DNA of 64,000 bases, taken from IMG/VR virus record IMGVR_UViG_3300017917_003822, positions 124,001 to 188,000 of that record. One strand, written 5' to 3'. The notes under the pieces were generated by a model. The model was not told the DNA's origin. It searched no databases and saw nothing but the letters and a program-made list of their open reading frames with translations. The first letter of the stretch is position 1; every line of letters begins with the position of its first letter. Both the position numbers and the translations under genes were made by a program. This document shows positions 1-64,000 of the stretch, one piece after another.

Positions 1-20
1 AAGCCGACTTAGAATAGTAT

Positions 21-2984
21 ATGGCTCAATTTCCAATCAATCCCCGAATAGGGCAAGCTTTTCTAGCAGATTCCAAAATATATGTTTGGAGTGGAACTCA
101 GTGGGTTGCGGCACAGGTTGGAGGGACAGGAGACGGATCATCAGGAACCTCTGGAACTAGTGGAGTTGATGGAAATTTTTATGGATCCTCTGGAACCTCT
201 GGAACCTCCGGGGTTAATGGATCCAGTGGAACAAGTGGTACACCGGGATCTTCTGGAATATCAGGATCTTTCGGAACAAGTGGATCTAGTGGAACATCAG
301 GATCTACCGGAAGTCCAGGATCTTCTGGGTCTAGTGGATCTTCTGGTGCTAATGGTTCGTCTGGAACATCAGGAATTAATGGATCCAGTGGAACAAGTGG
401 CTCGAATGGATCATCAGGAACTTCTGGATCTAGTGGAAGCAGCGGAACTTCAGGCACTAGAGGATCTAGTGGAACTTCGGGTTCTTCGGGAACATCTGGT
501 GCTAATGGTTCTTCAGGAACATCTGGATCTAATGGATCTTCGGGTGTCAGTGGAATTAATGGTATAGATGGAACTTCTGGATCTAGTGGAACTTCAGGTA
601 CTAGAGGATCTAGTGGAACTTCTGGTTCTTCAGGAACATCTGGTGCTAATGGTTCTTCAGGAACCTCTGGTGCTAACGGTTCATCGGGTTCATCGGGAGT
701 TAGTGGAATTAATGGTGTTGATGGAACCTCAGGATCTAGTGGAAGTAGCGGAACTTCAGGTACTGGCGGATCGAGTGGATCTTCGGGTTCTTCCGGAACA
801 TCTGGCTCTAATGGTTCTTCAGGAACATCTGGTGCTAATGGTTCATCGGGATCTTCGGGTGTCAGTGGAATTAATGGTGTTGATGGAACTTCAGGATCTA
901 GCGGTACTTCTGGTGTTAATGGCTCTAGTGGAACATCCGGTTCATCAGGATCGTCAGGAACCAGTGGAATCACCGGATCGTCGGGATCTAGTGGATCTTC
1001 GGGTGTCAGTGGAATTAATGGTGTTGATGGAACTTCAGGATCTAGCGGTACTTCTGGTGTTAATGGATCTAGTGGTACTTCGGGATCTGGTGGATCGAGT
1101 GGAACTTCAGGATCTGGTGGATCTAGTGGAACTTCGGGATCTAGAGGATCTTCAGGAACCAGTGGGACAAGTGGATCCTCAGGGTCTAGTGGAGATTCTG
1201 GCTCTAGTGGAACATCCGGTTCATCAGGATCGTCAGGAACCAGTGGAATCACTGGATCGTCGGGATCTAGTGGATCGTCGGGTGTCAGTGGAGTTAATGG
1301 TGTTGATGGAACCTCAGGATCTAGTGGTACCTCTGGTGTTAATGGATCTAGTGGTACTTCGGGATCTGGTGGATCGAGTGGAACTTCAGGATCTAGAGGA
1401 TCTTCGGGAACCAGTGGAACCAGTGGATCTTCAGGATCTAGTGGAGCTTCTGGATCTAGTGGTACCTCCGGTTCTAGTGGTTTATCAGGATCTAGTGGAA
1501 CTTCGGGATCTAGAGGATCTTCGGGAACCAGTGGAACCAGTGGATCTTCAGGATCTAGTGGATCTTCAGGAGTCAGCGGGGTTAACGGTGTTGATGGTTC
1601 TTCCGGATCCAGTGGAACATCCGGAAGTAACGGAACTCCGGGTTCTTCAGGTTCTTCAGGTTCTTCAGGTTCTTCAGGTTCTTCAGGTTCTTCAGGAACT
1701 TCGGGATCTAGAGGATCCAGTGGAACATCTGGTATAAACGGTTCTTCCGGCTCTTCGGGAACGTCAGGGTCCAGTGGAACATCAGGGACAAGAGGAACTA
1801 GCGGAACATCTGGTATAAGTGGAAACGACGCATCTAATTCAGGGAGATGGGAATATTCAAATTCGATTGCACCGACCAATCCAGGCACCAGCAGATTCTG
1901 TACAAATAGTTCTTCTCTAGGATCTGTTAATGTATTAAGTATTAGTATTTACGACATAAACTCGGTGGATTACACTAAATGGTTTCAAGCATCTGACACA
2001 TTGGAAAACAATGGATATCCGCTTTATTTACAGGTAACCGAGGTTGGATCCAATAGTATTATTGCAATCTTCCAAGTTAAGAAGGTCAATGATAATTCCA
2101 CTTATTTTGATATTGAATTTACTGGAACCCTGGCATTTAACGGAACTCTAAGTGGAGGAAAAATATACACGATTTCGTGGGTCTATAATGGAATAAACGG
2201 ATCTTCGGGAACATCAGGTATTAACGGAACCCCAGGTTCCAGTGGATCATCAGGAACTTCAGGTTCTCGTGGATCCTCGGGAACATCAGGTATTAACGGA
2301 ACCCCAGGTTCTAGTGGATCGTCGGGAACTTCGGGTTCTCGGGGATCTTCAGGAACCAGTGGAATTAGCGGATCCCCGGGATCTAGTGGATCCTCCGGTG
2401 TCAGTGGGGTTAATGGTGTAGACGGATCATCAGGAACCAGTGGAATTAGCGGATCCCCTGGATCTAGTGGATCATCTGGAACTTCTGGAACAAGTGGGGT
2501 TTCTGCAACTATAAATAGTAATGCTGACAACAGGGTAATTACTGGTAGTAACACTGCAGGGCAATTAAATGGTGAATCTGCTTTTACTTTCAATGGAACC
2601 ACCGCATATGTGAATGGAGCTCTTGGTGTAGGTACTGATACACCCACAACGGTTGGTTTAATTAGAGCAACGAACGATGTCGTAGCTTATTATTCCTCCG
2701 ATGAAAGACTGAAGGAAAACAAAGAAATTATCAAGAACCCACTGGATAAGCTAAATGGTCTTTCCGGATATGAGTTTGATTGGATACCTAAAAAGGGAAT
2801 ACATGAAAATGAAGGTAGAGACATCGGTGTAATTGCTCAGGAGGTCGAGAAAGTTTTTCCTCAGTTGGTTCAAACAAGAGATAATGGTTATAAAGCTGTA
2901 AAATACGAAAAGCTAGTGCCCGTTCTGATTGAGGCAATTAAGGAACTTCGAAATGAAATTGAAATTTTGAAGAGAAGAGATTAA
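21..2984 (+). CDS. Collagen-like Ser/Gly-rich tail fibre/spike with C-terminal intramolecular chaperone (peptidase S74-like)
   Basis: Long G-X-Y runs (GSS/GTS/GIN/GVD), a non-repetitive insert around aa 610-725, and a C-terminal SDERLKEN...GVIAQEVEKVFP...V.YEKLVPVLIEAIKEL typical of S74 chaperones. Confidence 0.85.
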   Translation: MAQFPINPRIGQAFLADSKIYVWSGTQWVAAQVGGTGDGSSGTSGTSGVDGNFYGSSGTSGTSGVNGSSGTSGTPGSSGISGSFGTSGSSGTSGSTGSPGSSGSSGSSGANGSSGTSGINGSSGTSGSNGSSGTSGSSGSSGTSGTRGSSGTSGSSGTSGANGSSGTSGSNGSSGVSGINGIDGTSGSSGTSGTRGSSGTSGSSGTSGANGSSGTSGANGSSGSSGVSGINGVDGTSGSSGSSGTSGTGGSSGSSGSSGTSGSNGSSGTSGANGSSGSSGVSGINGVDGTSGSSGTSGVNGSSGTSGSSGSSGTSGITGSSGSSGSSGVSGINGVDGTSGSSGTSGVNGSSGTSGSGGSSGTSGSGGSSGTSGSRGSSGTSGTSGSSGSSGDSGSSGTSGSSGSSGTSGITGSSGSSGSSGVSGVNGVDGTSGSSGTSGVNGSSGTSGSGGSSGTSGSRGSSGTSGTSGSSGSSGASGSSGTSGSSGLSGSSGTSGSRGSSGTSGTSGSSGSSGSSGVSGVNGVDGSSGSSGTSGSNGTPGSSGSSGSSGSSGSSGSSGTSGSRGSSGTSGINGSSGSSGTSGSSGTSGTRGTSGTSGISGNDASNSGRWEYSNSIAPTNPGTSRFCTNSSSLGSVNVLSISIYDINSVDYTKWFQASDTLENNGYPLYLQVTEVGSNSIIAIFQVKKVNDNSTYFDIEFTGTLAFNGTLSGGKIYTISWVYNGINGSSGTSGINGTPGSSGSSGTSGSRGSSGTSGINGTPGSSGSSGTSGSRGSSGTSGISGSPGSSGSSGVSGVNGVDGSSGTSGISGSPGSSGSSGTSGTSGVSATINSNADNRVITGSNTAGQLNGESAFTFNGTTAYVNGALGVGTDTPTTVGLIRATNDVVAYYSSDERLKENKEIIKNPLDKLNGLSGYEFDWIPKKGIHENEGRDIGVIAQEVEKVFPQLVQTRDNGYKAVKYEKLVPVLIEAIKELRNEIEILKRRD
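130..2510 (+). repeat. Coding 9/18-nt periodic repeats (GGATCTAGTGGAACTTCA-like) with larger duplicated blocks
   Basis: Visible recurrent ggatctagtgga/ggaacttc units; blocks such as GSSGVSGINGVDGTSGSSGTSG recur several times. Confidence 0.9.
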
Positions 2985-3013
2985 TTAAAATGGAAACAAA
3001 ATCCAATAATCTG

Positions 3014-3023
3014 GAATATATAC
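3014..3023 (+). promoter_or_regulatory. RATATATA putative phage late promoter; also at 7876, 9036(-), 10542, 14677, 17310, 26642, 28705/28714(-), 33039, 33562, 37273, 42297, 47675, 48315, 63588
   Basis: Recurrent intergenic octamer a short distance upstream of starts; resembles T4 late TATAAATA. Confidence 0.75.
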
Positions 3024-3026
3024 ACT

Positions 3027-3440
3027 ATGAAAAATATACTAAGTTTTAAAGATTACGAGCCCTCGGAGGAATATAAGACCGAATCGAGGAGATCACTTAA
3101 TCTGGATAGTGTTAGAAGATCTAAAGAGTATAAGAGAATAATAAAACTTGGATTTGAGGAGGAAACTTCGCATCAACAAGAGATAAACAACACCATGAAG
3201 TTTGTAAGATCCAAACATAAGCAGAAGGAGAAGGGACACGATGATGTCTTTTATACTATACATCCGACTGGAACTGTTAGAAGATATAATCCTATAAAAT
3301 CTGAGGATGTTCCTCAAGGTAACGGTAATGACATCAAAAAATTCATAGAACCTTTTGAAAAGCCTAAAGATTATATAAAGGGATTAAATTATTTATGGCA
3401 GTACCTAAAAAGAAAAGAAGCTAAAAAAGATTTCAGATAA
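3027..3440 (+). CDS. Hypothetical protein with CTS-like N-terminus (MKNILSFKDYE)
   Basis: ORF; GAATATATAC at 3014-3023 upstream. Confidence 0.7.
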   Translation: MKNILSFKDYEPSEEYKTESRRSLNLDSVRRSKEYKRIIKLGFEEETSHQQEINNTMKFVRSKHKQKEKGHDDVFYTIHPTGTVRRYNPIKSEDVPQGNGNDIKKFIEPFEKPKDYIKGLNYLWQYLKRKEAKKDFR

Positions 3441-3451
3441 TACAAGAAACT

Positions 3452-3688
3452 ATGAGTAACGATTGTGGATGCGGAGCAGTAAACATCTCCGATTATATTG
3501 AAAGAAAGCATGACAAGGAAATAAGCCTAATAATAAATAAATGGGTAATAGATAATCTTGGAAGGAAGCTTCTTATACAGGAACCTATCTACGATATATA
3601 TAAAGATATCATAGGATACATAACAAAAAACACTGACGGAAACACGGTCAGGATTTTTTCACATAACATAAAAGAAATACTGGATTAA
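3452..3688 (+). CDS. Hypothetical protein
   Basis: ORF tightly packed with neighbours. Confidence 0.6.
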   Translation: MSNDCGCGAVNISDYIERKHDKEISLIINKWVIDNLGRKLLIQEPIYDIYKDIIGYITKNTDGNTVRIFSHNIKEILD

Positions 3689-3689
3689 T

Positions 3690-4139
3690 ATGTTTTACCC
3701 AAAGCTAGAAAATAGATGCCTAGTCTGCATGAAGGACGAAGAGAATGAAATCGAGGAGGCTCTTTCAAATAAACAACCCTCAGAAATTCTTGATGCACTC
3801 ACCGAATGGTTAAATGAAAAATCATATTGTGTTGAGAAAGTGCAATTGGAAAAATATCTGGCAGACAGAGGAATAGTTATGAAGATCGAGGAAGATGATA
3901 TGGGCGGAGGTTCACCTGGTCCGGCTTTGGCCTCTTTGGGTGATGTTAATGGAATGGGTAATCCAACACCTCCTTCGAACGATGGAACTAATGCTGGTTT
4001 CTATGATGCAACGAAGAGTGGATCTGGGGATAGATTTACGACATTAACTGCTGGTACCCCCGCAGCTAAAAATAAGAAATATAAAAACTATAAATCACTT
4101 CTTTCATATGTAGATTTCATAAAAAAGAGAAAAAAATAA
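3690..4139 (+). CDS. Hypothetical protein, Gly/Pro-rich linker, basic C-terminus
   Basis: ORF followed by a terminator. Confidence 0.65.
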   Translation: MFYPKLENRCLVCMKDEENEIEEALSNKQPSEILDALTEWLNEKSYCVEKVQLEKYLADRGIVMKIEEDDMGGGSPGPALASLGDVNGMGNPTPPSNDGTNAGFYDATKSGSGDRFTTLTAGTPAAKNKKYKNYKSLLSYVDFIKKRKK

Positions 4140-4153
4140 TTTTTTTTAGTATA

Positions 4154-4182
4154 AAAAAAGCCTACCTAGAGTAGGCTTTTTT
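4154..4182 (+). terminator. Intrinsic terminator
   Basis: AAGCCTAC-CTAGA-GTAGGCTT followed by a T-tract. Confidence 0.8.
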
Positions 4183-4284
4183 GTTGACTTTTTGTCGGGT
4201 TGAATATCACCAATTATGACAATTTGTCCTAGTCTATTGTTTGGAATTGAATTTGATATATTTGAATTAAAAAAAATAAAATAT

Positions 4285-4659
4285 ATGAATTCGAAAAATT
4301 TTTACCAAACGGCTATAAGCTCACTGTTCGAAGGGAAATGCCCCGGAGATAACTTATTTAATAAATTCTTAGAATCAATTGATGATTCATGCAGAATCGA
4401 AAAAAAAGAATCCGGATGGGAATTAAGACTGGCACTCCCTGGGGTTACAAAAAATGAAACCGAAATTAAGGTGGATGGAAATAATCTTATTGTTAACATC
4501 GATTCTAAAAATGGGTGGGTTAAAAAATCTCAAAAGGCTTTTATTCTACCAAGATCAGCTAATCATGAATCTATATTTGCTGAGATGAAGGATGGAATAT
4601 TATCAATATCCATATCTACAAAGAATGATCAGAAATCTAAAAATATTAAAATAAATTAA
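4285..4659 (+). CDS. Hsp20/alpha-crystallin small heat shock protein
   Basis: LALPGV.K.E..IKVDGN.L...F.LP...[13 protein letters not shown]; start moved to ATG 4285. Confidence 0.85.
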
Positions 4660-4663
4660 GAAA

Positions 4664-6553
4664 ATGGCAAAAGTAATTGGAATCGATTTAGGTACTACAA
4701 ACTCATGCGTCTCCGTAATAGAGGGGAATTCTCCGGTTGTTATCGTTAACCAGGAGGGAAAAAGAACAACGCCTAGTGTTGTTTCGTTTAGAGAAGGTGA
4801 AATTAAAATAGGTGATCCTGCAAAAAGACAGGCAGTGACAAATCCCAAAAACACTGTTTATTCTGTTAAGAGGTTCATCGGATCTAATTTCGATGAGATT
4901 AAAAAAGAAGCCAAGAAGATGGCTTATACTGTAAAAGCAGGAAGTGATAAAAAGAAGGTGGTTGTTGAGACCACTGAGAAGGAATATGTTCCTCAAGAGA
5001 TATCAGCTATGGTACTTCAGAATTTAAGAAAGACCGCCGAGGATTATTTGGGTGAGGATGTTAGACAAGCTGTTATTACTGTACCTGCATATTTCAATGA
5101 CAGTCAGAGACAGGCAACCAAGGAGGCTGGAGAAATTGCTGGATTAGAGGTTTTGAGAATTATCAATGAACCCACAGCTGCTGCTTTAGCATACGGTCTA
5201 GATAAGGCAGATAGGGACATGAAGGTTATAGTTTATGATTTGGGCGGTGGTACCTTTGACGTTTCTGTTTTGGAAATTGGATCTGGTGTTTTTGAGGTTC
5301 TGTCAACAAATGGAGATACACATCTGGGTGGGGATAATTTTGATGAGAAAATTATCGATTGGATAGTTCAGGAATTTAAAACCGAATCTGGAGTTGATGC
5401 TTCACAAGATCCGATGGCATATCAAAGAATCAGAGAAGCGGCAGAGAAAGTTAAGGTTGAATTATCGTCCTCTATGGAGTCTGAGATCAATTTACCATAT
5501 TTAAGTGCAGATTCCACTGGACCTAAGCACTTTGTCAAGAAACTTTCCAGAGCACAATTTGAGTCTATGACATCTGATCTGGTTCAAAGAACATTAGAAC
5601 CTTGCAAAAAAGCACTATCTGATGCCGGATTAAAAGCGTCCGATATTGACGAGGTTATTTTAGTTGGTGGATCAACAAGAATACCTAAAGTTCAGGAGGA
5701 AGTTGAAAGATTGTTTGGAAAAAAACCTTCCAAGAATGTTAATCCCGATGAAGTAGTTGCTATTGGTGCTGCTATTCAGGGAGGAGTTTTAACTGGTGAG
5801 GTTAAGGATGTTCTTTTACTTGATGTTACTCCTCTTTCTCTCGGTATAGAAACTATGGGTGGTGTATTTACAAAACTGATCGAATCTAATTCGACCATAC
5901 CAATTAGAAAGAGCCAGGTTTTCTCTACTGCGGTTGATAATCAGCCATCGGTGGAAATCCATGTTCTGCAGGGGGAAAGAGCGATGGCATCTGATAATAG
6001 ATCACTAGGAAGATTTCAGTTAACTGACATTCCGCCAGCTCAAAGAGGAGTTCCGCAAATTGAGGTGACTTTTGATATTGATGCAAATGGAATTATTAGC
6101 GTTTCTGCTACGGATAAGGGAACAGGTAAACAACAGAACATTAAGATAGAATCTGGATCTAAGTTATCTGAGGAAGAAATTGAAAAAATGAAATCAGAAG
6201 CACAAGCTAACGAAGCTTCTGACAGAGAAAGATTAAAGAAAATCCAGATTTTAAACGACTCTGATTCTTTAATTTTTCAAATAGAAAGATCACTAAATGA
6301 TTTTGGTGATAAAGTTACTGAGAGCGATAAGGAGTCCGTTAACAAGATCATCTCTGAATTAAAGAATGCCAGAGAGAGTGAGGACGTTGATCTTATCGAA
6401 TCTAAAATGAAGGAATTGTCGGAGGAGATGTCTAAGGTCTCGGCTTCCGTTTATGCCTCACAAGAACAAAGTAACGAAACACAAGAAAATGAACATGCTC
6501 CGGAACCAGAGGATCACGAGGATATTGAGTTTGAGGAGGTTGAAGAAAAATAA
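4664..6553 (+). CDS. dnaK: Chaperone DnaK (Hsp70)
   Basis: [50 protein letters not shown]. Confidence 0.98.
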
Positions 6554-6577
6554 GATTTTATAATTCTTTCTATGAAT

Positions 6578-6599
6578 AAAGCCAGGATATCCTGGCTTT
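6578..6599 (+). terminator. Intrinsic terminator
   Basis: AAAGCCAGG-ATAT-CCTGGCTTT. Confidence 0.75.
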
Positions 6600-6600
6600 A

Positions 6601-6632
6601 TTTTTTTGTTCCGAGTTTTTATTTTATATTTG
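6601..6632 (+). promoter_or_regulatory. Bacteroidota-type sigma-A promoter (-7 TAnnTTTG) with T-tract/CCG upstream element; also at 19807, 31018, 34108, 57674
   Basis: TATATTTG or TACATTTG at five intergenic sites, each after a T-tract plus (A)TCCG/ATCG. Confidence 0.7.
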
Positions 6633-6647
6633 TAAAAAAATATAAAA

Positions 6648-7460
6648 ATGCCAGAAGGACCAGAAGTAAGAAGAATGGCCGAAGGATTGGCCAGAAGAAT
6701 AGAAGGTAGAGATTTAGTCTGTGCTGAAGTTCTCGGAGGTAAGTGGTTAAAAAAAGAACCAACCGGAATTAGCGTAATTACGGAAGCTTTAAAATCAGGA
6801 CCAATTAGGGTCGATTCAGTAAACGTCAAGGGTAAAGCTATTTATGTGAAGATTGGTGATATCTTTATGTGGAATACTTTAGGAATGGGTGGAGGCTGGC
6901 GGGATGCCAGAGGAAAACATTCTCATTTTTCTTTATCATTTTCCGATGGTCGTGAAGTTTTCTTCGAGGATATTAGAAGATTTGGTAACATCTCTTTCTA
7001 TATGGGTAGAAATGAAATTGATCATAAATTAAATCAAATCGGACCGGATATGTTAAATGAACATGTTACGTTCGAAGCATTTAATGAGAGGATGCTCAAG
7101 AGACCTAATAAAAATATATGTCAACTCCTGATGGATCAAAGAGTCATATCCGGAGTTGGTAATTATATAAAATCAGAAGCATTATATAGAGCTGGAATAA
7201 ACCCACATTCCACTCCTTCCGAACTAAGTGGAGATCAGATGAAGTCCCTCTATGTTTGGATAAGAACAATTATAAGAACTTCTTATGATCAGGGTGGTGC
7301 CACAATAGCAACCTACACTGATATGGATAATAATAGGGGAAATTTTGTTTTTTCGTTCCATGTCTATAGAAAAGATTTCGATCCTGTTGGAAATCGAGTA
7401 GTTCATGAGATTACCCCTGACGGGAGAATGACTCACTGGGTTCCGTCATTACAAAAATAG
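6648..7460 (+). CDS. Fpg/Nei family DNA glycosylase/AP lyase (zincless finger)
   Basis: N-terminal MPEGPEV, KGK, D.RRFG, H2TH LMDQ..ISGVGNYIKSEALY; no Cys4 finger. Confidence 0.92.
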   Translation: MPEGPEVRRMAEGLARRIEGRDLVCAEVLGGKWLKKEPTGISVITEALKSGPIRVDSVNVKGKAIYVKIGDIFMWNTLGMGGGWRDARGKHSHFSLSFSDGREVFFEDIRRFGNISFYMGRNEIDHKLNQIGPDMLNEHVTFEAFNERMLKRPNKNICQLLMDQRVISGVGNYIKSEALYRAGINPHSTPSELSGDQMKSLYVWIRTIIRTSYDQGGATIATYTDMDNNRGNFVFSFHVYRKDFDPVGNRVVHEITPDGRMTHWVPSLQK

Positions 7461-7847
7461 ATGGAAAGAGAAAGATTAATACAGGAGGAATATCTGGACG
7501 ATCCTTGGAAAATGATGGTCTGCTGCATATTATTAAACCAAACAAACAACAAGCAGGTAAGACCCATTTTAAGCTCCGTATTCGAGCTTATACCAAATCC
7601 AATATCTGCTATTAGGTGTGATGTAGAAGTGCTGGCAGCTGTCATAAAAACAACCGGATTTCAGAACTTAAAGGCTTCTCGAATACGGAGGATGAGTCAA
7701 AAATGGCAAGATGGATTTTCCGATGTTATGGATCTTCCGGGGATTGGAAAATACGGCAGAGACTCATGGGAAATATTCATAAACAAAAATCTAGAGACCA
7801 GCCCAACGGACAAGAAACTCATGCTATATTTGGATTTTGTAAGATAA
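7461..7847 (+). CDS. MBD4-like HhH-GPD mismatch glycosylase (short)
   Basis: DPWKMMVCCILLNQT, LPGIGKYG.DSW.IF, D..L..Y resemble the MBD4 catalytic domain. Confidence 0.85.
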   Translation: MERERLIQEEYLDDPWKMMVCCILLNQTNNKQVRPILSSVFELIPNPISAIRCDVEVLAAVIKTTGFQNLKASRIRRMSQKWQDGFSDVMDLPGIGKYGRDSWEIFINKNLETSPTDKKLMLYLDFVR

Positions 7848-7888
7848 ATTCCCCGATGGATTTATTTTTTATATTGATATATACGTAT

Positions 7889-8719
7889 GTGGAATTCAAT
7901 ATTAAACATCTAGATAATAATGAGTATTTTCCAAGCAGAACAACGAAGGACACAATCTACCTGCATCACACTGCAGGATCTCATAGACCAGACTGGACGA
8001 TTGATGCTTGGAACAGAGACAGGTCTGCCACAGGTAACAAAGTAAAAATCGCAACATCTTACGTCATTGGTGGAATTAGCACAAGAACTGATAACAAGGA
8101 ATTTGACGGTAAAATATATGAGGCCTTCGACCCAGTTTACTGGGCACACCATCTGGGGGTAAAATCCAAGAACAACACATTCCTGAATCAGAAAAGCATA
8201 GGTATAGAACTATGTAATTATGGTCCTCTGACAAAAACTTCAGATGGGAGGTTTTTTACTTACGTTAAAACGGAAATCCCAAAAAAATATGTAACTAAAT
8301 TGGATGAGCCTTTCAGAGGTCATCTTTACTATCACTCCTACACAAAGGAACAACTAAAATCACTGGAATTTCTATTGATTGACTTATCTGATAGATTTGA
8401 GATAGATGTTACTAAGGGTCTCAAGAGGGAAATAGAAAGATCAGAATTGGTTATGCCATCAGGTCTCACAGTTAGAGAAAAACAGGTTTGGTTAAATAAG
8501 AACGGGTTTACTGACAGAAGAGGTAAGAAATTATCGGAGGATAATGTCTACGGTCCAAAAACGATTGAGGCCGAAAGTAAAATAGGATTTAATCCACTTG
8601 AATTCAACCAGAATGCTGTTGACGGGTATCCGGGGATATGGTCACATACAAATGTAAGAATAGATAAGAGTGACATATTTCCACAACCTGAGTTACTAGA
8701 TCTGCTTAAAAATATTTAA
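7889..8719 (+). CDS. N-acetylmuramoyl-L-alanine amidase (Amidase_2) with peptidoglycan-binding-like insert
   Basis: IYLHHTAG, LNQKSIGIELCN, C-terminal SHTNVR.DKSD; probable GTG start at 7889 after GATATATA. Confidence 0.8.
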   Translation: MEFNIKHLDNNEYFPSRTTKDTIYLHHTAGSHRPDWTIDAWNRDRSATGNKVKIATSYVIGGISTRTDNKEFDGKIYEAFDPVYWAHHLGVKSKNNTFLNQKSIGIELCNYGPLTKTSDGRFFTYVKTEIPKKYVTKLDEPFRGHLYYHSYTKEQLKSLEFLLIDLSDRFEIDVTKGLKREIERSELVMPSGLTVREKQVWLNKNGFTDRRGKKLSEDNVYGPKTIEAESKIGFNPLEFNQNAVDGYPGIWSHTNVRIDKSDIFPQPELLDLLKNI

Positions 8720-9021
8720 TCTTTCTTTTTGATTGACTTTTCTTTGAAGGATTCCTTAATGTAGTTTGTTATATCAGATCCTGATTTTTTACCCTCACTT
8801 AGAAATTTATTAAAATTCTCGGACTTCCCCTCCTGATCTAAAAAATCGTGGAAATAAGAAGCTTCGAACATTGCATCGTATACTTGTGGCATCGTCGGAT
8901 CGGTTGAGTGATAATTTCTTGATCTGACTCTATTTTCGTACGAATCCCCAGGAACGTCTATGCTTCCGGGTGAATCGATCCATTCATTTACGAAATTGTG
9001 AAATTTTTTTAGATTTTTCAT
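8716..9021 (-). CDS. Hypothetical protein with CTS-like N-terminus (MKNLKKFHNFVNE)
   Basis: Start reassigned to ATG 9021; GAATATATAC on the minus strand at 9036-9027. Confidence 0.7.
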   Translation of the reverse strand: MKNLKKFHNFVNEWIDSPGSIDVPGDSYENRVRSRNYHSTDPTMPQVYDAMFEASYFHDFLDQEGKSENFNKFLSEGKKSGSDITNYIKESFKEKSIKKKD

Positions 9022-9101
9022 ATAAAGTATATATTCACCCGGAACATAATTTCGAATCGGGGGTAAAACATCTACATTAATAAAGAACCAAAAGATCATA
9101 A

Positions 9102-10508
9102 ATGATAATTGACATTGAAAACAAAGGTACGTATCTCAGGGTTTCCCACTTTGGACCTGAAGGTGATTTAGCTTTTTTAGAGGTCCCTGTACCTGAAGAT
9201 CAGAGATTCAACTGGGAAAAATGCAGTCCACATGATCCCAAGAGAGATAAGGAATGGACGAATTGGATGGGTGAGCCAGTTAAGAGAGTTAAAACAGACA
9301 GATATGATAAATATCGGCTTGCACAGATTCTTATTGAGGCACCAGAAGAATTAACTAAGCCCTTATGGGAATTTCAGAATCCAAAAAAATACTTTGTCGA
9401 CATCGAGGTAGAGATAACGGAGGATATGGGAGCTGCTCTTGACACAGAGAATGCTAAAAATCGAGTTATCTCTATCGGGATCGCAACAGACAAAAGAAAG
9501 CTTATAGTTCTAGGTCTTGATCCCTTAACCCCCGAACAACAAGCCAGCATTTACAATAAACTTAATGAGTATTTCAAAAGTACTGGTGACGAATGGTCTT
9601 TCAAATACAAGCAATTCGAAACTGAGTATGATATGATGTACACGTTCTTCCGGGAACTTGGTCCTAAAATGCCGGTAATAACTGGATGGAACTGGCTTGG
9701 CTATGACTGGCCTTATCTAATTAATAGAGCAAAAAGGCTTGGGATAGATCCAAAGATAATTTCGCCTAGCGGAGTCCTTTTAGGTAAAGCACAACTTCCG
9801 ATGCATTTACTTATGTTTGACTACCTTGAAATCTATAAGAAGTGGGATCGCGTAATTAAGATCAAGGAAAGCAATAGACTTGATTATGTTGCAGATAAAG
9901 CTGTTGGATTTAAAAAGATAGAATATAACGGTACACTTAAAGATTTATATCAATCCAATTTCGAAGATTTTATTTACTATAACGCAGTTGACTGTGCGCT
10001 GGTTCATTATATAGATCAGAAGCTAAAAACCATGCAAACATTCTTTAAGATAGCTATGATTTCCGGTGTTGAGATCAATCGATGTCTTTCACCAGTTTGG
10101 TCAACCGAGGTTATGATGCTTAGAAAATTCCACGATAGAAAGCAGGTATTTACTTCAGAAAAAAAAGAGGAGGTTCATGTTAAGTTTGCTGGTGGGTATG
10201 TCAAAGATCCGCTAAAGGGACTACATGAATGGGTGGCATGCTATGATTTTGCCTCACTATATCCTAACACTATGGTTCAATGGGGGATTTCACCCGAAAT
10301 CTACAAAGGTAAAAATCTATTAAATCCCAAGGAAGAATGGGTAAAAACAGCTTCTGGTGCATTTTTCGGATCCGCCGAAGAGAATCCAATTCTCAGAACA
10401 ATTATTAAGGATTTGTACTCCAGAAGAAGAAAAACAAAGGACAGAATGCTAGAGTTGGAGCGAGAAATTGACCAACTAAAAAAAGTTTTAGAAAAAGATA
10501 AAAATTAA
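9102..10508 (+). CDS. Family B DNA polymerase, N-terminal subunit (exonuclease + motif A)
   Basis: ExoI FVDIEVE, ExoII TGWNWLGYDWPYL, ExoIII YNAVD, motif A YDFASLYP; ends in the fingers helix. Confidence 0.92.
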   Translation: MIIDIENKGTYLRVSHFGPEGDLAFLEVPVPEDQRFNWEKCSPHDPKRDKEWTNWMGEPVKRVKTDRYDKYRLAQILIEAPEELTKPLWEFQNPKKYFVDIEVEITEDMGAALDTENAKNRVISIGIATDKRKLIVLGLDPLTPEQQASIYNKLNEYFKSTGDEWSFKYKQFETEYDMMYTFFRELGPKMPVITGWNWLGYDWPYLINRAKRLGIDPKIISPSGVLLGKAQLPMHLLMFDYLEIYKKWDRVIKIKESNRLDYVADKAVGFKKIEYNGTLKDLYQSNFEDFIYYNAVDCALVHYIDQKLKTMQTFFKIAMISGVEINRCLSPVWSTEVMMLRKFHDRKQVFTSEKKEEVHVKFAGGYVKDPLKGLHEWVACYDFASLYPNTMVQWGISPEIYKGKNLLNPKEEWVKTASGAFFGSAEENPILRTIIKDLYSRRRKTKDRMLELEREIDQLKKVLEKDKN

Positions 10509-10602
10509 CGTACTCTAGAACCTGGATCCAGGATCGGGGTTGATATATAAAAAACCCGGTGGATTTAGGCCTAGACAATAAACCTAGTCAAAAATCAAAA
10601 AT

Positions 10603-11082
10603 ATGGCAAATATAGACAACCAATGCAAAGATCTTCCCGTTGAGAATGACTACGTGAAGTCCACAAACCACCTGGAAAAATTGATGAACCTTCAGAAAAA
10701 TACGCAAGAAGGTGTTTATGGTTACGATTTTAAAAACCTCACCTTAGGTGAAATTAAGGATTTCTGGTTATGGAATACCAGAGCAATAGATGATGAGATA
10801 TCGGAAGCATACGACGCTTTAGGCGGTGTTTCTAACAACGGAGAAACATCAATCGGAAATGCAGTTTGGAAGCCATGGAAAAGCAATCACAAGAAAGCTT
10901 ACACCATGAAAGTATCGGACCTTTCGGAGGATGATCAGAAAGAACTTAAGATGGAACTTGTTGATATCCAACATTTCCTTTTTAATATGATGATCTCTGT
11001 GGGAATGACTGCGGAAGAACTATTTAACTATTACCTCTCCAAGAATAAGGAGAATATCAGAAGACAAGAAAATAATTACTAA
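10603..11082 (+). CDS. Dimeric all-alpha dUTPase/dCTPase (MazG-like, T4 gp56-like)
   Basis: EISE, KPWK and ELVDIQHF motifs. Confidence 0.8.
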
Positions 11083-11096
11083 AAAAACAAAAAACA

Positions 11097-12080
11097 ATGG
11101 AGAATTTTTATCCTTTACCAGAACCGATCCTTCAGGAAAATCCAAATAGATTTGTTCTTTTCCCTATAGAGCATCCGGATATCTGGCAAATGTACAAACA
11201 ACAAGAAGCGTGTATCTGGACAGCAGAGGAAATAGATCTAGCACAAGATCTTAATGACTGGAGAAACAAATTAAACGATGATGAAAGATTCTTTATAAAA
11301 AATGTATTAGCTTTCTTTGCTGCTTCTGATGGAATAGTAAATGAAAATTTAGCTGAAAATTTTGTTTCTGAGGTTCAATATACCGAAGCAAAGTTTTTTT
11401 ATGGGTTTCAGATAATGATGGAAAATATCCATTCTGAAACTTACTCCTTACTAATCGATACCTATATTCAGGATGCCGCTGAAAAAGACAGACTTTTCCG
11501 TGCGATTGATACAATCGATGCTGTTAAGAAAAAGGCTGAGTGGGCTCTTAAATGGATCGAGTCTCCTCACTTTCAGGAGAGGCTTATTGCTTTCGCTGCG
11601 GTTGAGGGAATTTTCTTTAGTGGATCATTCTGCTCTATCTTTTGGCTGAAAAAAAGAGGTCTGATGCCAGGATTATCTTTTTCTAATGAGCTTATATCTA
11701 GAGACGAGGGTATGCACTGTGATTTTGCAGTAATGTTACATAACAACCACTTAGCTAATAAAGTTTCTGAGGAAAGAATCAAAGAAATTATTACCAGTGC
11801 CTTAGAAATTGAGAAGGAGTTTATTATAGAGTCACTGCCTGTTAGACTTATAGGTATGAACTCGGATTTGATGAAACAGTATCTTGAATTTGTTGCTGAT
11901 AGATTACTTGTTGATTTGGGATGTTCTAAAGTTTATAATTCAGAAAATCCTTTTGATTTTATGACAAACATCTCACTACAGGGTAAAACTAATTTCTTCG
12001 AGAAGAGAGTTGGTGAATACCAGAAATCCGGTGTAATGAACAAATCGGAAGATCCTTTTGATTTTGACGGCGAATTCTAA
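11097..12080 (+). CDS. nrdB: Ribonucleotide reductase class Ia beta subunit
   Basis: [50 protein letters not shown]. Confidence 0.97.
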
Positions 12081-12190
12081 ATTTATACCAATCAAATCTA
12101 AACTTTCCTGTGTTATTTTTTAATCCAGGGGAAAGCTAATATTATATTGGCTTTAAAAGAAATTTAATAAAAAAAAAACAAAAAGAAGAA

Positions 12191-14677
12191 ATGCAAGTTG
12201 TAAAAAGAGACGGTTCTAAAGAACCGGTAAGGTTTGAGAAGATTTCTAACAGAATCAGAAAAATGACATATGGTTTAAATGCTGATTATGTTGACGCCAT
12301 GGAGATAGCACAAAAAGTAATTGCTGGTATTTATGACGGAATATCAACCCAGGAATTAGACAATTTAGCTGCAGAAACAGCAGCTTCACTTATTCCTAGA
12401 CACCCCGATTATTCAATTCTTGCTTCAAGAATTGCGGTTTCTAGATTACATAAAACAACAAAGAAAAAATTCTCGGAAACGATCCAAACTTTATATGACT
12501 ACATAGATCCTGAGACGAATCTTCCGGCTGGTTTAATTAATGAAGAAACTTATCAGACGGTAATGAAGCACAAACAAAAATTGGATGGTGCTATCATACA
12601 TGAAAGAGATTTTGAATTTGAATATTTTGGATTTAAAACACTGGAAAAAAGTTACCTATTAAAAACCCACGGTGAGGTCTGTGAAAGTCCTCAGCACATG
12701 TATATGAGAGTTTCAGTTGGTATTTGGGGAGAAGATATCAAGAACGTAATTAAAACTTATGAGCTACTTTCCAATCATATGGCCACTCACGCAACACCAA
12801 CATTATTCAATGCAGGTACTAAAAAACCACAGCTTTCTTCTTGCTTCTTATTGACCGTATCCGATGACTCCATTGCTGGAATTTATAAAACTCTTTCTGA
12901 CGTAGCTATTATTTCACAGAATGCTGGTGGAATAGGTTTAGCTATCCATAATGTCAGAAGTACAGGTTCTTATATCAGAGGAACTAACGGTACCTCAAAC
13001 GGAATTGTACCAATGCTTAAAGTTTTCAACGAAACTGCAAGATATGTAGATCAGGGAGGGGGTAAAAGAAAAGGATCTTTCGCAATTTACTTGGAGCCTT
13101 GGCACTCTGATATTGAGGATTTCTTAGATCTAAGAAAGAATACTGGTAAGGAAGAATTAAGAGCTAGAGATCTTTTCCTAGCATTATGGACTCCTGATCT
13201 TTTCATGAAGAGAGTTAAAGAGGATGGAATCTGGAGTTTATTCTCACCATCTGAAGTTCCTGGTCTTTGGGAAAAATATGGAGATGAATTTGAAAAAGCA
13301 TACACCGAAGCTGAGGAAGCTGGTAAGGCAAGAAAAACCATTAAAGCTAGGGATTTGTGGACAAAGATTATAGAATCACAGATAGAAACAGGAACACCTT
13401 ATATGCTGTATAAGGATGCTGCAAATAAAAAATCAAACCAGAAGAATTTAGGTACCATTAAGAGTTCAAACTTATGTACTGAAATTTTGGAATATACAGA
13501 TAAGGACGAACAAGCAGTTTGTAACTTGGCTTCGATCCCAGTTAACAAGTTCCTAAAATCAACTGATGCTAGAACATCTAAGATTTGCAAAGGAAGATGT
13601 GAGGTTGACCATAATGCTCTTTATGATGTTGCATATCAGATAACATTGAACTTAAATAAGGTTATTGACGTTAACTACTATCCAACTCCTGAGACTAAAA
13701 AATCAAATTTAAGACATAGACCTATTGGTATAGGTATTCAAGGTCTGGCTGATTTGTTTGCAATTATGGGTATTCCTTTTGCATCACCAGAAGCCAAAAG
13801 AATTAACGAGGAAATATTCGAAACTATTTATTTTGCCGCAATGTCAGCCTCAATGTATTTGGCCAAGAGAGACGGTAAATATGAAACTTTCGATGGTTCA
13901 CCATTAAGTCAAGGACAATTCCAATTTAATTTATGGGGATTTGAGGACAAAGACCTTTCTGGAAGATGGGATTGGGACAAATTAAGAAAGGATGTGATGA
14001 AGCACGGAGCTAGAAACTCTTTATTATTAGCTCCTATGCCAACAGCTTCTACAGCTCAGATTATGGGTAACAATGAGGCATTCGAACCTTTCACCTCGAA
14101 CATCTACACTAGAAGAACTCTTAGCGGTGAATTTATATTAGTTAACAAGCACCTAGTTAAGGATTTGATTGCTCTGGATCTTTGGAGCGAAGATATGAAG
14201 AATTTGATCATCTTACATAAAGGATCTGTTCAGAACATACCTCAAATTCCTGAAAATATAAGAGAAACATATAAAACAGTTTGGGAAATAAAGCAGAAAG
14301 ATCTAATTGAGATGTCTGCCGGTAGAGGTAAATTTATTTGTCAATCCCAATCACTAAATTTGTTTATTGAGAATGTTAATTCTGCTAAACTTACTGCTGC
14401 ACACTTCCACTCTTGGGAACTTGGTCTTAAAACGGGAATGTATTATCTAAGAACAAAATCTGCTGTTGATGCTATTGCAGGTTTGGGAATAGACATGGAG
14501 AAAGCTAAGAAAGCTCAGAAACTTGCCGATGAGGGATCTCTGATTCAAGAAAAAAGGGAATCTAAAATAGATCTTGGTATGACTAGCGAAGAACTCAGTA
14601 AAGCTGCAGAAGAAGTTGCATCTGGGATAACATGCAGTCTGGATAACCCCGACGATTGTATAGCATGTGGATCTTAA
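12191..14677 (+). CDS. nrdA: Ribonucleotide reductase class Ia alpha subunit with ATP cone
   Basis: VVKRDG ATP cone, [38 protein letters not shown]-terminal CIACGS. Confidence 0.98.
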
Positions 14678-14699
14678 ATATATAGAATAAAAAACCGAG

Positions 14700-15320
14700 A
14701 TGGAAAATATAGTTAAAAGTTTTAGTGGATTTTTAAATGAAAGAGAATTACCAGACGAACAAGGTGACATCCTAGTTATGCTAGGAGCACCAGGTTCTGG
14801 TAAAGGTACACTTTCCAAAGAACTCCAGGATAAGTATGGAATACATCATATTTCCACCGGAGATCTCATCAGAAAATCTGATGATCCGGAGCTTAAAAAA
14901 ATCATAGACGGTGGTAATTTTTTACCCGATGATATGATGATTAAGATTTTAAGGAAAGAACTTAAAAAAGTGGATGTAACTAAAGGAATAATATTTGATG
15001 GTTTTCCAAGAACTATCAAACAAGCTAAAAGACTTGATTCCATGCTAGGTAAAATGGGTCTTGGTCTTAATCATGCAATCTTTTTGGATCTTCCTGAAGA
15101 AACTGCCAAAAATAGAATCAGAGAAAGAGCTAAGAAGGAGGACAGAAAGGATGACACCAGTGACGAGATCATCAACAAAAGGTTCGATGAATATCACGAG
15201 AAAACATTTCCTCTTTTAGATTTCTACAAGAGAAGCAGAAAACTAATAAAGATTGATGCATCTGAAGGCAAGGAGGGAGTATTAAAATCAGTTTCTAAAA
15301 AACTGGGATTGAAGAAATAG
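14700..15320 (+). CDS. adk: Adenylate kinase (short LID) with CTS-like N-terminal extension
   Basis: GAPGSGKGT, HISTGDLIR, FDGFPRTIKQA, R.DD. Confidence 0.93.
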   Translation: MENIVKSFSGFLNERELPDEQGDILVMLGAPGSGKGTLSKELQDKYGIHHISTGDLIRKSDDPELKKIIDGGNFLPDDMMIKILRKELKKVDVTKGIIFDGFPRTIKQAKRLDSMLGKMGLGLNHAIFLDLPEETAKNRIRERAKKEDRKDDTSDEIINKRFDEYHEKTFPLLDFYKRSRKLIKIDASEGKEGVLKSVSKKLGLKK

Positions 15321-15337
15321 CTAATAAAACCAAATAA

Positions 15338-15985
15338 ATGGAAAAAACCAGTGGGGATTTTGTAAAATCCTTGAAGGATAAAATTAGCAAACAGAAAAAG
15401 CAGGAGAAATTTCAGAGAAATATATTGCACGATTCCCTTGATTATTTAGTATCGATAATCAAGGGATCTTCGCAAATAGAGCTAAGATCAGTAAAAAATT
15501 TTAAGACCAGCGAGATCTCTTGCTTTTTAAATCTGTATTGCGAATCCGATGATATCCCATCATCAATAGAGTCTCTATTTAATGAGAATAATCTGGACTT
15601 TCGAAAGGTACAACTCGATGAAAAAAAATTTTTATACCTGGTGGACTTCGGTGAAAATATCGTGTCCTCCGGGAGTGAACATAATTGGTTCTTTTTAGAG
15701 TTTTATTTTAAGGGAAAATACATATTTGAATCTAAATTGACCACTAATAGCGACGATCTTTTCTATTCTGTATTCGATAGAAAATATTACGGTATAAAAT
15801 TTTGGGTGTGCGACAATCTAGAATTATCTGTTTATGAATTTCCGATAAGAAATTTTGATAGAAATAAAAATAAAACAAAGGTTGATCTTGACGAGAAATA
15901 TTCTCTTACGATCCTGTTTGATCAGGTTGGAGAGGTAGAAAAAATAAATATTTCCAGAAGAATAGGGAGAAAAAAAGAGAAATGA
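15338..15985 (+). CDS. Hypothetical protein
   Basis: ORF in operon. Confidence 0.6.
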   Translation: MEKTSGDFVKSLKDKISKQKKQEKFQRNILHDSLDYLVSIIKGSSQIELRSVKNFKTSEISCFLNLYCESDDIPSSIESLFNENNLDFRKVQLDEKKFLYLVDFGENIVSSGSEHNWFFLEFYFKGKYIFESKLTTNSDDLFYSVFDRKYYGIKFWVCDNLELSVYEFPIRNFDRNKNKTKVDLDEKYSLTILFDQVGEVEKINISRRIGRKKEK

Positions 15986-16012
15986 TACTATAATATCTAA
16001 AACCATAGTTTA

Positions 16013-17293
16013 ATGAGTAAAAAGAATAAAACAAAGAAAAAATCAACGCCTATTAAGATGGCTTCGCCAATTAAGAGTCCGCTGATTATTAAGCCTCAGA
16101 TTTTATCAAAGGAGCAAACAATCAGCCTATGTTTGGTTATGATTGTTAAGGATGAGGAGGACACAATCAGAAGATGTCTTACAGCTGTTGCCCCTTATAT
16201 TAAATATTGGGTTATTGTTGATACCGGATCTTCAGATAACACAATTCAGGTTATCAACGAAACAATGCAGGAATTAAATATTCCGGGTGAACTACACGAG
16301 AGGCCTTGGGTCAACTTTGAAGTTAATAGAACCGAGAGTTTGAATCTGGCTAAAGGTAAATGTGACTATAGATGGATCATAGATGCCGACGATACTTTCT
16401 ATGTGGACCAGCCAGGGCTTAATCCATTTGCTGGACTTGATACAACTCCTGATTGTTATCAAATATCATATAAATTAAATGCCCTCCAATATCACAGAGC
16501 ACAGCTAGTTAGATCAAGCCAGAATTGGGTCTATAAAGGGGTTCTTCACGAATATCTGTTTTTGGATGAGCCTAATGCACAACCAACTCAGGCACAAATT
16601 AATGGATGTCATGTCGTAGCTGACATTTCTCCGCTTAAAAGAGCTTCTAGCTTGGAGGAAAAATACGCTAACGATGCGAAGATACTTGAGGATGCACTAG
16701 TCAAAGAGCCTGATAATGATAGGTATATGTTTTACCTAGCACAAAGTTATAGAGACTCTAGCCAGTTAGAAAAAGCTATAGAAGCTTATAAGAAAAGAGT
16801 TGCTATGGGTGGATGGGAGGAAGAAGTCTACTATTCTCTTTATATGATTGGTAAAATCAGCGAAAAAATGGGTGTTGATGATGAGACCGTTACCAATTTA
16901 TATTCTAAGGCATGGGAGTATAGACCATCCCGATTAGAGGCTGTGTTTCATGTTATGAGAAAGCTCAGAGATCAAAAAAGATATTTGGTTGCTTTTGCTT
17001 ATGGAGACGTTGCTATAAAAACAAAAGGAACCGCTGATATTCTATTCATAGAACCAGAGATCTGGCAATGGAGACTTCTGGATGAGTATTCTCTGGCTGC
17101 TTATTATATAGGAAATCCTGAAATTGCGGTTGAAAAAACATCAGCCATTATAAATGCACCCTTCTTTAAAGATATTGCAATGGAAGAGCAAAATAGGCTT
17201 AGAAAAAATTTATCATTCTATCAGAAAGGTGCACAAGAAAAGGCTAAAAAAATACAAGAAATGCAACAGTTACAGAAGCTACAGGGGAAATAA
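16013..17293 (+). CDS. GT2-family glycosyltransferase with C-terminal TPR repeats
   Basis: LCLVMIVKDEE, VIVDTGSSDNT, IIDADD; RYMFYLAQSYRD and EEVYYSLY TPR-like helices. Confidence 0.88.
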   Translation: MSKKNKTKKKSTPIKMASPIKSPLIIKPQILSKEQTISLCLVMIVKDEEDTIRRCLTAVAPYIKYWVIVDTGSSDNTIQVINETMQELNIPGELHERPWVNFEVNRTESLNLAKGKCDYRWIIDADDTFYVDQPGLNPFAGLDTTPDCYQISYKLNALQYHRAQLVRSSQNWVYKGVLHEYLFLDEPNAQPTQAQINGCHVVADISPLKRASSLEEKYANDAKILEDALVKEPDNDRYMFYLAQSYRDSSQLEKAIEAYKKRVAMGGWEEEVYYSLYMIGKISEKMGVDDETVTNLYSKAWEYRPSRLEAVFHVMRKLRDQKRYLVAFAYGDVAIKTKGTADILFIEPEIWQWRLLDEYSLAAYYIGNPEIAVEKTSAIINAPFFKDIAMEEQNRLRKNLSFYQKGAQEKAKKIQEMQQLQKLQGK

Positions 17294-17340
17294 AAAGTAT
17301 TTCCGTGAGGATATATAGAGAAAAATATTTTTTTAAAGTA

Positions 17341-17892
17341 ATGAAGCATCTTTTAGAATACGAGAGTTACTCTCCAGTAAATGAATTTGAGGTTAAGGGT
17401 GGAGTTCCGGTTTATAACGAACCAGAATTTGTTAAGAACCCTAAAATGAAACCTGCTATGATGATAAAAACTCCCGAAATTATCTCGGTTGTTGATGATT
17501 TTATCAAAAAGCAAGAAAATGGTGATATTGAATCAATCGCGGTTGTGGCTGATATACCAACTCAGGGAAAGAGAGTACCTACTTACGTTGCAGATGAATT
17601 GGCAGCAGAGAGAAAAAGAATGGCTGCAAGAAAAGCTGCTATCTACGGAAGTAGAATAGAAAGAGCTGATAGACCTGAGGATGAGGATTACACCGACGAG
17701 ATCAATATTTTCGTAGATTCTGAGTTTGTTGTTAAGGGTGTGATTAACAAATTAGGTAAGGATTACGTGATAGGTATACCTGCTTCACATAAGAAAAAAG
17801 CAGAGGCTAGTAAAGATGCTGAGGAATATTACTCTACCTACATCGAGCCTAACCAGATTTTTGAAATTTATTTTACCCCAAAAAATAAATAA
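17341..17892 (+). CDS. Hypothetical protein with CTS-like N-terminus (MKHLLEYESYSPVNE)
   Basis: Start reassigned to ATG 17341, after GATATATA 17310. Confidence 0.7.
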   Translation: MKHLLEYESYSPVNEFEVKGGVPVYNEPEFVKNPKMKPAMMIKTPEIISVVDDFIKKQENGDIESIAVVADIPTQGKRVPTYVADELAAERKRMAARKAAIYGSRIERADRPEDEDYTDEINIFVDSEFVVKGVINKLGKDYVIGIPASHKKKAEASKDAEEYYSTYIEPNQIFEIYFTPKNK

Positions 17893-17911
17893 TTGAAAAA
17901 TAGATAAATTT

Positions 17912-17942
17912 AAACCTCCAGTAGAAATATTGGAGGTTTTTT
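17912..17942 (+). terminator. Intrinsic terminator
   Basis: AAACCTCCA...TGGAGGTTT followed by a T-tract. Confidence 0.75.
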
Positions 17943-17994
17943 ATTGAGAACAATTTCTAAAAACACTATATAATACTAAACCAATATTAGAAGG

Positions 17995-19782
17995 ATGGAT
18001 AAAGTTAATAAAACAATTGAGGTACTTACAGATTTCGAACACATCATTAAAAGACCGACTATGTATGTTGGTTCGGTTAAGAAAAGTGAAGAAACCCTTC
18101 CGATTATAGGCGACGGTTTCATTAAAGCAGTCACAAAGGAACATTCGATAGGAATGTATAAATTGTTTGACGAGGTCTTTGCTAATTCAGTTGACGAAGC
18201 TAAGAGAATGTCGGTGCCCATGAAAAAAATCACGGTTGAGGTTGATGTCAAGGATAATAAAATATCAATCACAGATACCGGTGATGGATTTACTAACGGT
18301 TCTACTATCAATAAGAAAAGTGGATTAAGTAATATCGAGACCGCTGTTTCTATGCTTAGAGCAGGTTCAAATTTCGACAATGATAACATCAGCGAATCGA
18401 TAGTTGGTACTAATGGTATGGGTGTGAGTTTAGTTAATGCTCTCTCAACCAGATTCGAGATCGAAACAACAAATAGTAAGGAGACATATTTCCAATACTG
18501 GGATTCCTTTATAGCTGGAAGTGCCAAGGTAACTCCAAAAACGAAAAGTAAATCAACAGGAACTAGAGTTTCCTTTGTTCCGAACAGCTCAGTTTTTGAT
18601 GGTTCTAGATGGGACTATTCAACAATCAAATCCTATCTCTGTTTAAAGAAAAGAGTACTTGAGACCGAAGAAAAAACTTCATCTCTTAAGGTGGAATTCA
18701 TTTGGAATGGTAAGTCTGAAATTATCGAATCCGAGCTAAAACCAGATTGGTCACATAAGACAAACATCGGAGAAATATTAGTCTGGGAGAAAAGACCTGA
18801 AGCTGGAACGTTCTCATTTGTAAATAGTGCACTATGTACCGGAATACATCAAAAGATAGTTCAGGATAGAATCAATATTCAGCTCGAAGACACACTAGGA
18901 CACCATTTTTACGACACTTTAATCATTTTGAATCTATCACCTAAGATTGTCCGTTTTGGTGACCAAAACAAGACTAAATTCGTTTCTAAGAGGGAGGAGG
19001 TAGAACCCACAATAGTTAGAAGTTTTGATTCTGCTCTTAATAAGTTTTATAAGAGTGATATTTTTAAGAGAATCAAAAAAGCTGTTGATGATAGAAAGAA
19101 GGACACCGAACTTAAAAAAATAAGAAAGGAAAAGAAATCGATAAGAATAAAGCACTCCAATAAATATTTTCCAGCAACTTCAACTAAGGCGGAGAATCTT
19201 TTTATAGTCGAAGGACTAAGTGCAATGGGATCAATCCTACAGAAAAGAGATCCAAAGAAGGACGGAGTTTATGCACTTAAGGGTAAAATTAAAAATGCTA
19301 GAAGTCTTTCAGATCTTTCTGACAATAGAGAAATTCTTGAGCTTATGCAGATTTTAAATCTGGACCCGGAAGGACAAAATTTAGTGTGTCCATTTGAGAG
19401 GGTAGTGATAGCAACGGATCAGGATCCTGATGGTGCTCATATCACCTCACTTTTAATTAACCTCTTTTATAGCTGGTTCCCATGGATGGTTAAACAAGGG
19501 AGAGTTCATTTTCTAGAAACTCCTTTAGTTACGGTGGGAGATCGAGCTAAGAAATATTACTATTCACTTGATGAGTTTAAAAAGGGAGCCGGTAAAGGTG
19601 AAAAATCTAACGTTAGATATCTTAAAGGTCTAGGTTCACTTTCTCTTGAAGATTGGGATTATGTTATGAAGAACAAGAGAATTATAGCATTGAAGGAAGA
19701 CCCCCAAACCAAGAAGCACTTAGAGATGGCATTCGGTAAATCAGCTAATGAAAGAAAAAAGTGGTTAGGATCCGAGAAATAA
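17995..19782 (+). CDS. Type IIA topoisomerase ATPase/TOPRIM subunit (T4 gp39+60/GyrB-like)
   Basis: EHIIKRPTMYVGS, DEVFANSVDE, GTNGMGVSLVNALS, LFIVEGLSA, DQDPDG.HI, YLKGLGS. Confidence 0.95.
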   Translation: MDKVNKTIEVLTDFEHIIKRPTMYVGSVKKSEETLPIIGDGFIKAVTKEHSIGMYKLFDEVFANSVDEAKRMSVPMKKITVEVDVKDNKISITDTGDGFTNGSTINKKSGLSNIETAVSMLRAGSNFDNDNISESIVGTNGMGVSLVNALSTRFEIETTNSKETYFQYWDSFIAGSAKVTPKTKSKSTGTRVSFVPNSSVFDGSRWDYSTIKSYLCLKKRVLETEEKTSSLKVEFIWNGKSEIIESELKPDWSHKTNIGEILVWEKRPEAGTFSFVNSALCTGIHQKIVQDRINIQLEDTLGHHFYDTLIILNLSPKIVRFGDQNKTKFVSKREEVEPTIVRSFDSALNKFYKSDIFKRIKKAVDDRKKDTELKKIRKEKKSIRIKHSNKYFPATSTKAENLFIVEGLSAMGSILQKRDPKKDGVYALKGKIKNARSLSDLSDNREILELMQILNLDPEGQNLVCPFERVVIATDQDPDGAHITSLLINLFYSWFPWMVKQGRVHFLETPLVTVGDRAKKYYYSLDEFKKGAGKGEKSNVRYLKGLGSLSLEDWDYVMKNKRIIALKEDPQTKKHLEMAFGKSANERKKWLGSEK

Positions 19783-19832
19783 TTTTTTTAGATCGATTTT
19801 TTTAATTACATTTGCTGTATTAATTTTATACA

Positions 19833-20771
19833 TTGTACATGGAAAGAAGATATGGTTATTGTTGCATAAATCTATCACTCTCGGAGTCTAAGGAAAAAGT
19901 AACAACAAATAGAGGAATGGTCAAAAAAACATTTTTAGAAAGAGGTCTAGAATATGCCTCCGAGCTTGCTTTAAAGAATGTTATTGATCTCAGGAGAGTT
20001 TTAGAATGGAATGACGACAACAATATAAGGATGTATAGAATGTCCAGTGATATATTTCCTTGGTCTTCCGAATACGAGATAAGTGATCTCCCTGATTACG
20101 ATCAGATTTCATTAATTTTAAAATCTTGTGGAGACTTTGCAAAAAGAACAGACCAGAGAATAACATTTCATCCGTCACCTTATGGGGTTTTAGCTTCTGC
20201 TAACCCTGCCGTTGTTGAAAACGCCATTAAGGAATTGAATCAACACGGTGAGATTTTTGATATGATGGGATTAGATCAGACACATTTCTATCCAATCAAC
20301 ATTCACGTAAACACAACACAGCCATCAAAAGAGGAAGCTGCAGGCAGGTTCTGTTTAAATTTCCAAAGATTGTCTGATTCTGTTAAGAAAAGATTGGTTG
20401 TGGAGGTTGATGATAAAAAATCTCAATATACAGCTGTTGATTTGTTCCATATGATACATAAGCCACTAGGAATTCCAATTACTTTTGATTATTTACATAA
20501 CCAGTGTAATCCATCAATGTATAATGAGGAGGAAGCTTTATCTCTTTGTCTTTCAACTTGGCCAGATGGAATACCAGCAATTACTCATTATTCCGATTCC
20601 AAAAAAATATACGAAGACAACACGGCAAAGGAAGTTGCTCATACCGACTGGATATGGGGAAAGGTCGAAACTTATGGTCTGGATTTCGATATAGAATTTG
20701 AGGTAAAAATGAAAGACAAGGCTCTTTTGAAATTCCTAGAAAAAAAAGATTTTTTATATGAAAAACAGTAA
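19833..20771 (+). CDS. uvsE: UV damage endonuclease UvsE/UVDE
   Basis: GYCCIN, RMYRMSSDIFP, RITFHP, TFDYLH, H.D...EVKMKD. Confidence 0.92.
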   Translation: MYMERRYGYCCINLSLSESKEKVTTNRGMVKKTFLERGLEYASELALKNVIDLRRVLEWNDDNNIRMYRMSSDIFPWSSEYEISDLPDYDQISLILKSCGDFAKRTDQRITFHPSPYGVLASANPAVVENAIKELNQHGEIFDMMGLDQTHFYPINIHVNTTQPSKEEAAGRFCLNFQRLSDSVKKRLVVEVDDKKSQYTAVDLFHMIHKPLGIPITFDYLHNQCNPSMYNEEEALSLCLSTWPDGIPAITHYSDSKKIYEDNTAKEVAHTDWIWGKVETYGLDFDIEFEVKMKDKALLKFLEKKDFLYEKQ

Positions 20772-20982
20772 AGAAATAGAGGATTTTGAAAAATCCATTA
20801 ATGGCCCTGAAAATTCAGAGATAAAATACACAATCGATAGGTCGATAGAGGCATCTGTTAGATATGAGTACCTTATCGAGAACTATGGTAAGGAGAAGGT
20901 TGATAGCGTGGTTCCTGATTTTCTTGAATTGTACGATAGTGAAATCTTCTCGGAGATCAAGAAAAAATTAGAGTCTGAGTAA
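20758..20982 (+). CDS. Hypothetical protein
   Basis: ORF overlapping the uvsE stop. Confidence 0.55.
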   Translation: MKNSKEIEDFEKSINGPENSEIKYTIDRSIEASVRYEYLIENYGKEKVDSVVPDFLELYDSEIFSEIKKKLESE

Positions 20983-20984
20983 TA

Positions 20985-21335
20985 ATGGATAGTCTAGATG
21001 GAGGTGGATTTACATTTGGTGCTGTTGAACCACCACAACATCCACAATACAAAATACTGAGAAAGCACATAGAAAGATCGATACAGGATATTTTTCTCGG
21101 ATCGCTAAGGAATCAGGACGTTGAATTCCTATATGTTTTTGAAACGGAGGAACAAATTGACGGATTTATAAAAAGAACTCTATCATACTGGGAAAAATTC
21201 GAAAAGTATGAGATTTGTAAGGAAGTCCTGGATCTCTCTGTAACACTTAAGGAAAAATGGAAAACTCGAGACGATCTAAGGGAGAGTGAGGGTGTAATAA
21301 GAATAAAGGATATATTCGGATCAACTTTTAAATAA
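20985..21335 (+). CDS. Small protein with UVR-like E.YE.C motif
   Basis: FEKYEICKEVLDL. Confidence 0.6.
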   Translation: MDSLDGGGFTFGAVEPPQHPQYKILRKHIERSIQDIFLGSLRNQDVEFLYVFETEEQIDGFIKRTLSYWEKFEKYEICKEVLDLSVTLKEKWKTRDDLRESEGVIRIKDIFGSTFK

Positions 21336-22379
21336 ATGAAAGATTATTATAAAATATTAGGGGTTTCCAGACAAGCCACTCCAGACGAAATCAAGAAAGC
21401 ATATAGAACTTTAGCAATAAAATATCATCCGGATAAAACTGGAAATGATAAGGATGCTGAAATGAAATTCAAGGAGGTCTCTGAGGCATACGAAACTCTA
21501 TCTGACCCGGAAAAGAAATCTTCCTATGACAACCCATATTTTGGAGGTAGCAATGCATTTAATGACATGTTCAGAAATGCTTTCAATGGCAGAAATCCCT
21601 ACCAAAGTGCAGATTTTTCTTCGTTCTTTACTAGAGGAAATCCTGCTCATGAGCCAATGATAAGCAAGGGAAAAAACATTAATATTTATGTTAGCGTCAC
21701 ACTGGAGGAGATGATGAATGGAACAGTTAAGAAGGTTAAGGTCAACCGAAGAGTTCTATGTGATCCCTGCAAGGGTACAGGGGCAGAAAACGGGGAAACT
21801 GTTAACTGTTCAAGTTGTGGAGGTGTTGGTAGAATTAACAAGACGGTACACCATGCATTCGGTGAGGTTGTTATGCAAGAAACATGTAGATCCTGTAATG
21901 GGGTGGGTTCAATAGCAAAATCATACTGTAAGGAATGTTCGGGAGCAGGCACAGTCAGAAAGGAGGAGGAACTTGATATAAACATTCCGAAGGGATCTAT
22001 CAGCGGAGTTTCTTATTTGGTTGTTGGTAAGGGAGACTGGGCAAGATCTCCGTCAAATCCTGGTGATTTGATAGTTAATGTCGAGGAATATGTTCATCCA
22101 GTTTACGTTAGAGATGGGATTAATTTAATACACAATAAATACATTTCATTTAAGGAAGCATGTCTTGGTATCGATGTTGATCTCCCAAATTTAAAGGGAT
22201 CTACGCTCAGAATAAAAATACCACCTGGAACTTCTCCGGGTAAGATACTAAGATTACATGCAAAAGGTCTTCCCGAGTTCAACGGATTTGGGAATGGTGA
22301 CATTCTAGTTAAAGTTCATATATTAATACCTCAGGATCTAACTGAGGAACAAATTAAAGCATTAGATTATTTCGATTAG
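21336..22379 (+). CDS. dnaJ: Chaperone DnaJ
   Basis: J domain with HPD, four CxxCxGxG-type repeats, C-terminal GDILVKV. Confidence 0.96.
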   Translation: MKDYYKILGVSRQATPDEIKKAYRTLAIKYHPDKTGNDKDAEMKFKEVSEAYETLSDPEKKSSYDNPYFGGSNAFNDMFRNAFNGRNPYQSADFSSFFTRGNPAHEPMISKGKNINIYVSVTLEEMMNGTVKKVKVNRRVLCDPCKGTGAENGETVNCSSCGGVGRINKTVHHAFGEVVMQETCRSCNGVGSIAKSYCKECSGAGTVRKEEELDINIPKGSISGVSYLVVGKGDWARSPSNPGDLIVNVEEYVHPVYVRDGINLIHNKYISFKEACLGIDVDLPNLKGSTLRIKIPPGTSPGKILRLHAKGLPEFNGFGNGDILVKVHILIPQDLTEEQIKALDYFD

Positions 22380-22380
22380 T

Positions 22381-22743
22381 ATGGAGATGTTAATATTTTT
22401 ATTGTTTACTGGATGGAGCATAACATCCGGTATAGTGAACGGATCTCTCCTTGATCCGATAAGAAATTGGGTTTTTGTAAAAGCACCTTTTTTCAGTAAG
22501 CTTTTTACGTGCATTCGTTGTTTGGGTTTTTGGGTTGGATTTTTACTTTTTGGTAGTCTTACTTTCCTTGAGATAATTGGTCCAGTGATTCCTGGACTGG
22601 AATCAGGGTCGATCATTAACTACCTTCTTTTTCCGTTCATACAGAGCGGTAGCGGAATCCTTATTGAGTCGGTAATCATTTTCCTTATGAGAGATAGAAA
22701 GATTGAAATAAACAACTATAACACGCCAGATAAGAAAAATTAA
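22381..22743 (+). CDS. Membrane protein (DUF1360-like)
   Basis: Hydrophobic helices with a TCIRCLGFWVG CxxC motif. Confidence 0.55.
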   Translation: MEMLIFLLFTGWSITSGIVNGSLLDPIRNWVFVKAPFFSKLFTCIRCLGFWVGFLLFGSLTFLEIIGPVIPGLESGSIINYLLFPFIQSGSGILIESVIIFLMRDRKIEINNYNTPDKKN

Positions 22744-22745
22744 GT

Positions 22746-24155
22746 ATGAACAAATATTTGAATATAACCGACCAGATAAACACACAGTATAGAACGTATG
22801 CACTCTATGTTCTTCAAAGTAGAGGAATTCCTAATTTTTATGATGCACTAACTCCAGTTCAGAGGTTAATTTTAGAAAACTCACCTAGTAAGTTTAATAA
22901 GACAATTGGATTAGTTGGTGAGGTCATTAAAACTGGTCTTTATCACCACGGGGATTCTTCTTTAGCTGGTGCAATCTCTAAGCTAGCAAGACCTTTTGGG
23001 TGTTCCTATGGTATTCTTGAGGGTGACGGATTTTTCGGATCCCCAGTAAATCCAAGTCCTTCCGCTCCGAGATACACCTCAGTTAAAATAAACCAGAAAG
23101 TCAAGGATATTATTTCGAAGAATTATGATCTGAATGAAAAAAACAGTGAGGGTGGTCATGACTGGATTCATGTCGAAGTTCCGCTTGGTCTTTTGACACA
23201 CGTTGTTGGTATTGCTGTTGGGTATAGAAGTAATATACTTCCCAGAAAATTTGAGGATATAGTTGAATACCTTCAGGGCTCACCAAAATTACTTAAACCA
23301 TATTTCAAGGACTTCTCTGGTAAAATAACCAAGTACATGAATGAGGAAAATACATGGTTAATAGAGAGTGGAATTGAAATAGATCAGAATAAAAAGACGA
23401 TAAGAATTTTCGATCTCCCTCCAGTAATGAGATATGATAGCTTCATAAACAAACTGGAGGAGAAACTAGAAAGAACCGGACATGATTATCGTATAGAAAA
23501 TAGATCACAGAGCAAATGTGAATTGATAGTTTCTTTAAGAGGAATAGGTAACTCAGATGCTTTCAAAGATGTTTGTGACGTTGTTTCTAAACTTACCAAG
23601 ATAATTGTAAAGGAGGATATTATTTTTATCAAGGATGGTAACGTGATGGAATTCAGTTCAGTTAAGGAGTATTTGGATCATTTCAGGGGACATTTAGAAT
23701 TTGTCAGGTTAAAAAGATTAATGAGAGACGAGGCTAACCATTCCAGAGAACTTGCTTTTCTGGAGGCTAAACTCAAATTTCTTAATTTCATGGTTGCCAA
23801 AAAAAGAACCAATGATGAGATCTTCAAATTTTTAGGAGATTTTGAGGGTTGGATTTCTGCTAGACTACAGAGAATAGAAGCTGTGAAACTAAGTGCTGAA
23901 CATATTAAACAAACTGAAATAGACATACAGGAGCTTAAAAAGAAAATAGCACAAACTAAGAAGGATATTAAAGAACAGGATAAGGTATACAAATCCCGAA
24001 TGAAGGATATCCAAAAAATGGCCAAAGGTAAAAACACCAGATTCACAAACACAGCACTATTCGAACCTACCCATTCTGACGGTATAGAAATATTCCAGAT
24101 AGTTGAAGAGGAAGAGGAAAATAACGCGGAAGAAATTGAAGAAGATGAAATATAA
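22746..24155 (+). CDS. Type IIA topoisomerase breakage-reunion subunit (T4 gp52/GyrA-like)
   Basis: RGIPNFYDALTPVQR, YHHGDSS, catalytic APRYT. Confidence 0.93.
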   Translation: MNKYLNITDQINTQYRTYALYVLQSRGIPNFYDALTPVQRLILENSPSKFNKTIGLVGEVIKTGLYHHGDSSLAGAISKLARPFGCSYGILEGDGFFGSPVNPSPSAPRYTSVKINQKVKDIISKNYDLNEKNSEGGHDWIHVEVPLGLLTHVVGIAVGYRSNILPRKFEDIVEYLQGSPKLLKPYFKDFSGKITKYMNEENTWLIESGIEIDQNKKTIRIFDLPPVMRYDSFINKLEEKLERTGHDYRIENRSQSKCELIVSLRGIGNSDAFKDVCDVVSKLTKIIVKEDIIFIKDGNVMEFSSVKEYLDHFRGHLEFVRLKRLMRDEANHSRELAFLEAKLKFLNFMVAKKRTNDEIFKFLGDFEGWISARLQRIEAVKLSAEHIKQTEIDIQELKKKIAQTKKDIKEQDKVYKSRMKDIQKMAKGKNTRFTNTALFEPTHSDGIEIFQIVEEEEENNAEEIEEDEI

Positions 24156-24192
24156 AAATAAAAACGACTAGAATATTTAAATAACAAAAATC

Positions 24193-24963
24193 ATGAAATT
24201 AAGAATTACAAGTATCCCAAATCTAATCTCCTTTCTAAAAAGAATGAAAACTGTTGACCGCAGTGTTATTTTAGAATTAAATGGCGATAAATTATTTTCA
24301 AAGGTTCACACTGCAGATAAATCAGTAATGAAATATTCGAGTGTAGTCTTCAGCGATGTTTTGGAAGGTGAGATTGACTGGAAAGCCGTAAATGCGGACA
24401 GAATTAAAATCGGTATCATTGACATTACAAGACTAATAGAGGCCTTCAAGCACTTCAGACCAGAGGAGGAGGTTCACATTGAGCTTTCCCTAGCAACATC
24501 TGGTGATTCTTGTGTTGCTAATGAGATTAAACTGGTTTCATCTTCACTTAACATTAAATTAAGATGTGCCGATTTAACTTTATTGTCATACGTCGAGGAT
24601 AGTATACTAAATCTTGTACATTCCAAGGAGGAATGGGAGGCTAATTTTAGAATTTATCAATCTGATTTCAGTACAATAATTTCTTTATGTGGTCTAGAAA
24701 CCAATTCGGAGGAGATATTATGTTTTGAGGTGAAGGAAAAGAACGTCCATGCTATTGGTGAATCTTTTAATTATAAATTGAACATAGGATCTTCGGAAAT
24801 TATTTTTGAAAATCCCGAAACAACATCCTCTCCAAATATTTACAAAAATCAACTTTCTTACATGGAGCAGGAAACATGTCAAGTTTATGTGCATGAAAAT
24901 AGATTGGTTCTTGTTTCAGAACAATCATCAACATCAATTGCTATCGGATTAGTAGAAAAATAA
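24193..24963 (+). CDS. Putative sliding clamp (gp45/PCNA-like)
   Basis: 256 aa, alternating beta/alpha pattern, directly upstream of the PolB C-terminal subunit; no diagnostic motif. Confidence 0.55.
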   Translation: MKLRITSIPNLISFLKRMKTVDRSVILELNGDKLFSKVHTADKSVMKYSSVVFSDVLEGEIDWKAVNADRIKIGIIDITRLIEAFKHFRPEEEVHIELSLATSGDSCVANEIKLVSSSLNIKLRCADLTLLSYVEDSILNLVHSKEEWEANFRIYQSDFSTIISLCGLETNSEEILCFEVKEKNVHAIGESFNYKLNIGSSEIIFENPETTSSPNIYKNQLSYMEQETCQVYVHENRLVLVSEQSSTSIAIGLVEK

Positions 24964-24969
24964 TAGACA

Positions 24970-26118
24970 ATGACTGCAGAGGAAAGAATAGAAATACAGG
25001 AAAAGATCGAAAGCCTGACTTCTCTTAAGAATGAGTTGAAAAACGAGGAACAGGCAATTAAATTGACAATGAACTCCATCTATGGTGCGATTGGTAACAA
25101 CTGGTTTGTTTGTTTCAACCCGGATGTAGCTGAAGCCGTTACTTTGCAGGGTCAGGATCTAATTAAATACTCGGAAAAAATTCTACATAAATATTTTCAC
25201 GAACATTGGCATCTTGACACGGAGCTCCATGAAAAGTTAGGAGTTACTGAGGTAAAGAAAGTAACCAAGCCTCTTGTTATTTATGGAGACACTGATTCTA
25301 ATTATGTTACATTCCAGGAGGTTGTCGATTCGTGTAACTATCAGGGAGATGCGAAGGATTTGATTTTAAAGATTAATGAATATAGACTTAATGAGTATTT
25401 AAGAAAATGCTTCGACATCTACTCTAAAAAATGGAACACTGACAACTATCAGGACTTTGAGCTTGAGACTCTTTCTTTTAATGCTATCTTTTTAGGTAAG
25501 AAAAAATACGTTGCTAACTTAGCTTATGACTCTGGTATTCACACTGATCCTCTTTCACAACTTAAATTTACTGGAGTTGAGATGATAAAGGGTGGGACCC
25601 CACCTTTTGTTAGAGAGAAATTGGTTTATTTAACAAGATTCATATTCTCCCGAGGTAGAAATTTTGACATAAGGGAGTTTGTTAGGGAACTTAAGAATAT
25701 CAAGAAGGAATTCAAAGTACAGGAGCCAAAGAATATATCTGCTTCGGTTAACATTAACAACTACGAAAAGTTTATATTAAATGATACCACTGCTTTTGAG
25801 GTTGCAAAAGCATGTCCGATTCACGTCAGAGCTTCCGGCTATCATAATTTCCTTCTAAATAATTCTAAATACAAGAGCAAATACTCTCTTATCAGAAGCT
25901 CAGAGAAGGTTAATTATTATTTCGTTAAAACAAAATCTGTGGCAGACAATAATGTTTTCGCATACCCTCAGGGAACATTTCCGTACGAGTTTGCCCCACC
26001 AATAGACTATGACGAGCAGTTTACCAAGACTATTCTCGATCCGATTAATAGATTTATTGAAGTAATGGGGTATAATAAGATAAGTCCAAATCTTTTCATG
26101 ATAAACGCTTTATTTTAA
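24970..26118 (+). CDS. Family B DNA polymerase, C-terminal subunit (motifs B and C, thumb)
   Basis: KLTMNSIYG, YGDTDS, KKKY, FTGVE. Confidence 0.93.
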   Translation: MTAEERIEIQEKIESLTSLKNELKNEEQAIKLTMNSIYGAIGNNWFVCFNPDVAEAVTLQGQDLIKYSEKILHKYFHEHWHLDTELHEKLGVTEVKKVTKPLVIYGDTDSNYVTFQEVVDSCNYQGDAKDLILKINEYRLNEYLRKCFDIYSKKWNTDNYQDFELETLSFNAIFLGKKKYVANLAYDSGIHTDPLSQLKFTGVEMIKGGTPPFVREKLVYLTRFIFSRGRNFDIREFVRELKNIKKEFKVQEPKNISASVNINNYEKFILNDTTAFEVAKACPIHVRASGYHNFLLNNSKYKSKYSLIRSSEKVNYYFVKTKSVADNNVFAYPQGTFPYEFAPPIDYDEQFTKTILDPINRFIEVMGYNKISPNLFMINALF

Positions 26119-26119
26119 T

Positions 26120-26335
26120 ATGGGATTTAATGTAAGATATCTGCCAGAACTCGAGGTTCTCCTGGAAAGAAGAAAAAAATACGAAACTGATGAGGATTTT
26201 TTATGGGCAGTTGTCGGTAAATCTGATTCGATAGCTGGACCCAATAAATCTGTGGAATATCTTGATTCAATCTACGAGAAAATAAAAAACAAGGAGAAAA
26301 AAGAAGAAATTGAAAAAAGTGGAGAAGACGAATAA
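26120..26335 (+). CDS. Hypothetical protein
   Basis: ORF in operon. Confidence 0.55.
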   Translation: MGFNVRYLPELEVLLERRKKYETDEDFLWAVVGKSDSIAGPNKSVEYLDSIYEKIKNKEKKEEIEKSGEDE

Positions 26336-26606
26336 AAACCGCAACTCTGAATCTTTCGACATATTAAGGGATTCCGAGGACTTCTCGGAATACCGACTCC
26401 TCATGATAGAGGAGGCTGATTTTATCTTATCCAATAAGAAAGAATATATTCAGCAGAGTTTTTTACCTGACGAGATTAAAATAATTAGAATCTGTGCCCT
26501 GATTGATTTCTTTATCTTGGAGGATGAGGATTCCATAGTTGATGATTTATTAAAGCTCGAGGAGGTTATAAGACTAAAAAAATTTATAAATTTAGGGTAC
26601 CTTTAA
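26310..26606 (+). CDS. Hypothetical protein
   Basis: ORF in operon. Confidence 0.5.
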   Translation: MKKVEKTNKNRNSESFDILRDSEDFSEYRLLMIEEADFILSNKKEYIQQSFLPDEIKIIRICALIDFFILEDEDSIVDDLLKLEEVIRLKKFINLGYL

Positions 26607-26675
26607 ATCACGCAGGAAGGTAAAACATTCTTCTGGTCTTGGATATATAGACTACTAAAATAATAAGAATAATTA

Positions 26676-28133
26676 ATGTCAGGTAGAAAAATACTTAACT
26701 TTTTCTCTTTTCTAAACGAAGCTAAAAGTGAAACCACAAAGGTTATTGTTCTAACAGGTAATGTTAAGGGTAGTAAAACCTCAAGTTCATTTATGGAGGA
26801 GTGCAAGAAAAGAGGGATTGAATGCCACGTTGTTGATGTAAACGATGCAACATTGGAAAAAGTTTATAATGGGCACCTATTAAAAACTGAGGAGGAACAA
26901 ATATTAATAGAACCAAACTCAACGGTTATAGTTCCTAGAAGAGGAGTATTAGAAAACTCCCACACAAAGCAAATACTCCTTTCTTTGGAGGAAGCTAGAT
27001 ATTTCACAGTAAACACTCTGGAATCTATGGAGATGTGTGAAAATAAGTTCATTACATCTCAAATAATGGAAGAACATAATTTACCCGTACCTAGATATTC
27101 CTTAGTACCAAATGAGGATTTCTTGGATAAGGCTCTTGAAGCTGTTGGAGGTAAATTCCCTGTTGTGATGAAGTTACTTTCGGGAACCCAAGGTATCGGT
27201 GTTTCTATTGTTGATTCCTATGCATCACTGAAATCTGTTTATCAAACAATCAGAAAACTTGATGACACCAATGAGATATTGATACAGGAAAAAATAGATT
27301 CCAAATCTGATCTTAGAATACAGGTTATTGTTAAGAAATTCGACCCATTAAATGCAGGTAAAGATAACTGTATAATTCTCGGATCTATGAAAAGAGAGGC
27401 GGTGGAGAAAGATTTTAGGACTAATTATTCATTAGGTGGTAAAGTTTCTAAATTTGACATTCCGGAGGAATTGGTTGATATAGCTTGCAAAGCAGCAAAT
27501 GCAGTTGGATGTCATTGGTGTGGTGTTGATATTATGATAGATGAAAAAACACAAAAACCCTATATATTGGAGGTCAATTCTTCACCAGGGACCGAGGGTA
27601 TATCCAAAGCTATAGGTAAACCTATTGTTGATGATGTTCTTGATTACATTCTGGATAAAGAAAATTGGGCATTTTCAACACTTGAAGTTGGATATTTAGA
27701 AAATGTCAATATACCAGGAATTGGTTATATGGTAGCTAAATTTGATACTGGGAATGGATCTAAATCTTGCACACTCCATGCTGATGAGGTTGAGGAGAAG
27801 GATGACAAACTTATTTGGAAAGTTGGTGACAAAAAATTCGTAAATGATATCGTTGGATATTCTGATGCTGAAATCGGTAAGGATATTCACACTAGACCTA
27901 TGATAGAGATGGACGTTGTTATCAACGGAGTTACTATACCAAAGGTAAAAATTTCGCCGACCGACAGAACTGATAAAAGTACACCATTCTTAGCAAATAG
28001 AGCTTTTATGAGAAAGGCTGGTTTAATAGTTAATCCACACAAGGCATTTGTTATTAGTGATGAGCCAGAAACTAAATACGAAGTTGGTAAAGCTAAAGGA
28101 GAACCTCATGCAGGAATAGAATTTGAAAAATAA
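26676..28133 (+). CDS. RimK-family ATP-grasp ligase fused to a C-terminal RimK-associated aspartic protease domain; CTS-like N-terminus
   Basis: NKF.T, FPVVMKLLSGTQGIGV, FRTNYSLGG, GVDIM, LEVNSSPG; then AKFDTGNGSKS...R..M...L.NRAF. Confidence 0.9.
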   Translation: MSGRKILNFFSFLNEAKSETTKVIVLTGNVKGSKTSSSFMEECKKRGIECHVVDVNDATLEKVYNGHLLKTEEEQILIEPNSTVIVPRRGVLENSHTKQILLSLEEARYFTVNTLESMEMCENKFITSQIMEEHNLPVPRYSLVPNEDFLDKALEAVGGKFPVVMKLLSGTQGIGVSIVDSYASLKSVYQTIRKLDDTNEILIQEKIDSKSDLRIQVIVKKFDPLNAGKDNCIILGSMKREAVEKDFRTNYSLGGKVSKFDIPEELVDIACKAANAVGCHWCGVDIMIDEKTQKPYILEVNSSPGTEGISKAIGKPIVDDVLDYILDKENWAFSTLEVGYLENVNIPGIGYMVAKFDTGNGSKSCTLHADEVEEKDDKLIWKVGDKKFVNDIVGYSDAEIGKDIHTRPMIEMDVVINGVTIPKVKISPTDRTDKSTPFLANRAFMRKAGLIVNPHKAFVISDEPETKYEVGKAKGEPHAGIEFEK

Positions 28134-28142
28134 TAAAAAAAC

Positions 28143-28355
28143 ATGGAAAATTTAAAACCGTTCAAACAAGTAAATGAATCTGAGCAGTCAGAAAAGACTG
28201 AAAAAATACAGGTGCTTCTATCTAAGGAAGATTTAACTGACTTAGGTAGAAAAATTTCTAAGGAAGCTCTTGCTAAGGGAGAAGCACCAGTTTCAGTTTC
28301 TCATTATGTGAGAAAGCTTATCAGAAAAAATCTTGGTAAAACTACTACAGATTAA
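28143..28355 (+). CDS. Small protein, possible ribbon-helix-helix, CTS-like N-terminus
   Basis: MENLKPFKQVNES; IQVLLSKEDL...SVSHYVRKLIR. Confidence 0.55.
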   Translation: MENLKPFKQVNESEQSEKTEKIQVLLSKEDLTDLGRKISKEALAKGEAPVSVSHYVRKLIRKNLGKTTTD

Positions 28356-28678
28356 TTCGAAGAAAGAAATTCAGAATAACTAAGTACCCTGCGGATTCCC
28401 TCCGGCGGGGTATTTTTTTGTTCCTCGTCTGAGTCGACATCTTCCGTTTGGTCTTCAACCTCACCCTGATTTGTTTCTTCCTGGTCCGCATCATCGATGT
28501 CTGATTGTGATTCTTCTTCCGTCGATGTTTCCTCTGTGTCTACATCAACACCAGCTTCAAAATCTGTTGTTTCTTGATCAGTTTCGTCTTGGTTATTCCA
28601 TGTACCTTCACCTTCACTTCTTTCTAATTCAGAATTTAATGAATTCTGAGGAGTTTCTAATTCGTCGTTTTCGAACAT
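28352..28678 (-). CDS. Highly acidic protein (possible scaffold/internal protein)
   Basis: D/E-rich; GATATATA on the minus strand at 28714-28707. Confidence 0.65.
   Translation of the reverse strand: MFENDELETPQNSLNSELERSEGEGTWNNQDETDQETTDFEAGVDVDTEETSTEEESQSDIDDADQEETNQGEVEDQTEDVDSDEEQKNTPPEGIRRVLSYSEFLSSN
28385..28419. terminator. Hairpin terminator at the convergent gene junction
   Basis: TACCCTGCGGA...TCCGGCGGGGTA plus a T-tract. Confidence 0.6.
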
Positions 28679-28716
28679 AATATTAATATTTAAAAAGTTT
28701 ATGAAATATATATCAC

Positions 28717-29037
28717 ATGAGAAAAATATTAGAATTCGATGATTATCTGGAGGATGATCTCGATCTTAATGACTTTGAAAAATCCCAAATAAGAACCTGG
28801 ATAGGAAAATATGAGAGGTATTTCAATTTTCATGACAGCGGAAATTTCATAGATTCAATAGATCAAATAACAAAAGATGCTGTCCAGCAGCTTGGTATAG
28901 ACAAAAGTAAAACTGATGCCGTCCAGGATTATCTGGAGAGTTTATATGATCTTTCGGATGGGCTTTCCGTTATTATGGCACCCGGACCAGAAATAATTCA
29001 AACTGGAATCGATCAGGTTCAAAGATTCCAATATTAA
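28717..29037 (+). CDS. Hypothetical protein with CTS-like N-terminus (MRKILEFDDYLE)
   Basis: ORF; AATATATA at 28705. Confidence 0.7.
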   Translation: MRKILEFDDYLEDDLDLNDFEKSQIRTWIGKYERYFNFHDSGNFIDSIDQITKDAVQQLGIDKSKTDAVQDYLESLYDLSDGLSVIMAPGPEIIQTGIDQVQRFQY

Positions 29038-29038
29038 A

Positions 29039-29068
29039 TTGAAACTTTTTTTTAAGCTCGTCTATAAA
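29039..29068 (+). promoter_or_regulatory. TTGAAACT-N16/17-TAT(A/G)A(A/T) promoter class; also at 48862 and 55230
   Basis: Three intergenic copies with an 18-19 nt spacer between hexamers. Confidence 0.6.
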
Positions 29069-29089
29069 TCATAAATAATCGAGATATTT

Positions 29090-30514
29090 ATGGACTTACT
29101 TTCAGCTTTACAACAAGAGAATACCGTAACCGAGAATGGTATGGTGACTAACTCTAGCTCTCTGAAAAATACACTAGATCTTTTCTTTAGAATAGGTGCT
29201 TTGAGAGCAGCGGACCAACAGGATATAGTAAGACAATTTACTCTAGCTTTTGATGAGTCTCCTCAGGATGCTCTTAGAATCTTATTCTGGGCAAGAGATG
29301 TGAGAGGTGGTGCTGGTGAAAGAAGAGTTTTTAGAATCTGTATGTCTCACTTGGCTGAGAGCAATCCACAATCTCTGATTAAAAATTTACACCTAATCCC
29401 AGAATACGGTAGATGGGACGATCTGCTTGTTTTCGCAGGGACTAAGGTTGAGGATGATGCTTTCGACATAATTAAGACCGCATTATATAGTGCTGATAGA
29501 CTTTGTGCCAAATGGATGCCAAGAAAAGGAACCGTTTCCAATGCACTCAGAAAGTATTTGGGGCTAACTCCGAAGGAATATAGAAAACTTCTTGTCGAAA
29601 CCACTGATGTTGTTGAGCAAAAAATGTGTTCCAATAAATTCAACGAAATCGATTATTCAAAAGTTCCTTCACTTGCTGCCGCTAGATACCAGGCCGCATT
29701 TATTAAGAAGGATTCTGATAGATACACCGAATACTTATTAGAGCTGCGAAAACCAGAAGGTGAAAAAACAGCTAAGATTAATGCTTCCGCGGTCTACCCA
29801 TATGATGTTGTCAAATCTCTAAACAGAGGAGTTTGGGAGGTTGCAAATGAACAATGGAATGCACTGCCTAATTATATGGAAGGATCTAGTGAGATGGTAC
29901 TTCCGGTTGTTGATGTCTCTGGTTCAATGACGTCTCCCGTAAGTAGAGGAGGTACACTTAGCTGTATGGACGTTGCTGTTTCATTGGGTCTTTATATTTC
30001 GGAAAGAAATGATGGTCCTTTTAAAGATCATTTCATTACCTTCTCTGAAACTCCAGAATTACAAAAACTTGGTGGTAATTTAAAGGAAAGGTATTTACAA
30101 CTGCGATCATCTGAATGGGGAATGAGTACTAATTTGATCTCCGTATTTGATCTTATTTTGAATCAAGCAACCAAACATAATGTTCCACAGAACAACATGC
30201 CAACCAAAATTCTAATTCTTTCTGACATGGAATTCAACGAGGCGATAGAAGACGGTGAAAGTGTTTCGGCTATAAAAGCAATCAGATCTAAATATGATGC
30301 TGCTGGATATAAAACACCTGACGTAATATTCTGGAATATACAAAGCAGAAGAGGAAATAATATACCGGTCAGATTCGATGAGAGAGGAACTGCTTTAATC
30401 TCAGGATTCTCACCTTCCATTATGAAGTCACTACTTAATGGAAAATCGATTAGTCCTATGGATATCATGTACGAAACTATAAATTCACCTAGATATGAAA
30501 GTATTAAGGCCTGA
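29090..30514 (+). CDS. TROVE/Ro60-like vWA protein (DUF2828 family)
   Basis: FWARDVRGGAGERR, EYGRWDDL, AKWMPR, MIDAS VVDVSGSM, ILILSDMEF, ISGFSPS. Confidence 0.88.
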   Translation: MDLLSALQQENTVTENGMVTNSSSLKNTLDLFFRIGALRAADQQDIVRQFTLAFDESPQDALRILFWARDVRGGAGERRVFRICMSHLAESNPQSLIKNLHLIPEYGRWDDLLVFAGTKVEDDAFDIIKTALYSADRLCAKWMPRKGTVSNALRKYLGLTPKEYRKLLVETTDVVEQKMCSNKFNEIDYSKVPSLAAARYQAAFIKKDSDRYTEYLLELRKPEGEKTAKINASAVYPYDVVKSLNRGVWEVANEQWNALPNYMEGSSEMVLPVVDVSGSMTSPVSRGGTLSCMDVAVSLGLYISERNDGPFKDHFITFSETPELQKLGGNLKERYLQLRSSEWGMSTNLISVFDLILNQATKHNVPQNNMPTKILILSDMEFNEAIEDGESVSAIKAIRSKYDAAGYKTPDVIFWNIQSRRGNNIPVRFDERGTALISGFSPSIMKSLLNGKSISPMDIMYETINSPRYESIKA

Positions 30515-30758
30515 AGCTAGTGAATGTATAAGAGGCGAATCTCTTATTGATGCACTCCTAGATGATGCTGTCATCCAGGCATATAATATAACCGATGATG
30601 AGTATAATAAAATCTGTAGGGAAGCATCGACTGAGGAACTAGATGATTTTTTAGATCCAGTATTTTCATCATCAGGGGTTACATTTTCATCAAGGAAAAA
30701 AGGATTAAAAATAAGAAATAAATATATCGATTATTATCGAAACATTTTTTCAAATTAG
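30495..30758 (+). CDS. Hypothetical protein
   Basis: ORF overlapping the previous stop. Confidence 0.55.
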   Translation: MKVLRPEASECIRGESLIDALLDDAVIQAYNITDDEYNKICREASTEELDDFLDPVFSSSGVTFSSRKKGLKIRNKYIDYYRNIFSN

Positions 30759-30780
30759 GTATATAATATTATATAAATAA

Positions 30781-30932
30781 AGAATCGTTTCAGCAAAGAT
30801 TACAACTATATGACAGCGAATCAGACTTCAATGCCTGATTTAAAAAAAACCGATTCTGAAAAAATACAAGGGATTGTTACAGCACAATACACAACTATTA
30901 TATTTAAGCAATAATTTAGAAAACCAATCCCG
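30781..30932 (+). ncRNA. Two tandem stem-closed small RNAs (candidate Y-RNA-like)
   Basis: AGAATCG/CGATTCT and GGGATTG/CAATCCC stems; shared TT(T/A)CAGCA-N6-ACAACTAT. Confidence 0.6.
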
Positions 30933-30939
30933 CTAATTT

Positions 30940-30970
30940 AAACCCGGTTCCAACAGGACCGGGTTTTTAT
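30940..30970 (+). terminator. Intrinsic terminator
   Basis: AAACCCGGT...ACCGGGTTTTT. Confidence 0.8.
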
Positions 30971-31049
30971 TTGATCGTAAAAATCATAAATATTTTTTTT
31001 AATCCGAGGTACTTTCTTATATTTGTGAAACAAAAAATAAAATATAATT

Positions 31050-31379
31050 ATGGAAAAACCAAAAATTAATTTTAAGGAACTTGCTGAATCTTTTAAGAAA
31101 TTTTTCAGTAATTTAGGTAAGGTAGTTGTTATTTTAACTTCTATCGCATCGGGCTACGCAGCTGCAGAAATCTATCACAGATATGAAATGTCAATATCTG
31201 TTCAGAAAATGCAGACTCCTAGAGAGGGTGAGGAAATATCAGCTTTTGCAAATAACGAGGTGTTAATTATCATGGATAGTAAATCTGGGAGATATACATC
31301 CTATACAAAGGATGCAGCTATCGAGATCTCCAATGTTGTTATCAAGAACCACATTTTAAATAACAAGAGCAATAAGTAA
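31050..31379 (+). CDS. Hypothetical membrane protein
   Basis: Hydrophobic VVVILTSIASGYAAA; TATATTTG promoter at 31018. Confidence 0.65.
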   Translation: MEKPKINFKELAESFKKFFSNLGKVVVILTSIASGYAAAEIYHRYEMSISVQKMQTPREGEEISAFANNEVLIIMDSKSGRYTSYTKDAAIEISNVVIKNHILNNKSNK

Positions 31380-31900
31380 TGTTTAGAGCCATATTTACAC
31401 TTCTTGGTGCATTTATGTTGGCCACACTTACTTTCTTTTATTTTGAAACCAGTGAGTTAGTAATTATGGAGGAAACTAGGGTAAATGGTGAACCGATAGA
31501 TTCCAGTTCACCACCTAGTCTCCAGATGTACCATTACATTGAGAAGTATGCCAATGAGTATGATATCCCAAGGGATTATGCTTACGGTATAGCCTGGAAG
31601 GAAACACGATATCGTGGTCCATTTCAGTGGGAATATAACCACGCTCAAACAAGCTATGCTGGAGCGGTGGGACCTATGCAAATTATGCCATCTACTGCAA
31701 ATATGATGTGGAGAGGTAAAAAAATTTCTAGATCGGAGCTTAAAAATAACATAGAATTAAATGTTAAAACTAGTATGAAGCTTCTACGTCATTTAAAAAA
31801 CAGATACGGGAACTGGAAAATAGTTTTCGGTGCTTATAATACTGGACGTCCGATGGTCAACCAGTATGCGATAGATGTTTATAATTTTAAAGCAAATTAG
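31379..31900 (+). CDS. Lytic transglycosylase (SLT) with N-terminal TM anchor
   Basis: AWKETRY (catalytic E), GPMQIMPSTA, GAYNTG. Confidence 0.9.
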   Translation: MFRAIFTLLGAFMLATLTFFYFETSELVIMEETRVNGEPIDSSSPPSLQMYHYIEKYANEYDIPRDYAYGIAWKETRYRGPFQWEYNHAQTSYAGAVGPMQIMPSTANMMWRGKKISRSELKNNIELNVKTSMKLLRHLKNRYGNWKIVFGAYNTGRPMVNQYAIDVYNFKAN

Positions 31901-31906
31901 AACCAA

Positions 31907-31987
31907 ATGGTTAAACTTTTTCTAATATTATGTGTGGTGGTCATATTTTTATGGCTAGTGAGTCCCGACGAAAAAAAGAATCCCTGA
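31907..31987 (+). CDS. Small membrane peptide MVKLFLILCVVVIFLWLVSPDEKKNP (absent from ORF track)
   Basis: Translated by hand; single TM helix with charged tail, directly after SLT. Confidence 0.4.
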   Translation: MVKLFLILCVVVIFLWLVSPDEKKNP

Positions 31988-32072
31988 TGGATTCTTTTTG
32001 TTTTTAGTGATATAATTAATTTGGGAGTTATTTTTTATTTCAATCCCCTCTTATAAATTCTTAAAAATATTA

Positions 32073-32999
32073 ATGAAACCAACTAAAGCACTTTATGTGG
32101 ATTGGCATTTACCCAAAAAGTTCCAGGGTAAAAATAGGCCATCCAAGAGACCCTGGGAAATAGCTATGGTAATCAGAACAACATTTTTTTCCAGAGAAAT
32201 GAATAATCTATCCCCTATTTTATATTGCGATCAGGATATGTATGATTATTATGAGTCGATAGATTTACTTAAGCATTTCGATGAGGTGTATCCCATTCTA
32301 CCCACTGACTTATCATTTAATGATTTTAATCCATCGATATTTTGGGCCGCTGGTAAATTTCTTGCTATGCAGCACTGCAAGGATAATTTTTTAATGATTG
32401 ATTTAGATGCAGAGATTAGATTTAAACTAGATTTTGAAGAATGTGATGTTTTCTGTGCTCATAGGGAGGAAGTTTCTGAAGGAGATTTGTGGTTTTATCC
32501 AAACCCTGAATATCTCGATACTAAAAATTATTTAGCTGAAAGACACAATATTTCTTGGTCTAATATGGCTTATAATACTTCGGTTCTGTGTTTTAAAAAT
32601 CTTGACGATGCTAAGGAATACGCTAATTCAGCTCTTGATTTTATTAAAAGTATAGATTCCATAAACCCAGCTTTCGAGAGAGTTGCTTATATACTTTTGG
32701 CAGAGCAAAGATTTCTTTATGAGTATTGCAGATCAAAAAATCTTGATGTTAATGTGCTCATAAACGGGAAGTACATTCCGACAGGAGCAAAAAGTGGGGT
32801 TTCTCCATTCGTTGATTCAAATTTGGAAGAAGTTGCAGAGAGAGGGTTTTTGCATGTATGGGGATTTAAAAACGAAATGGCAAAAGACAAAGACACTGAG
32901 GATTCTTTTTTTGGCTCTCTGATGTCATCAAGACTAAATCTAAGAGATGATATTGTTAATTCAGTTTCAAAAAATTACGAGCTTTATATGGATAAATAA
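32073..32999 (+). CDS. Glycosyltransferase-like protein (DUF6734-like)
   Basis: FWAAGK, MIDLDA (DxD), NTSV, AEQRFL, FLHVWG. Confidence 0.5.
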   Translation: MKPTKALYVDWHLPKKFQGKNRPSKRPWEIAMVIRTTFFSREMNNLSPILYCDQDMYDYYESIDLLKHFDEVYPILPTDLSFNDFNPSIFWAAGKFLAMQHCKDNFLMIDLDAEIRFKLDFEECDVFCAHREEVSEGDLWFYPNPEYLDTKNYLAERHNISWSNMAYNTSVLCFKNLDDAKEYANSALDFIKSIDSINPAFERVAYILLAEQRFLYEYCRSKNLDVNVLINGKYIPTGAKSGVSPFVDSNLEEVAERGFLHVWGFKNEMAKDKDTEDSFFGSLMSSRLNLRDDIVNSVSKNYELYMDK

Positions 33000-33051
33000 T
33001 ATCCATATAAGTGAAACAAAAAAAGAAACTGATAGTTTAATATATAAATAT

Positions 33052-33522
33052 GGGGCTGACCAGGTATTGATTGGCAGAATTGGTTCTTTGAGATGCAGGC
33101 AGAGTTAGTATTGGAAACTCTTTAATAACCTATACAAAGCTTTAAACGGCAAAACAAATGTTTGGGATGCTATCAACGCGTTTGGTGCTCCCGTAGCTGA
33201 AGTTGAGTACGCAGTAGCTGCTTAACCTCCGGGCCTCACTTGCCTAGAAACAGAAAGGTGAAAGAAAATCCAGATGGCTCCCTTAATAGTCTTGGCTGAC
33301 CAAGAGCATCTGACCGTAATCGGTCTATACAGGGGGCGAAAGAGTGCGGGTAGCAGGGGCAGGCCCGTCTAAAATAACTAGTTGCCGACCAGGTTGTTTG
33401 GAAGTTTGGTTCCCACATATATCAAATTTCATATTTTGCTAATTTAGAAAAATTAGCTAAGCCTGTGAATGAGTCCTTAGGGTTAACTGAGCAAGACGGC
33501 GGTTCGATTCCGCCCAGTTCCA
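33052..33522 (+). ncRNA. ssrA: tmRNA; tag (A)GKTNVWDAINAFGAPVAEVEYAVAA* at 33148-33225
   Basis: 5' GGGGCTG pairs with 3' CAGTTCC-A (G3.U); T-arm GGCGGTTCGATTCCGCC; ORF ending YAVAA-TAA. Confidence 0.95.
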
Positions 33523-33525
33523 CTG

Positions 33526-33553
33526 AAAGTTCCGGTAACACCGGAACTTTTTT
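33526..33553 (+). terminator. Terminator of ssrA
   Basis: AAAGTTCCGG-TAACA-CCGGAACTTTTTT. Confidence 0.85.
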
Positions 33554-33591
33554 AGTTTAGCGATATATAATTTAAAAATAAAACAAATCTT

Positions 33592-34017
33592 ATGACCACA
33601 TTTATTGTAATTTTAATTTTAGCTTCTCTTGCTATTGGAATTTACTTTTTCTTTAAGGAAGAACCTAAAAAGAGCCCAATCAAAAGTAATAATGGAAGTA
33701 CCTGGACCGGTTGGTCAGGATCTGGTTCTCCGGCTGGATCTGGTTCAACATCTGGTTCAGCTAAACCTCTCGGAAAAATTGAAACTCCAAAGGCACCTAA
33801 AGTAGAATCGGTAACCGAAGGGACCATTAAGGAAGAACCTAAACTAGAAACAACAGAGGTTGTTAGCGAGGAACCTAAATCAGAAATGATTGAGACTGTT
33901 AAAGAGGAGCCTAAAAAAAAGAAAACGTACAAGAAAAGAGATCCAAAAAAACCAGGTGCTAAGAGAGGTAGAAAACCTAAAAATAATAACGGAAACGATC
34001 AGCTTCTACTTAGCTAA
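33592..34017 (+). CDS. Membrane-anchored protein with low-complexity linker and Lys-rich tail
   Basis: N-terminal TM helix; KKKKTYKKRDPKKPGAKRGRKPK; GATATATA at 33562. Confidence 0.7.
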   Translation: MTTFIVILILASLAIGIYFFFKEEPKKSPIKSNNGSTWTGWSGSGSPAGSGSTSGSAKPLGKIETPKAPKVESVTEGTIKEEPKLETTEVVSEEPKSEMIETVKEEPKKKKTYKKRDPKKPGAKRGRKPKNNNGNDQLLLS

Positions 34018-34038
34018 TTATAATATAAAAATCAATTC

Positions 34039-34074
34039 AAAAATCTTATTCACACAGGAATAAGATTTTTTTTT
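34039..34074 (+). terminator. Intrinsic terminator
   Basis: AAAATCTTATTC...GAATAAGATTTTTTTT. Confidence 0.8.
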
Positions 34075-34136
34075 ATGCAAATTTTTTTTTAATCCGGAAC
34101 AAGTCCATATATTTGTGTAAAATAATAAATTCAAAA

Positions 34137-34613
34137 ATGAGACTAAGAAGAATTCGAAAAAAAATTAAAGTTTTTTTAGCAAGAACTTCAAGAATGTTCA
34201 CTCGGGGGGTTTATGGGAAAAGAATTCCCAAAAGTAAACAGGAAAGGGTGTTACTGAAAATAGTTAGAACCTTATTGAATACTCCGGACAGTAAAGTCTA
34301 CTGCTTGCCAGCCAGTTCAAGAATATACATACATCCGAAGGACAAGAAGTACATAATTGTATTCGATTATGATGGTATTAAAATAAGTAATCACAGATTC
34401 TTTTTTAACACTTCCATAAAATATAGAATCGGTGAGGAGATGGTTAATGCAGCAAAGGAGAGAATGGAGAGGGATTTAACAAAGCTTAATCAGGAAATAT
34501 CATATAATGAGGAAAACTTTTTAGACGAGGTTTATTCCAATTTCAAGAGAGCCAAGGAGAGATCAACCTCATCAACTATGGATCCTATTCATAAAATACT
34601 AACCGATATTTAA
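34137..34613 (+). CDS. Hypothetical protein
   Basis: Start reassigned to ATG 34137 after TATATTTG 34108. Confidence 0.6.
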   Translation: MRLRRIRKKIKVFLARTSRMFTRGVYGKRIPKSKQERVLLKIVRTLLNTPDSKVYCLPASSRIYIHPKDKKYIIVFDYDGIKISNHRFFFNTSIKYRIGEEMVNAAKERMERDLTKLNQEISYNEENFLDEVYSNFKRAKERSTSSTMDPIHKILTDI

Positions 34614-34988
34614 ATGAGAATAGCTGTAATTGCACACGATAACAAGAAGGCAGATATGGTTGCCTTTATTATGAAGAGGCTTGATTTCTTTTCTAAGGTT
34701 CAAATAGTTGCTACTGGAACAACCGGACAACACATAGAGCACGCAGGCTTGGATGTTGACTTAAAAAAATCTGGACCTAAGGGAGGTGACGCACAAATAG
34801 CCAGTGAGATAGTTGAAAATAAAATTCAGGGTGTTCTGTTCTTTATAGATCCTTTAACATCACATGCTCACGAGGTTGATGTACAGATGCTTCTTAGACT
34901 GTGTAATGTTTATAATATACCAATAGCTACTAATTATGCTACAGCTAAACTACTAGTAAAATCAATAAAAAATAACAGGGAAGAATAA
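34614..34988 (+). CDS. mgsA: Methylglyoxal synthase
   Basis: IAVIAHDNKK, ATGTTG, SGPKGGD.QI, FFIDPL..HAHEVDV..LLRLC. Confidence 0.95.
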   Translation: MRIAVIAHDNKKADMVAFIMKRLDFFSKVQIVATGTTGQHIEHAGLDVDLKKSGPKGGDAQIASEIVENKIQGVLFFIDPLTSHAHEVDVQMLLRLCNVYNIPIATNYATAKLLVKSIKNNREE

Positions 34989-35683
34989 TGAGAATAGTAT
35001 TTATTTCAGATACACATACACAACACGCACACTCGGGATTAAATAAAATGCTGTCTGATATACTTGACGAAAACCCGGAATCTGTGTTGGTTCATTGTGG
35101 TGACATTTCTTCCAGAGGTAGAATACAAGAGGTTACTGATTTTCTGGATTGGTTTAATGGATTAGGATTTAAATATAAAATATTCATTGCGGGGAATCAT
35201 GATTTTCTTTTCGAGGATGATCCCGAGATGATAACGGATCTTTTGTCAACTAAATATAAAAATTTAATATATCTTAATGATAGTGGAGTAGAAATTGATG
35301 GAATTAAATTCTGGGGAAGCCCGGTCACTCCTAGATTTTTTAATTGGGCTTTTAATAGAGACTCCGATATTCAATACCACTGGTCAATGATTCCGTATGA
35401 CACCAATGTTCTAATTACACATGGACCTCCGTATGGCATTTTAGATTTTACACAGAGAGACAGAAAACCTGTGGGTTGTCATTATCTTAGGAGAAGACTC
35501 TTTGATTTGAAGGATTTGAAGATTCATGCGTTTGGACATATTCATGAGGCTTTTGGTAGTCAGGTGGGAGATACTGAGGATGATTTTTCCGAAGAATCTC
35601 TTAATAATATACATTTTGTTAATGCTAGCTATCTTAATTTAGATTATAGACCGGTGAATAGACCGATCTGTATCGATATATGA
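34988..35683 (+). CDS. Calcineurin-like metallophosphoesterase (MPPED-like)
   Basis: ISDTH, HCGD, IAGNHD, THGPP, FGHIHE. Confidence 0.92.
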   Translation: MRIVFISDTHTQHAHSGLNKMLSDILDENPESVLVHCGDISSRGRIQEVTDFLDWFNGLGFKYKIFIAGNHDFLFEDDPEMITDLLSTKYKNLIYLNDSGVEIDGIKFWGSPVTPRFFNWAFNRDSDIQYHWSMIPYDTNVLITHGPPYGILDFTQRDRKPVGCHYLRRRLFDLKDLKIHAFGHIHEAFGSQVGDTEDDFSEESLNNIHFVNASYLNLDYRPVNRPICIDI

Positions 35684-35746
35684 TAATTTTTTAATTTGTA
35701 AAGTGAAATAATTCCATAAAAAACAGTAAAACATATAAACCAAACA

Positions 35747-36541
35747 ATGAAAACATTTTACAAACCTTCGGAGGCAATCAAATGGACAAAAGAGCGTCTC
35801 TATAATCATGGTTATGTTGTTAAAACTGAAAAGTGGCAAGGTATAGAATCACCCGATGATATGTGGGAAACCATGAACCACTCATTTCAGTTCTTTATTC
35901 CTCATACAATAGAAGAACTAGTGGATGAGGTTAAACCTAATCTTCCATGGGCAGACGATCATTTCGAGGAGAGAGTTGGTAGACTCCCAGTAAATCCTCC
36001 ACCTTCACACACCTACTGGCCATTCGCTAGAAAGAACAACGAGCAATTTGGGGGTAATACAAAATTCTCTCACACATACCCAGAGAGAATCTGGCCAAAA
36101 AGAGCCCCAATAGATAACGAAACGGGAAAGGTCGCAAAGAAACCTCTGAAAGGAATCCGGTACGAATATGGAGATTTTGGAGATGTTGTTGATCTAATGG
36201 AGAAAGAACCATTTACCAGACAGGCATTTTTACCTATATGGTTTCCCGAAGATACTGGAACAGTACACGGTGAGAGAGTACCTTGCACTATTGGATATCA
36301 CTTTATGAGAAGAGGCGAGAATCTTCATATGGTTTATTATATTAGATCTTGCGACTATGTTAGGCATTTTAGAGATGATGTTTATATGGCATGCAAGAAG
36401 CTTATGTGGATGTTGGATATTCTTAAAAAAAGAGATTCTAAAAACTGGGCAAAGGTTAAACCTGGTTATTTTGCTATGCACATTACGTCATTGCACTGCT
36501 TCAATAGCGAAAAAGGTATTTTAAAACAATCAAAAGTATAA
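35747..36541 (+). CDS. Thymidylate synthase-fold protein, probable dCMP hydroxymethylase/methylase
   Basis: VPCTIGYHF (catalytic C), RSCDYVRHFRDD with Asp at the Asn177 position, HITSLH. Confidence 0.8.
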   Translation: MKTFYKPSEAIKWTKERLYNHGYVVKTEKWQGIESPDDMWETMNHSFQFFIPHTIEELVDEVKPNLPWADDHFEERVGRLPVNPPPSHTYWPFARKNNEQFGGNTKFSHTYPERIWPKRAPIDNETGKVAKKPLKGIRYEYGDFGDVVDLMEKEPFTRQAFLPIWFPEDTGTVHGERVPCTIGYHFMRRGENLHMVYYIRSCDYVRHFRDDVYMACKKLMWMLDILKKRDSKNWAKVKPGYFAMHITSLHCFNSEKGILKQSKV

Positions 36542-36542
36542 T

Positions 36543-36725
36543 ATGGAACAGAATCTTTTAGACTTGGTAATAAAAGTAGTCAAAATAACTCCCAATGATT
36601 CAGAATTGGGGAGCAGAATAAGAAGAATTATGATGATCACAGATAACGGCGAGAAAGAAGTTGCTGCTGAGGAGATTTTAGAAAATCTTAATATCAATAT
36701 TAACGGGAATCAAAATGGCAAATGA
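36543..36725 (+). CDS. Hypothetical protein
   Basis: Small ORF with PNDSELGSRIRR. Confidence 0.55.
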   Translation: MEQNLLDLVIKVVKITPNDSELGSRIRRIMMITDNGEKEVAAEEILENLNININGNQNGK

Positions 36726-37002
36726 ATTTAAAATATCTACCGAGTTTAAGAGCATCAATGAACCATCGGATAGTCTAAAGACACACTACTCCAACTTATA
36801 TAAAAGAAACCAGGATAAGTTTATTAGGAGATCTAAGTTGGAGATTTCTCATCTGGGTGAGGAGTTCGAATACGAAGGTAAGACTTTAAAGTTAATAGGG
36901 TCAATTGACTCCAATTTGATGATTGTTGTAGATGTTAATGAAAATAAATATTATAGAATTCATTCCGATATCGTTACTGACGGAATATTAAATAAGAGTT
37001 AA
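36715..37002 (+). CDS. Hypothetical protein
   Basis: ORF in operon. Confidence 0.6.
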   Translation: MANEFKISTEFKSINEPSDSLKTHYSNLYKRNQDKFIRRSKLEISHLGEEFEYEGKTLKLIGSIDSNLMIVVDVNENKYYRIHSDIVTDGILNKS

Positions 37003-37004
37003 TT

Positions 37005-37229
37005 TTGCTAGAATTTTATATAAAATCAACGGATCCAAGATCACATATTCAACTATGCGAGCTGATCTCTTTAACTGGGATGGAAATCCTGAGTGATTCA
37101 TTCGGTGATCCCCCATATGAGGATTATTATGGGATGTTTCATGTCAAAGGGTCGGAGGAAGACTTTGAGCTCATCTCAGAGTTTCCTGATCTCATAATAG
37201 GAATACCATCAGATAAAATAGTCCGATAA
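37005..37229 (+). CDS. Hypothetical protein (TTG start)
   Basis: ORF in operon. Confidence 0.45.
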   Translation: MLEFYIKSTDPRSHIQLCELISLTGMEILSDSFGDPPYEDYYGMFHVKGSEEDFELISEFPDLIIGIPSDKIVR

Positions 37230-37332
37230 TAATATTTGAACTTTTTTTAATCCCCTTTAGGGGATTTATTGTGATATATAGTCTCGTAAAGATCTTTTGG
37301 GAATCGGGCAATAAATCCAAAAGAAATAGGAA

Positions 37333-37716
37333 ATGCAAGAAAAAGACGTAACGCAGACTTTATTAATGAAACAAATACTAGACGAACTGTCTAGACTTAA
37401 ATCCAATATGCCGAATGGCGAGATAAAACACTTGCAGGATGGCATAGAGGGGCTTAGACAGGATCAGAAATCACTTAAGGACGACATTTCGGACATCAAG
37501 AAGAAGTTGTTAGATCCGGATGACGGTGTTATCGTTAAAGTTAATGAGAACACTAAATTCAGAATACAGGAGGAGGACAGATATGAGGACTACCTTCAGT
37601 TTAATAGTGATGTAAAGGAACTTAAGTCATGGCAAAGTGGCGTGAATAAAGCGTTATGGATACTGTTTGCTGCTATAATAGGTATTGGCCTCAAGGTAAT
37701 ATTCGGAGTCGGTTAA
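37333..37716 (+). CDS. Coiled-coil protein with C-terminal TM helix
   Basis: Heptad repeats then ALWILFAAIIGIGLKVIFGVG; GATATATA at 37273. Confidence 0.65.
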   Translation: MQEKDVTQTLLMKQILDELSRLKSNMPNGEIKHLQDGIEGLRQDQKSLKDDISDIKKKLLDPDDGVIVKVNENTKFRIQEEDRYEDYLQFNSDVKELKSWQSGVNKALWILFAAIIGIGLKVIFGVG

Positions 37717-37740
37717 ACCCCATTAAAAACAAAATAAACC

Positions 37741-38028
37741 ATGGAATCGGGATCATTTAAGGAGTTCATGGATCTAAGGAACCAAAATAACCAATATCTA
37801 GGTGATTTAATCTACAAAAAAGTCAGACATGCTATTTTGTATAACCTAGATTCAGCTGTTTTATTCACCATGTTTCCAACGGAAACTGAAACATCCGCTC
37901 AGGGTGTTGTGTTCACCCTCAATAAGGATCAATTCCCCCAATTTTTAGACGGTTATCTGAAGAGGTGTGAAAACGAGGAGATGTACGAGATCTGTTCGGA
38001 GATTCTAGATCTTAGAGAGCTCTGTTAA
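37741..38028 (+). CDS. Small protein with UVR-like motif
   Basis: EEMYEICSEILDL. Confidence 0.6.
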   Translation: MESGSFKEFMDLRNQNNQYLGDLIYKKVRHAILYNLDSAVLFTMFPTETETSAQGVVFTLNKDQFPQFLDGYLKRCENEEMYEICSEILDLRELC

Positions 38029-38042
38029 TTTAATCAAAGATA

Positions 38043-38255
38043 ATGCGGATGAGACAAGATGAGAGAAGATTTTACGAACAAGCTCTTGCTGATTATTCCA
38101 ACATAATCAGAAGCGGTGGAAACTCATTAGACCAGATAGAGGAATGCATAAGTGTGCTGGAAAGATTTGAGGATTATGAAAAATGTAAGGACCTACTCGA
38201 AATTTTAAGAGCATACAGATCTAAAAACAACAAGGAAGAAGATAACTTAAAATAA
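38043..38255 (+). CDS. Small protein with UVR-like motif
   Basis: FEDYEKCKDLLEIL. Confidence 0.6.
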   Translation: MRMRQDERRFYEQALADYSNIIRSGGNSLDQIEECISVLERFEDYEKCKDLLEILRAYRSKNNKEEDNLK

Positions 38256-38518
38256 TGGAAAGGAAACTCAATAGATTAATTTTCGAAAATGCTATCATCA
38301 GTATGGAAAAATATGGGAGAGAAAGTATGATGTCACCCAGAGTTTTTAATAAAAGGAATGATATTAAAAAATCACTTTTGGCCTACTATGAATCCACTGA
38401 GGAATTTGAAAAATGTAAATTTATCAAAGAGTTCTTCGAAGATTTGGATAGGGTTGCTGACGAGTTAAAAACTAGAGATTTTATAGGAGCAACTGGAGAA
38501 TTTGAAAGAATATCTTAA
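38255..38518 (+). CDS. Small protein with UVR-like motif
   Basis: TEEFEKCKFIKEF. Confidence 0.6.
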   Translation: MERKLNRLIFENAIISMEKYGRESMMSPRVFNKRNDIKKSLLAYYESTEEFEKCKFIKEFFEDLDRVADELKTRDFIGATGEFERIS

Positions 38519-38624
38519 ATTCTGGAGATTGTATGGTATTAATATACGAGGTTTCGGAAATATTTCTGAAACCTTTGTTTTGTTGATAGATATAAAAAAA
38601 GATTATAACCTTAAACAACATTAA

Positions 38625-40199
38625 ATGAAGTTTGAAGACTTAACTCCAGAGAACATCTATGAGATTTCAGCAATATACTGGAATCGGGATTTGAGCTGGG
38701 ATGAGAGAATGGAAAGCCTAAGAAAATACTTAGGAAAATCCGAAAGAACAATACAAAGCTGGATATCCAAGCTTGGGATAACGGAAAAGGCTTTACAGGA
38801 ATCCCCACAACTAATAAAAGCCAGAGAGAAAAAATTCGACAAAAAGAAGAAAAGATTTATAATTACCTGGGCTCAGAATGATACACCAATTCATGAAGCC
38901 TTTGTGTCTAACATGGAGGCATATGCCAATTTTCTAGACGCTGATATACACGTAATCGCGGGAAGATATAAAAATCCAACCTCGGTTTTTGCTGATGCTG
39001 AGTATGACACTTGGTCCCCACGAATAGAAAAATATCTGGATGCCAATAGGCATGAGGTACATAAACACATGTGGATCATGTCTGATATAAAGATCCAGCC
39101 CACTGCTGTCGATCCTATGACTGGTCTTCAGGGTATGAGCGGAATCAATTCATGTGTATTCGGTTCACCCAAGGTTCACATGGAAACCATCCCGGTTTTG
39201 GATGGGAATATGCCTAAATTGATGATGACGACTGGATCATGCACGGTTAAAAATTATACTGATTCCAAGTCTGGTAAAAAGGGTGAATTTCACCACTCGC
39301 TTGGATTTGTTATTATAGAAATTAAGGATAAGTCAACATTCTTTGCAAGACAAGTTACCGCAACGGATGATGGAGATTTCCATGATTTGTATTATAAAAC
39401 ATCATACAATCCAGATTCGGGAGAAAGCGAAGTAACTAAGATTGATTCGGTTGCAGCTGCTGTTTTAGGCGATCTTCACTATGGTCAGCATGACGAGAGG
39501 GTGATCTCTAAAACCCTCGATATGTTTAAGATAATAAAACCGGATAATGTTGTTTTACATGACGTATTTGACGGTCTTTCAATAAATCATCATGAATCCA
39601 AAGATCCGTTTATTCAATTCCAGAGAGAGATGGACGGAACAAATTCACTCAGAAGAGAAATTAATGATATGCTTGATGGTCTGGGATCTTTTGTTGATTA
39701 TAACGTTACTATAGTTAGAAGTAATCATGACGATTTCTTGGATAGATGGTTAAAAGGAACGGATTGGAGAAAAGCGTCGACACTAAAAAATTCCATAGAA
39801 TATATGGAGTACAGTGCTCTTCTTTTAAAAGGTGAAGCCCCTAAAGGTGTCATACCATATTTAATCAATCAAAAATACCCGGCATTTAAAACTCTTGGAA
39901 GAAGTGACAGTTTTGTCGTAAATGGATGGGAACTTGGTCAGCATGGTGATATAGGATCCAATGGTAGCAGAGGTTCTCTTCTGCAATTTAGAAAACTAAA
40001 CACCAAAATAATCGTTGGTCATTATCACTGTCCAGGGAGAAAGGACGGAGCTTTAGCTGTTGGTACATCAACAAAATTAAGAGTCAATTATAATTTAGGA
40101 CCTAGCGGATGGTTACAATCACATGTTATCATTCATCATGACGGTAAGGCCCAACACATTAACTTTATTAAAGGAGAGTATACAACTCTAATCCCCTAA
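38625..40199 (+). CDS. N-terminal HTH plus calcineurin-like metallophosphoesterase (large-phage family)
   Basis: LGKSERTIQSWISKL; GDLHYG, HDVFDG, SNHDDFL, GQHGD, GHYH.P. Confidence 0.7.
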   Translation: MKFEDLTPENIYEISAIYWNRDLSWDERMESLRKYLGKSERTIQSWISKLGITEKALQESPQLIKAREKKFDKKKKRFIITWAQNDTPIHEAFVSNMEAYANFLDADIHVIAGRYKNPTSVFADAEYDTWSPRIEKYLDANRHEVHKHMWIMSDIKIQPTAVDPMTGLQGMSGINSCVFGSPKVHMETIPVLDGNMPKLMMTTGSCTVKNYTDSKSGKKGEFHHSLGFVIIEIKDKSTFFARQVTATDDGDFHDLYYKTSYNPDSGESEVTKIDSVAAAVLGDLHYGQHDERVISKTLDMFKIIKPDNVVLHDVFDGLSINHHESKDPFIQFQREMDGTNSLRREINDMLDGLGSFVDYNVTIVRSNHDDFLDRWLKGTDWRKASTLKNSIEYMEYSALLLKGEAPKGVIPYLINQKYPAFKTLGRSDSFVVNGWELGQHGDIGSNGSRGSLLQFRKLNTKIIVGHYHCPGRKDGALAVGTSTKLRVNYNLGPSGWLQSHVIIHHDGKAQHINFIKGEYTTLIP

Positions 40200-40204
40200 T
40201 CAAT

Positions 40205-40771
40205 ATGAAATATAATCTTATAGCCGGAGTGGACGAAGTTGGCAGAGGATGTCTCTCTGGGCCGGTTGTTGCAGCAGCTGTTATCTTGCCCGAGGGTTTC
40301 AGTGATCCCCGAATTAAGGACAGCAAATTGATAAAAAGTCCTAAAAAAAGGGAAGAGATAGCCAGGGTTATTAAGGAGAATGCTATTTCTTGGGGAATTG
40401 GTGCTAGTTCACCGCAGGAAATTGACCAGATGAATATTCTACAAGCGACATATTTAGCTATGAGAAGAGCCATCGATTCATGTTCAAAAACACCAGATTT
40501 CTTGTATGTGGATGGCGATAAATTCATAGGACATAACGGAATTCCCTATGAATGTGTAATTAAAGGTGACTCTAAAATATTGCAAATTTCTGCTGCTTCG
40601 ATACTTGCTAAAGTTCACCGCGATCAACTGATGCAAACTTTAGATTCCGAATATCCCAAATATTTGTGGTCAAGAAACGTTGGATATGGAACTGCGGACC
40701 ACATCAAGGCTATTAGAGAGATAGGAATAACTAAACACCACAGAAAAACATTTTGTCAAAATTTTATATAA
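40205..40771 (+). CDS. rnhB: Ribonuclease HII
   Basis: AGVDEVGRGCLSGPVVAAAV, DSK, VDG, KGD, AASILAKV.RD, GYGT..H. Confidence 0.96.
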   Translation: MKYNLIAGVDEVGRGCLSGPVVAAAVILPEGFSDPRIKDSKLIKSPKKREEIARVIKENAISWGIGASSPQEIDQMNILQATYLAMRRAIDSCSKTPDFLYVDGDKFIGHNGIPYECVIKGDSKILQISAASILAKVHRDQLMQTLDSEYPKYLWSRNVGYGTADHIKAIREIGITKHHRKTFCQNFI

Positions 40772-40772
40772 T

Positions 40773-41090
40773 ATGCAAGAAGAAAAAGATTTCCCGTTAG
40801 AAGGACAGATCCCAGACGAGGCTACAGAGATGAAGATTTTGGGCATAGAAGAATTTAAACAGGCTGAATGGGTTTTTCAGTTTGATGACGATGAACCTGT
40901 TATCATAGCTTGGAGCAACGATGAATCCGAAGCTGGCGAACTTTCTTTCGTATTGAAAGCAAATTCTGGAACCAATATTGTTTTCCAATCACCCGATGGT
41001 AAAAAAACACTCAGATTATTCCCTAGAGAGATGAGCGAAGAAACCAGAAAAAAAAGAGAACAAAGATATAGAGGAAATGACACAGTCTAA
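40773..41090 (+). CDS. Hypothetical protein
   Basis: ORF in operon. Confidence 0.6.
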   Translation: MQEEKDFPLEGQIPDEATEMKILGIEEFKQAEWVFQFDDDEPVIIAWSNDESEAGELSFVLKANSGTNIVFQSPDGKKTLRLFPREMSEETRKKREQRYRGNDTV

Positions 41091-41337
41091 AGATAAACCT
41101 AATAAACCGACAACCTTACAAAGCCTGATAAATTCAGTTAAGTATATGGATATGAACGGAATCGAGCTTACCCATAAGGGGTTGCTTACTATGTTGGAGA
41201 ATTCAATCGACGATGAAATGGAAATGATTGGGGAAGCATGGTATAATGGGTATATTTCAGGATCTAGAAAAGGTGATAACGTGTCTGAATCTGAAGTTTC
41301 TGGTTCTGATTATTATCACGAGAGATATATGGGTTAA
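41077..41337 (+). CDS. Hypothetical protein
   Basis: ORF in operon. Confidence 0.6.
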   Translation: MTQSKDKPNKPTTLQSLINSVKYMDMNGIELTHKGLLTMLENSIDDEMEMIGEAWYNGYISGSRKGDNVSESEVSGSDYYHERYMG

Positions 41338-41338
41338 T

Positions 41339-41803
41339 ATGAAGTACGTTTCAATAAATATCACTTCGCTCAATAATATTGATAGTGTATCTGACGTTAT
41401 TTCCATGGGAATTATGTTTGGTGATACCGATTCATCTAATAGTGAATATCTTGAGTTTAATATTATACATGAAGATTATTTTCTAAAACACTCCGAGATT
41501 GAGGGAAGTATAGAAAAATTAAGAGATCTTATTAGTAGCGAAAGAATATCTTGTTATTTTGAAAATCTTATTAGCTATCTGGAAATGCATCTATTTGATA
41601 GATCAATATTAACTGGAGATAATATACAGGTAGTTACCTCACGCTGCGAGAATAAAATGGATATTCTAAGATCAGTATTCGTGAATTATGATCTGGAGAT
41701 TTTCAACATTCCAAGTTGTGTCGGCCACATAGGTAGCACAACTAGAGAAATGTGCGAGAATCAGGGTAAGTATTTTGAAAAATTCTACAGAATATCCAGA
41801 TAA
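41339..41803 (+). CDS. Hypothetical protein, possibly a degenerate DnaQ-like exonuclease
   Basis: Start at 41339; MKYVSINITSL...VISMGI resembles ExoI without its acidic residues. Confidence 0.4.
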   Translation: MKYVSINITSLNNIDSVSDVISMGIMFGDTDSSNSEYLEFNIIHEDYFLKHSEIEGSIEKLRDLISSERISCYFENLISYLEMHLFDRSILTGDNIQVVTSRCENKMDILRSVFVNYDLEIFNIPSCVGHIGSTTREMCENQGKYFEKFYRISR

Positions 41804-41844
41804 ATTGAAATTTATTTTGGTATATAGGTAAAAAATACTACTAA

Positions 41845-42291
41845 ATGAAATCGGATTATTTTTTAAATGTTGAGCTAATTTCTAAAAGAAGGCTTACACA
41901 GAAGGATCTGGAGGAGTTTAGAAATTCCATAGAATTAAATGACGAGTTTTTAAGCTTCTGTATGCTTTTTTCAAAGCACTCCGAGATAAATTTCTCGGGA
42001 CATCTTGAGGTTTATATCGAGGATCAACCCTTCGAGACTGATTTATTACTGGATGTTGAAAGCATAATTGATGTTATTGAGGATTTTATACCTGGAGGCT
42101 GGGACGATGATTCTAAAGTTGAATGGATATCAGAACTCCCACCAAGCACAACTTATGTTTGGTTCAAGGAAGGTAATAGCTGGAAATCTCTTAGTAGAGA
42201 ACACGAAAGAGGTTTTTTAGGAGAGGATGAGGAATGGGACGATGATGATTACCCAAATTACGATGACAGAGATTTTAGTGAGGATTATTAA
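41845..42291 (+). CDS. Hypothetical acidic protein
   Basis: ORF. Confidence 0.6.
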   Translation: MKSDYFLNVELISKRRLTQKDLEEFRNSIELNDEFLSFCMLFSKHSEINFSGHLEVYIEDQPFETDLLLDVESIIDVIEDFIPGGWDDDSKVEWISELPPSTTYVWFKEGNSWKSLSREHERGFLGEDEEWDDDDYPNYDDRDFSEDY

Positions 42292-42310
42292 TTGTTGATA
42301 TATAAAAAAC

Positions 42311-43332
42311 TGTATTGAAAGGTGCCTTTCATACTTAGTGTCCCGGGTCAATTAAGGCCCTAGAGTTATTCAATTTTGAGTAGCAAAGGGATTTTAAAAA
42401 AAAGGTAAAAAATGAAAAACAACAGAAGACTGGTCTTAAATAGTAAAGACCAAAAACCAGAAGCTTGGGTTGCCGTATCCAACAACAGACAAAAAATCTA
42501 CGGCTCAGATAACGATCTAGTTTATCTTGAAGACGGACAGGAGTTCCAAATAGAACTCTTTAATCCCACACAAATTTCCTATCTAGCAAAAATCTACCTA
42601 AATGGTAAGCTCATCAGTAGTTCAGGATTAGTTATTAAACCTGGACAGAGATACTTTTTGGATAGACACATCGACGAAAAGAAAAAACTACTTTTCTCAA
42701 CGTACGATGTTGATGATGCTCCAGAAGTTAGGAAAGCAATCAAAAACAATGGAAAGATTAAGGTTGAGTTTTATCCCGAGGTGTTTATTAGCAACTCTTG
42801 GATCAATAGCGGTACCACTTACGTTCCGTATAACCAACAATGGGGTGGTAATAATCTAACCATTCCAAATAATCCAATAACATGGGCAACAACATTTGGT
42901 AGGACAAACACCTATTTTTCGGGTGACTTGAACACTAAGACCACAACTAATCTTAACTACACTTCGACAAATACCGGAGGGATTACGTTCAGCACCGCAA
43001 ATTCAATATCTGGAAATTCAGTAGCATTCAACTCGAATACAGGAGAGATTAAATGCTCAACTGCAGGATCATTTGAAACTGGTAGAATAGAGAAGGGTGA
43101 AAAATCGGACCAAACATTTGGAAGCGATTACGGTTCATACTCATCAATTTGGAGTTATTGTTCCGAATACACAATCATGCCAAGATCCGTTAAGCCAGTC
43201 GAGGTTTCTGAAATCAGATCATATTGTACCGGCTGTGGAACTAGAATGAAAAAGAAAACATGGAAATTCTGCCCTAACTGCGGGGAATCTCTAGAATAAT
43301 TTAATTTCGTATAAAGGCACCTTTTCAATACA
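42311..43332. repeat. Imperfect ~24 bp inverted repeat flanking the 42412-43299 gene (arms 42311-42334 and 43309-43332)
   Basis: TGTATTGAAA-GGTGCCTTTCATAC versus reverse complement TGTATTGAAAAGGTGCCTTT-ATAC. Confidence 0.9.
42412..43299 (+). CDS. Conserved hypothetical protein with beta-rich N-domain, T/N/S-rich linker and C-terminal zinc ribbon
   Basis: DGQEFQIELFNP; C-terminal CTGCG...KFCPNCG. Confidence 0.75.
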   Translation: MKNNRRLVLNSKDQKPEAWVAVSNNRQKIYGSDNDLVYLEDGQEFQIELFNPTQISYLAKIYLNGKLISSSGLVIKPGQRYFLDRHIDEKKKLLFSTYDVDDAPEVRKAIKNNGKIKVEFYPEVFISNSWINSGTTYVPYNQQWGGNNLTIPNNPITWATTFGRTNTYFSGDLNTKTTTNLNYTSTNTGGITFSTANSISGNSVAFNSNTGEIKCSTAGSFETGRIEKGEKSDQTFGSDYGSYSSIWSYCSEYTIMPRSVKPVEVSEIRSYCTGCGTRMKKKTWKFCPNCGESLE

Positions 43333-43389
43333 ATTTACGAAATTTTATCAACAAATAACACTATAAATTCTTATTAAAAGAAAAATTAA

Positions 43390-45342
43390 GTGAGAATAGC
43401 CTACATAGTACCACATCTTTCAACCGGTGGGATGCCTGAATATCTCAGAAATAAGATAGAAAAGTTAAGAGAAGTTTCCGATGTTTGGGTTTTTGAAAAA
43501 TTTAAAGAACCGGTCTATAATACCATTCGTTTAAGAATTGAGAAAATAATAGGTGAGGAGAGGATAATAACATGGGGAAAGGATCAAACTGGATCTTTCT
43601 TGAATAAGATTTTTGAAATAAATCCTGACATTATTCATTTTGAGGAACCATGCGAACAATTTGTCGATGATTTCCTTCTCGATGTAATATATTCAGGTGA
43701 TAGAAAATATAAAATATTTGAGACCCTTCATGACTCCTCGATTAAACCGGAGGAGAAAAGATACCTTCCTGATAAGTTTATCGTTGTTAGTCCATGGCAG
43801 GTTTATTTACTTAAAGACCTTGGTGTCCCGATTGAGATTATTGAACACGAGCTTAGTGAAAAAATTCTACCGTCGAGAGAAGAATGTATGAATCAACTTG
43901 GGTTGGATCCCAATAAAAAACATGTTGTTCAGATAGGTATTTTTACCCCAAGAAAAAATCAGAAGGAAACATCTGAAATTGCTAGATTTTTACCTGACGT
44001 TCAATTCCATTTTGTTGGTACATTGGCCGATAATTATGCTTGGTATTGGGAACCGATAGTTAGAGGTCTTCCGCCAAATTGTAAAATATGGGGTGAAAGA
44101 GATGATGTTGATCTTTTTTATAAGGCATGTGATCTCGTCATATTTCCATCAGTAGAATTGTTTAATGACAAGGAGACAAGTCCACTAGTAATTAGAGAAA
44201 CCATCAACATCGGAACCAAATTACTACTAAGAAACTTACCTGTTTATGTTGGAATGTATCAGGAATCTGATAATGTCACATTTATGAAAAACACAGCAAT
44301 TGAAAATGCTAATCTAATAAAAAGTACACTAAATATGGAACTCACCGGAACAAATAACAGAAACTTAGAAATCAGATTTAATCCCGAAAATAATGAGATT
44401 TCATTCTCCTTTTTGAGAAATGATTTGGTAGGTAACTTCTGGATCTCAGTTAAGGATGTTGATTCAAACGCATGTATCTATGCTTTCCAAATAAATTTGG
44501 AAGGTCCATGGCAGAATTTCTGGTGCATTCCGATACCTAAAGAATTTTATGATTTCGGCGGTGACAAGAATTTCACTGGATTCAAATTAGAAATTTATGT
44601 GGATAAAATGGATTCTTCTCCACTCATTTCTGAGAATTTCATAATCAAGAAAAGGATTAATAAAAAGATGATACCTAGCAACCCTTTTATAAATTTCGAT
44701 CCAGTTTTCGTTAACTACTCTCAATTTTTTATCGACGGTATCTATAATTTATTCTTTGCTGGACAGAGAATAAAAACAGCTATCGACATTGGTGCTAATG
44801 TTGGTCTTTTTACTGAATGGGTGCTTGATAGATTCGGCAGTGATACGGAGGTGATCTCGGTGGAACCTAACGAAACCGCAGCAAGGGCTTTCCAGGAGAT
44901 TCATAAAGATAAGAATAATGTGAGATTAGCAAAATATGCTCTTTCGGACAAATCGGGTGAATTCATAGAGATGCTGGTAAACCCGGACAACAGCTTGATT
45001 TCAAGTATAGAAGGGACAGGTGAAGGATACAGTGAAAGGCAAACCGCTGAAACCATCACCCTGATGGATCTGATGGAGAAATATAACATGACAGGGGCTG
45101 ATCTATTAAAAGTTGACATAGAGGGAGCTGAATATCAGATGTTTGATGCTGTGACTTCGGATGATCTAAGAAGATTTAAGAATCTCCTGATAGAATTCCA
45201 TAATAATGATGGTCGAGCGACACAGCTTATTAAGAAAATCAGGGAGGCTGGATTTTATATCGATCTGAGAGATGATGACACTAGATACACAACGGACGAG
45301 AATAATGATAGAGGTACAATATTCGCAACAAGAATAGATTAA
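43390..45342 (+). CDS. GT4-like glycosyltransferase fused to an FkbM-family methyltransferase
   Basis: PHLSTGGMP, RKNQ, E..PLVIRE; IDIGANVG, SVEPN, LLKVDIEGAE. Confidence 0.88.
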   Translation: MRIAYIVPHLSTGGMPEYLRNKIEKLREVSDVWVFEKFKEPVYNTIRLRIEKIIGEERIITWGKDQTGSFLNKIFEINPDIIHFEEPCEQFVDDFLLDVIYSGDRKYKIFETLHDSSIKPEEKRYLPDKFIVVSPWQVYLLKDLGVPIEIIEHELSEKILPSREECMNQLGLDPNKKHVVQIGIFTPRKNQKETSEIARFLPDVQFHFVGTLADNYAWYWEPIVRGLPPNCKIWGERDDVDLFYKACDLVIFPSVELFNDKETSPLVIRETINIGTKLLLRNLPVYVGMYQESDNVTFMKNTAIENANLIKSTLNMELTGTNNRNLEIRFNPENNEISFSFLRNDLVGNFWISVKDVDSNACIYAFQINLEGPWQNFWCIPIPKEFYDFGGDKNFTGFKLEIYVDKMDSSPLISENFIIKKRINKKMIPSNPFINFDPVFVNYSQFFIDGIYNLFFAGQRIKTAIDIGANVGLFTEWVLDRFGSDTEVISVEPNETAARAFQEIHKDKNNVRLAKYALSDKSGEFIEMLVNPDNSLISSIEGTGEGYSERQTAETITLMDLMEKYNMTGADLLKVDIEGAEYQMFDAVTSDDLRRFKNLLIEFHNNDGRATQLIKKIREAGFYIDLRDDDTRYTTDENNDRGTIFATRID

Positions 45343-45344
45343 TA

Positions 45345-47669
45345 ATGAGAATAGCTCAAGTAACACCAGGCAACATACCAATTCCAACTAAGGGGTGGGG
45401 TGCTGTTGAAAAAATAATATGGGAGTATACCAAGGTTTTGAGAAATCTAGGTCACGAGGTTGAAGTACTTTATGCTGATGATGTTATACCCGGTGAGTGG
45501 GATGTTGTTCATGTTCACATGGCAAATTTAGCCTTGATCTTAAAGGAGAGAGGTATACCATATGTTTTCTCGCATCACGATCATCACGCATATCATTTCG
45601 GTAAGAACTCGGATGTTTATAAACAGAATTTAGAGGCAATAAAAGGGTCACAACTTTCTTTTGTTCATGCTAAATATCTGGTTGAATATTTTGGTTCACC
45701 TAAGAATCTCAGATATTTGAATCACGGAGCAAATACTAAGGATTATGGATTTTTTGACAGATCCAGAAATGTAGAAGAAGGTAATATTAGACTTCTGATG
45801 ATGGCAAACAATGGGCTTGGTGGAAATCATATGTATGACAGGAAGGGATTTATTCCTGGGGTAGAAGCTGCAAGATTACTTGGATTACCTATCACCATAA
45901 TTTGTCCTAAATCCGGTAATTACGATCTTATCTCTAGCATTAGTCCATATGATAAGATGAATGTTCTATATGATTTAGAATATGAGGATACGCTAACTGA
46001 GATGTCAAATCACGAGATATTCCTTAATCCCTCTATGTTAGAAGCAGGACATCCAAATCTAACAGTAACCGAGTCTATCGCCAGAGGGGTACCTGTAGTC
46101 GGAACAGCGGAGGAGGAGATACCGGGGATCAGAAGAATACCACTTCCAACAGATTTAACCGTTGATGTCAATGATCTTGTTGATGGAATCTCTGAAGTCA
46201 TATCCAAATACCCGTCATATGTTCTCGAATGCAGGGATCAGAGAGAAATTTATTCCTGGGAGGTTGTGGTGTCCAGGATGTTAATGGACTACACAAATCA
46301 TTTGAATATAAGTCAGAAAAGTCTTCTTCTTGACAGCTATAAATCAACAACCAAGAGAGAAGTTTCAAAAACACCTCATAGCGGGATCTATTCCTGGTTT
46401 AAATCTAGACCTTTCTTGTATAAGTCAACGAAGACTAATTATGGAACTTCCGTTTCTTTTATTGACAAAATCACTGGTGAAATCATACATAAATGCAATT
46501 TCCCGACAGAACCTAGATCCTGGATACGTGCCATCTTTCCATCGGATAGGTATATTGATTGGAAAATAGTTGTTAGAGAAGGGGCAAAAATAATACATGA
46601 GAATGAGATGGATCTCCGAAATCATCACGTTCTGGTTAGAGGAGCCAACTCGGAGGACTATCAAAAACTAATTGAGTTTACCAATCTAACTCATTGTATA
46701 CTAACCGTTGATTCTGATAGTGATCTTCCATTTTTTAAATTAAAAGAAAACACAAACGATCATTATTATCTTGAGTTAAATATGAGCCAGATTTTGGACT
46801 TCTTCATAGAGAAGCCTAAGGTACAAAAAAGAACTCTGATAAACTTATCTCCTGAGTCTCTAGGTGACAATATTGCGTTCGTCCCATATGCAAACGAATA
46901 TGGTAAAAAAATTGGGGAGATAGTGGATGTTCACTGTAAGTATGCATTCCTATTTGATGGAGTTTATGAATACATTAACTTTATTGACAACCCGGATTCT
47001 CAAAAATACACAGACTATATTAACATCGATTATCTTTTCGATGTTCCGCTTCAGAGAGGATTCTCCGACCAATTGCTTCTAAATTATGAGGAGATTCGTC
47101 CAAGGGTAAAAGAACCTTCAGGTCAACCACAAAAAATTACCGGGAAATATATCTGTTTTTCCATGCACAGTACTGCTCAGGCTAAGCATTGGAATAATAA
47201 CAATTCTTGGTCTAAATTGTGTGATGAGCTTAAAAAGGTTGGTCTTAAGGCAGTTTGTATCGACAGACATTACTCGTTTGGCATAGAGGGTCATTGGAAC
47301 GAGATACCATCCAACTGCATAAATATGACTGGAGGAGACCTGAATAGTATGTCATTACTCATTCAAAATTGTGAGTTTTTCATAGGATTATCAAGCGGAT
47401 TGTCTTGGTTGGCACATGGTCTAGGTAAGAAAGTCGTTATGATCTCCGGGGTAACATCCAAAGATAATGAGTTTACCAAAGATTGCATCAGATTGCACAG
47501 AGAAGATGTTTGTAATTCGTGTTTCAATAAACCAGATCAATATAAGTTCGACAAGGGAGATTGGCTTTGGTGTCCTGTTCACAAAGGAACGCCAAGAGCT
47601 TTTGAATGCACAAAGAAGATCTCAGCCAAACAGGTTATGGATTCACTGAAAGCAAATAAGTGGATATAG
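45345..47669 (+). CDS. GT4-like domain fused to an Aah/TibC-type (autotransporter) O-heptosyltransferase-like domain
   Basis: N-terminal IP.KGWGAVEK, EAGHP; C-terminal SLGDNIAF, HSTAQAKHWN, FIGLSSGLSWLAH, C.SC...WLWCP.H...ECTK. Confidence 0.8.
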   Translation: MRIAQVTPGNIPIPTKGWGAVEKIIWEYTKVLRNLGHEVEVLYADDVIPGEWDVVHVHMANLALILKERGIPYVFSHHDHHAYHFGKNSDVYKQNLEAIKGSQLSFVHAKYLVEYFGSPKNLRYLNHGANTKDYGFFDRSRNVEEGNIRLLMMANNGLGGNHMYDRKGFIPGVEAARLLGLPITIICPKSGNYDLISSISPYDKMNVLYDLEYEDTLTEMSNHEIFLNPSMLEAGHPNLTVTESIARGVPVVGTAEEEIPGIRRIPLPTDLTVDVNDLVDGISEVISKYPSYVLECRDQREIYSWEVVVSRMLMDYTNHLNISQKSLLLDSYKSTTKREVSKTPHSGIYSWFKSRPFLYKSTKTNYGTSVSFIDKITGEIIHKCNFPTEPRSWIRAIFPSDRYIDWKIVVREGAKIIHENEMDLRNHHVLVRGANSEDYQKLIEFTNLTHCILTVDSDSDLPFFKLKENTNDHYYLELNMSQILDFFIEKPKVQKRTLINLSPESLGDNIAFVPYANEYGKKIGEIVDVHCKYAFLFDGVYEYINFIDNPDSQKYTDYINIDYLFDVPLQRGFSDQLLLNYEEIRPRVKEPSGQPQKITGKYICFSMHSTAQAKHWNNNNSWSKLCDELKKVGLKAVCIDRHYSFGIEGHWNEIPSNCINMTGGDLNSMSLLIQNCEFFIGLSSGLSWLAHGLGKKVVMISGVTSKDNEFTKDCIRLHREDVCNSCFNKPDQYKFDKGDWLWCPVHKGTPRAFECTKKISAKQVMDSLKANKWI

Positions 47670-47702
47670 AACTAAATATATAGAGGAAAATATAACTATT
47701 AA

Positions 47703-48296
47703 ATGAAAAGAATTTTATTTATTTTTCTACTTCTTCCTCTGATATCCTTCTCCCAGATTTTAAGGGATTCGGTTAGAGTAAAAAACGAGATCTATGAGGT
47801 GATTTACAGTGAAAAATTGGAACAACCCAGATGGATCAGATACGCCGTTCAATGTCCAAACGGAACAGCTTCTAGATCTGGAATGGACTTCTATACCAAT
47901 GACACGATAAAAACTTCTAGTCACGAAGATTATGTAAAAAATGTTTATGATAAGGGGCATTTAGCACCAGCCGCTGATTTTAATTGTACCAGAGAGCTAC
48001 TATACAAGACTTTTAGCTATTTAAACTGCGCTTTACAGAATCAGTATCTCAACAGAGGAGTTTGGAGAATGTTGGAGGAGTATGAAAGAGAATTAGCTAA
48101 GAAGGAACCAGTTATAGTGGAGATAGAGGTAGTTTTCGACTCAAATTCATTAAAACTGCCTACCGGGGCAACAGTTCCTAATGGATTCTATAAAACAATT
48201 ATTCTGGAGAGGTCCAAAAAAACCATTAAATATTATTTTCCAAACGAAGCTCCAAAGAAGGCCAGGTTCTTTGACTATGAAATATCGAAGAAATAA
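47703..48296 (+). CDS. Secreted DNA/RNA non-specific endonuclease (NucA/EndA type)
   Basis: Signal peptide ...ISFS-Q; YDKGHLAPAAD, LNRGVWRMLE, VPNGFYK. Confidence 0.9.
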   Translation: MKRILFIFLLLPLISFSQILRDSVRVKNEIYEVIYSEKLEQPRWIRYAVQCPNGTASRSGMDFYTNDTIKTSSHEDYVKNVYDKGHLAPAADFNCTRELLYKTFSYLNCALQNQYLNRGVWRMLEEYERELAKKEPVIVEIEVVFDSNSLKLPTGATVPNGFYKTIILERSKKTIKYYFPNEAPKKARFFDYEISKK

Positions 48297-48343
48297 GAAA
48301 CTTAACCAAAAAAAGATATATAATAAAAATAAAAAATATAAAC

Positions 48344-48805
48344 ATGGAAAACAAAATAGCTTCATTTGAAGAGTTTAAAAAAAGAGCCGCAAACGTTACT
48401 GAAGAAAATGCAGAGATGGCTCAGGATAATCATCAACACGAGGGGAACGACCACGAAGGTCATCAACACTATATGTTCTTTCAAAATCTAGCATCAATTA
48501 AGCATCACATTGAGGAGATTCTAAAAATGAATCCAGATCAGATAGATGCTTTATTAAAAGATGGACACGATTGGGCATCTGATCATATTGCAACTTCCAA
48601 AGATGATATTCAAGAAGTTGCTGAGTGGCTTAGAAATGAAACTGAAGGAGCACACGATAATCACGATGAAGAGGAGGAGGTTGAAACTTCGGTAGTTATC
48701 GAAACACCAGAGGGTGGAGAGGAAGAAGAGAGCGACGAAGAGGAGGAAGACGATGATGAAGAGGAAGAGACTGAGGAAGAGGAATCAGAGGAGGAAGAAG
48801 GGTAA
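48344..48805 (+). CDS. Acidic protein with CTS-like N-terminus and poly-Glu tail
   Basis: MENKIASFEEF; YMFFQNL...HDWA.DHI; GATATATA at 48315. Confidence 0.7.
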   Translation: MENKIASFEEFKKRAANVTEENAEMAQDNHQHEGNDHEGHQHYMFFQNLASIKHHIEEILKMNPDQIDALLKDGHDWASDHIATSKDDIQEVAEWLRNETEGAHDNHDEEEEVETSVVIETPEGGEEEESDEEEEDDDEEEETEEEESEEEEG

Positions 48806-48832
48806 TTAAAAACCACAAATATCAATATATCA

Positions 48833-48860
48833 CAGGGGGCAGATTAATCTGCCCTTTTTT
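48833..48860 (+). terminator. Intrinsic terminator
   Basis: GGGCAGA-TTAA-TCTGCCC followed by a T-tract. Confidence 0.8.
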
Positions 48861-48907
48861 ATTGAAACTAATTTAAAACCATTCCATATGATATTAAAAA
48901 TCACATT

Positions 48908-49540
48908 ATGAAGGTAGAATTTGCTGAATCATTTGGGGATTCAATTAAGAGACTAATCAGAAGGGAAACTTGGTGGTACAAGACATACTCAACTCTTAGA
49001 TACGATCTCCCACACTTTTTCAAAAACATATATCTATTCAGAAAGAATCTTTGGAACCACAGATGGTGGGATTATCGATTCACACTCGATCTTATGAAGA
49101 CCTCATTGGAAATAATGGAGAAGGGTATGCACAACGGACTGGAGGTACATGAATCTAGGGATAAGAAAATTGCCAAAATGCAAAGGGTTATCCAGATACT
49201 AGATAATATCCAGAAGGATTCCTATATAGAAATGGCAGAATCGGAATTGGGTGATCTTGTGATGAGAGACTGGGAATTTGAGGATATCCCAGATAAACCT
49301 GGATTTTCTAGATTGGTTGATAATGAAACCGAGGCAGAAAAGAAACACAACAGAAGGGTTTTTAGTAGGGCAAGAAAACTGGAAGAATCCGAATGGAATG
49401 AATTGTGGGATATTCTGAAAGGACCTGACCATAGGAAATTCAAAAAGCATTTGAAGACTCTAAGTGAGGAGGAGAGAAATAAAGATTCCGTTTATTATGA
49501 ATGGTTTGATGGATCTGGGTTAAACGGATGGTGGGATTGA
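48908..49540 (+). CDS. Hypothetical protein (common in Bacteroidota phages)
   Basis: ORF ending GLNGWWD. Confidence 0.65.
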   Translation: MKVEFAESFGDSIKRLIRRETWWYKTYSTLRYDLPHFFKNIYLFRKNLWNHRWWDYRFTLDLMKTSLEIMEKGMHNGLEVHESRDKKIAKMQRVIQILDNIQKDSYIEMAESELGDLVMRDWEFEDIPDKPGFSRLVDNETEAEKKHNRRVFSRARKLEESEWNELWDILKGPDHRKFKKHLKTLSEEERNKDSVYYEWFDGSGLNGWWD

Positions 49541-50166
49541 TGAACAAAGTTAAGTACACAGAGAAACAAATTCAGGATGCTTTAGAAAAGCATTATGATA
49601 AGAGTGGAATAAAGTACACAGTCAGTAATTTATATCTGTTTAAGTACAATTGGGAAACTGATTTTCTCGTTGTCCAGAAGGCTTCCAAATACTGCTACGA
49701 AATAGAAATAAAAACTAGCAGAGCGGATTTCTTTAATGATTTCAAGAAAACAGAGAAACACACGATACTTAAAGAGGGTACACACCAGGTAAAAAAATAT
49801 CGTTATAAATATGACCCGGTGACTAAAAGAAACACCCCGGACCATTATTACGAGACTCAGGAATGGAAATTCAGGCCCAATAGATTCTATTATTGCGTAC
49901 CTGAAGATCTAATAAAACCTGAAGAGGTTCCTGATTATGCAGGTCTGATGTATATTAACGATACAAATAAAATCCGAATAGTAAAGGAAGCAACATTTCT
50001 ACATAAAGAAAAACTTGAGTTAATTAAGCCTCTCTGTGACAAGTTTTATTACTACTGGAAAAATGCAAGATCTGCCAATCTTATACTCGAGAAAAAGATT
50101 AATGAATACAAAGAAACTTACAATATAAGCGAATCTAAAAAACCTAAAAAATTCAAAGAAAAATGA
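49540..50166 (+). CDS. PD-(D/E)XK nuclease-like protein (MmcB-like)
   Basis: ETDFL...YEIEIKTSRADF, FYYCVP. Confidence 0.7.
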   Translation: MNKVKYTEKQIQDALEKHYDKSGIKYTVSNLYLFKYNWETDFLVVQKASKYCYEIEIKTSRADFFNDFKKTEKHTILKEGTHQVKKYRYKYDPVTKRNTPDHYYETQEWKFRPNRFYYCVPEDLIKPEEVPDYAGLMYINDTNKIRIVKEATFLHKEKLELIKPLCDKFYYYWKNARSANLILEKKINEYKETYNISESKKPKKFKEK

Positions 50167-50921
50167 TCTGGAACCTTCTAATCAAAAACACAACTCCCTA
50201 CAAAGGAAAACTTAAAGTTAAATTTGAAAAATCACCGTATTACATAGGTTCTTCTTCAGGCAAGTTAAATAAAGTACATCTGAATCTGGGGTTCACTAAA
50301 TTGGTATCCAGAATGATGCCATTCCAAAATTTGGATGGATGGATGGCCGACCCTAAGAAAATCGAGACGATAGAAAAATACACCGGAGGAAAGATAGCTT
50401 CGCATGTTGTTGATAATAGACCTTCCGATGAATTCACTTTACACAATTCATTTCTAACATCCGACAAAAAATATATCGGTGATATAGAGAGGGCCTGGTG
50501 GTATTACACTTCGAATTTGGTCGTGTGCGATGATTACCCACATGGTGTTGCAATAAAAGTTAATCCGGATCTTTTTAAAGGTAATCATAATCCAGTAGAT
50601 TCATACTCAGCTTCATATATCGAGGGGTATTACGGGTACACACACAGGGGTGGATCACTATTTAAAATAGGAGACAGATTATTTGATGCTGACTATGTAC
50701 CAGTTGAAAGTGACTATCCCGAGTGGCAGTGGGCTGGTTGGCAAATAAAATATGATGAATCTCTCAAGAAAGCAAAGAAGGAGAATGATGAATTCACGAT
50801 CAAATATCTCGTTGAGGATGGGGTTGGTTCATTTATACCATTCAGGCTAAGAGGGAGAAAGGAAATAGAAAATCTCGAAGAAGCATTACAAGCAGCAATA
50901 AACCTATCAAAATACCTTTAA
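50163..50921 (+). CDS. Hypothetical protein
   Basis: ORF in operon. Confidence 0.6.
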   Translation: MIWNLLIKNTTPYKGKLKVKFEKSPYYIGSSSGKLNKVHLNLGFTKLVSRMMPFQNLDGWMADPKKIETIEKYTGGKIASHVVDNRPSDEFTLHNSFLTSDKKYIGDIERAWWYYTSNLVVCDDYPHGVAIKVNPDLFKGNHNPVDSYSASYIEGYYGYTHRGGSLFKIGDRLFDADYVPVESDYPEWQWAGWQIKYDESLKKAKKENDEFTIKYLVEDGVGSFIPFRLRGRKEIENLEEALQAAINLSKYL

Positions 50922-51670
50922 TGAAAACTACGGCAATATCCAGAAGAGCATATCAGAAGTATCTGTCAGCTGTCAAGTTGAGCAGCTCCGGTGAGTGGTG
51001 CAAGATAATTAGTAATGATGAATCAAATTCACCAGAACCCTACGCTATTGAAGAATTTATAAACCTTCTATTGGTTGATGATGAGTTTTATTCAAAATGG
51101 GGTGATGATTGTTGTGATGAACTAACCTATGAGGAGAGATATAAGTATTGGTTCGCCAATAATTATGAAACAGGAATGGAATATTACGAGGGGATTGTTC
51201 CAGATTTTGATAATAGTTATTATAGACCCACTCCCAAAAGAAAATTAAGAGAATCCATCACCGAGAAGTACATTGATTTTATATTAAATGAAATGATACC
51301 GTCGGTAATGAGAGTGGAGTTACCTTCACCACAAGAAGACGGAAAGCATCTGTGGGTTAAATTAGGTCCTGTTGTTTACATGGATGTTAAGCTGGATGTT
51401 ATTGAGAGGTACACTAGGTCCGTTTTATTAAGGCTTTCTTTTGACAGATATGAGATTGATCAATTATTTTTTATTCCAATAGAATCTGCACCAACCAGAA
51501 TCAGAGATAAATTTTACAGTAAAATCTCAAGGATAGCTTATCAGGCTTTTCTAGATGACGACAGACGTGATGACGTGAAGAGAATGTATGAGGAGAAGTC
51601 TAGAAAAATATTTTCCTCCATAGGGGATGTCGTTTCGAAAATGAATGACCATAAAAAAGCACAAGAATGA
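50921..51670 (+). CDS. Hypothetical protein
   Basis: ORF in operon. Confidence 0.6.
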   Translation: MKTTAISRRAYQKYLSAVKLSSSGEWCKIISNDESNSPEPYAIEEFINLLLVDDEFYSKWGDDCCDELTYEERYKYWFANNYETGMEYYEGIVPDFDNSYYRPTPKRKLRESITEKYIDFILNEMIPSVMRVELPSPQEDGKHLWVKLGPVVYMDVKLDVIERYTRSVLLRLSFDRYEIDQLFFIPIESAPTRIRDKFYSKISRIAYQAFLDDDRRDDVKRMYEEKSRKIFSSIGDVVSKMNDHKKAQE

Positions 51671-51753
51671 AGTTGATAAGAGGGTTTTTATTTATAGCCG
51701 GTATTATAATTAACAGGCTTAAGAGAAAAAGAAAATCCGTTTGGGATTTATGA
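51667..51753 (+). CDS. Small peptide MKLIRGFLFIAGIIINRLKRKRKSVWDL (absent from ORF track)
   Basis: ATGA overlap with the upstream stop; fills the gap. Confidence 0.35.
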   Translation: MKLIRGFLFIAGIIINRLKRKRKSVWDL

Positions 51754-51777
51754 TAAATTTAAAAAATTAAATACAAT

Positions 51778-51969
51778 ATGGACAGGGAAGAATCAATAAA
51801 AGAAAAACTCAAAGAACTCATTGATGAAATGGAGGAGGTCTGGGGAGAATTAGAGGGATTCGAGGTACGTCTCGAACATCCGATTGTAGAAGGTCAAAGG
51901 CAGTCTTTTGCTAATATAAAGGAGTTTAATATACTATACTTGAAAAGAGAATCGATTATTGTGGATTAG
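51778..51969 (+). CDS. Hypothetical protein
   Basis: ORF. Confidence 0.55.
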   Translation: MDREESIKEKLKELIDEMEEVWGELEGFEVRLEHPIVEGQRQSFANIKEFNILYLKRESIIVD

Positions 51970-52015
51970 TGGATCAATTCCTAAAGATATCTAAAGTAAA
52001 ACACAAACAACAAAC

Positions 52016-52462
52016 ATGAAGAAAAATTCAAAAAAATCGCTGGAGCTTTTAAATTTCGAAGGACCAGTTTTGCTTGCAGTTAAAGATTCGGATGGAATCA
52101 AGATACTGGATCAGTGGAAGAAGGAGGTTGCACACTTAACGGTGGAGGAGCTTAGACAGTTTATGAATGGCGGGATCACTATAACGGATTCCGAAGGAAA
52201 AACTTGGAATTATACAAAAGAACATGAAGGTGCAAAATCTTCGGATGCTGATATTCAGAGATTTCTGAGTACTGATGGAATTGAACCGATAAAAGAACAA
52301 GTAAGGATCTCATTTTCTTCTGACGATAAGGATTATGATTTTGAATCAGTTCTCAATACACAGAGCGGTTATGAATTTGTTAGTTGCGAGAAAATAGAAA
52401 ATCTAACCAATCCGAATTGGCCTAAATGGTCAATTATTGTAAACTATAAAAGAAACTTATAA
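52016..52462 (+). CDS. Hypothetical protein
   Basis: ORF. Confidence 0.6.
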   Translation: MKKNSKKSLELLNFEGPVLLAVKDSDGIKILDQWKKEVAHLTVEELRQFMNGGITITDSEGKTWNYTKEHEGAKSSDADIQRFLSTDGIEPIKEQVRISFSSDDKDYDFESVLNTQSGYEFVSCEKIENLTNPNWPKWSIIVNYKRNL

Positions 52463-52473
52463 ATTCATATGCG

Positions 52474-53115
52474 ATGGAAGATTTAGATAAAAAATACCAG
52501 TCTCTTTTGCAAGATGTTCTTAATAATGGGGTAACAGAGGAGAAACTTTTAGAAATAAAAGAATACTCAGAGAAACAAATTGAGAAAATTAGACAAGAGG
52601 AAGAAAATGAAATCAGGAGGAAAAATTCAGTAAAAAATAAAACTAAATTATCTCAGCTTACATCAGATGATAGAATTTTAGGGATAAGAATTTCATGGAA
52701 TGATGATTCTAAAGGAGTTAAGATAGATGAATTAGGTAATAGTTGGTCTGTTGATATAATTGGGTATTGTGATGTTAGAGGGTATGAGGATAAGAAAAAG
52801 AGAAAAAGTGACTATCATAGAATATCAATTAGTCATAAAAAAGAAGCGTTTGGCCACGCAGTATCACTGACTGATGAGGAATCAGAAAATCCATATTTAC
52901 TAGTTATTGATACTATGGGAAATGGGTACGATTCTTTTTTCACTTTATCACCTGAGACTTGGGAAGAAGATTTAATGAAGGCTTTAATCGACCAAAAAGA
53001 ATGGAGAATTAGACAGCATCATAGAGAAATTTCAATCTTAAGAAAAAAAGTTGGAGCTTTCTTAAAAAGTAAAAATAAAATCAATAAATTCATAAAGAAT
53101 GAACAATCTAGATAA
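52474..53115 (+). CDS. Hypothetical protein beginning with a copy of the ThyA N-terminus
   Basis: MEDLDKKYQSLLQDVLNNGVT matches the next gene's start. Confidence 0.65.
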   Translation: MEDLDKKYQSLLQDVLNNGVTEEKLLEIKEYSEKQIEKIRQEEENEIRRKNSVKNKTKLSQLTSDDRILGIRISWNDDSKGVKIDELGNSWSVDIIGYCDVRGYEDKKKRKSDYHRISISHKKEAFGHAVSLTDEESENPYLLVIDTMGNGYDSFFTLSPETWEEDLMKALIDQKEWRIRQHHREISILRKKVGAFLKSKNKINKFIKNEQSR

Positions 53116-54319
53116 ACAATACCAAGCACTTCTTCAAGACATTCTTGATAATGGGGTAACAAAACAAGACCGTACAGGAACGGGAACAATCTCAGTATTT
53201 GGAAGACAAATCAGACATAAAATGTCAGAAGGGTTTCCACTTCTTACAACTAAGAAAATGCCATTCAAAACCATCGTAACAGAACTTCTTTGGTTCTTAC
53301 GAGGTGATACAAACATCAAATACTTGGTTGATAATAATTGCCATATTTGGGATGGAGATGCTTATAAGAATTATTGCAAATCATTTGAAAATCAATCAAT
53401 TTTGGATAAGTATTCGTTTGATACAGACCCAATCACAATAGAGATGTTTGTTGAGAAAATCAAAACAAATAATGAGTTTGCTAAAAAGTGGGGTGAATTA
53501 GGTCCAATTTACGGTAAGCAATGGAGAAGTTGGGTAAGAGGTGTTGATTATGATGTTGATTATGAAAATGGAATACAGGATGAAATAGACCAAATAACAA
53601 ACTTAATCAACGACCTTAAAACAAATCCAGACTCAAGACGATTAATGGTTAATGCTTGGAATGTTGGAGAATTAGACCAAATGGTTCTTCCACCTTGTCA
53701 TTATGGATTTCAAGTTTATACAAGAGAGTTGAGTGATAGTGAAAGAGCAAAATTATACGAACAGAAAACAAATGTAGACACTTCTTTCTTTCCTGTTCTT
53801 AGAGAAACATTAGATTTTCACAACATTCCAACCAGAGCAATCTCTTTAATGTGGAATCAACGTTCAGTAGATACATTCTTAGGTTTACCATTTAATATTG
53901 CATCGTATGGGCTATTGCTTGAAATTATTGCAAAGGAAGTAAATATGGTTCCTGATGAATTGATTGGTAATTTAGGTGATGTTCATTTATATTCAAATCA
54001 TATTGAACAAGCAAAAGAGCAAATTGGTCGAGAGCTTACATGGGAAGAAAAAATCCAATGGGTAATGAAGAACACTGATGTCGAGCTTGAGAACCTGTAC
54101 ATAACTGAAGCAGCTGCTGCTTTAGAAGCAACAACTAGGTGGCCATACCCTCTACCAACATTAAAAGTCAGTTGGTATATCGATAATTGGAATACTCCAG
54201 AAGCTAAAGAAGTTAGGAAAAACGAGTTTGACGCTTATATAAGACAAATGAGGACTAGTGATTTCATTCTTGAAAATTATAAATCACACCCAGCAATTAA
54301 AGCACCTTTAAGCAATTAA
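53099..54319 (+). CDS. thyA: Thymidylate synthase (with insertions)
   Basis: DRTGTGT, FPLLTTKK, ELLWFLRG, GPIYGKQWR, LPPCH, RSVDTFLGLPFN, HLYSNH. Confidence 0.97.
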   Translation: MNNLDKQYQALLQDILDNGVTKQDRTGTGTISVFGRQIRHKMSEGFPLLTTKKMPFKTIVTELLWFLRGDTNIKYLVDNNCHIWDGDAYKNYCKSFENQSILDKYSFDTDPITIEMFVEKIKTNNEFAKKWGELGPIYGKQWRSWVRGVDYDVDYENGIQDEIDQITNLINDLKTNPDSRRLMVNAWNVGELDQMVLPPCHYGFQVYTRELSDSERAKLYEQKTNVDTSFFPVLRETLDFHNIPTRAISLMWNQRSVDTFLGLPFNIASYGLLLEIIAKEVNMVPDELIGNLGDVHLYSNHIEQAKEQIGRELTWEEKIQWVMKNTDVELENLYITEAAAALEATTRWPYPLPTLKVSWYIDNWNTPEAKEVRKNEFDAYIRQMRTSDFILENYKSHPAIKAPLSN

Positions 54320-54332
54320 ATTAATTTTAAAT

Positions 54333-55229
54333 ATGGAAACATTAAACATCGAAAGAGATACAATATCTCTTGAATTCAGAGATGATGAATTCTTAAACAC
54401 AGCATTTAAAATAAAAATGCAAAGCCCTCATGGAACAATATCCTACTTGGTACCGACTTTGGATGATGCTGGAAATATGTCATTAAATGTTCAGCATAGA
54501 ATGGTCGAGGCATCCGGATATGAAACATCTTCAACCACATCAAAGGAATCTTTAGCTGATCTTTCGAGATTTAATATAGATGCGGAAGGCGAGATCATCA
54601 AAGCGATAGATAACGAGTCACTCATCACATCTCAAAGAAGACTAAAATCAATCTATTACGATCTCGGAAAAAAATCCAGGATGGGCTCGTATGGAAAGTG
54701 GAAATCATTCCTAAACAAGCATCTGGGTATCGATTTCCCGCTGTATGTTTCTGACGATGAAGATATTTGCAAGAAGATATTTTTACTGAGTAATCTGATT
54801 GCAGCTGGATCCAGAAGAGGTCCCGCTAATTTCATAATAGTTTCTGGTGGTATGTGGGCCAGGATAGCTCTGGACCCCTCATGTGTAATCTACGAGAATA
54901 ACAACGATTCTGTCCCTTTTATTCGTCCGGTTGGCAATATTGCAAATAAAATTAACGTCTTTGTAGATTCGTCAACATCTTTCAACAATGGTCTAATCAT
55001 AATGGGAATTAAGACTGAATCCCCATACCCTGGAGTTTTATTTGGCCAGTATTCCAGAGAGGTTTTAAAAATTGACAGCTACGATCCATTTAGCTTTTTA
55101 CCCAATGTTGAATATAAGCTGATTGAAAGATATGCTTTAAGAGATTTTGGTGACCCCGAAAAATGCTATTATACAAACGAAATATTAAATGAAAAGAAAC
55201 CTCTCTGGAGAAGATTGATCGGTGCTTAA
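54333..55229 (+). CDS. T4 gp23/gp24-like capsid protein paralogue (C-terminal part)
   Basis: IAAGSRRGPANFIIVS and VGNIANKINVFVD...IIMGIK resemble the gp23 RG.GNFII and G.L....VYID regions. Confidence 0.6.
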   Translation: METLNIERDTISLEFRDDEFLNTAFKIKMQSPHGTISYLVPTLDDAGNMSLNVQHRMVEASGYETSSTTSKESLADLSRFNIDAEGEIIKAIDNESLITSQRRLKSIYYDLGKKSRMGSYGKWKSFLNKHLGIDFPLYVSDDEDICKKIFLLSNLIAAGSRRGPANFIIVSGGMWARIALDPSCVIYENNNDSVPFIRPVGNIANKINVFVDSSTSFNNGLIIMGIKTESPYPGVLFGQYSREVLKIDSYDPFSFLPNVEYKLIERYALRDFGDPEKCYYTNEILNEKKPLWRRLIGA

Positions 55230-55290
55230 TTGAAACTTAAATGCACACTGGACTTATAATAGAGTGAAGGAAAAACAAATTAAATAATCA

Positions 55291-56400
55291 ATGAGTAAGA
55301 AGAATCAAGAAACAAGCAAGGAATTTTTAAGGGAGTATTTAAATGGATATTCCCCAGTTGCACAGGAAACTGAGGGTCAAAAGATCTGGATCGACTACGT
55401 AAAGGACCTGGTGGGGTTTAGTAATGTTAAGATGGATGCTTATGGTACGGCCTACGCAATAAAGTTTGGTGACCAGCCAGATTTATCATACAGATTTGGT
55501 GAAAGGTATAAAGTTGTAATAGAAGCACACTGTGACGAGATTGCTTGGATCGTAACTTACATAGAGAAGGACGGATTTCTGAGGGTAAAAACCCACGGTG
55601 GATCCGACAACATGATCGCACCATCAAAAACTGTGTTGGTCCACACCCACAACGAAACCAAAGTTAAGGGTGTCTTCGGTTCACCTGCCATTCACGTTAG
55701 AGAAAAAAGAACGGAGATGGGCACTGAGGTGCATGATCTGTGGATAGATCTTGGAGTGGATTCCGATGAGAAAGTAAAAGAGCTTGGTGTTGAAGTTGGT
55801 AACATCGTAACATTCGATACTCAATTTGACGAGATTGGAGATTACTATGTTGGAAGATCATTAGACAACAAGATAGGCGGGTATATCATTGCGGAGACTT
55901 TAAAGAATCTAAAGGATGAGAAACTGCCATACGATCTTTATGTTGTAAATGCGGTGCAAGAGGAAGTTGGATTATTTGGAGCCCGATTAATTGCACAGAC
56001 AATCAAACCTGATATTGCTCTGGTTCACGATGTGTGTCACAACACAAATCACCCTAAAATGAACAAAGCTAAGGACGGAGACATCAAAGGTGGTGAGGGT
56101 CCTTGTTTGGAATACACCGCTCAGAACCACAGAAAAATCATCAAGATGTTCAAGGAAGTTGCTTCAATGAATGAAATTAAGTTACAGAACACAATCGGTT
56201 CTTACGGTAACGATACAGTTTCTTTCTTCCTAGAAAATATACCGACCGCTATCGTTGCTTCCCCGTTGAAATATATGCACACGACAGTTGAGATGGTTCA
56301 CAAAAGGGATGTTGAAGATGTCATTAGGTTGTTTACTCACACCCTAAGAGAGATCACACCGGAATGGATAGATTCCGTCAAATATCCGAAAATCCAATAA
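55291..56400 (+). CDS. M42 family aminopeptidase
   Basis: IEAHCDEI, RSLDNKIG, VQEEVGLFGA, HDV, MHTTVE. Confidence 0.93.
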   Translation: MSKKNQETSKEFLREYLNGYSPVAQETEGQKIWIDYVKDLVGFSNVKMDAYGTAYAIKFGDQPDLSYRFGERYKVVIEAHCDEIAWIVTYIEKDGFLRVKTHGGSDNMIAPSKTVLVHTHNETKVKGVFGSPAIHVREKRTEMGTEVHDLWIDLGVDSDEKVKELGVEVGNIVTFDTQFDEIGDYYVGRSLDNKIGGYIIAETLKNLKDEKLPYDLYVVNAVQEEVGLFGARLIAQTIKPDIALVHDVCHNTNHPKMNKAKDGDIKGGEGPCLEYTAQNHRKIIKMFKEVASMNEIKLQNTIGSYGNDTVSFFLENIPTAIVASPLKYMHTTVEMVHKRDVEDVIRLFTHTLREITPEWIDSVKYPKIQ

Positions 56401-56411
56401 TATTGAAATAG

Positions 56412-56975
56412 ATGATAATACTTAAAGGAAAAAGGAAGGGTATGGTTCATACCATGAATATTGAATGGAGACACATTAGAGCTGTCTTTTTTCCCAGAGG
56501 GTTCCATGAAAAATATGGGTATCTTGGTTCCGTTCCCTACCAAAATGATAGACCCTATTTTAAAGCCATATACCCATTGGTACTCTCCATGGACTATGAA
56601 GCCAAGCCAAAATGGTGTCCAAGATGGTTCCTGAGATTTCTTCATTTATTTGGAAGCGACAATTCAGTGGTTAGAGTTAGAAACTTCTATCTCCATGGTC
56701 TATCAAAGAAGCTAACTAAGGGAATATTTTTCTGGGACTGGAAAACCAAATGGACCGATTATGATCTCCGAATTAGCATCAGCGGACCAGAACATCTTCA
56801 GAATTTAGCGGACGCCATCGAGAGCCAGTTCTACCGAGAAGGATATAGGAATGAGCTGCTGGAAAAAATAAAAGATCTAGCTCCTGATATGGAAATATAC
56901 AACACGTCAACTAGCAATCTGAAAAAAATTCTTGCAGATTTAAGAGGTGACGACGTTGACGATGACCAATTTTAG
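56412..56975 (+). CDS. Hypothetical protein
   Basis: ORF. Confidence 0.6.
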   Translation: MIILKGKRKGMVHTMNIEWRHIRAVFFPRGFHEKYGYLGSVPYQNDRPYFKAIYPLVLSMDYEAKPKWCPRWFLRFLHLFGSDNSVVRVRNFYLHGLSKKLTKGIFFWDWKTKWTDYDLRISISGPEHLQNLADAIESQFYREGYRNELLEKIKDLAPDMEIYNTSTSNLKKILADLRGDDVDDDQF

Positions 56976-57014
56976 AGCTCTTTAAGGAGACTATTTGAAA
57001 AATAATATCAATCC

Positions 57015-57458
57015 ATGGAAAAAAGAAAAAGAGGCGTTATAGCCGGTAATTTCGATGTTATACACCCGGGTTACATCCTAATGTTTAATGAGTGCAAGAA
57101 AAACTGCGAACATCTCTACGTTCTTCTTCATGAAGATCCTAGTTTAGAAAGACCGGAGAAATTAAAACCAGTCCTATCGGTTGACGAGAGAATGTCCATA
57201 CTGGAATCTCTGAGACAGGTACATAGGGTTATAACATACAGGAGAGAATCTGATCTGTATGAAATACTGAGACAGCTTTCCCCCGAGGTTAGATTTCTGG
57301 GTGATGATTATATAGGGAGAGGATTTACAGGGGACGATTTACCGATTGATATTCATTATCTCAACCGAGATCATGGGTGGTCAACGACGAAATATAAGAA
57401 TTTAATAGCTGATAGCGTTAGGAATAATTCCTATCAGGAAACAAAGGATCCGGTTTAA
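57015..57458 (+). CDS. Cytidylyltransferase (TagD/RfaE-like nucleotidyltransferase)
   Basis: GNFDVIHPGY, ER..IL, GDDY, STT. Confidence 0.88.
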   Translation: MEKRKRGVIAGNFDVIHPGYILMFNECKKNCEHLYVLLHEDPSLERPEKLKPVLSVDERMSILESLRQVHRVITYRRESDLYEILRQLSPEVRFLGDDYIGRGFTGDDLPIDIHYLNRDHGWSTTKYKNLIADSVRNNSYQETKDPV

Positions 57459-57630
57459 TTTCCGGATCTTTTTTATTTTTCATATACTCGATCGCAGTTT
57501 GCCCCAGTTGATCCATCAATCCCGGAAGTTTATACCCATTAAGTTGCTCGTCAGAAGATTTACCAACCCCGGGATTCATCGCTTCAAGTCTCTTTGCGAT
57601 ATAATCTAAATATTCTTTGCTTGGTTTCAT
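57418..57630 (-). CDS. Hypothetical protein
   Basis: ORF in a gap, convergent with the cytidylyltransferase. Confidence 0.55.
   Translation of the reverse strand: MKPSKEYLDYIAKRLEAMNPGVGKSSDEQLNGYKLPGLMDQLGQTAIEYMKNKKDPEIKPDPLFPDRNYS
57443..57474. terminator. Bidirectional terminator between convergent genes
   Basis: AAAGGATCCGG...CCGGATCTTTTTT. Confidence 0.7.
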
Positions 57631-57713
57631 AAACTATATAACCAAAATATTTTTTTTAACCGAAAATCTACCCTATATTTGCTAAAAATTAAAAAACTAG
57701 GAAAAATAAATCA

Positions 57714-58163
57714 ATGGAATACTCGCAGTTCGCTGAGATCATACTCAGATTAAAGAAACACTCTGAAAATGTAGATAAGGCATATAAACTCAAAATAGAT
57801 CTGATTGACTTTAATGATGATCTGAATAGAATTATTGATATTCTTATTAAGGAGATTTACGGTGAGGAGGGATATGATTGGTTCACCTGGTTCTGTTACG
57901 AGAATGATTTTGGAGAGAAAGATTGGAGCGGATTACCTTGTTACAGCATGGTTGACGGCAAGATGATTAAAATACACGAGGTTGGAGAAGTTAGGTTTGG
58001 TGCACATGATGAGAATGGGAATCCGATATGTCACTCAATAGAGTCAACCTGGGAATATCTAGAAAAGAACTATAATAAAAGGAGGGAAACCCCATGGGAA
58101 AACATAGAAAAAAATTTCGAAAAGATCAAAAAAAATAAGTCCAATGAGACGGGTAGAAAATAG
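57714..58163 (+). CDS. Hypothetical protein
   Basis: ORF after TATATTTG 57674. Confidence 0.65.
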   Translation: MEYSQFAEIILRLKKHSENVDKAYKLKIDLIDFNDDLNRIIDILIKEIYGEEGYDWFTWFCYENDFGEKDWSGLPCYSMVDGKMIKIHEVGEVRFGAHDENGNPICHSIESTWEYLEKNYNKRRETPWENIEKNFEKIKKNKSNETGRK

Positions 58164-59145
58164 AGAAAGTTTACTAAGAATAATAAAACAAAAAGCAAAT
58201 ATGTTAAGAGAAGAGCTAGAACACCCTAACACAGAAGTAACTGAAATCGAGATGGATGACAATTTTGAAAAGATAGATTTTCATCAATGGTCCATAGTTG
58301 GTGACGGTACATTTTTACCCTCGCCAGAAACAACCAGAACTCTAGTACCGGGAATGTACGATCCACACTATAGCAACAGAGCAGGTGAATGGGGTTTAAG
58401 AAGACAGAGAATTAATACCGACGAACTCTACGAACTTCCAACCAAGGAGATCCAGGTTATATTATCGGATTTAAAAAGCTTCTGGAAAAAGAAAGACATC
58501 TACAAGAAATATAAGCTGATGCACAAAAGAGGGATTTTACTTTATGGTGATCCCGGATGTGGTAAATCTGGAATACTACAGCTCTGTATGAAACATATTA
58601 TTGAGGATCTATCCGGACTGGTTATCAATTTAAAGGACGATGAGGCGGTGAGAGGTTATATTGACATCATTCCTAAATTAAGACAGATAGAACCTGAAAG
58701 ACCTCTGGTTGTAATTATTGAGGATATTGATGCTATTGCTGGGGACAGCAGCTATATAACATCTCAGCTCTTAAATCTATTGGATGGAGTAAAACAGATT
58801 GAAAATGTTGTTTACATAGCAACAACAAACTACCCGGAAAAGTTGGCAGAGAGAATCACCAACAGGCCATCCAGATTTGACAGAAGATACCTTATTGAAC
58901 CTCCAACCAGAGAGGTTAGACTATCATATCTTAAAAATAAGATAGGCGAGGAAGCTAAAATTGATTTTGAAACATGGGTGGATGACACTGAGGGCATGTC
59001 AATGTCACATTTAAAGGAGCTTTTCATTTCCGTCTTCCTTCTTGACAACAAGTATGATGATGCAATAGCTAATTTGAGAGAACTTAAGAAGTCTCCAAGA
59101 ACTAAGAAACAAAAATCCATGGGATTCGACCGAGATAGAACATAA
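58144..59145 (+). CDS. AAA+ ATPase
   Basis: Walker A GDPGCGKS, Walker B IIEDID, LLNLLDG, TTNYPEKL, RPSRFDR. Confidence 0.92.
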   Translation: MRRVENRESLLRIIKQKANMLREELEHPNTEVTEIEMDDNFEKIDFHQWSIVGDGTFLPSPETTRTLVPGMYDPHYSNRAGEWGLRRQRINTDELYELPTKEIQVILSDLKSFWKKKDIYKKYKLMHKRGILLYGDPGCGKSGILQLCMKHIIEDLSGLVINLKDDEAVRGYIDIIPKLRQIEPERPLVVIIEDIDAIAGDSSYITSQLLNLLDGVKQIENVVYIATTNYPEKLAERITNRPSRFDRRYLIEPPTREVRLSYLKNKIGEEAKIDFETWVDDTEGMSMSHLKELFISVFLLDNKYDDAIANLRELKKSPRTKKQKSMGFDRDRT

Positions 59146-59146
59146 T

Positions 59147-59638
59147 ATGAAAGTTATATTTTTAGATTTTGATGGAGTTCTTAATGTGATCCCACAGGGG
59201 CATGATGATTTTGGTGGAATATTCCACCCGGAATTTGTACAAAACCTGGAAAGGATCATAGAGGAAACTGGGGCCAAGTTAGTCATCAGTTCATCCTGGA
59301 GACATATGGGTTTGGAGAGACTCCACCAAATGTGGGAACTTCGAGGATATCCAGGAGAAATAATCGGAACAACTCCCGATCTTTGGAGAGGGGTTGAAGA
59401 TGAAGAATTTCACGAAAAGATGGAAAGAGGTCATGAAATACAAGCAATCCTCGATCAATACTATCAAATAACAAATTATGTTATCCTTGATGACGATGAT
59501 GATATGCTACCAACTCAACGAGGTAATTTCGTTAGGACTTCTAATAACATTAATCATCCTGATTGCATAGATATCGGTTATGGACTAACCAAAGAATGTG
59601 CAAATCGAGCAATAAGAATTTTAAATAGACAAATATGA
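59147..59638 (+). CDS. HAD domain protein (Swiss Army Knife RNA-repair-like)
   Basis: IFLDFDGVLN, VISSSWR, RG.EI, YVILDDD. Confidence 0.85.
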   Translation: MKVIFLDFDGVLNVIPQGHDDFGGIFHPEFVQNLERIIEETGAKLVISSSWRHMGLERLHQMWELRGYPGEIIGTTPDLWRGVEDEEFHEKMERGHEIQAILDQYYQITNYVILDDDDDMLPTQRGNFVRTSNNINHPDCIDIGYGLTKECANRAIRILNRQI

Positions 59639-59874
59639 AAAATGCATTTTATTTTTTACTAGGACTTTCACTGATTGTTCTAACATCAGCAACTACAGCA
59701 AGTATTATGACGGTGACACCTGCAAAGCCAAAGTCAGTAATTGTTTTCAGTAGTTATTCGACTGCGGATGTTCGTGATCAAATTAGAGCCAGCAGTAATT
59801 TAGGCTATATTGTTAAATCATGTAACGCAAATTCTGCTGGTGGATTATGGTTAGTTGTAATGGAAAAATATTAA
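59635..59874 (+). CDS. Small secreted or membrane protein
   Basis: N-terminal hydrophobic helix. Confidence 0.55.
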   Translation: MKNAFYFLLGLSLIVLTSATTASIMTVTPAKPKSVIVFSSYSTADVRDQIRASSNLGYIVKSCNANSAGGLWLVVMEKY

Positions 59875-59878
59875 GAAT

Positions 59879-60106
59879 ATGACAGAAGAATTTATTAAAG
59901 AAGCAAAGAATTTCAGAAGACAAATGAAATGGGTTTCTATTATGTGTTGGGTTGCTACATTAGCTTTCATTACACTACCATTTAAAAATCCGAATGCTGA
60001 TTATGATTGGGTTCTTGTTCCAGTTGGAGCGGTCATATTTTCAATCATCTACTTTAGCATGGATTCAAATATCAAAAAATACGAGGAGCTGAAGAAAAAT
60101 GAATAG
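59879..60106 (+). CDS. Small two-TM membrane protein
   Basis: Two hydrophobic segments. Confidence 0.55.
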   Translation: MTEEFIKEAKNFRRQMKWVSIMCWVATLAFITLPFKNPNADYDWVLVPVGAVIFSIIYFSMDSNIKKYEELKKNE

Positions 60107-60365
60107 TAAACAAACATATACCCGAGGAAGCGTTATTGTCGAGAACATCAAGATTGGAGACATTCACTATGAATATGAGTATGGTGTAGTTATTAAGTCG
60201 GAAGTTATCACTCTCCCTGTTCTTAATGAGGATGGACAATACCAATGGAAAAATAAGGTTTTAAGTACCGGTAAGATCATAGATTACATGGTTCATACAA
60301 AATATCAACACTATTCACCAAACTTATATGACTATGAGGCATATAAGGTAAAAGTACAAATATGA
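60099..60365 (+). CDS. Hypothetical protein
   Basis: ORF in operon. Confidence 0.55.
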   Translation: MNSKQTYTRGSVIVENIKIGDIHYEYEYGVVIKSEVITLPVLNEDGQYQWKNKVLSTGKIIDYMVHTKYQHYSPNLYDYEAYKVKVQI

Positions 60366-60679
60366 TGGAAGATAAAAATTCACCGCATAAAATTAAAGTC
60401 GAGAAGCAAATCTATTGGGGGAGAAACAATAGTCCAATTAATTGGAAGGATATCAAGCATCTTCAGCTGGAAGACGATGATGTAATCCGTTCGGAATGGG
60501 TTGAAGATGACAATTTTGATTATCACGGTTATTGGCATACTGAAATTACCCGAATGGTTGAGGAAACCGACGAAGAATTTGAAAAACGTATCACCAGAAA
60601 CAAAAAAAGTGCTGAAGAAATGAAGCAGCGAAGATACGAGAGCTATCTAAGACTTAAAAAAGAGTTTGAGAATGATTAA
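60362..60679 (+). CDS. Hypothetical protein
   Basis: ORF in operon. Confidence 0.55.
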   Translation: MMEDKNSPHKIKVEKQIYWGRNNSPINWKDIKHLQLEDDDVIRSEWVEDDNFDYHGYWHTEITRMVEETDEEFEKRITRNKKSAEEMKQRRYESYLRLKKEFEND

Positions 60680-60980
60680 GGAAAGTAATGAAAATATTTT
60701 ATGTGCTGCCATATGGTTAAAAGAAACTGAAAGAGCACATCATAGACCGATTAACACACCAGGTGGTGTTGTTGTTAGTGGTTTTAGACATGGTCATTGC
60801 ATATCATCTATAGTCTCACTTACTGGAAGGAGACTGCATGAACACGGGGACCATGTACAAGGATTTTTAACCAATAAAAATAGGTTTGTTGATAGAAGAG
60901 AAGGTGCTGAAATTTGGATTAAGAATGGAGGTACACTAAAATATTCGACTGACGAACTATATTCCGAAGATTTGTATTAA
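60666..60980 (+). CDS. Conserved phage hypothetical protein (G.RH...QGFLT...FVDR.E)
   Basis: ILCAAIW, GFRHGHC, QGFLTNKNRFVDRREG, LYSEDLY. Confidence 0.65.
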   Translation: MRMIKESNENILCAAIWLKETERAHHRPINTPGGVVVSGFRHGHCISSIVSLTGRRLHEHGDHVQGFLTNKNRFVDRREGAEIWIKNGGTLKYSTDELYSEDLY

Positions 60981-61271
60981 ATGAAAACACCGGAAATAAT
61001 ACAAGAAGGGTGGGTTAAATTCTCACGATTCAATTGCACTGAAGGATGTATTGATATTTGGTATGGTGATTGTGCTCATAACCCTAATAACAAAATCGAA
61101 CCGAAATGGAGTTTAAACTCCTTTGCAACATTCATTAGATTAAATGGTGAAGGTGAATGGGTTCCAAATGAATACAGAACAGGAATAAAAGGTTTCACTG
61201 GAGAAATGTGTGAAGTTTCAACCTCTCAAGAAATTTGGGATGAATTGTCAAAATATAATTACAAAGAATAA
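60981..61271 (+). CDS. Hypothetical protein
   Basis: ORF in operon. Confidence 0.55.
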   Translation: MKTPEIIQEGWVKFSRFNCTEGCIDIWYGDCAHNPNNKIEPKWSLNSFATFIRLNGEGEWVPNEYRTGIKGFTGEMCEVSTSQEIWDELSKYNYKE

Positions 61272-61765
61272 TGGAAAATAGAACTTATCGAATGTATGGG
61301 TTAGTCCCCTATAATATAAGTCCGATACAGCAAGGTATCCAATTTGGACATGCAGTTGTTGAGTATGGCTTAGAGTTTGGTAGCACTCCAGCTTATCAAA
61401 AATGGGCAAGAGAGGATAAAACATTTATCATTCTAAATGGAGGAACCACCAACATGAGATATGATGAGGACAATCATATTGGTTCTTTAAACAACCACAG
61501 GCAACTGTTGTTCGATAATGGAATCCAATTCAGTAGCTTCTTTGAGCCGGATTTGGGCGACCAATTAACTGCGGTGGTTTTCTTGGTGGATGATAGAGTT
61601 TTTGATAAAAAGACTTGGCCGGATTATGATGGACCTCTCTATATTGACGGAACCCCTGAATACACCGAATACTGGCATTGGAAAATGGAATTTGATGAAT
61701 CGGAAGCGGAAGCTGATCGAATCATATTTCTAAGAGAATTTTTAAAACAATTTAGATTTGCATAA
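61271..61765 (+). CDS. Peptidyl-tRNA hydrolase 2 (PTH2)-like protein
   Basis: GIQFGHAVVEY, KTFIIL.G, FFEPDLGDQLTAV. Confidence 0.65.
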   Translation: MENRTYRMYGLVPYNISPIQQGIQFGHAVVEYGLEFGSTPAYQKWAREDKTFIILNGGTTNMRYDEDNHIGSLNNHRQLLFDNGIQFSSFFEPDLGDQLTAVVFLVDDRVFDKKTWPDYDGPLYIDGTPEYTEYWHWKMEFDESEAEADRIIFLREFLKQFRFA

Positions 61766-62328
61766 TGAAGGTGATATTTCTAGATAATGATGGAGTAATT
61801 TGTCTCCATAATAATTGGGGTGGGCGTTCAAAAAAATGGAAAAAGTTTAAAAAACTTAATCCTGATGCAATCAACGATAAATCCGCACCAGTTGATGTTA
61901 GATTTGATGATTTCGACAAAAAGGCTATTAAGATATTAAATAACATACTCGAAGAAACCGGTGCTGAAATCGTAGTAAGCTCAGATTGGAAACTCCACGC
62001 AAGCCTGGAAGAGCTTGGTGAATATTACGAAGCACAGGGGATCATCAAAAAACCGATTGCGATAACACCAAATCTTGGGGATTTTGATCCGGGCGCTAAT
62101 GATCTATTCATGTGGAAAAGATGGCTGGAAAAAAAGAGAATCCTGGAGATTCAGGAGTACCTGGAAAGAAATCCTGATATAACTCACTGGGTTGCTGTGG
62201 ATGATTTAAACATGAGCCCAGCATCAAACGGGGGATATGGTCTTGAGAATTTTGTACTGACACCCAGATCAACCGAGGGCATAAAACAACTAGGAATAAA
62301 AGAATCAATAATTAAACACTTAAATTAA
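61765..62328 (+). CDS. Second HAD domain protein (Swiss Army Knife RNA-repair-like)
   Basis: IFLDNDGVI, IVVSSDWK, R..EI, WVAVDDL. Confidence 0.85.
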   Translation: MKVIFLDNDGVICLHNNWGGRSKKWKKFKKLNPDAINDKSAPVDVRFDDFDKKAIKILNNILEETGAEIVVSSDWKLHASLEELGEYYEAQGIIKKPIAITPNLGDFDPGANDLFMWKRWLEKKRILEIQEYLERNPDITHWVAVDDLNMSPASNGGYGLENFVLTPRSTEGIKQLGIKESIIKHLN

Positions 62329-62334
62329 AGAATT

Positions 62335-63090
62335 ATGTTTACATTTTTTAAAAAATTATTTAGAAAGAGATCTTTAGCAGAAAGGGAACAAGCACACCTT
62401 TTTGGTAATTCTTCTACCTCCGATGGGTTGGATAGATCTTTCCTTTTTGATTTTAAAAACTATCAATCAGGTTACAGAGATAATAGCAATATTACGGTGG
62501 GCACTTTTCTAATGAGCGGCAGCACTACAGGTGGCGATAACGATAGTAACGACGTGAAGAAAGAGACCAAGAGAAAAATAGAGGTTAAACCAATAGATGT
62601 TCTGAATGAGTTGGAAACTATTCCGACCCCTTGGAATCTGTCCAATCTGGATGACAAGATCTCTATACTGGAATATAAAAGGGATCTAATTACACAGAAG
62701 TACTCAAGAAGAGAGGTTGAAGCGATGATAGAGCGTCTGCAGAACAGAAAAAAATGGCATAAATTTAAAGACTTCTTCACAGGATTCCAAAACACAACCG
62801 ACGAAAAGATCGAGGATCTGTTGGACAAATACGATCTTGTAATGAAAACATCGGATCTTTTTGTACCAGAGTTTCCTGACGAGGCCATAAATATCATGAA
62901 GAGCTACAGTGACAATATGATGAAGCTTTGTAAAAAGAAACCAGTTTTCTATGTCATAGCAGAACCAGATAAATTCAAAAAAGCCTGGGAGAAAAGAGAT
63001 CCAATCTTGCTGGTGCAAAGTCCATTTGGGTTCTATTGGCAGATACTTGGTGCATGGGATAAGGAAATGATACTTTTGGGTGAACTATAA
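62335..63090 (+). CDS. Hypothetical protein
   Basis: ORF ending RDPILLVQSPFGFYWQILGAWDKE. Confidence 0.65.
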   Translation: MFTFFKKLFRKRSLAEREQAHLFGNSSTSDGLDRSFLFDFKNYQSGYRDNSNITVGTFLMSGSTTGGDNDSNDVKKETKRKIEVKPIDVLNELETIPTPWNLSNLDDKISILEYKRDLITQKYSRREVEAMIERLQNRKKWHKFKDFFTGFQNTTDEKIEDLLDKYDLVMKTSDLFVPEFPDEAINIMKSYSDNMMKLCKKKPVFYVIAEPDKFKKAWEKRDPILLVQSPFGFYWQILGAWDKEMILLGEL

Positions 63091-63596
63091 TGAAGAATCA
63101 ATTTGATGATGCATTCTACCCTCTAATATGGGCACACGTACAACAATATCAAAGGTGCGTCAGTGAATACGGGGGGAAGGAAAGAATAACAAAAAAGGTC
63201 AAGGAGTCATTAAACTCGTGTGTTCAGAAATGGTCAGATTTACCAGCAACAATGGCTTCCTCCAGCGTTATTGAATTCTTTAATTCAAAATTTCCTCATC
63301 TCGATCCTGCCAAGATAACGTGGCACCAGAAATACCTTGTTGGCAGAGATGATAAAAAGAGAGGGATGATAGTGTGGGAACACACAACCCCATTAAATAT
63401 ACTTCTCAAGGAACTGATAACAAAGAAAAATCAGAGGGAGATAAATGAATGTATGAATTCATATTCGGGGGTTTGTTTAATTACCAGGGAGGAGGATGAT
63501 AGGTTAAATGCTAGTGGATTTAGATGTGTAAGGCCTGGAGGCTGGGAAAAATGCTACAGTGATTGTGGGATTGAAGTCATCAAGTTGGATATATAA
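63090..63596 (+). CDS. Hypothetical protein, possibly HNH-related
   Basis: WEHTTP...CLITREEDDRLN. Confidence 0.5.
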   Translation: MKNQFDDAFYPLIWAHVQQYQRCVSEYGGKERITKKVKESLNSCVQKWSDLPATMASSSVIEFFNSKFPHLDPAKITWHQKYLVGRDDKKRGMIVWEHTTPLNILLKELITKKNQREINECMNSYSGVCLITREEDDRLNASGFRCVRPGGWEKCYSDCGIEVIKLDI

Positions 63597-63616
63597 TGTA
63601 AATAAAAGATCATAAG

Positions 63617-63988
63617 ATGGAACACATTTTACCATACGAAGCAATCAACGAAGGTGCAGCAGCACTCCCAGCGATGCCTTCTTTTCTCAAATCAGCTGGA
63701 GCTAAACCTACATATGTTCAATACGGAGGTCCGAGAAAAACAAATCAACCACCAAATGCCTGGGAACTAAGGGTACCAGCACCATCCGGGGTTAGCAAGG
63801 AAGAATGGGTAATTACTTTCTTTCCGGACGGATCTTTTAACACAGGGGCAGGATCACAAAAGAATTTTTTAAGAAGTAGCGGTGAATGGAAAGCTGATGC
63901 ATCATCGGATTTTATTTTCGGAACTAAAGCTATCAAGGGGGTTTCTATGAAATTCAACTCGTATATGAGATTGACTCCACTAAATTAA
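63617..63988 (+). CDS. Hypothetical protein with CTS-like N-terminus (MEHILPYEAINE)
   Basis: GATATATA at 63588. Confidence 0.65.
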   Translation: MEHILPYEAINEGAAALPAMPSFLKSAGAKPTYVQYGGPRKTNQPPNAWELRVPAPSGVSKEEWVITFFPDGSFNTGAGSQKNFLRSSGEWKADASSDFIFGTKAIKGVSMKFNSYMRLTPLN

Positions 63989-64000
63989 GAGGCTAATCAT

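What the first reader, a model, noticed from the sequence alone, without database searches (positions are those of the whole stretch)
35747..36541. Second TS-fold gene with a cytosine-specificity Asp: probable modified-C genome
Seen: RSCDYVRHFRDD aligns with T4 gp42 RSNDVVFGFRND, whereas the true ThyA (53099) has RSVDTFLGLPFN. Known: Asp versus Asn at this position selects dCMP versus dUMP. A gp56-like dCTPase/dUTPase (10603), several glycosyltransferases and an MBD4-like gene are also present. GGATCC/GAATTC/AGATCT sites appear frequent by eye (not counted). Inference: 5hmC or 5mC DNA, possibly further glycosylated.
Basis: partly seen in the sequence, partly recalled or inferred. Interest (0 to 1): 0.7.

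Follow-up and report, generated by a model that had tools for sequence, protein, structure and literature searches.

The report
Cytosine-type TS-like enzyme, jumbo phage
A 270-kb phage carries a normal thymidylate synthase plus a second enzyme of the same fold built for cytosine and a T4-type dCTPase, so it probably swaps C in its DNA for a C5-modified cytosine, but the enzyme belongs to a large untested branch whose product cannot be read from sequence.

Summary
ORF 35747-36541 (264 aa) is a thymidylate-synthase-fold protein (AF2 pLDDT 94; Z about 20 to TS, MilA, T4 dCH and AfhB; predicted homodimer). The spacing from its catalytic Cys180 to Asp211 is ungapped and identical to E. coli ThyA Cys146 to Asn177. 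Asp211 is invariant in 58/58 family members.

The genome (270,629 bp) also encodes a canonical ThyA, a true gp56-type dCTPase (37% identical to T4 gp56), a dCMP deaminase, RNR and an MBD4-like glycosylase. It has no C5 DNA methyltransferase. This is a T4-style kit for replacing C at the nucleotide level.

The enzyme fits none of the three characterised Asp-type subfamilies:
- It has Arg, not Asp/Glu, three residues before the Cys, so the T4/MilA hydroxymethylase signature fails.
- It keeps Asp169, so it is not a flavin 5-hydroxylase.
- It lacks the C-terminal lid of the methyl-transferring enzymes.

It belongs to a large viral clade (4183 proteins) that includes Mycobacterium phage Muddy gp46 and Gordonia CT-cluster phages. 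A modified-C genome is likely. 5hmC is the best guess, and neither 5mC nor a new C5 group is excluded. DNA glycosylation is unsupported. The restriction-site argument is uninformative.

The parts
35747..36541 (+). Asp-type thymidylate-synthase-fold enzyme, 264 aa. Key residues: catalytic C180, R177 at -3, T181, R200-S201-C202-D203, R206-H207, D211 (the N177 position), H250, and a short C-terminus.
10603..11082 (+). gp56-type dCTPase/dUTPase (all-alpha NTP pyrophosphohydrolase).
   Evidence: 37% identity to T4 gp56 over 147 aa, E 3e-29. PHROG 173 E 2e-19. 1400 phage records hold homologues, almost all Straboviridae, with Shewanella phage Thanatos-2 the best.
53099..54319 (+). Canonical ThyA with Leu at -3, His at +1 and Asn at the 177 position. 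It carries an internal insertion and a long C-terminal extension.
   Evidence: PF00303 E 2.5e-91; alignment
14700..15320 (+). Adenylate-kinase-like NMP kinase. It is the only candidate phage kinase for the modified dNMP, and this role is inferred, not shown.
   Evidence: PF00406 E 4e-39. NCBIfam adenylate kinase 171.6 bits, just under the 187-bit cut-off. No T4 gp1 or Tmk homologue elsewhere in the genome.
11097..14677 (+). Ribonucleotide reductase small and large subunits, lying between the dCTPase and the kinase.
7461..7847 (+). MBD4-like HhH-GPD DNA glycosylase domain, 128 aa. It may repair deaminated 5-substituted C.
   Evidence: PF00730 E 2.6e-9. PDB MBD4 glycosylase domains E 7e-17 over residues 5-126.
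34614..35683 (+). Methylglyoxal synthase (34614-34988) and a calcineurin-like metallophosphoesterase (34988-35683). They lie immediately upstream and are syntenic in relatives. Their role in the pathway is unknown.

Best explanation
The ORF is an active, homodimeric enzyme of the thymidylate-synthase fold that acts on dCMP rather than dUMP. Cys180 attacks C6 of the base. Asp211 protonates and recognises N3/N4 of cytosine. A one-carbon unit is added at C5, most likely from methylene-tetrahydrofolate. Because the active site has no sealing C-terminal lid, the exocyclic methylene intermediate is probably hydrated, giving 5-hydroxymethyl-dCMP. The gp56-type dCTPase removes dCTP/dCDP and returns dCMP. 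The dCMP deaminase and the canonical ThyA keep dTTP synthesis going. A kinase, possibly the phage's adenylate-kinase-like enzyme, together with host NDP kinase raises the modified nucleotide to the triphosphate, and the phage polymerase incorporates it in place of C. Shown here: the fold, the conserved catalytic residues, the Asp, deoxy-type residues at the two MilA specificity positions, and the co-encoded T4-type enzymes. Inferred: the substrate, the cofactor, the product and the presence of the modified base in DNA.
For: Fold and dimer: AF2 pLDDT 94; VIA Z 20.0-20.4 to AfhB, MilA and EcTS. The homodimer score is 0.85 against a best control of 0.00. That mark was reached by 21 of 30 proteins solved as pairs and 0 of 23 solved as single chains. 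The runs agree in at least 77% of contacts and pLDDT is at least 83. The interface includes the R158 loop. Catalytic set in 58 family members: C180, R200, S201, D211 and H250 in 58/58; D203 and Y111 in 57/58. Asp at the N177 position selects dCMP (Hardy & Nalivaika and Liu & Santi, as cited). In metaviromes, Asp177 and a non-His residue at 147 mark contigs with modified C; this family has T or S at 147. Deoxy rather than ribo: the MilA positions K133 and A176, whose change to R and S shifts preference to dCMP, are R158 and S201 here (alignment). No C-terminal lid: the model ends at EcTS residue 222, and the tail after H250 has a median of 17 aa. That lid seals the TS active site for hydride transfer and is absent in T4 dCH. 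The closest solved sequence relative is the hydroxymethylase MilA, profile E 7e-10. Genome kit: gp56 orthologue, dCMP deaminase, canonical ThyA, RNR, MBD4-like glycosylase, no C5 methyltransferase, no trimeric dUTPase. In small phages the same family sits in the module kinase, NTP-PPase, TS-like, dCMP deaminase, DNA pol A. That is the neighbourhood reported for modified-cytosine metavirome contigs. A relative has NDP-sugar genes inserted directly beside the gene.
Against: The published hydroxymethylase signature is not met. The residue three before the Cys is Arg in 58/58, where T4 dCH and MilA have Asp/Glu, and T4 D145N makes no 5hm-dCMP. The T4 Ser94 position is His in 52/58. The T4 Glu60 (EcTS Glu58) position, which activates methylene-THF, is Asn or Asp. 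Gly173 is His and Leu172 is Arg. Folate use is therefore not assured. No T4 gp1-type dNMP kinase and no T4 beta-glucosyltransferase homologue were found. Palindrome statistics show nothing distinctive. No experimental datum on any member of this clade was found in the literature searched.
Confidence: 0.5

Rival explanations
1. It is a dCMP methyltransferase (5-methyl-dCMP synthase, as in Xanthomonas phage Xp12 or PaMx74). The genome would then carry 5mC in place of C, and the MBD4-like glycosylase would repair T:G mismatches from 5mC deamination.
For: Asp at the 177 position and Asp169 retained. N177D alone turns TS into a dCMP methylase. Five of seven TS homologues from deaminase / PRA-PH / pol A modules of modified contigs made 5mdCMP, and the small-phage modules of this family have that architecture. 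MBD4-type glycosylases act on T:G (established knowledge; for the match).
Against: Methyl transfer needs hydride transfer from a tightly sealed cofactor. The sealing C-terminal segment (EcTS 223-264) is missing, while an Xp12-like architecture (Elanor) keeps a long C-terminus and an adjacent DHFR. The -3 residue is a charged Arg, not a water-excluding hydrophobic residue. No DHFR is seen in any of the family's neighbourhoods or in this genome.
Confidence: 0.15
2. It is a fourth catalytic class of Asp-type TS-fold enzyme. It installs a C5 group other than methyl, hydroxymethyl or hydroxyl, or it uses a cofactor other than methylene-THF, through the family-specific Arg177 / His109 / Arg206-His207 constellation.
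For: The signature fits none of the three characterised Asp-type classes. Family-specific residues are strictly conserved: R177, E75, R76 and N83 in 58/58; H207 and H109 in 52/58. There is precedent: the 5hodCMP synthases of the same fold unexpectedly use flavin and O2. The mTHF-activating Glu is not conserved.
Against: Asp169, which binds the pterin in TS and T4 dCH, is kept in 57/58. Remodelled sites can still do the same chemistry. There is no positive evidence for any alternative cofactor or product.
Confidence: 0.2
3. It is a flavin-dependent dCMP 5-hydroxylase (5hodCMP synthase, like RB69 gp48 or HY126 AfhB).
For: AfhB is nominally the top structural match, Z 20.4. The gp56 homologue's best hit is Thanatos-2, a 5hoC-type phage. 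The C-terminus is short.
Against: The diagnostic D169N replacement is absent: the position is Asp in 57/58 and Glu in 1/58. The Z-scores to TS, MilA and AfhB are indistinguishable.
Confidence: 0.05
4. There is no DNA modification. The enzyme serves a nucleotide-pool role, such as a dCMP to 5mdCMP to dTMP bypass with the deaminase, or it acts on a non-DNA substrate as MilA does.
For: Gordonia CT-cluster annotators read the same four-gene module as 'thymine synthesis'. MilA, the closest solved relative, makes an antibiotic precursor.
Against: This genome already has a canonical ThyA and a dCMP deaminase, so a bypass would be redundant. A gp56-type dCTPase is otherwise found almost only in phages that replace C fully. 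The residues at the MilA ribo/deoxy positions are of the deoxy type.
Confidence: 0.1

Closest known systems
T4 gp42 deoxycytidylate hydroxymethylase (T4 dCH)
   Same: TS fold, dimer, catalytic Cys, the R-S-x-D motif, Asp at the specificity position, Thr after the Cys, Tyr96 equivalent, short C-terminus, and a gp56 dCTPase and dCMP deaminase as partners.
   Different: Only about 18% identity. Arg instead of Asp145, His instead of Ser94, Asn/Asp instead of Glu60, His instead of Gly at the 173 position. No gp1 kinase or beta-gt in the genome.
MilA, CMP 5-hydroxymethylase of mildiomycin biosynthesis (PDB 5B6D/5JNH)
   Same: Best solved match by profile (E 7e-10) and among the best by fold. Asp at the specificity position and Arg at the 172-equivalent position.
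   Different: MilA has Asp at -3, and Lys133/Ala176 that favour the ribonucleotide. This family has Arg at -3 and Arg158/Ser201, the deoxy type.
5hodCMP synthases (RB69 gp48, DLP3 gp80, HY126 AfhB)
   Same: TS fold, Asp at the 177 position, Thr after the Cys, short C-terminus; a phage nucleotide-level route to modified C.
   Different: They carry the diagnostic D169N and Glu at -3 and use flavin plus O2. This family keeps Asp169 and has Arg at -3.
5-methyl-dCMP synthases of Xp12/PaMx74-type phages
   Same: Asp-type TS homologue beside an NTP pyrophosphohydrolase and a deaminase in a replication module.
   Different: The Xp12-like example read here (Xanthomonas phage Elanor; its product was not tested here) keeps a ThyA-like long C-terminus, has Asn at -3 and a neighbouring DHFR. 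tblastn similarity to this ORF is only E about 0.4.
Canonical ThyA (the window's own copy at 53099)
   Same: Same fold and catalytic Cys/Arg/Ser/Asp/His core.
   Different: ThyA has Asn177, Leu143, His147, Glu58 and the C-terminal lid, and scores 306 bits on PF00303 against 19.5 bits for this ORF.

Membership tests
Thymidylate synthase superfamily (fold level) | TS alpha/beta fold | tested here: met
   AF2 pLDDT 94. Foldseek E down to 6e-14. VIA Z about 20 over 203-232 residues.
Thymidylate synthase superfamily (fold level) | Catalytic Cys, plus Arg166/Ser167 phosphate ligands and His207/Tyr94 equivalents | tested here: met
   C180, R200, S201 and H250 in 58/58; Y111 in 57/58.
Thymidylate synthase superfamily (fold level) | Obligate homodimer with the Arg126' loop at the interface | tested here: met
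   Prediction only: score 0.85 against a best control of 0.00. The mark was reached by 21 of 30 paired and 0 of 23 single-chain test proteins. Runs agree in at least 77% of contacts and pLDDT is at least 83. Residues 156-163 are in the interface.
Canonical ThyA (dUMP methylase) | Asn at position 177, Leu143, His147, PF00303 above the gathering score, C-terminal lid | tested here: not met
   Asp211, Arg177, Thr181. PF00303 19.5 bits, below the 24.3 cut-off. The model ends at EcTS residue 222.
T4-type dCMP hydroxymethylase | Asp at the specificity position (T4 D179) | tested here: met
   D211 in 58/58.
T4-type dCMP hydroxymethylase | [quoted passage not shown] | tested here: not met
   Arg177 in 58/58.
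T4-type dCMP hydroxymethylase | Ser94-x-Tyr96 pair and Glu60 | tested here: not met
   His109 (52/58) at the Ser94 position, Tyr111 kept, and Asn/Asp65 at the Glu60 position. From hhalign columns with confidence about 0.8.
5hodCMP synthase (flavin hydroxylase) | Asn replacing Asp169 (D169N) | tested here: not met
   Asp203 in 57/58, Glu in 1/58.
Xp12-type 5-methyl-dCMP synthase | Asp177 together with the capacity for hydride transfer (sealed site, DHF product). No published sequence signature was available to me. | tested here: inconclusive
   Asp is present, but the C-terminal lid is absent and no DHFR is nearby. The product is not testable here.
MilA-type CMP hydroxymethylase | Lys133 and Ala176, which favour the ribonucleotide | tested here: not met
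   Arg158 (57/58) and Ser201 (58/58) at those positions.
T4-style cytosine-replacement system | gp56-type dCTPase | tested here: met
   Window 10603-11082, 37% identity to T4 gp56, E 3e-29.
T4-style cytosine-replacement system | dCMP deaminase plus a separate dTMP synthase | tested here: met
   PF00383 at G000 21621-21941, E 4.5e-26. ThyA at 53099.
T4-style cytosine-replacement system | gp1-type dNMP kinase and DNA glucosyltransferase | tested here: not met
   No tblastn match to T4 gp1 or beta-gt in the genome. There is only an adenylate-kinase-like enzyme.
T4-style cytosine-replacement system | Modified cytosine actually present in virion DNA | not testable with these tools
   All listed runs are kept as assembled contigs. 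Base calls do not report modification.

The most novel reading that the evidence does not exclude
The ORF represents a fourth, biochemically untested catalytic class of cytosine-specific TS-fold enzymes. Its marks are Arg at -3 from the Cys, His at the 173 position, His at the T4-Ser94 position and no conserved Glu58. The class may make a C5-substituted dCMP not yet described, or reach a known one by a different cofactor or mechanism. It is widespread: more than 4000 proteins, from 270-370-kb aquatic jumbo phages to the therapeutic mycobacteriophage Muddy and Gordonia CT-cluster phages. If so, many sequenced phages would carry an unrecognised DNA modification.
Probability: 0.2. Interest if true: 0.85.

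Novelty: new variant of a known kind. Interest (0 to 1): 0.62.

Why it matters
Phage DNA base replacement decides sensitivity to restriction, CRISPR and modification-dependent defences, and it supplies enzymes for epigenetic sequencing tools. Three product classes of Asp-type TS homologues are now predicted from single diagnostic residues (positions 143, 169 and 177). This clade breaks that scheme, so current rules would mislabel or miss it. Most members are annotated 'hypothetical' or 'thymidylate synthase', and they fall below the Pfam threshold used in published screens (describes an E < 1e-7 filter). The clade includes cultured phages (Muddy, Gordonia CT cluster, Serratia Serbin, Brevundimonas Strzyga, Clostridium CPAS-15), so the prediction is directly testable by LC-MS on existing lysates. 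For Muddy, a therapeutic phage, an unnoticed DNA modification would bear on host range and on recognition by innate immunity.

Tried and rejected
(1) Megablast of 12 kb around the gene against isolated phages found nothing, so there is no close cultured relative.

(2) Palindrome and restriction-site statistics gave no distinctive pattern. This was rejected as evidence either way.

(3) The GT2 protein at 16013 was considered as a DNA glycosyltransferase. Its solved relatives are TPR-bearing protein and peptide glycosyltransferases (ThuS/SunS, GmaR), so it was not adopted.

(4) A QueC-like PP-loop protein of Muddy mentioned in the literature was considered as a pathway partner. It lies about 25 kb from the module and is absent from the other phages, so the lead was dropped.

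(5) Longer family members were searched for Rosetta-stone fusions. Only inteins and LAGLIDADG insertions were found, with no fused enzyme.

(6) Fold ranking was tried to choose among TS, MilA, dCH and AfhB. All score Z 19.4-20.4, so it does not discriminate.

(7) Literature searches for any experimental work on this clade found none.

(8) The contig carrying P0122 was too short to give context.

(9) I could not inspect model coordinates. Whether Arg177 points at the cofactor site or at the phosphate is therefore unresolved.

(10) Read laying was not used, because reads and contigs cannot reveal base modification.
Full report
WHAT IS THERE. The window is bases 124001-188000 of a 270,629-bp viral record judged 99% complete. 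It is a jumbo phage of 36% G+C with almost all genes on the + strand. Sequence methods barely recognise it as a thymidylate synthase. Pfam PF00303 scores 19.5 bits against a gathering score of 24.3, and the best PDB sequence hit is E 0.007. PHROG 160 matches at E 6e-25. A model built from 58 diverse relatives is confident (pLDDT 94.1, pTM 0.92). It matches only TS-superfamily structures, with Foldseek E down to 6e-14 and VIA Z 19.4-20.4 over 203-232 residues. A homodimer is predicted with score 0.85 against a best control of 0.00. That mark was reached by 21 of 30 proteins solved as pairs and 0 of 23 solved as single chains. The three runs share at least 77% of contacts and pLDDT is at least 83. 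The interface contains the loop 156-163 that carries the TS Arg126' equivalent. Since TS dimers are solved, this pass shows likeness to them rather than independent proof of binding.

THE ASP IS REAL AND IN REGISTER. Counting from the catalytic Cys, the ORF has Arg +20, Ser +21, Asp +23 and Asp +31 (C180, R200, S201, D203, D211). These offsets are exactly those of E. coli ThyA (C146, R166, S167, D169, N177) and T4 gp42 (C148...D171, D179), with no gap. Profile-profile comparison of the family (A1) with a gp42 family alignment (A3) gives 96% probability and E 1.6e-9, and pairs the same residues. In 58 family members at 32-52% identity to the ORF, C180, R200, S201, D211 and H250 are invariant, and D203 and Y111 are present in 57. 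The window's other TS gene (53099..54319) scores 306 bits on PF00303 and has Leu at -3, His at +1 and Asn at +31, so it is a canonical ThyA.

WHAT THE RESIDUES SAY. Published work gives four diagnostic positions in E. coli numbering.
- Position 177: Asn selects dUMP and Asp selects dCMP.
- Position 143: Leu goes with a methyl product. Asp/Glu goes with hydroxymethyl in T4-type enzymes and MilA, and T4 D145N is dead.
- Position 169: Asn marks the flavin-dependent 5-hydroxy-dCMP synthases.
- Position 147: non-His in TS homologues from cytosine-modified metavirome contigs.

The family reads Asp at 177 (58/58), Arg at 143 (58/58), Asp at 169 (57/58) and Thr or Ser at 147 (58/58). Further mappings come from hhalign columns with confidence about 0.8. 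The T4 Ser94 position is His (52/58). The T4 Glu60 (EcTS Glu58) position, which activates methylene-THF, is Asn (36) or Asp (12). Gly173 is His (52/58) and Leu172 is Arg (51/58). The protein ends at the equivalent of EcTS residue 222, and the tail after His250 has a median of 17 residues. It therefore lacks the C-terminal lid that seals the TS site for hydride transfer, a lid that T4 dCH also lacks. At the two positions that set ribo versus deoxy preference in MilA (K133 and A176; changing them to R and S shifts preference to dCMP), the family has Arg158 and Ser201.

Taken together, this is a cytosine-specific, deoxynucleotide-type, catalytically intact TS-fold enzyme. It matches none of the three characterised Asp-type classes. 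The missing lid, the polar -3 residue, the Thr after the Cys and MilA as nearest solved relative (profile E 7e-10) lean towards hydration and a hydroxymethyl product. The absent Asp/Glu-Ser-Glu triad argues against a T4-like mechanism. I could not inspect coordinates, so I cannot say whether Arg177 faces the cofactor or compensates for the two phosphate-binding arginines the family lacks (the R21 equivalent, and R127' which is Gln159).

THE GENOME AROUND IT. ORF 10603..11082 is a genuine gp56 orthologue, 37% identical to T4 gp56 over 147 residues with E 3e-29. Its 1400 homologue-bearing phage records are almost all Straboviridae. The best is Shewanella phage Thanatos-2, which carries arabinosylated cytosine derived from 5-hydroxycytosine. 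The genome has no trimeric dUTPase. It has one dCMP deaminase, outside the window at record coordinates 21621-21941. It has class I RNR. An adenylate-kinase-like NMP kinase sits beside the RNR genes. There is no T4 gp1, Tmk or DHFR and no C5 DNA methyltransferase. ORF 7461..7847 is an MBD4-type glycosylase domain (E 7e-17 to solved MBD4). It directly follows an Fpg/Nei glycosylase. From established knowledge, MBD4 removes T, U and 5hmU opposite G. These are the deamination products of 5mC, C and 5hmC, so the gene is a sensible companion for a 5-substituted-C genome. dCTPase, dCMP deaminase, ThyA and an Asp-type TS homologue together form the T4 logic for complete C replacement.

GLYCOSYLATION AND RESTRICTION SITES. 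Three GT-domain genes exist: 16013 (GT2), 43390 (GT1 fused to an FkbM methyltransferase) and 45345 (GT9-like). The GT2 protein's solved relatives are TPR-bearing protein and peptide glycosyltransferases. There is no T4 beta-gt homologue. None of the GT genes adjoins the TS-like gene. In one 349-kb relative, however, a block of NDP-sugar genes lies between the methylglyoxal synthase and the TS-like gene: PIG-L deacetylase, epimerase/dehydratase, UDP-glucose dehydrogenase, NUDIX and cupin. This recalls the sugar clusters next to gene 42 and gp48 in T-even-like phages. It is suggestive for that relative and is no evidence for this phage. Site counts (GGATCC 84, GAATTC 111, AGATCT 167) exceed base-composition expectation but are 0.67-0.83 of the Markov expectation. 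GATC is at 0.97. This is uninformative.

THE FAMILY ELSEWHERE. 4183 proteins match at E <= 1e-5, and 142 clusters at 50% identity match at E <= 1e-30. Close relatives at 70-97% identity sit on 114-373-kb contigs. In two of them the local order is the same as here: methylglyoxal synthase, metallophosphoesterase, TS-like. This phage's own sequence recurs in pond, marine, salt-marsh, freshwater, wastewater and soil metagenomes.

At about 40-45% identity the family is found in cultured siphophages: Mycobacterium phage Muddy gp46, many Gordonia phages, Serratia Serbin, Brevundimonas Strzyga, Streptomyces Zuko and Microbacterium Huwbert. At 28% identity it is in Clostridium phage CPAS-15. There it lies in a fixed module: P-loop kinase, all-alpha NTP pyrophosphohydrolase (PF08761 or PF01503), a protein of about 270 aa, the TS-like gene, usually a dCMP deaminase, and DNA polymerase A. 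A preprint reports this neighbourhood (TS, MafB19/dCMP deaminase, PRA-PH, pol A) for 70% of deaminases on metavirome contigs that survive selection for modified cytosine, against 6% on unmodified contigs. Five of seven associated TS homologues made 5mdCMP. I cannot tell whether any of those belonged to this clade. That study's IMG/VR screen required PF00303 at E < 1e-7, which most of this clade would fail. Annotators of Gordonia CT phages read the module as 'thymine synthesis'. I found no experimental work on any member.

A SIDE RESULT. The unannotated protein of about 270 aa just upstream in the small-phage modules is itself a TS-fold protein. The example used is L026:5359-6162, which is 42% identical to Strzyga_00470. 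Its family of 81 proteins has an invariant Cys110, Y-R-T-x-E (130-134), Asp142 and His174. hhalign to the main family is not significant, at 0.2% probability, yet it pairs exactly these residues with C180, R200, D203, D211 and H250. An AF2 model (pLDDT 91) finds TS-superfamily chains throughout its top Foldseek matches, with E from 1.7e-6, probability 1.00 and TM 0.4-0.58. These modules therefore carry two tandem Asp-type TS-fold genes. The jumbo phage has no copy of the second one.

VERDICT. A nucleotide-level cytosine-replacement pathway is the best explanation, at about 0.75 for 'makes a C5-modified dCMP for DNA'. Within it, 5-hydroxymethyl is the most likely product, and the whole chain as stated stands at about 0.5. 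The chemistry is not assignable from sequence, and the enzyme defines a large untested variant of a known kind. Glycosylation and restriction-site arguments add nothing. The decisive experiment is simple and already standard: co-express the enzyme with a dNMP kinase and run nucleoside LC-MS, or run LC-MS on DNA of cultured carriers such as Muddy.

Noticed in passing
L026:5359-6162 (also L005:6141-6977, L008:4208-4954, probably L004:6069-6959): In small phages that carry this family, the unannotated gene of about 270 aa immediately upstream is a second, very divergent TS-fold protein. It has an invariant Cys110, YRTxE, Asp142 and His174. AF2 gives pLDDT 91, and Foldseek's top matches are all TS-superfamily chains, E from 1.7e-6. 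These modules therefore hold two tandem Asp-type TS-fold genes, which might form a heterodimer or act in sequence. The jumbo phage has no copy.
   Followed up: yes
window 34614-34988: The phage encodes a methylglyoxal synthase at equivalog level (NCBIfam NF003559 161 bits against a cut-off of 84; TIGR00160 153.8 against 146.9). It is syntenic with the TS-like gene in related jumbo phages (L015, L017). Why a phage would make methylglyoxal is unexplained.
   Followed up: partly
window 6648-7847: An Fpg/Nei glycosylase (6648-7460) is followed directly by a 128-aa MBD4-type HhH-GPD glycosylase domain (7461-7847). A UvdE UV endonuclease lies at 19833-20771 and an RNase HII at 40205-40771. This is an unusually rich repair set for a phage.
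   Followed up: partly
P0121, P0143, P0218, P0233, P0270 (family members): Several family members are interrupted by inteins or LAGLIDADG homing-endonuclease insertions. In P0121 the intein begins near residue 174, next to the R-V-P-C catalytic motif. Such elements usually target essential, conserved sites.
   Followed up: partly
L017/L018:414-5484: In a 349-kb relative, a block of NDP-sugar genes (PIG-L deacetylase with a GNAT-like part, epimerase/dehydratase, UDP-glucose dehydrogenase, NUDIX, cupin) is inserted between the methylglyoxal synthase and the TS-like gene. It may be a sugar-donor pathway for DNA hypermodification in that phage.
   Followed up: partly
window 9102-10508 and 24970-26118: The family-B DNA polymerase appears split into two ORFs about 14 kb apart. 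The exonuclease domain and the start of the polymerase domain are at 9102, and a further polymerase-domain piece is at 24970.
   Followed up: no
window 4216-6553 and 21336-22379: The phage encodes a chaperone set: Hsp20, a full-length Hsp70/DnaK (PF00012 E 3e-259) and a DnaJ.
   Followed up: no
window 53099-54319: The canonical ThyA is 406 aa. It has an insertion of about 35 aa between the core strands and a long C-terminal extension beyond the usual end.
   Followed up: no
window 16013-17293; 43390-47669: The GT2 protein carries TPR repeats and resembles the protein and peptide glycosyltransferases SunS, ThuS and GmaR. Two adjacent large GT genes follow (GT1 fused to an FkbM methyltransferase, and a GT9-like protein), and a non-specific DNA/RNA endonuclease lies at 47703-48296. 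These are probably for glycosylating protein or glycan, not DNA.
   Followed up: partly
window 21-2984: A 987-aa protein has many collagen triple-helix repeats and a C-terminal S74 intramolecular chaperone domain. It is probably a tail fibre.
   Followed up: no
window 35700-35746 and whole window: There is no Shine-Dalgarno-like sequence upstream of the TS-like start codon, and the leader is A-rich. This fits hosts that do not use SD, such as Bacteroidota, but the host was not determined. Near-identical sequence occurs in pond, marine, salt-marsh, freshwater, wastewater and soil metagenomes.
   Followed up: no

What the first reader, a model, noticed from the sequence alone, without database searches (positions are those of the whole stretch)
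42297..43332. Whole-gene transcript closed by a ~24 bp 5'-3' duplex
Seen: arm 1 (42311-42334) begins just after the GATATATA promoter and arm 2 (43309-43332) begins 10 nt after the stop; 23 positions pair with two single-nt bulges. Arm 1 can also fold on itself (GAAAGG-TG-CCTTTC), and the leader has further hairpins (GGGTC-AATTAA-GGCCC; TATTCAA/TTGAGTA). The enclosed gene is an uncharacterised zinc-ribbon protein. Inference: an RNA switch, RNase III processing or circularisation of a ~1 kb mRNA; less likely an invertible DNA segment, as no recombinase is nearby.
Basis: partly seen in the sequence, partly recalled or inferred. Interest (0 to 1): 0.75.

Follow-up and report, generated by a model that had tools for sequence, protein, structure and literature searches.

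The report
Phage mRNA closed end to end
One gene of a 270-kb phage, like its relatives in dozens of other large phages, is flanked by sequences that let the two ends of its messenger RNA pair with each other; the sequences differ between lineages but the pairing is kept, so this is probably a selected way to close, protect or control the message.

Summary
Arms 42311-42334 and 43309-43332 form 23 pairs with two one-base bulges. On its own this is only borderline significant in the 270-kb genome. Comparison with relatives settles it. In 59 of 69 distinct homologous loci a helix joins the same two places, right after the promoter box and 1-20 nt after the stop codon. About 15 different arm sequences are used. 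Cognate 5'/3' partners pair far better than swapped ones (-21.3 vs -13.4 kcal/mol, 0 of 20,000 permutations). Full-length folding predicts the helix in 12 of 12 representatives.

Arm 1 ends flush against a three-way-junction leader that is itself strongly supported (18 of 20 pairs compensatory, 96.7% of cells paired, not in Rfam). Arm 2 abuts a canonical terminator wherever one exists (22 of 22). Both arms therefore lie inside the transcription unit, at its ends.

My best reading is a non-covalently closed mRNA of the hbs / icaR / hok kind that protects the ends. It may also couple translation to an intact 3' end.

Inversion, a mobile cassette and chance are disfavoured. RNase III cutting, a Shine-Dalgarno switch and ligase circularisation remain open. 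No transcript data could be obtained. The G:U strand-bias test was inconclusive.

The parts
42297..42304 (+). Promoter-like box GATATATA, 6 nt upstream of arm 1
   Evidence: There are 11 copies in the window, 10 on the + strand, against 4.3 expected. Most lie just upstream of ORFs. A TATA-rich box stands in the same place in related loci. In the GTTAAC clade a TTGACA-17-TATAxT promoter-like site occupies it. Promoter activity is inferred, not shown.
42311..42334 (+). Arm 1, the 5' strand of the long-range helix. It can also fold on itself (GAAAGG/CCTTTC) and carries GCCTTT, complementary to the SD-like AAAGGT.
   Evidence: It forms 23 pairs with arm 2 in the full-length MFE, mean pair probability 0.92. 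Its 3' end is flush with P0 of the leader.
42335..42397 (+). Leader three-way junction. P0 is 42335-42344 with 42388-42397.
   Evidence: RNAalifold gives 17 of 20 pairs compensatory. On 70 distinct sequences 96.7% of cells are paired, 18 of 20 pairs are compensatory, and slid controls give 36-50%. Covariance model R1 hits once per locus in 85 loci and only here in the window. No Rfam match.
42398..42411 (+). A-rich spacer with the Shine-Dalgarno-like AAGGT (42402-42406) before the ATG
   Evidence: It is complementary to GCCTTT in arm 1.
42412..43299 (+). ORF of 295 aa: an Ig-like beta-sandwich (residues 12-127 plus 217-257), a disordered S/T/N/G-rich insert (128-216) and a C-terminal CxxC...CxxC zinc ribbon. 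Function unknown.
   Evidence: There are more than 740 homologues, found on virus records and metagenomic contigs. They include Lak megaphages and other huge uncultured phages of 460-735 kb.
43309..43332 (+). Arm 2, the 3' strand of the long-range helix
   Evidence: In relatives that have a canonical terminator the equivalent arm lies directly upstream of it in 22 of 22. A near-identical strain in run X18 has C>T at 43331, which turns a G:C pair into G:U.
43303..43348 (+). Local alternative structure: a 9-bp stem, 43303-43311 with 43336-43344, encloses arm 2 and is followed by TTAT. It is terminator-like and cannot coexist with the full long-range helix.
   Evidence: -6.1 kcal/mol, z = -1.8. 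It is seen only in the nearest relatives. RNAalifold finds no consensus 3'-UTR fold across 17 clade members. No canonical terminator was found in this clade.
42288..42300 (.). Outer 13-nt inverted match with 43346-43358 (92% complementary). It lies outside the promoter box and the U-run and is probably not part of the element.
   Evidence: the repeat finder I10. A weak, AT-rich extension is seen only in the window and L017.

Best explanation
The gene is transcribed as a roughly 1-kb mRNA whose two ends pair with each other. The first about 24 nt of the transcript (arm 1) begin just after the promoter box. They pair with about 24 nt of the 3' UTR (arm 2) that begin 10 nt after the stop codon. 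The helix is built into a larger architecture. The 3' end of arm 1 is flush with the outer helix (P0) of a conserved three-way-junction leader. In most relatives the 3' end of arm 2 is flush with the intrinsic terminator hairpin. Terminator, closing helix and leader could therefore stack into one near-continuous rod, with the 5' end of the mRNA paired beside its 3' end, and with the stop codon and the start codon close to the same junction. Shown: the complementarity, its conservation through complete sequence turnover, its fixed position, and thermodynamic dominance in full-length folds. Inferred: that the promoter and terminator define the transcript ends; that the helix forms in vivo; and its purpose. 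I take the most likely purpose to be protection of both ends from 5'-end-dependent and 3'-exonucleolytic decay, as in B. subtilis hbs mRNA, possibly with translation tied to an intact 3' end.
For: (1) Same-place helices occur in relatives with about 15 different arm sequences, for example GGTGCCTTT, AGGAAAGAGCC, TTGCGTTAACT, GACCTTGTGGTT, GGAACCTCAC, GACGGTTTCCTTTACCG, GGTCTCACTTTGTT and TTTATAGCTGTTCG.
(2) With the leader model as anchor, 59 of 69 distinct loci have a helix of -13.5 kcal/mol or better, against a non-cognate median of -9.7.
(3) Among 19 representatives sharing less than 60% protein identity, the cognate mean is -21.3 against a permuted mean of -13.4 +/- 0.9 (z = -8.7, 0 of 20,000), and 10 of 19 cognates rank first.
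(4) Within the window's clade there are compensatory pairs: A:U to G:C at ATAC/GTAC and G:C to A:U at TTG/TTA.
(5) Full-length MFE and partition-function folds place the helix in 12 of 12 representatives, with 12-31 pairs and mean probability 0.73-0.96.
(6) Arm 1 ends within 3 nt of P0 in 58 of 59 positive loci.
(7) Arm 2 is upstream of or abutting the terminator in 22 of 22 loci that have a canonical one, and never beyond it. Arm 1 always follows the -10-like box.
(8) The adjoining leader is certainly an RNA structure on the + strand: 18 of 20 pairs are compensatory and several G:U pairs are conserved.
(9) Direct-repeat scores are at background.
(10) The element is unique in the genome.
Against: No transcript ends, RNA structure probing or expression data exist; the three RNA runs that hold the phage carry only thin contigs. 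A strand-specific excess of G:U over A.C mismatches, expected for selection on the + strand RNA, was not seen in the long-range helix (93 vs 95 pairs; 8 vs 7 internal mismatches). In the window's own clade no canonical terminator was found, and a local stem competes with the helix, so the 3' end of this particular transcript is undefined. Ten of 69 loci, together with the Lak phages and three of the huge uncultured phages, show no helix. The stabilising function is an analogy with hbs, not a result.
Confidence: 0.7

Rival explanations
1. A three-partner translational switch with hok-like logic, reversed. Arm 1 carries an anti-Shine-Dalgarno stretch. It pairs with arm 2 while the 3' end is intact, leaving the ribosome site free. 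It folds back on the ribosome site, or on itself, when the 3' UTR is missing or not yet made. Only complete transcripts would then be translated. This extends the best explanation and could hold alongside it.
For: Arm 1 is complementary to the SD-like element 7-12 nt before the AUG in many clades, and the two change together: GCCUUU/AAAGGU, UUUCCUU/AAGGAAA, ACCUUGU/AUAAGGU, CUCGU/ACGAG, GUUAACU/AGUUAAU, GGUCUC/GAGAUU. The cognate mean is -5.9 against a permuted -4.2 +/- 0.4 kcal/mol, 0 of 20,000. Removing the 3' UTR in silico moves arm 1 onto the initiation region in 6 of 14 representatives. hok mRNA works by a comparable exchange of partners (PMC9841398).
Against: The representatives are not independent; several share arms and SD. 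In 5 of 14 representatives arm 1 falls back on itself, and the predicted pairing of the initiation region rises only modestly. In the window the leader-only MFE leaves the SD open. Arms with CCUU will match any AAGG-type SD.
Confidence: 0.25
2. The helix is an RNase III processing site that trims both ends of the transcript at once, as the stems flanking 16S and 23S rRNA do.
For: The helix has 23 bp in the window and 22-31 bp in L016, L027, L044, L049 and L095. The icaR 5'/3' duplex is cut by RNase III (PMC7821165).
Against: Many clades have only 12-14 bp: L051, L054, L067 and L102. That is below the roughly two helical turns usual for RNase III (general knowledge). No Ribonucleas_3_3 domain is found in the phage genome, so a host enzyme would be needed. 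Cleavage was not tested.
Confidence: 0.12
3. Termination control in the window's clade. Arm 2 sits in the loop of a terminator-like stem, so pairing with arm 1 would prevent that stem and let transcription run into the downstream glycosyltransferase genes.
For: The 9-bp stem 43303-43311 / 43336-43344 followed by U's encloses arm 2 and is topologically exclusive with the full helix. The nearest relatives keep such a stem, with some changed pairs.
Against: The stem is weak (-6.1 kcal/mol, z = -1.8). It is not conserved across the clade. In most other clades arm 2 lies outside an independent, strong terminator.
Confidence: 0.08
4. A DNA-level element: an invertible segment, the terminal inverted repeats of a mobile gene cassette, or paired binding sites for a DNA-binding protein that loops the gene.
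For: Inverted repeats flank a whole gene. The G:U tests give no strand signal. The product has a zinc ribbon.
Against: The promoter box and terminator lie outside the arms, and the arms are flush with RNA helices. All 85 loci have the same orientation relative to the outside promoter and terminator. The upstream neighbour is conserved, adjacent and on the same strand in 27 loci at 33-66% identity. The one DNA run laid (X1, the likely source sample) gave collinear contigs with no joints. There is a single copy in the genome. No recombinase domain is found in the ten ORFs of 38.6-48.8 kb. The arm sequence turns over completely while the zinc ribbon stays nearly invariant. Arms of 12-24 nt are too short for gene conversion to keep them matched (inference).
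Confidence: 0.05
5. Chance complementarity between two AT-rich intergenic regions.
For: Two of 10 Markov shuffles of the genome reach the same score.
Against: The helix recurs at the same two places in 59 of 69 distinct loci with different sequences, and no permutation in 20,000 matches the cognate energies.
Confidence: 0.01

Closest known systems
B. subtilis hbs mRNA 5'/3'-UTR interaction (Braun, Durand & Condon 2017, PMC5737220)
   Same: A long-range helix (14 bp in hbs) joins the 5' UTR to the 3' UTR of a short monocistronic mRNA with a structured leader. In hbs it limits endonuclease access.
   Different: According to the review PMC7821165 the hbs 3' UTR is not conserved in close relatives. 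Here the helix is kept through complete sequence turnover across many phage lineages. It involves the very 5' end, is up to 24 bp long, and abuts both a three-way junction and the terminator. Its effect on decay has not been shown.
S. aureus icaR mRNA 5'/3'-UTR pairing (Ruiz de los Mozos 2013, PMC3868564)
   Same: The 3' UTR pairs with the 5' UTR of the same mRNA and interacts with the Shine-Dalgarno region. The duplex is an RNase III substrate.
   Different: In icaR the 3' UTR carries the anti-SD and masks the ribosome site. Here the 5' arm carries the anti-SD-like stretch and the 3' arm resembles the SD, so pairing would free the ribosome site and not block it.
hok mRNA tac/fbi fold-back (hok/sok of plasmid R1; PMC9841398)
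   Same: The 5' end pairs with the 3' end of the full-length mRNA. The 5' element has an alternative internal partner that governs access to the ribosome site. The state depends on 3' integrity.
   Different: hok encodes a small toxin, the closed form is translationally inert, and an antisense RNA is part of the system. Here the product is a 295-aa beta-sandwich/zinc-ribbon protein, no antisense partner is evident, and the predicted logic is the opposite.
S. aureus RNAIII 5'-3' pairing that delays hld translation (reviewed in PMC7821165)
   Same: Short end-to-end pairing within one RNA has been validated by probing.
   Different: That helix has 7 bp and lies in a regulatory RNA. A role of the pairing in translation has not been proved there.
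rRNA operon processing stems and phage T7 RNase III sites
   Same: In rRNA, a long helix is formed by sequences that flank a functional RNA of one to several kb (general knowledge).
   Different: Those are cleavage substrates of at least 20 bp. Here many clades have 12-14 bp and no cleavage is known.
Cyclisation sequences of flavivirus genomes; the eukaryotic closed-loop mRNA
   Same: End-to-end communication of a translated RNA, either by direct 5'-3' base pairing (e.g. PMC12168079, listed) or by protein bridges.
   Different: Those are RNA virus genomes or cap/poly(A)-dependent systems, not the mRNA of a DNA phage.

Membership tests
Bacterial/phage mRNA 5'/3'-UTR base pairing (hbs, icaR, RNAIII type) | Complementary segments in the 5' and 3' untranslated regions of the same gene | tested here: met
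   23 pairs in the window. 59 of 69 distinct homologous loci have such a helix.
Bacterial/phage mRNA 5'/3'-UTR base pairing (hbs, icaR, RNAIII type) | Pairing supported by compensatory changes | tested here: met
   Natural covariation: about 15 arm types. Cognate vs permuted energies give z = -8.7, 0 of 20,000. There are compensatory pairs within the clade. Engineered mutants were not made.
Bacterial/phage mRNA 5'/3'-UTR base pairing (hbs, icaR, RNAIII type) | Both segments lie on one transcript | tested here: inconclusive
   By sequence, arm 1 always follows the -10-like box, and arm 2 precedes the terminator in 22 of 22 loci. Transcript ends are not mapped, RNA runs are too thin, and the window's own clade has no canonical terminator.
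Bacterial/phage mRNA 5'/3'-UTR base pairing (hbs, icaR, RNAIII type) | The pairing changes mRNA stability or translation | not testable with these tools
   Needs half-life and reporter assays.
hok-type tac/fbi fold-back mRNA | The 5' element has an alternative internal partner that controls the ribosome binding site | tested here: inconclusive
   Arm 1 to SD complementarity is better than permuted, but the clades are not independent. In silico removal of the 3' UTR shifts arm 1 to the initiation region in only 6 of 14.
hok-type tac/fbi fold-back mRNA | Encodes a small membrane toxin controlled by an antisense RNA | tested here: not met
   The ORF has 295 aa and models as an Ig-like beta-sandwich plus zinc ribbon. 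Rfam finds no antisense or toxin-antitoxin RNA family above threshold.
RNase III processing stem | A double-stranded helix of about two turns (20 bp or more) | tested here: inconclusive
   Met in the window (23 bp) and several clades. Not met in others, which have 12-14 bp.
RNase III processing stem | Staggered cleavage within the helix | not testable with these tools
   No end-mapping data. No RNase III gene in the phage.
Invertible DNA segment (Gin/Cin/Hin or inverton type) | Both orientations occur; a site-specific recombinase is present | tested here: not met
   The orientation is identical in 85 of 85 loci. No joints in the one DNA run laid. No recombinase domain in the ten neighbouring ORFs. 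The whole genome was not scanned for recombinases.
Mobile cassette with terminal inverted repeats (MITE-like); PeSL cassettes of T4-type phages | Repeats form the outer boundary, occur in several copies, and the genomic context varies | tested here: not met
   Single copy. The promoter box and terminator lie outside the arms. The upstream neighbour is conserved in 27 loci. The repeats are inverted, not direct. The comparison with PeSL rests on my recollection of Arbiol et al. 2010.
Any Rfam 15 family | Match at the gathering score | tested here: not met
   The best hit scores 23.6 bits against a cut-off of 50 (snoR11, E = 0.28), which is chance level.

The most novel reading that the evidence does not exclude
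The closure is covalent. In most clades the 5' end of arm 1 pairs directly beside the base of the terminator hairpin, whose 3' arm carries the 3' end of the mRNA. The two ends of the transcript may therefore sit like a nick, or a short gap, in a continuous helix. That resembles the substrate of Rnl2-type RNA ligases, and this phage encodes both an Rnl2-like and an Rnl1-like ligase. After removal of the 5' pyrophosphate the message would be sealed into a circular, exonuclease-proof mRNA and translated from its A-rich internal ribosome site.
Probability: 0.05. Interest if true: 0.95.

Novelty: new variant of a known kind. Interest (0 to 1): 0.72.

Why it matters
The review PMC7821165 lists only a handful of direct 5'-3' UTR pairings in bacterial mRNAs (RNAIII/hld, icaR, hbs) and notes that functional 3' UTRs such as that of hbs are not conserved even between close species. 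Here one pairing is kept through complete sequence turnover across at least about 15 arm types, in large phages from freshwater, marine, soil and wastewater samples. It is also integrated flush with a new, strongly covarying three-way-junction leader and with the terminator.

If experiments confirm it, three things follow. It would be the best phylogenetically supported closed-loop mRNA outside eukaryotes and RNA viruses. It would give a defined system for asking what end-to-end closure does in a prokaryotic setting: decay protection, ribosome recycling, or a check on 3' integrity. And it would offer a compact natural design, with arms that can be changed freely, for stabilising bacterial or phage transcripts. 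It also marks this uncharacterised gene, conserved up to 735-kb phages, as one whose expression the phages control with unusual care.

Tried and rejected
- A DNA search of 5 kb around the locus against 50,697 phage records found no match.
- Rfam at a permissive threshold gave only chance hits.
- Public reads: 24 runs hold near-identical sequence. I laid three RNA runs and the source DNA run. The RNA runs gave four, one and one short low-depth contigs, with no information on ends, joints or circles.
- G:U strand asymmetry was tried in three ways: energies on the two strands (34 vs 29, p = 0.16); counts of G:U pairs (93 vs 95); and internal mismatches (28 vs 40 in over-extended alignments; 8 vs 7 in cleaned ones). 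None is informative.
- blastn-short self-comparison missed the bulged repeat, so I replaced it with a seeded Smith-Waterman scan.
- The first AlphaFold run with 25 sequences was poor (pLDDT 47).
I removed those rows and did not resend them.
- The 104-row model is confident but matches only generic Ig-like sandwiches (Foldseek best E = 0.026, VIA-align Z at most 7.0). The protein's function stays unknown.
- Sub-threshold Pfam hints (TssJ/SciN, Pam3 gp18) were not pursued.
- The local 3' stem is not a conserved terminator: RNAalifold on 17 3' UTRs finds no consensus.
- The outer 13-nt repeat (42288-42300 / 43346-43358) lies outside the promoter box and U-run and is not conserved, so I treat it as incidental.
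- Complex prediction was not used; no protein-protein claim is made.
- Literature searches for a phage precedent found none. The library does not cover subscription journals.
Full report
**Setting.** The window is bases 124001-188000 of a 270,629-bp, 99%-complete IMG/VR virus record. All long ORFs are on the + strand and G+C is about 36%. The genes include a DNA polymerase, topoisomerase II subunits, ribonucleotide reductase, RNase HII and a collagen-like tail fibre, so this is a large tailed phage. Near-identical DNA occurs in pond, lake, marine, salt-marsh, soil and wastewater metagenomes.

**The observation.** GATATATA lies 6 nt upstream of arm 1, and the stop codon ends 9 nt before arm 2. 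Each arm is itself nearly palindromic. Even so, the arms align far better as inverted than as direct copies (20.5 vs 8.0).

Within this genome the pair is the best-scoring gapped inverted repeat at 100-3000 nt spacing, but 2 of 10 Markov shuffles score as high. On its own sequence the finding would therefore be only suggestive.

**Relatives decide the matter.** The enclosed 295-aa protein has more than 740 homologues in metagenomic data. These include Lak megaphages and other huge uncultured phages of 460-735 kb. I fetched 93 viral loci and 9 GenBank phage loci.

An inverted repeat sits at the same two places in most of them, but its sequence differs from clade to clade. Examples are GGTGCCTTT, AGGAAAGAGCC, TTGCGTTAACT, GACCTTGTGGTT, GGAACCTCAC, GACGGTTTCCTTTACCG, GAGTGGTGCCCATAC, GCCTCGTG, GGTCTCACTTTGTT and TTTATAGCTGTTCG. 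Inside the window's own clade two pairs change on both sides: ATAC to GTAC, and TTG to TTA.

The quantitative tests agree:
- RNAduplex energies of cognate 5' and 3' flanks average -22.6 kcal/mol, against -14.5 for non-cognate pairs (63 loci).
- Among 19 representatives sharing less than 60% protein identity, the cognate mean is -21.3 and the permuted mean -13.4 +/- 0.9 (z = -8.7, 0 of 20,000 permutations).
- Folding the whole transcript of about 1 kb puts the long-range helix in the minimum-free-energy structure in 12 of 12 representatives. It has 12-31 pairs and mean pair probability 0.73-0.96. In the window it has 23 pairs at 0.92.

**The leader is a real RNA structure, and arm 1 is flush with it.** The approximately 65 nt after arm 1 are far better conserved than the protein.
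- RNAalifold on 50 leaders gives 20 pairs, 17 of them with compensatory changes.
- A covariance model built from that alignment finds exactly one hit per locus in 85 loci. There are no hits elsewhere in 539 kb and only one in the 64-kb window. The three Lak loci give none.
- On the resulting alignment of 70 distinct sequences, 96.7% of cells are paired and 18 of 20 pairs are compensatory. Sliding the partner by 1-3 columns drops pairing to 36-50%.
- Several pairs are conserved as G:U, which is meaningful only on the + strand RNA.
- Nothing in Rfam 15 matches.

Using this model as an anchor, 59 of 69 distinct loci have a long-range helix of -13.5 kcal/mol or better. In 58 of those 59 the 3' end of arm 1 lies within 3 nt of the first base of P0. 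Arm 2 begins 1-20 nt after the stop codon.

**Arm 2 is flush with the terminator.** In 22 distinct loci a canonical hairpin-plus-U-run terminator follows the gene. In all 22, arm 2 lies directly upstream of it or touches its A-run, and it never lies beyond it. Arm 1 always follows a TATA-rich box, or, in the GTTAAC clade, a TTGACA-17-TATAxT site. GATATATA itself recurs 11 times in the window, 10 of them on the + strand and mostly before ORFs.

Both arms therefore lie inside the predicted transcription unit at its two extremes. The closing helix could stack between the terminator and P0.

The window's own clade is the exception. No canonical terminator was found there. Arm 2 lies in the loop of a weak 9-bp stem followed by U's, and that stem cannot coexist with the full helix. 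The stem is limited to the nearest relatives, and 17 3' UTRs of the clade have no consensus local fold. The conserved feature is thus the long-range helix and not a local 3' structure.

**DNA-level readings.**
- The gene has the same orientation relative to the outside promoter and terminator in all 85 loci.
- Its upstream neighbour is conserved, adjacent and co-directional in 27 loci at 33-66% identity.
- The one DNA run laid (X1) shows no joints.
- The motif is single-copy.
- No recombinase domain occurs in the ten neighbouring ORFs.
- The zinc ribbon is nearly invariant while the arms turn over completely.

Inversion, a cassette with terminal inverted repeats, and paired operator sites are all poor fits.

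One expected signature of RNA-level selection is an excess of G:U over A.C mismatches in the long-range helix. It was not found. The counts are small and the helix ends are ambiguous, so I treat this as inconclusive and as the main internal weakness.

**Mechanism.** I take the structure to be a non-covalent end-to-end closure of a monocistronic mRNA.

The closest documented case is B. subtilis hbs. There a 14-bp 5'/3'-UTR interaction in an mRNA with a structured leader modulates RNase Y cleavage in the 5' UTR (PMC5737220; PMC7821165). A 5' end buried in a helix next to the terminator should likewise be a poor substrate for 5'-end-dependent decay, but that is an inference.

A second layer is possible. 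Arm 1 contains a stretch complementary to the SD-like element before the AUG, and the two change together across clades (-5.9 vs -4.2 +/- 0.4 kcal/mol, 0 of 20,000). Deleting the 3' UTR in silico sends arm 1 to the initiation region in 6 of 14 representatives and onto itself in 5. This resembles the partner exchange of hok mRNA (PMC9841398) with opposite logic: translation would be allowed only while the 3' end is intact. The evidence is moderate, because the clades in that test are not independent.

RNase III processing fits the 23-bp helix here but not the 12-14-bp helices elsewhere, and the phage has no RNase III gene. The phage does encode Rnl2-like and Rnl1-like RNA ligases but no RtcB. 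Given the juxtaposed ends, covalent circularisation cannot be excluded, but nothing supports it directly.

**The protein.** With 104 sequences AlphaFold gives pLDDT near 90 for residues 12-127 and 217-295 and a disordered S/T/N/G-rich insert at 128-216. The fold is a generic Ig-like beta-sandwich followed by a CxxC...CxxC ribbon. Structure searches give no specific match. The ESM Atlas neighbours are virus-only hypothetical proteins, some ending in a SHOCT domain in place of the ribbon. Function is unknown.

The element is a new variant of the rare class of prokaryotic 5'/3'-UTR pairings. It stands out for three reasons: its deep covariation, its flush integration with a new leader motif and the terminator, and its occurrence in large phages.

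No transcript-level data exist, so the function remains inferred.

Noticed in passing
window 42335-42397; L015-L103 upstream of each homologue: The leader three-way junction is a conserved RNA motif in its own right. It has 18 of 20 compensatory pairs, occurs once per locus in 85 loci, is absent from Rfam 15, and is not detected in the three Lak loci. What it binds or senses is unknown.
   Followed up: partly
L096 (Lak-B4), L097 (Lak-C1), L099 (Lak-A1), near locus position 1519-1575: The Lak megaphage homologues carry in-frame TAG codons and are open only if TAG is read through. This fits the TAG recoding that I recall being reported for Lak phages. The window's own genes are open under table 11.
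   Followed up: no
own genome G000:C1:223605-224156 and C1:213377-213928 (outside the window): The phage encodes an Rnl2-like (PF09414, 100.7 bits) and an Rnl1-like (PF09511, 80.5 bits) RNA ligase. It has no RtcB and no RNase III domain.
   Followed up: partly
window 3593, 7876, 10542, 17310, 26642, 33562, 37273, 42297, 48315, 63588 (+ strand): GATATATA occurs 11 times against 4.3 expected, 10 of them on the coding strand and mostly within about 100 nt upstream of an ORF start. It is a candidate promoter box of this phage.
   Followed up: partly
window 43331 and 43290, 42844, 43011, 43013 (run X18): A near-identical strain in an aquatic RNA-Seq library differs by C>T at 43331, inside arm 2. 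This converts the G42312:C43331 pair to G:U and keeps the helix.
   Followed up: no
window 43234-43289: The source-sample assembly (X1) breaks inside the zinc-ribbon coding region, at a 38-mer of about three times the depth of its flanks. A contig of another organism also shares 41 nt there. Several related phages in that pond probably share this conserved stretch.
   Followed up: no
L100 and L102 (LR745206, LR756502), C-termini of the homologues: In these huge phages of about 635-642 kb the zinc ribbon is replaced by a SHOCT-like C-terminal helix (...AGILTDEEF..KKSELLSKI). The 5'-3' helix and the leader are kept.
   Followed up: no
window 29090-30514: A 474-aa ORF matches DUF2828 plus DUF7788 and PHROG 850, which is annotated 'RNA-binding protein'. 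It could be relevant to RNA handling by this phage.
   Followed up: no
window 21-2984: A 987-aa ORF has strong collagen-like and tail-fibre PHROG matches in many repeated stretches.
   Followed up: no
window 43390-47669: Directly downstream lie a glycosyltransferase-1 / FkbM methyltransferase fusion (650 aa, GTG start) and a 774-aa protein with GT4 and GT9 signals. They are conserved next to the gene in 13 and 12 related loci respectively.
   Followed up: partly

What the first reader, a model, noticed from the sequence alone, without database searches (positions are those of the whole stretch)
43390..47669. GT4-FkbM and GT4-Aah/TibC fusions: candidate virion protein O-glycosylation system
Seen: two adjacent multidomain enzymes, the second with the Cys-rich C-terminus and SLGD/GLSSGLSW motifs of autotransporter heptosyltransferases. 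Elsewhere in the window are a GT2-TPR, a DxD protein (32073) and a TagD/RfaE-like nucleotidyltransferase (57015). Known: Aah/TibC transfer heptose from ADP-heptose to Ser residues in Gly/Ser-rich repeats. Inference: the phage glycosylates and methylates its Ser-rich fibre or capsid, or remodels the host surface for exclusion.
Basis: partly seen in the sequence, partly recalled or inferred. Interest (0 to 1): 0.72.

Follow-up and report, generated by a model that had tools for sequence, protein, structure and literature searches.

The report
Phage collagen-fibre glycosylation enzyme pair
A 270-kb phage carries two adjacent multi-domain sugar-transferring enzymes, one built around a relative of the bacterial protein-heptosylating enzyme TibC. 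Across many unrelated phages such enzymes sit in the same genomes as, and often next to, giant collagen-like fibres made almost only of glycine, serine and threonine, so they most likely coat those fibres with methyl-capped sugars.

Summary
ORF1 (43390-45342) is a GT4, a beta-sandwich and an FkbM methyltransferase. ORF2 (45345-47669) is a GT4 joined to a near-complete TibC/Aah-like module. That module keeps the catalytic Asp, the phosphate- and sugar-binding residues and all four iron-finger Cys. It lacks the adenine-reading Arg and the hydrophobic thumb tip of TibC.

New evidence:
- The genome encodes GmhA-like, HldE-kinase-like and RfaE-II-like enzymes, three of the four steps that make ADP-D,D-heptose.
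- It has a second, unfused GT4 + TibC-like pair between a collagen-like fibre gene and the neck and terminase genes.
- The ORF1...ORF2 module is collinear in 72 of 80 IMG/VR loci.
- 16 of 17 carrier contigs encode collagen-like proteins of up to 5,316 aa. In 11 of the 12 sampled, 77-93% of X/Y positions are Ser or Thr.
- Of records sampled only for (G-[ST]-[ST])x8, 24 of 72 carry a TibC-like domain, at a median distance of 8.6 kb. The figure is 0 of 36 for a mirrored non-S/T collagen pattern (p = 1e-5).

Best reading, at confidence 0.6: cytoplasmic O-glycosylation and methyl capping of Ser/Thr-rich collagen-like virion fibres. No transfer has been shown. DNA or host-glycan acceptors are not excluded, and the donor sugar of ORF2 is uncertain.

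The parts
43390..45342 (+). ORF1, 650 aa. GT4 retaining glycosyltransferase (aa 1-315), beta-sandwich (aa 326-418), FkbM-family SAM-dependent O-methyltransferase (aa 440-650).
   Evidence: PF00534, PF05050 and TIGR01444 match. The AF2 model has pLDDT 86, and its GT-B domain matches HepE, BshA and MshA. The EX7E motif (E262/E270) and the SAM motif (D466, G468, G472) are invariant in 27 homologues. There is no TM segment.
45345..46310 (+). ORF2 N-terminal GT4-type GT-B domain (aa 1-322).
   Evidence: The fold matches BshA, MshA, PimA and other GT4 enzymes at Z 25-27 over aa 1-322. E233-AGHPNL...E243 and many His and Asp residues are invariant in 26 homologues. The sequence match to Pfam is only weak (PF13439, 17.7 bits).
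46377..47669 (+). ORF2 TibC/Aah-like module (aa 345-774): eight-stranded beta domain, GT9-type catalytic lobes and a four-Cys iron-finger insertion.
   Evidence: TIGR04414 scores 199.9/200.8 bits. TibC 4rap matches at E 6e-36. The structural alignment covers aa 345-774 against TibC 51-390, Z 26.8, 27% identity. D508, T610, K614, W688 and C723/726/743/755 are conserved. The R286 equivalent is M669 and the thumb tip is G649-H650.
21..2984 (+). Candidate acceptor: a 987-aa collagen-like fibre with 223 GXY triplets, 77% Ser/Thr at X/Y positions and almost no Pro or charged residues, ending in a C-terminal Peptidase_S74 intramolecular chaperone.
   Evidence: Translation. PF01391 scores 303 bits and PF13884 62.7 bits. 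Composition.
57015..57458 (+). Small nucleotidyltransferase of 147 aa, RfaE/HldE domain-II-like. It is the putative heptose-1-phosphate adenylyltransferase that supplies the donor.
   Evidence: TIGR02199 at E 3.5e-15 is the best match, with TagD next at 2e-12. phrog_7878 matches at E 5e-30 over the full length. It is present in 5 of 6 near-complete genomes that carry the ORF2 family.
16013..17293 (+). GT2-family glycosyltransferase of 426 aa. It may be a further member of the glycosylation toolkit, but no link was tested.
   Evidence: PF00535, E 2e-8.

Best explanation
ORF1 and ORF2 are soluble, cytoplasmic, multi-domain enzymes. Together they carry four activities: a TibC-like O-glycosyltransferase, two GT4 retaining glycosyltransferases and an FkbM O-methyltransferase.

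Proposed mechanism (all steps inferred):
1. Phage GmhA-like, HldE-kinase-like and RfaE-II-like enzymes, with a host GmhB, raise the pool of ADP-heptose.
2. A TibC-like domain puts the first sugar on Ser/Thr hydroxyls of the phage's (Gly-Ser/Thr-Ser)n collagen-like fibre proteins, such as window 21-2984 and the truncated one at the start of the contig.
3. The GT4 domains extend the glycan with hexoses.
4. The FkbM domain caps it by O-methylation.

The genome carries two paralogous sets. An unfused GT4 + canonical TibC-like pair lies in the structural module. ORF1/ORF2 form a fused, diverged pair whose TibC-like domain may use a different nucleotide sugar.

The product would be a densely O-glycosylated, mucin-like collagen fibre on the virion. 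The sugars would substitute for the missing Pro/Hyp and charge pairs in stabilising, hydrating or shielding it.

Shown here: domain identities, conserved catalytic residues, the pathway genes, and the genomic linkage. Inferred: the acceptor, the donor, the order of steps and the biological role.
For: 1. Domain and fold assignments with invariant catalytic residues.

2. By sequence the C-terminal module matches TibC/Aah-type protein heptosyltransferases rather than LPS heptosyltransferases: TIGR04414 at 6e-59 against heptosyltransferase I at 0.003. It has the family-specific iron finger and beta domain.

3. The phage's own heptose-pathway genes:
- GmhA-like, NF001628, 8e-70.
- HldE domain I-like, TIGR02198, 6.5e-94.
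- RfaE-II-like nucleotidyltransferase.

4. A second TibC-like gene (TIGR04414, 254.9 bits, above the cutoff, Arg286 retained) overlaps a GT4 that is 43% identical to ORF1's GT4. This pair lies between a collagen-like fibre gene with a prolyl-hydroxylase-like oxygenase and the neck and terminase genes.

5. The ORF1...ORF2 order is conserved in 72 of 80 IMG/VR loci. Seven of the 8 exceptions are truncated upstream. The inserts between the two genes are sugar-tailoring enzymes: methyltransferases, a PglD-like acetyltransferase and a DegT aminotransferase.

6. Fusion variants link the domains (Rosetta-stone logic): GT4(ORF1-type)-TibC in a 66-kb phage, and one 1,226-aa protein with a GT4 domain and a TibC-like module, annotated 'methyltransferase FkbM' in its record, in Microcystis phage Mel-JY01.

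7. Association with Ser/Thr collagen-like fibres:
- 16 of 17 carrier contigs have collagen-like ORFs of up to 5,316 aa. In 11 of the 12 sampled fragments X/Y positions are 78-93% Ser/Thr with about 0% Pro.
- 25 of 80 loci selected for a TibC-like gene have such a run within 10 kb, and 4 are adjacent.
- 24 of 72 records sampled only by the (G-[ST]-[ST])x8 pattern carry a TibC-like domain. This includes 6 of 10 near-complete genomes. The median distance is 8.6 kb.
- 0 of 36 records sampled by a mirrored non-S/T collagen pattern carry one. Fisher p = 1.2e-5.

8. The association spans lineages. TerL identity to this phage runs from 90% down to undetectable, and genome sizes from 66 to 548 kb.

9. 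Neither enzyme has a TM segment.
Against: - No biochemical or proteomic evidence exists. The acceptor is inferred from co-occurrence and neighbourhood, which could reflect a shared 'fibre/host-recognition' hypervariable region rather than an enzyme-substrate pair.
- In this genome ORF1/ORF2 lie 42 kb from the fibre gene, among non-structural genes (A1-like DNA transfer protein, endonuclease).
- ORF2's TibC-like domain lacks Arg286 (adenine contact; R286A cripples TibC) and the hydrophobic thumb tip needed for the TibC dodecamer.
- GmhA and the kinase are present in only 2 of 6 near-complete carrier genomes.
- Mel-JY01 has the enzyme but no (G-[ST]-[ST])x6 run.
- 4 of 10 near-complete genomes with Ser/Thr-rich collagen-like repeats lack a TibC-like domain.
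- The complex prediction of the TibC-like module with a fibre peptide gave no answer.
Confidence: 0.6

Rival explanations
1. The enzymes glycosylate some other protein, not the collagen-like fibres. Candidates are the capsid or tail proteins, as in mycobacteriophages, or a host protein. The linkage to fibres then only reflects co-location in structural or host-recognition regions.
For: TibC-family enzymes act on proteins. Mel-JY01 carries the fused enzyme next to a 'structural protein' but has no Ser/Thr collagen run. ORF1/ORF2 are not adjacent to the fibre gene in this genome.
Against: The Ser/Thr-collagen pattern specifically predicts a TibC-like domain (24 of 72 against 0 of 36) at kilobase distances, across lineages. 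No other Ser-rich repetitive candidate was seen in the window.
Confidence: 0.15
2. These are auxiliary 'LPS-type' genes that remodel a host envelope glycan (LPS core, O-chain or capsule) during infection, for example for superinfection exclusion. This is how such phage GT clusters are usually read.
For: GT4, GT9 and FkbM domains and rfaE/gmhA genes are typical of LPS and O-antigen loci. The literature reads phage GT clusters near tail-fibre genes this way (PMC7029224). The inserts in related loci (DegT, PglD-like, CmcI-like) are also typical of polysaccharide loci.
Against: The C-terminal module matches the protein-modifying TibC/Aah family, with its iron finger, and not WaaC/WaaF. No flippase, polymerase, ligase or polyprenyl-phosphate GT was seen next to the module in the ORF lists and called-gene tables examined. 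The enzymes have no membrane segments. This reading does not explain the specific link to Ser/Thr collagen genes.
Confidence: 0.12
3. The enzymes hypermodify phage DNA, putting heptose or hexose, then methylated, on a hydroxymethyl-pyrimidine to evade restriction.
For: Phage gene clusters with a GT-B enzyme, a cytidylyltransferase and a kinase make heptosyl-5hmC (10.1101/2023.12.21.572611). This genome has a second, divergent thymidylate-synthase-like gene with the catalytic Cys (35747-36541). A DNA/RNA non-specific endonuclease lies directly downstream of ORF2.
Against: The known DNA heptosyltransferase is T4 beta-GT-like, not TibC-like. No Tet/JBP dioxygenase or C5-methyltransferase was found. 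The divergent ThyA-like gene is absent from 2 of 6 near-complete carrier genomes and from all small carriers tested. A DNA acceptor does not explain the collagen linkage.
Confidence: 0.07
4. The enzymes build a free or lipid-linked methylated oligo- or polysaccharide, or modify a small molecule, unrelated to the virion.
For: The closest GT4 structural neighbours include small-molecule and polysaccharide enzymes: BshA, MshA, the methylmannose-polysaccharide mannosyltransferase and HepE.
Against: These are fold-level resemblances only. This reading explains neither the TibC-like module nor the collagen association.
Confidence: 0.05

Closest known systems
Bacterial autotransporter heptosyltransferases (BAHT: TibC, AAH/Aah; TIGR04414; PDB 4RAP/4RB4)
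   Same: GT-B/GT9-type catalytic lobes with an N-terminal beta domain and a four-Cys iron-finger insertion. The catalytic Asp (D110 to D508), T226, K230, W305 and F368 are conserved. Ser at the P300/S294 stereoselectivity position matches AAH. The enzyme is cytoplasmic and soluble. In this reading it hyper-modifies Ser/Thr in a long repetitive, rod-like substrate.
   Different: - It is encoded by phages and fused behind a GT4 domain.
- No autotransporter partner is present. The candidate substrate is a collagen-like triple helix, not a beta-helix.
- Arg286 (adenine contact) is replaced by M/V/I/A throughout the fused family.
- The thumb tip F265/V266 is G-H here, and the hairpin is deleted in the stand-alone paralogue, so the dodecameric ring is doubtful.
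- The HMM score is borderline, 199.9 against 200.
Chlorovirus PBCV-1 A064R (and A111/114R) multi-domain capsid-glycan enzymes
   Same: Virus-encoded, cytoplasmic, multi-domain polypeptides. They combine two glycosyltransferase activities with a C-terminal methyltransferase that caps the glycan of a virion protein (PMC9614988).
   Different: A064R is a eukaryotic-virus enzyme. It has GT-A-like or novel GT domains, builds N-linked glycans on the major capsid protein, and shows no sequence relationship to ORF1 or ORF2.
Glycosylated collagen-like proteins: Bacillus anthracis BclA and Mimivirus L230 with its collagen-like proteins
   Same: Collagen-like GXY filaments on a particle surface carry O-linked glycans. 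The BclA glycan ends in a 2-O-methylated sugar, anthrose (PMC6222408, PMC7793302). Mimivirus encodes both the collagen-like proteins and the enzyme that glycosylates them (PMC9614988).
   Different: BclA triplets are Pro/Thr-rich (own knowledge), and L230 glucosylates hydroxylysine. Here the repeats are almost pure G-S/T-S, and the candidate initiating enzyme is of the BAHT type. That BclA and L230 use unrelated glycosyltransferases was not compared here.
Mycobacteriophage virion glycosylation (Freeman et al. 2023, cited in PMC12619734)
   Same: Phage-encoded glycosyltransferases O-glycosylate the phage's own virion proteins in the host cytoplasm.
   Different: The targets are C-terminal tails of capsid and tail-tube subunits. 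No TibC-like, FkbM or collagen-like component has been reported (own knowledge, beyond the sentence).
Phage DNA sugar hypermodification clusters (Pyle et al., 10.1101/2023.12.21.572611)
   Same: Phage GT-B enzymes act together with a cytidylyltransferase-like enzyme and a sugar kinase. Heptose is one of the transferred sugars.
   Different: Those GTs are T4 beta-GT-like or GT-A. They are linked to 5hmC-forming enzymes and act on DNA.

Membership tests
BAHT / TIGR04414 (TibC, Aah) | Score at or above the curated NCBIfam cutoff of 200 bits | tested here: inconclusive
   ORF2 scores 199.9 bits by hmmscan and 200.8 bits in the six-frame genome search. The stand-alone paralogue G000:7532-8734 scores 254.9 bits and clearly passes.
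BAHT / TIGR04414 (TibC, Aah) | TibC protomer fold: beta-barrel, atypical N-lobe and C-lobe | tested here: met
   The AF2 model aligns over aa 345-774 with TibC 51-390 at Z 26.8, 306 residues and 27% identity.
BAHT / TIGR04414 (TibC, Aah) | Catalytic base Asp110 and donor-binding Thr226, Lys230 and Trp305 | tested here: met
   D508, T610, K614 and W688. They are invariant or nearly invariant in 26 and in 16 homologues.
BAHT / TIGR04414 (TibC, Aah) | Arg286, which contacts adenine N1 and underlies ADP-sugar specificity | tested here: not met
   The equivalent is M669 in ORF2 and M/V/I/A in 26 of 26 fused homologues. It is retained as Arg in the stand-alone paralogue.
BAHT / TIGR04414 (TibC, Aah) | Four-Cys iron-finger motif (C339, C342, C358, C370) | tested here: met
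   C723, C726, C743 and C755 are invariant. Iron binding itself is not testable here.
BAHT / TIGR04414 (TibC, Aah) | Beta-hairpin thumb with a hydrophobic tip (F265/V266) that builds the dodecamer | tested here: not met
   The tip is G649-H650 and the second position is variable. The hairpin is deleted in the stand-alone paralogue.
BAHT / TIGR04414 (TibC, Aah) | Paired with an autotransporter substrate (TibA, AIDA-I) | tested here: not met
   This is a phage genome. No autotransporter was seen near either copy.
BAHT / TIGR04414 (TibC, Aah) | Transfers heptose from ADP-heptose to Ser of a protein | not testable with these tools
   Only indirect evidence is available: phage GmhA-, HldE-I- and RfaE-II-like genes.
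FkbM methyltransferase (TIGR01444 / PF05050) | Score above the cutoff and an intact SAM-binding motif | tested here: met
   85.1 bits against 37.7, and 56.7 against 22.7. D466, G468 and G472 are invariant. The model shows a Rossmann-type alternation of strands and helices over aa 440-650.
GT4 retaining glycosyltransferases | GT-B fold with the EX7E-type acidic motif | tested here: met
   ORF1 scores 31.7 bits against 26.4 on PF00534, and E262-x7-E270 is invariant. ORF2's N-terminal domain is below the sequence cutoff, but its fold matches at Z about 27, and E233/E243 are invariant with x9 spacing.
Phage DNA glycosyltransferases (T4 beta-GT-like / GT-A hypermodification clusters) | Linked to enzymes that form 5hm-pyrimidines, and a T4 beta-GT-like or TarP-like fold | tested here: not met
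   T4 beta-GT does not appear among the matches listed for either model. The best matches are TibC and GT4 enzymes. No Tet/JBP dioxygenase or C5-methyltransferase was found. A divergent ThyA-like gene exists, but it is 7 kb upstream and not co-conserved.

The most novel reading that the evidence does not exclude
Many aquatic phages, with genomes of 66 to 548 kb, carry a class of virion appendage that appears undescribed: giant (Gly-Ser/Thr-Ser)n collagen-like fibres of up to about 5,300 residues. These would be hyper-O-glycosylated in the cytoplasm by a modular toolkit built around TibC-like 'iron-finger' glycosyltransferases, GT4 domains and methyltransferases. The dense, methyl-capped glycans would take over the role that Pro/Hyp or charge pairs play in other collagens, giving phages a mucin-like glyco-collagen coat. 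Gene clusters now annotated as 'LPS-related AMGs' in phage tail-fibre regions would then be virion-glycosylation genes.
Probability: 0.4. Interest if true: 0.85.

Novelty: new variant of a known kind. Interest (0 to 1): 0.72.

Why it matters
Virion glycosylation by phage-encoded enzymes has been shown experimentally in only a few systems. BAHT enzymes are known only as partners of bacterial virulence autotransporters.

If the reading is right, three things follow:
- A large phage branch of that family has a new substrate class, collagen-like triple helices. At least 593 IMG/VR contigs and 2,570 cluster representatives carry a TibC-like domain.
- There is an explanation for how Pro-free, charge-free Ser/Thr collagen repeats can exist.
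- It would call for re-examining the many phage 'LPS AMG' glycosyltransferase clusters that lie near fibre genes.

The idea is directly testable by co-expression in E. coli, which makes ADP-heptose. Glycan-coated fibres would also bear on phage adsorption, stability and recognition by hosts or grazers.

Tried and rejected
- **Nearby DNA matches.** Megablast of the two genes against cultured phage genomes found nothing. tblastn found only 5 records.
- **Complex prediction.** The TibC-like module with a 46-aa fibre peptide and ADP gave 'no answer': score 0.00 and partner pLDDT 26. This is evidence neither way.
- **GmhB.** The TIGR01656 search of the genome was empty, so the phosphatase step is assumed to come from the host.
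- **5hmC route.** No Tet/JBP dioxygenase and no C5-methyltransferase were found.
- **Late-promoter idea.** TATAAAT lies 22 nt upstream of ORF1. The motif is only weakly enriched in non-coding DNA: 14 of 82 copies against 10% non-coding sequence. It was not used as evidence.
- **Within-clade control.** TerL relatives at 70-95% identity all belong to one clade, and the members checked carry TibC-like genes. There was therefore no variation to exploit. I used a mirrored-pattern control instead.
- **Heptose genes as universal partners.** Rejected. GmhA and the kinase are present in only 2 of 6 near-complete carrier genomes.
- **The 'DxD protein' at 32073.** No family match, so it is not counted as part of the system.

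Full report
**Setting.** The window is bases 124001-188000 of a single 270,629-bp viral contig that CheckV rates 99% complete. GC content is about 36%, and every sizeable gene in the window lies on the + strand.

The gene content is that of a T4-like jumbo phage:
- a gp23-like protein, gp32, a T4-type TerL and a neck protein;
- ribonucleotide reductase, a family-B DNA polymerase and DnaK.

Host hints point to Flavobacteriia (Bacteroidota). The A1-like DNA transfer protein has its best matches in Maribacter and Flavobacterium phages. A related contig encodes a protein with a T9SS sorting domain. A published lineage of Bacteroidota jumbo phages has DnaK and four core glycosyltransferase families (PMC12619734).

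**Observation.** ORF1 (43390-45342, 650 aa) matches GT4 (PF00534) and FkbM (TIGR01444, 85 bits against a cutoff of 38).

ORF2 (45345-47669, 774 aa) matches TIGR04414, the 'autotransporter strand-loop-strand O-heptosyltransferase' family. The E-value is 5.8e-59. The score is 199.9 bits, essentially at the cutoff of 200. It also matches the TibC crystal chains at E 6e-36.

**Anatomy.** AlphaFold models built on 26-27 homologues have mean pLDDT 86.
- ORF2 aa 1-322 is a GT4-type GT-B domain (BshA, MshA and PimA at Z 25-27).
- ORF2 aa 345-774 superposes on TibC residues 51-390 (Z 26.8, 27% identity), including part of TibC's N-terminal beta-barrel.
- ORF1 is a GT4 domain (aa 1-315), a beta-sandwich (aa 326-418) and an FkbM domain (aa 440-650).

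I mapped the residues that the TibC structure paper found to be functional (PMC4358343):

| TibC residue | Role | ORF2 equivalent | Status |
|---|---|---|---|
| D110 | catalytic base | D508 | conserved |
| T226 | beta-phosphate contact | T610 | conserved |
| K230 | beta-phosphate contact | K614 | conserved |
| W305 | heptose O4 contact | W688 | conserved |
| F368 | thumb interface | F753 | conserved |
| C339, C342, C358, C370 | iron finger | C723, C726, C743, C755 | conserved |
| R286 | adenine N1 contact; basis proposed for ADP specificity | M669 (M/V/I/A in 26 of 26) | replaced |
| F265, V266 | thumb tip; builds the dodecamer | G649, H650 | replaced |

All the conserved residues are invariant or nearly so across homologues. 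The position of TibC P300, which is S294 in AAH, is Ser. The GT4 acidic motifs and the FkbM SAM motif are invariant as well. All four catalytic domains therefore look functional. Neither protein has a membrane segment.

**The heptose supply.** Elsewhere the genome encodes further pathway enzymes:

| Gene | Position | Best match |
|---|---|---|
| GmhA-like isomerase | G000:113718-114320 | NF001628, E 8e-70 |
| HldE domain-I-like heptose-7-P kinase | G000:34225-35199 | TIGR02198, E 6.5e-94 |
| RfaE-II-like transferase | window 57015-57458 | TIGR02199, 3.5e-15; phrog_7878, 5e-30 |
| GalE | G000:224531-225565 | TIGR01179, 340 bits (above cutoff) |
| a second SDR enzyme | G000:196419-197396 | dTDP-glucose dehydratase-like, 111 bits |

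No GmhB was found. Three of the four steps to ADP-D,D-heptose are thus encoded by the phage. All three scores are below the equivalog cutoffs.

**A second, canonical copy.** A genome-wide search with TIGR04414 found a stand-alone TibC-like gene at G000:7532-8734 (400 aa, 254.9 bits, above the cutoff). It aligns with TibC residues 48-376 at E 1e-50. It keeps Arg286, the catalytic residues and the four Cys, but its thumb hairpin is deleted. It overlaps by 10 bp a 321-aa GT4 that is 43% identical to ORF1's GT4 domain.

The gene order at the start of the contig is:
1. a 5'-truncated collagen-like fibre with GSS, GTS and GTP triplets;
2. three genes of unknown function;
3. a 2OG-Fe(II) oxygenase of the prolyl-hydroxylase family (PF13640);
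4. further ORFs of unknown function (401, 107 and 91 aa);
5. the GT4;
6. the TibC-like gene;
7. a neck-like protein and a 260-aa ORF of unknown function;
8. TerL.

The same two enzyme types therefore sit, unfused, inside the morphogenesis module beside a fibre gene.

**Conservation of the module.** ORF2 has more than 1,500 homologues and ORF1 has 720. They are full length at 42-75% identity and lie on contigs of up to about 590 kb. In IMG/VR, 553 contigs encode an ORF2 relative.
- In 72 of the best 80 loci an ORF1 relative lies upstream on the same strand, 0 to 7 kb away. Seven of the 8 exceptions have less than 1.8 kb of upstream sequence.
- The genes inserted between the two encode sugar-tailoring enzymes: CmcI-like, FkbM and other methyltransferases, a PglD-like acetyltransferase, a DegT aminotransferase, a GT2, and one unknown family of about 365 aa.

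This is the pattern of a variable glycan-assembly locus bracketed by two conserved multi-domain enzymes.

The TibC-like domain is very modular. A profile search finds 2,570 cluster representatives of 282-2,033 aa, with the domain at any position and sometimes in two or three copies. Fusion variants tie the parts together:
- GT4(ORF1-type)-TibC in a 66-kb phage;
- one 1,226-aa protein with a GT4 domain and a TibC_1st/GT9 module, annotated 'methyltransferase FkbM' in its record, in the cultured Microcystis phage Mel-JY01. It lies next to a 'structural protein' and about 7 kb upstream of the terminase gene.

**The acceptor.** The window begins with a 987-aa fibre (21-2984). It has 223 GXY triplets with 77% Ser/Thr at X/Y positions, 2% Pro and 4% charged residues. 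It ends in a Peptidase_S74 intramolecular chaperone, which marks it as a virion fibre.

1. *From enzyme to fibre.* Of 17 larger contigs that carry the ORF2 family, 16 have collagen (PF01391) matches. The exception is only 39% complete. The open frames reach 5,316 aa. In 11 of 12 sampled fragments, X/Y positions are 78-93% Ser/Thr with essentially no Pro or charge. Of the 80 loci selected for a TibC-like gene, 25 have such a run within 10 kb, at a median of 3.4 kb. Four are adjacent.

2. *From fibre to enzyme.* I sampled IMG/VR with a DNA pattern for eight consecutive G-[ST]-[ST] triplets. Of the 72 records that could be searched, 24 carry a TibC-like domain. That includes 6 of 10 near-complete genomes. 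The domain lies a median of 8.6 kb from the repeat, and within 16 kb in 20 of 24. One example is a 548-kb genome where the two are 5 kb apart.

3. *Control.* The mirrored pattern encodes G-[HQLDEV]-[HQLDEV] collagen-like runs. It sampled 36 searchable records, and none has a TibC-like domain. Fisher one-sided p = 1.2e-5. The pattern-based counts of carriers in IMG/VR, 553 and at least 593 of about 2.9 million contigs, are lower bounds.

The carriers are not one clade. TerL identity to this phage ranges from 90% to undetectable, and complete genomes range from 66 kb (with inverted terminal repeats) to 548 kb.

A compact example is locus L165. It holds a 1,105-aa GSS-collagen fibre with a Peptidase_S74 domain and, 600 bp away in convergent orientation, a GT4-TibC fusion.

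**Interpretation.** The simplest account is a cytoplasmic O-glycosylation system for Ser/Thr-rich collagen-like virion fibres. A TibC-like domain would initiate on Ser/Thr, the GT4 domains would extend, and FkbM would cap by methylation. The phage's heptose genes would feed at least the canonical TibC-like copy.

The fused ORF2 copy has a hydrophobic residue where TibC reads adenine, so it may have shifted to another donor. That would make sense of keeping two paralogous sets.

Such a composition would not be expected to give a stable collagen helix on its own (general knowledge of collagen). Dense glycosylation offers an explanation. Known parallels are:
- BclA of B. anthracis, a collagen-like filament whose glycan ends in a 2-O-methylated sugar (PMC6222408);
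- Mimivirus L230, which glycosylates the virus's own collagen-like proteins (PMC9614988);
- PBCV-1 A064R, a GT-GT-methyltransferase protein that acts on the capsid glycan.

**Limits and rivals.** Nothing here shows transfer.
- In this genome ORF1/ORF2 are 42 kb from the fibre gene and have non-structural neighbours: an A1-like protein, a zinc-ribbon protein and a signal-peptide-bearing non-specific endonuclease.
- GmhA and the kinase are present in only 2 of 6 complete carrier genomes. The nucleotidyltransferase is present in 5 of 6.
- Mel-JY01 has the enzyme but no Ser/Thr collagen run.
- Four of 10 near-complete Ser/Thr-collagen genomes lack the domain.

The DNA rival is real. Phage clusters with a GT-B enzyme, a cytidylyltransferase and a kinase make heptosyl-5hmC, and this phage has a second, divergent ThyA-like gene with the catalytic Cys. 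Against it:
- that published enzyme is T4 beta-GT-like;
- no Tet/JBP dioxygenase or C5-methyltransferase is present;
- the ThyA-like gene is not co-conserved with the module.

The customary 'host LPS AMG' reading (PMC7029224) is not excluded. It explains neither the BAHT-type module nor the collagen linkage.

I put the fibre-glycosylation reading at 0.6, another protein acceptor at 0.15, a host glycan at 0.12, DNA at 0.07, and a free glycan or small molecule at 0.05.

**Novelty.** No paper in the searchable library combines collagen-like proteins, phages and heptosyltransferases. The enzyme kinds are known, and virion glycosylation is known. New here are a large phage branch of the BAHT family, its fusion architectures, and its specific genomic coupling to giant Ser/Thr-only collagen-like fibres. 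I rate this a new variant of a known kind, with interest 0.72.

Noticed in passing
G000:C1:3807-4394 (outside the window; L320:3807-4394): A 195-aa 2OG-Fe(II) oxygenase of the prolyl-4-hydroxylase family (PF13640, E 1.6e-13). It lies 2 kb downstream of a collagen-like fibre gene whose triplets include many G-T-P and G-S-P. The phage may also hydroxylate proline in its collagen.
   Followed up: partly
window 35747-36541 and 53099-54319: Two thymidylate-synthase-family genes. One is canonical but long (406 aa, 306 bits). The other is very divergent (264 aa, 19.5 bits on Pfam, phrog_160 at 6e-25) yet keeps the catalytic Cys. It could be a pyrimidine hydroxymethylase, which would mean modified DNA.
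   Followed up: partly
window 47703-48296: A DNA/RNA non-specific endonuclease (PF01223, E 1e-27) with a hydrophobic, signal-peptide-like N-terminus lies directly downstream of ORF2. A homologue lies within 10 kb of the ORF2 gene in only 8 of the 80 IMG/VR loci.
   Followed up: partly
window 49528-50921: A SduA_C (Shedu nuclease C-terminal)-like protein is followed by a Tad6-like protein, a type I Thoeris inhibitor family (E 7e-15). This looks like a small counter-defence region just downstream of the glycosylation genes.
   Followed up: no
window 4664-6553, 26676-28133, 29090-30514 and 55291-56400: The phage encodes DnaK (862 bits), a RimK-like 'S6 glutaminyl transferase' homologue, a protein matching phrog_850 ('RNA-binding protein', E 7e-152) and an M42 aminopeptidase. 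This is an unusual set of host-like functions for a phage.
   Followed up: no
G007:C1 about 150-161 kb (L112, L160); G009 (L107); G006; G004: Related phages encode enormous collagen-like open frames of 5,316, 3,345, 2,712 and 2,603 aa made almost entirely of G-S/T-S triplets. Many contigs of this group, including this one, begin or end inside such repeats, so assemblies break there and the true fibre lengths are underestimated.
   Followed up: partly
P0241, P0242, P0243 and P0245: Some proteins of 924-1,032 aa contain three TibC-like domains in tandem. Others of up to 2,033 aa carry the domain in the middle of the chain. The family's domain shuffling is much wider than the two architectures seen in this genome.
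   Followed up: no
L322 (Microcystis phage Mel-JY01, PP395634.1:4750-8430): A cultured cyanophage has one 1,226-aa protein with a GT4 domain and a TibC_1st/GT9 module. Its record annotates it only as 'methyltransferase FkbM'. It lies beside a 'structural protein' and about 7 kb upstream of the terminase gene. It is a tractable system, although its genome has no Ser/Thr collagen run.
   Followed up: partly
G000:C1:120253-122313 (L019:8253-10313): A 686-aa protein just upstream of the window combines an RNA-ligase-like N-terminal region with a HIGH-motif nucleotidyltransferase segment (NMN-adenylyltransferase-like). Mel-JY01 has a 639-aa 'cytidylyltransferase like protein' that also matches PF01467, near its own fused enzyme.
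   Followed up: no
window 43360-43375 and elsewhere: A T4-late-promoter-like TATAAAT lies 22 nt upstream of ORF1. It also precedes the 308-aa ORF at 32073, the gp23-like gene and the stand-alone TibC-like gene. Genome-wide enrichment in non-coding DNA is weak.
   Followed up: partly
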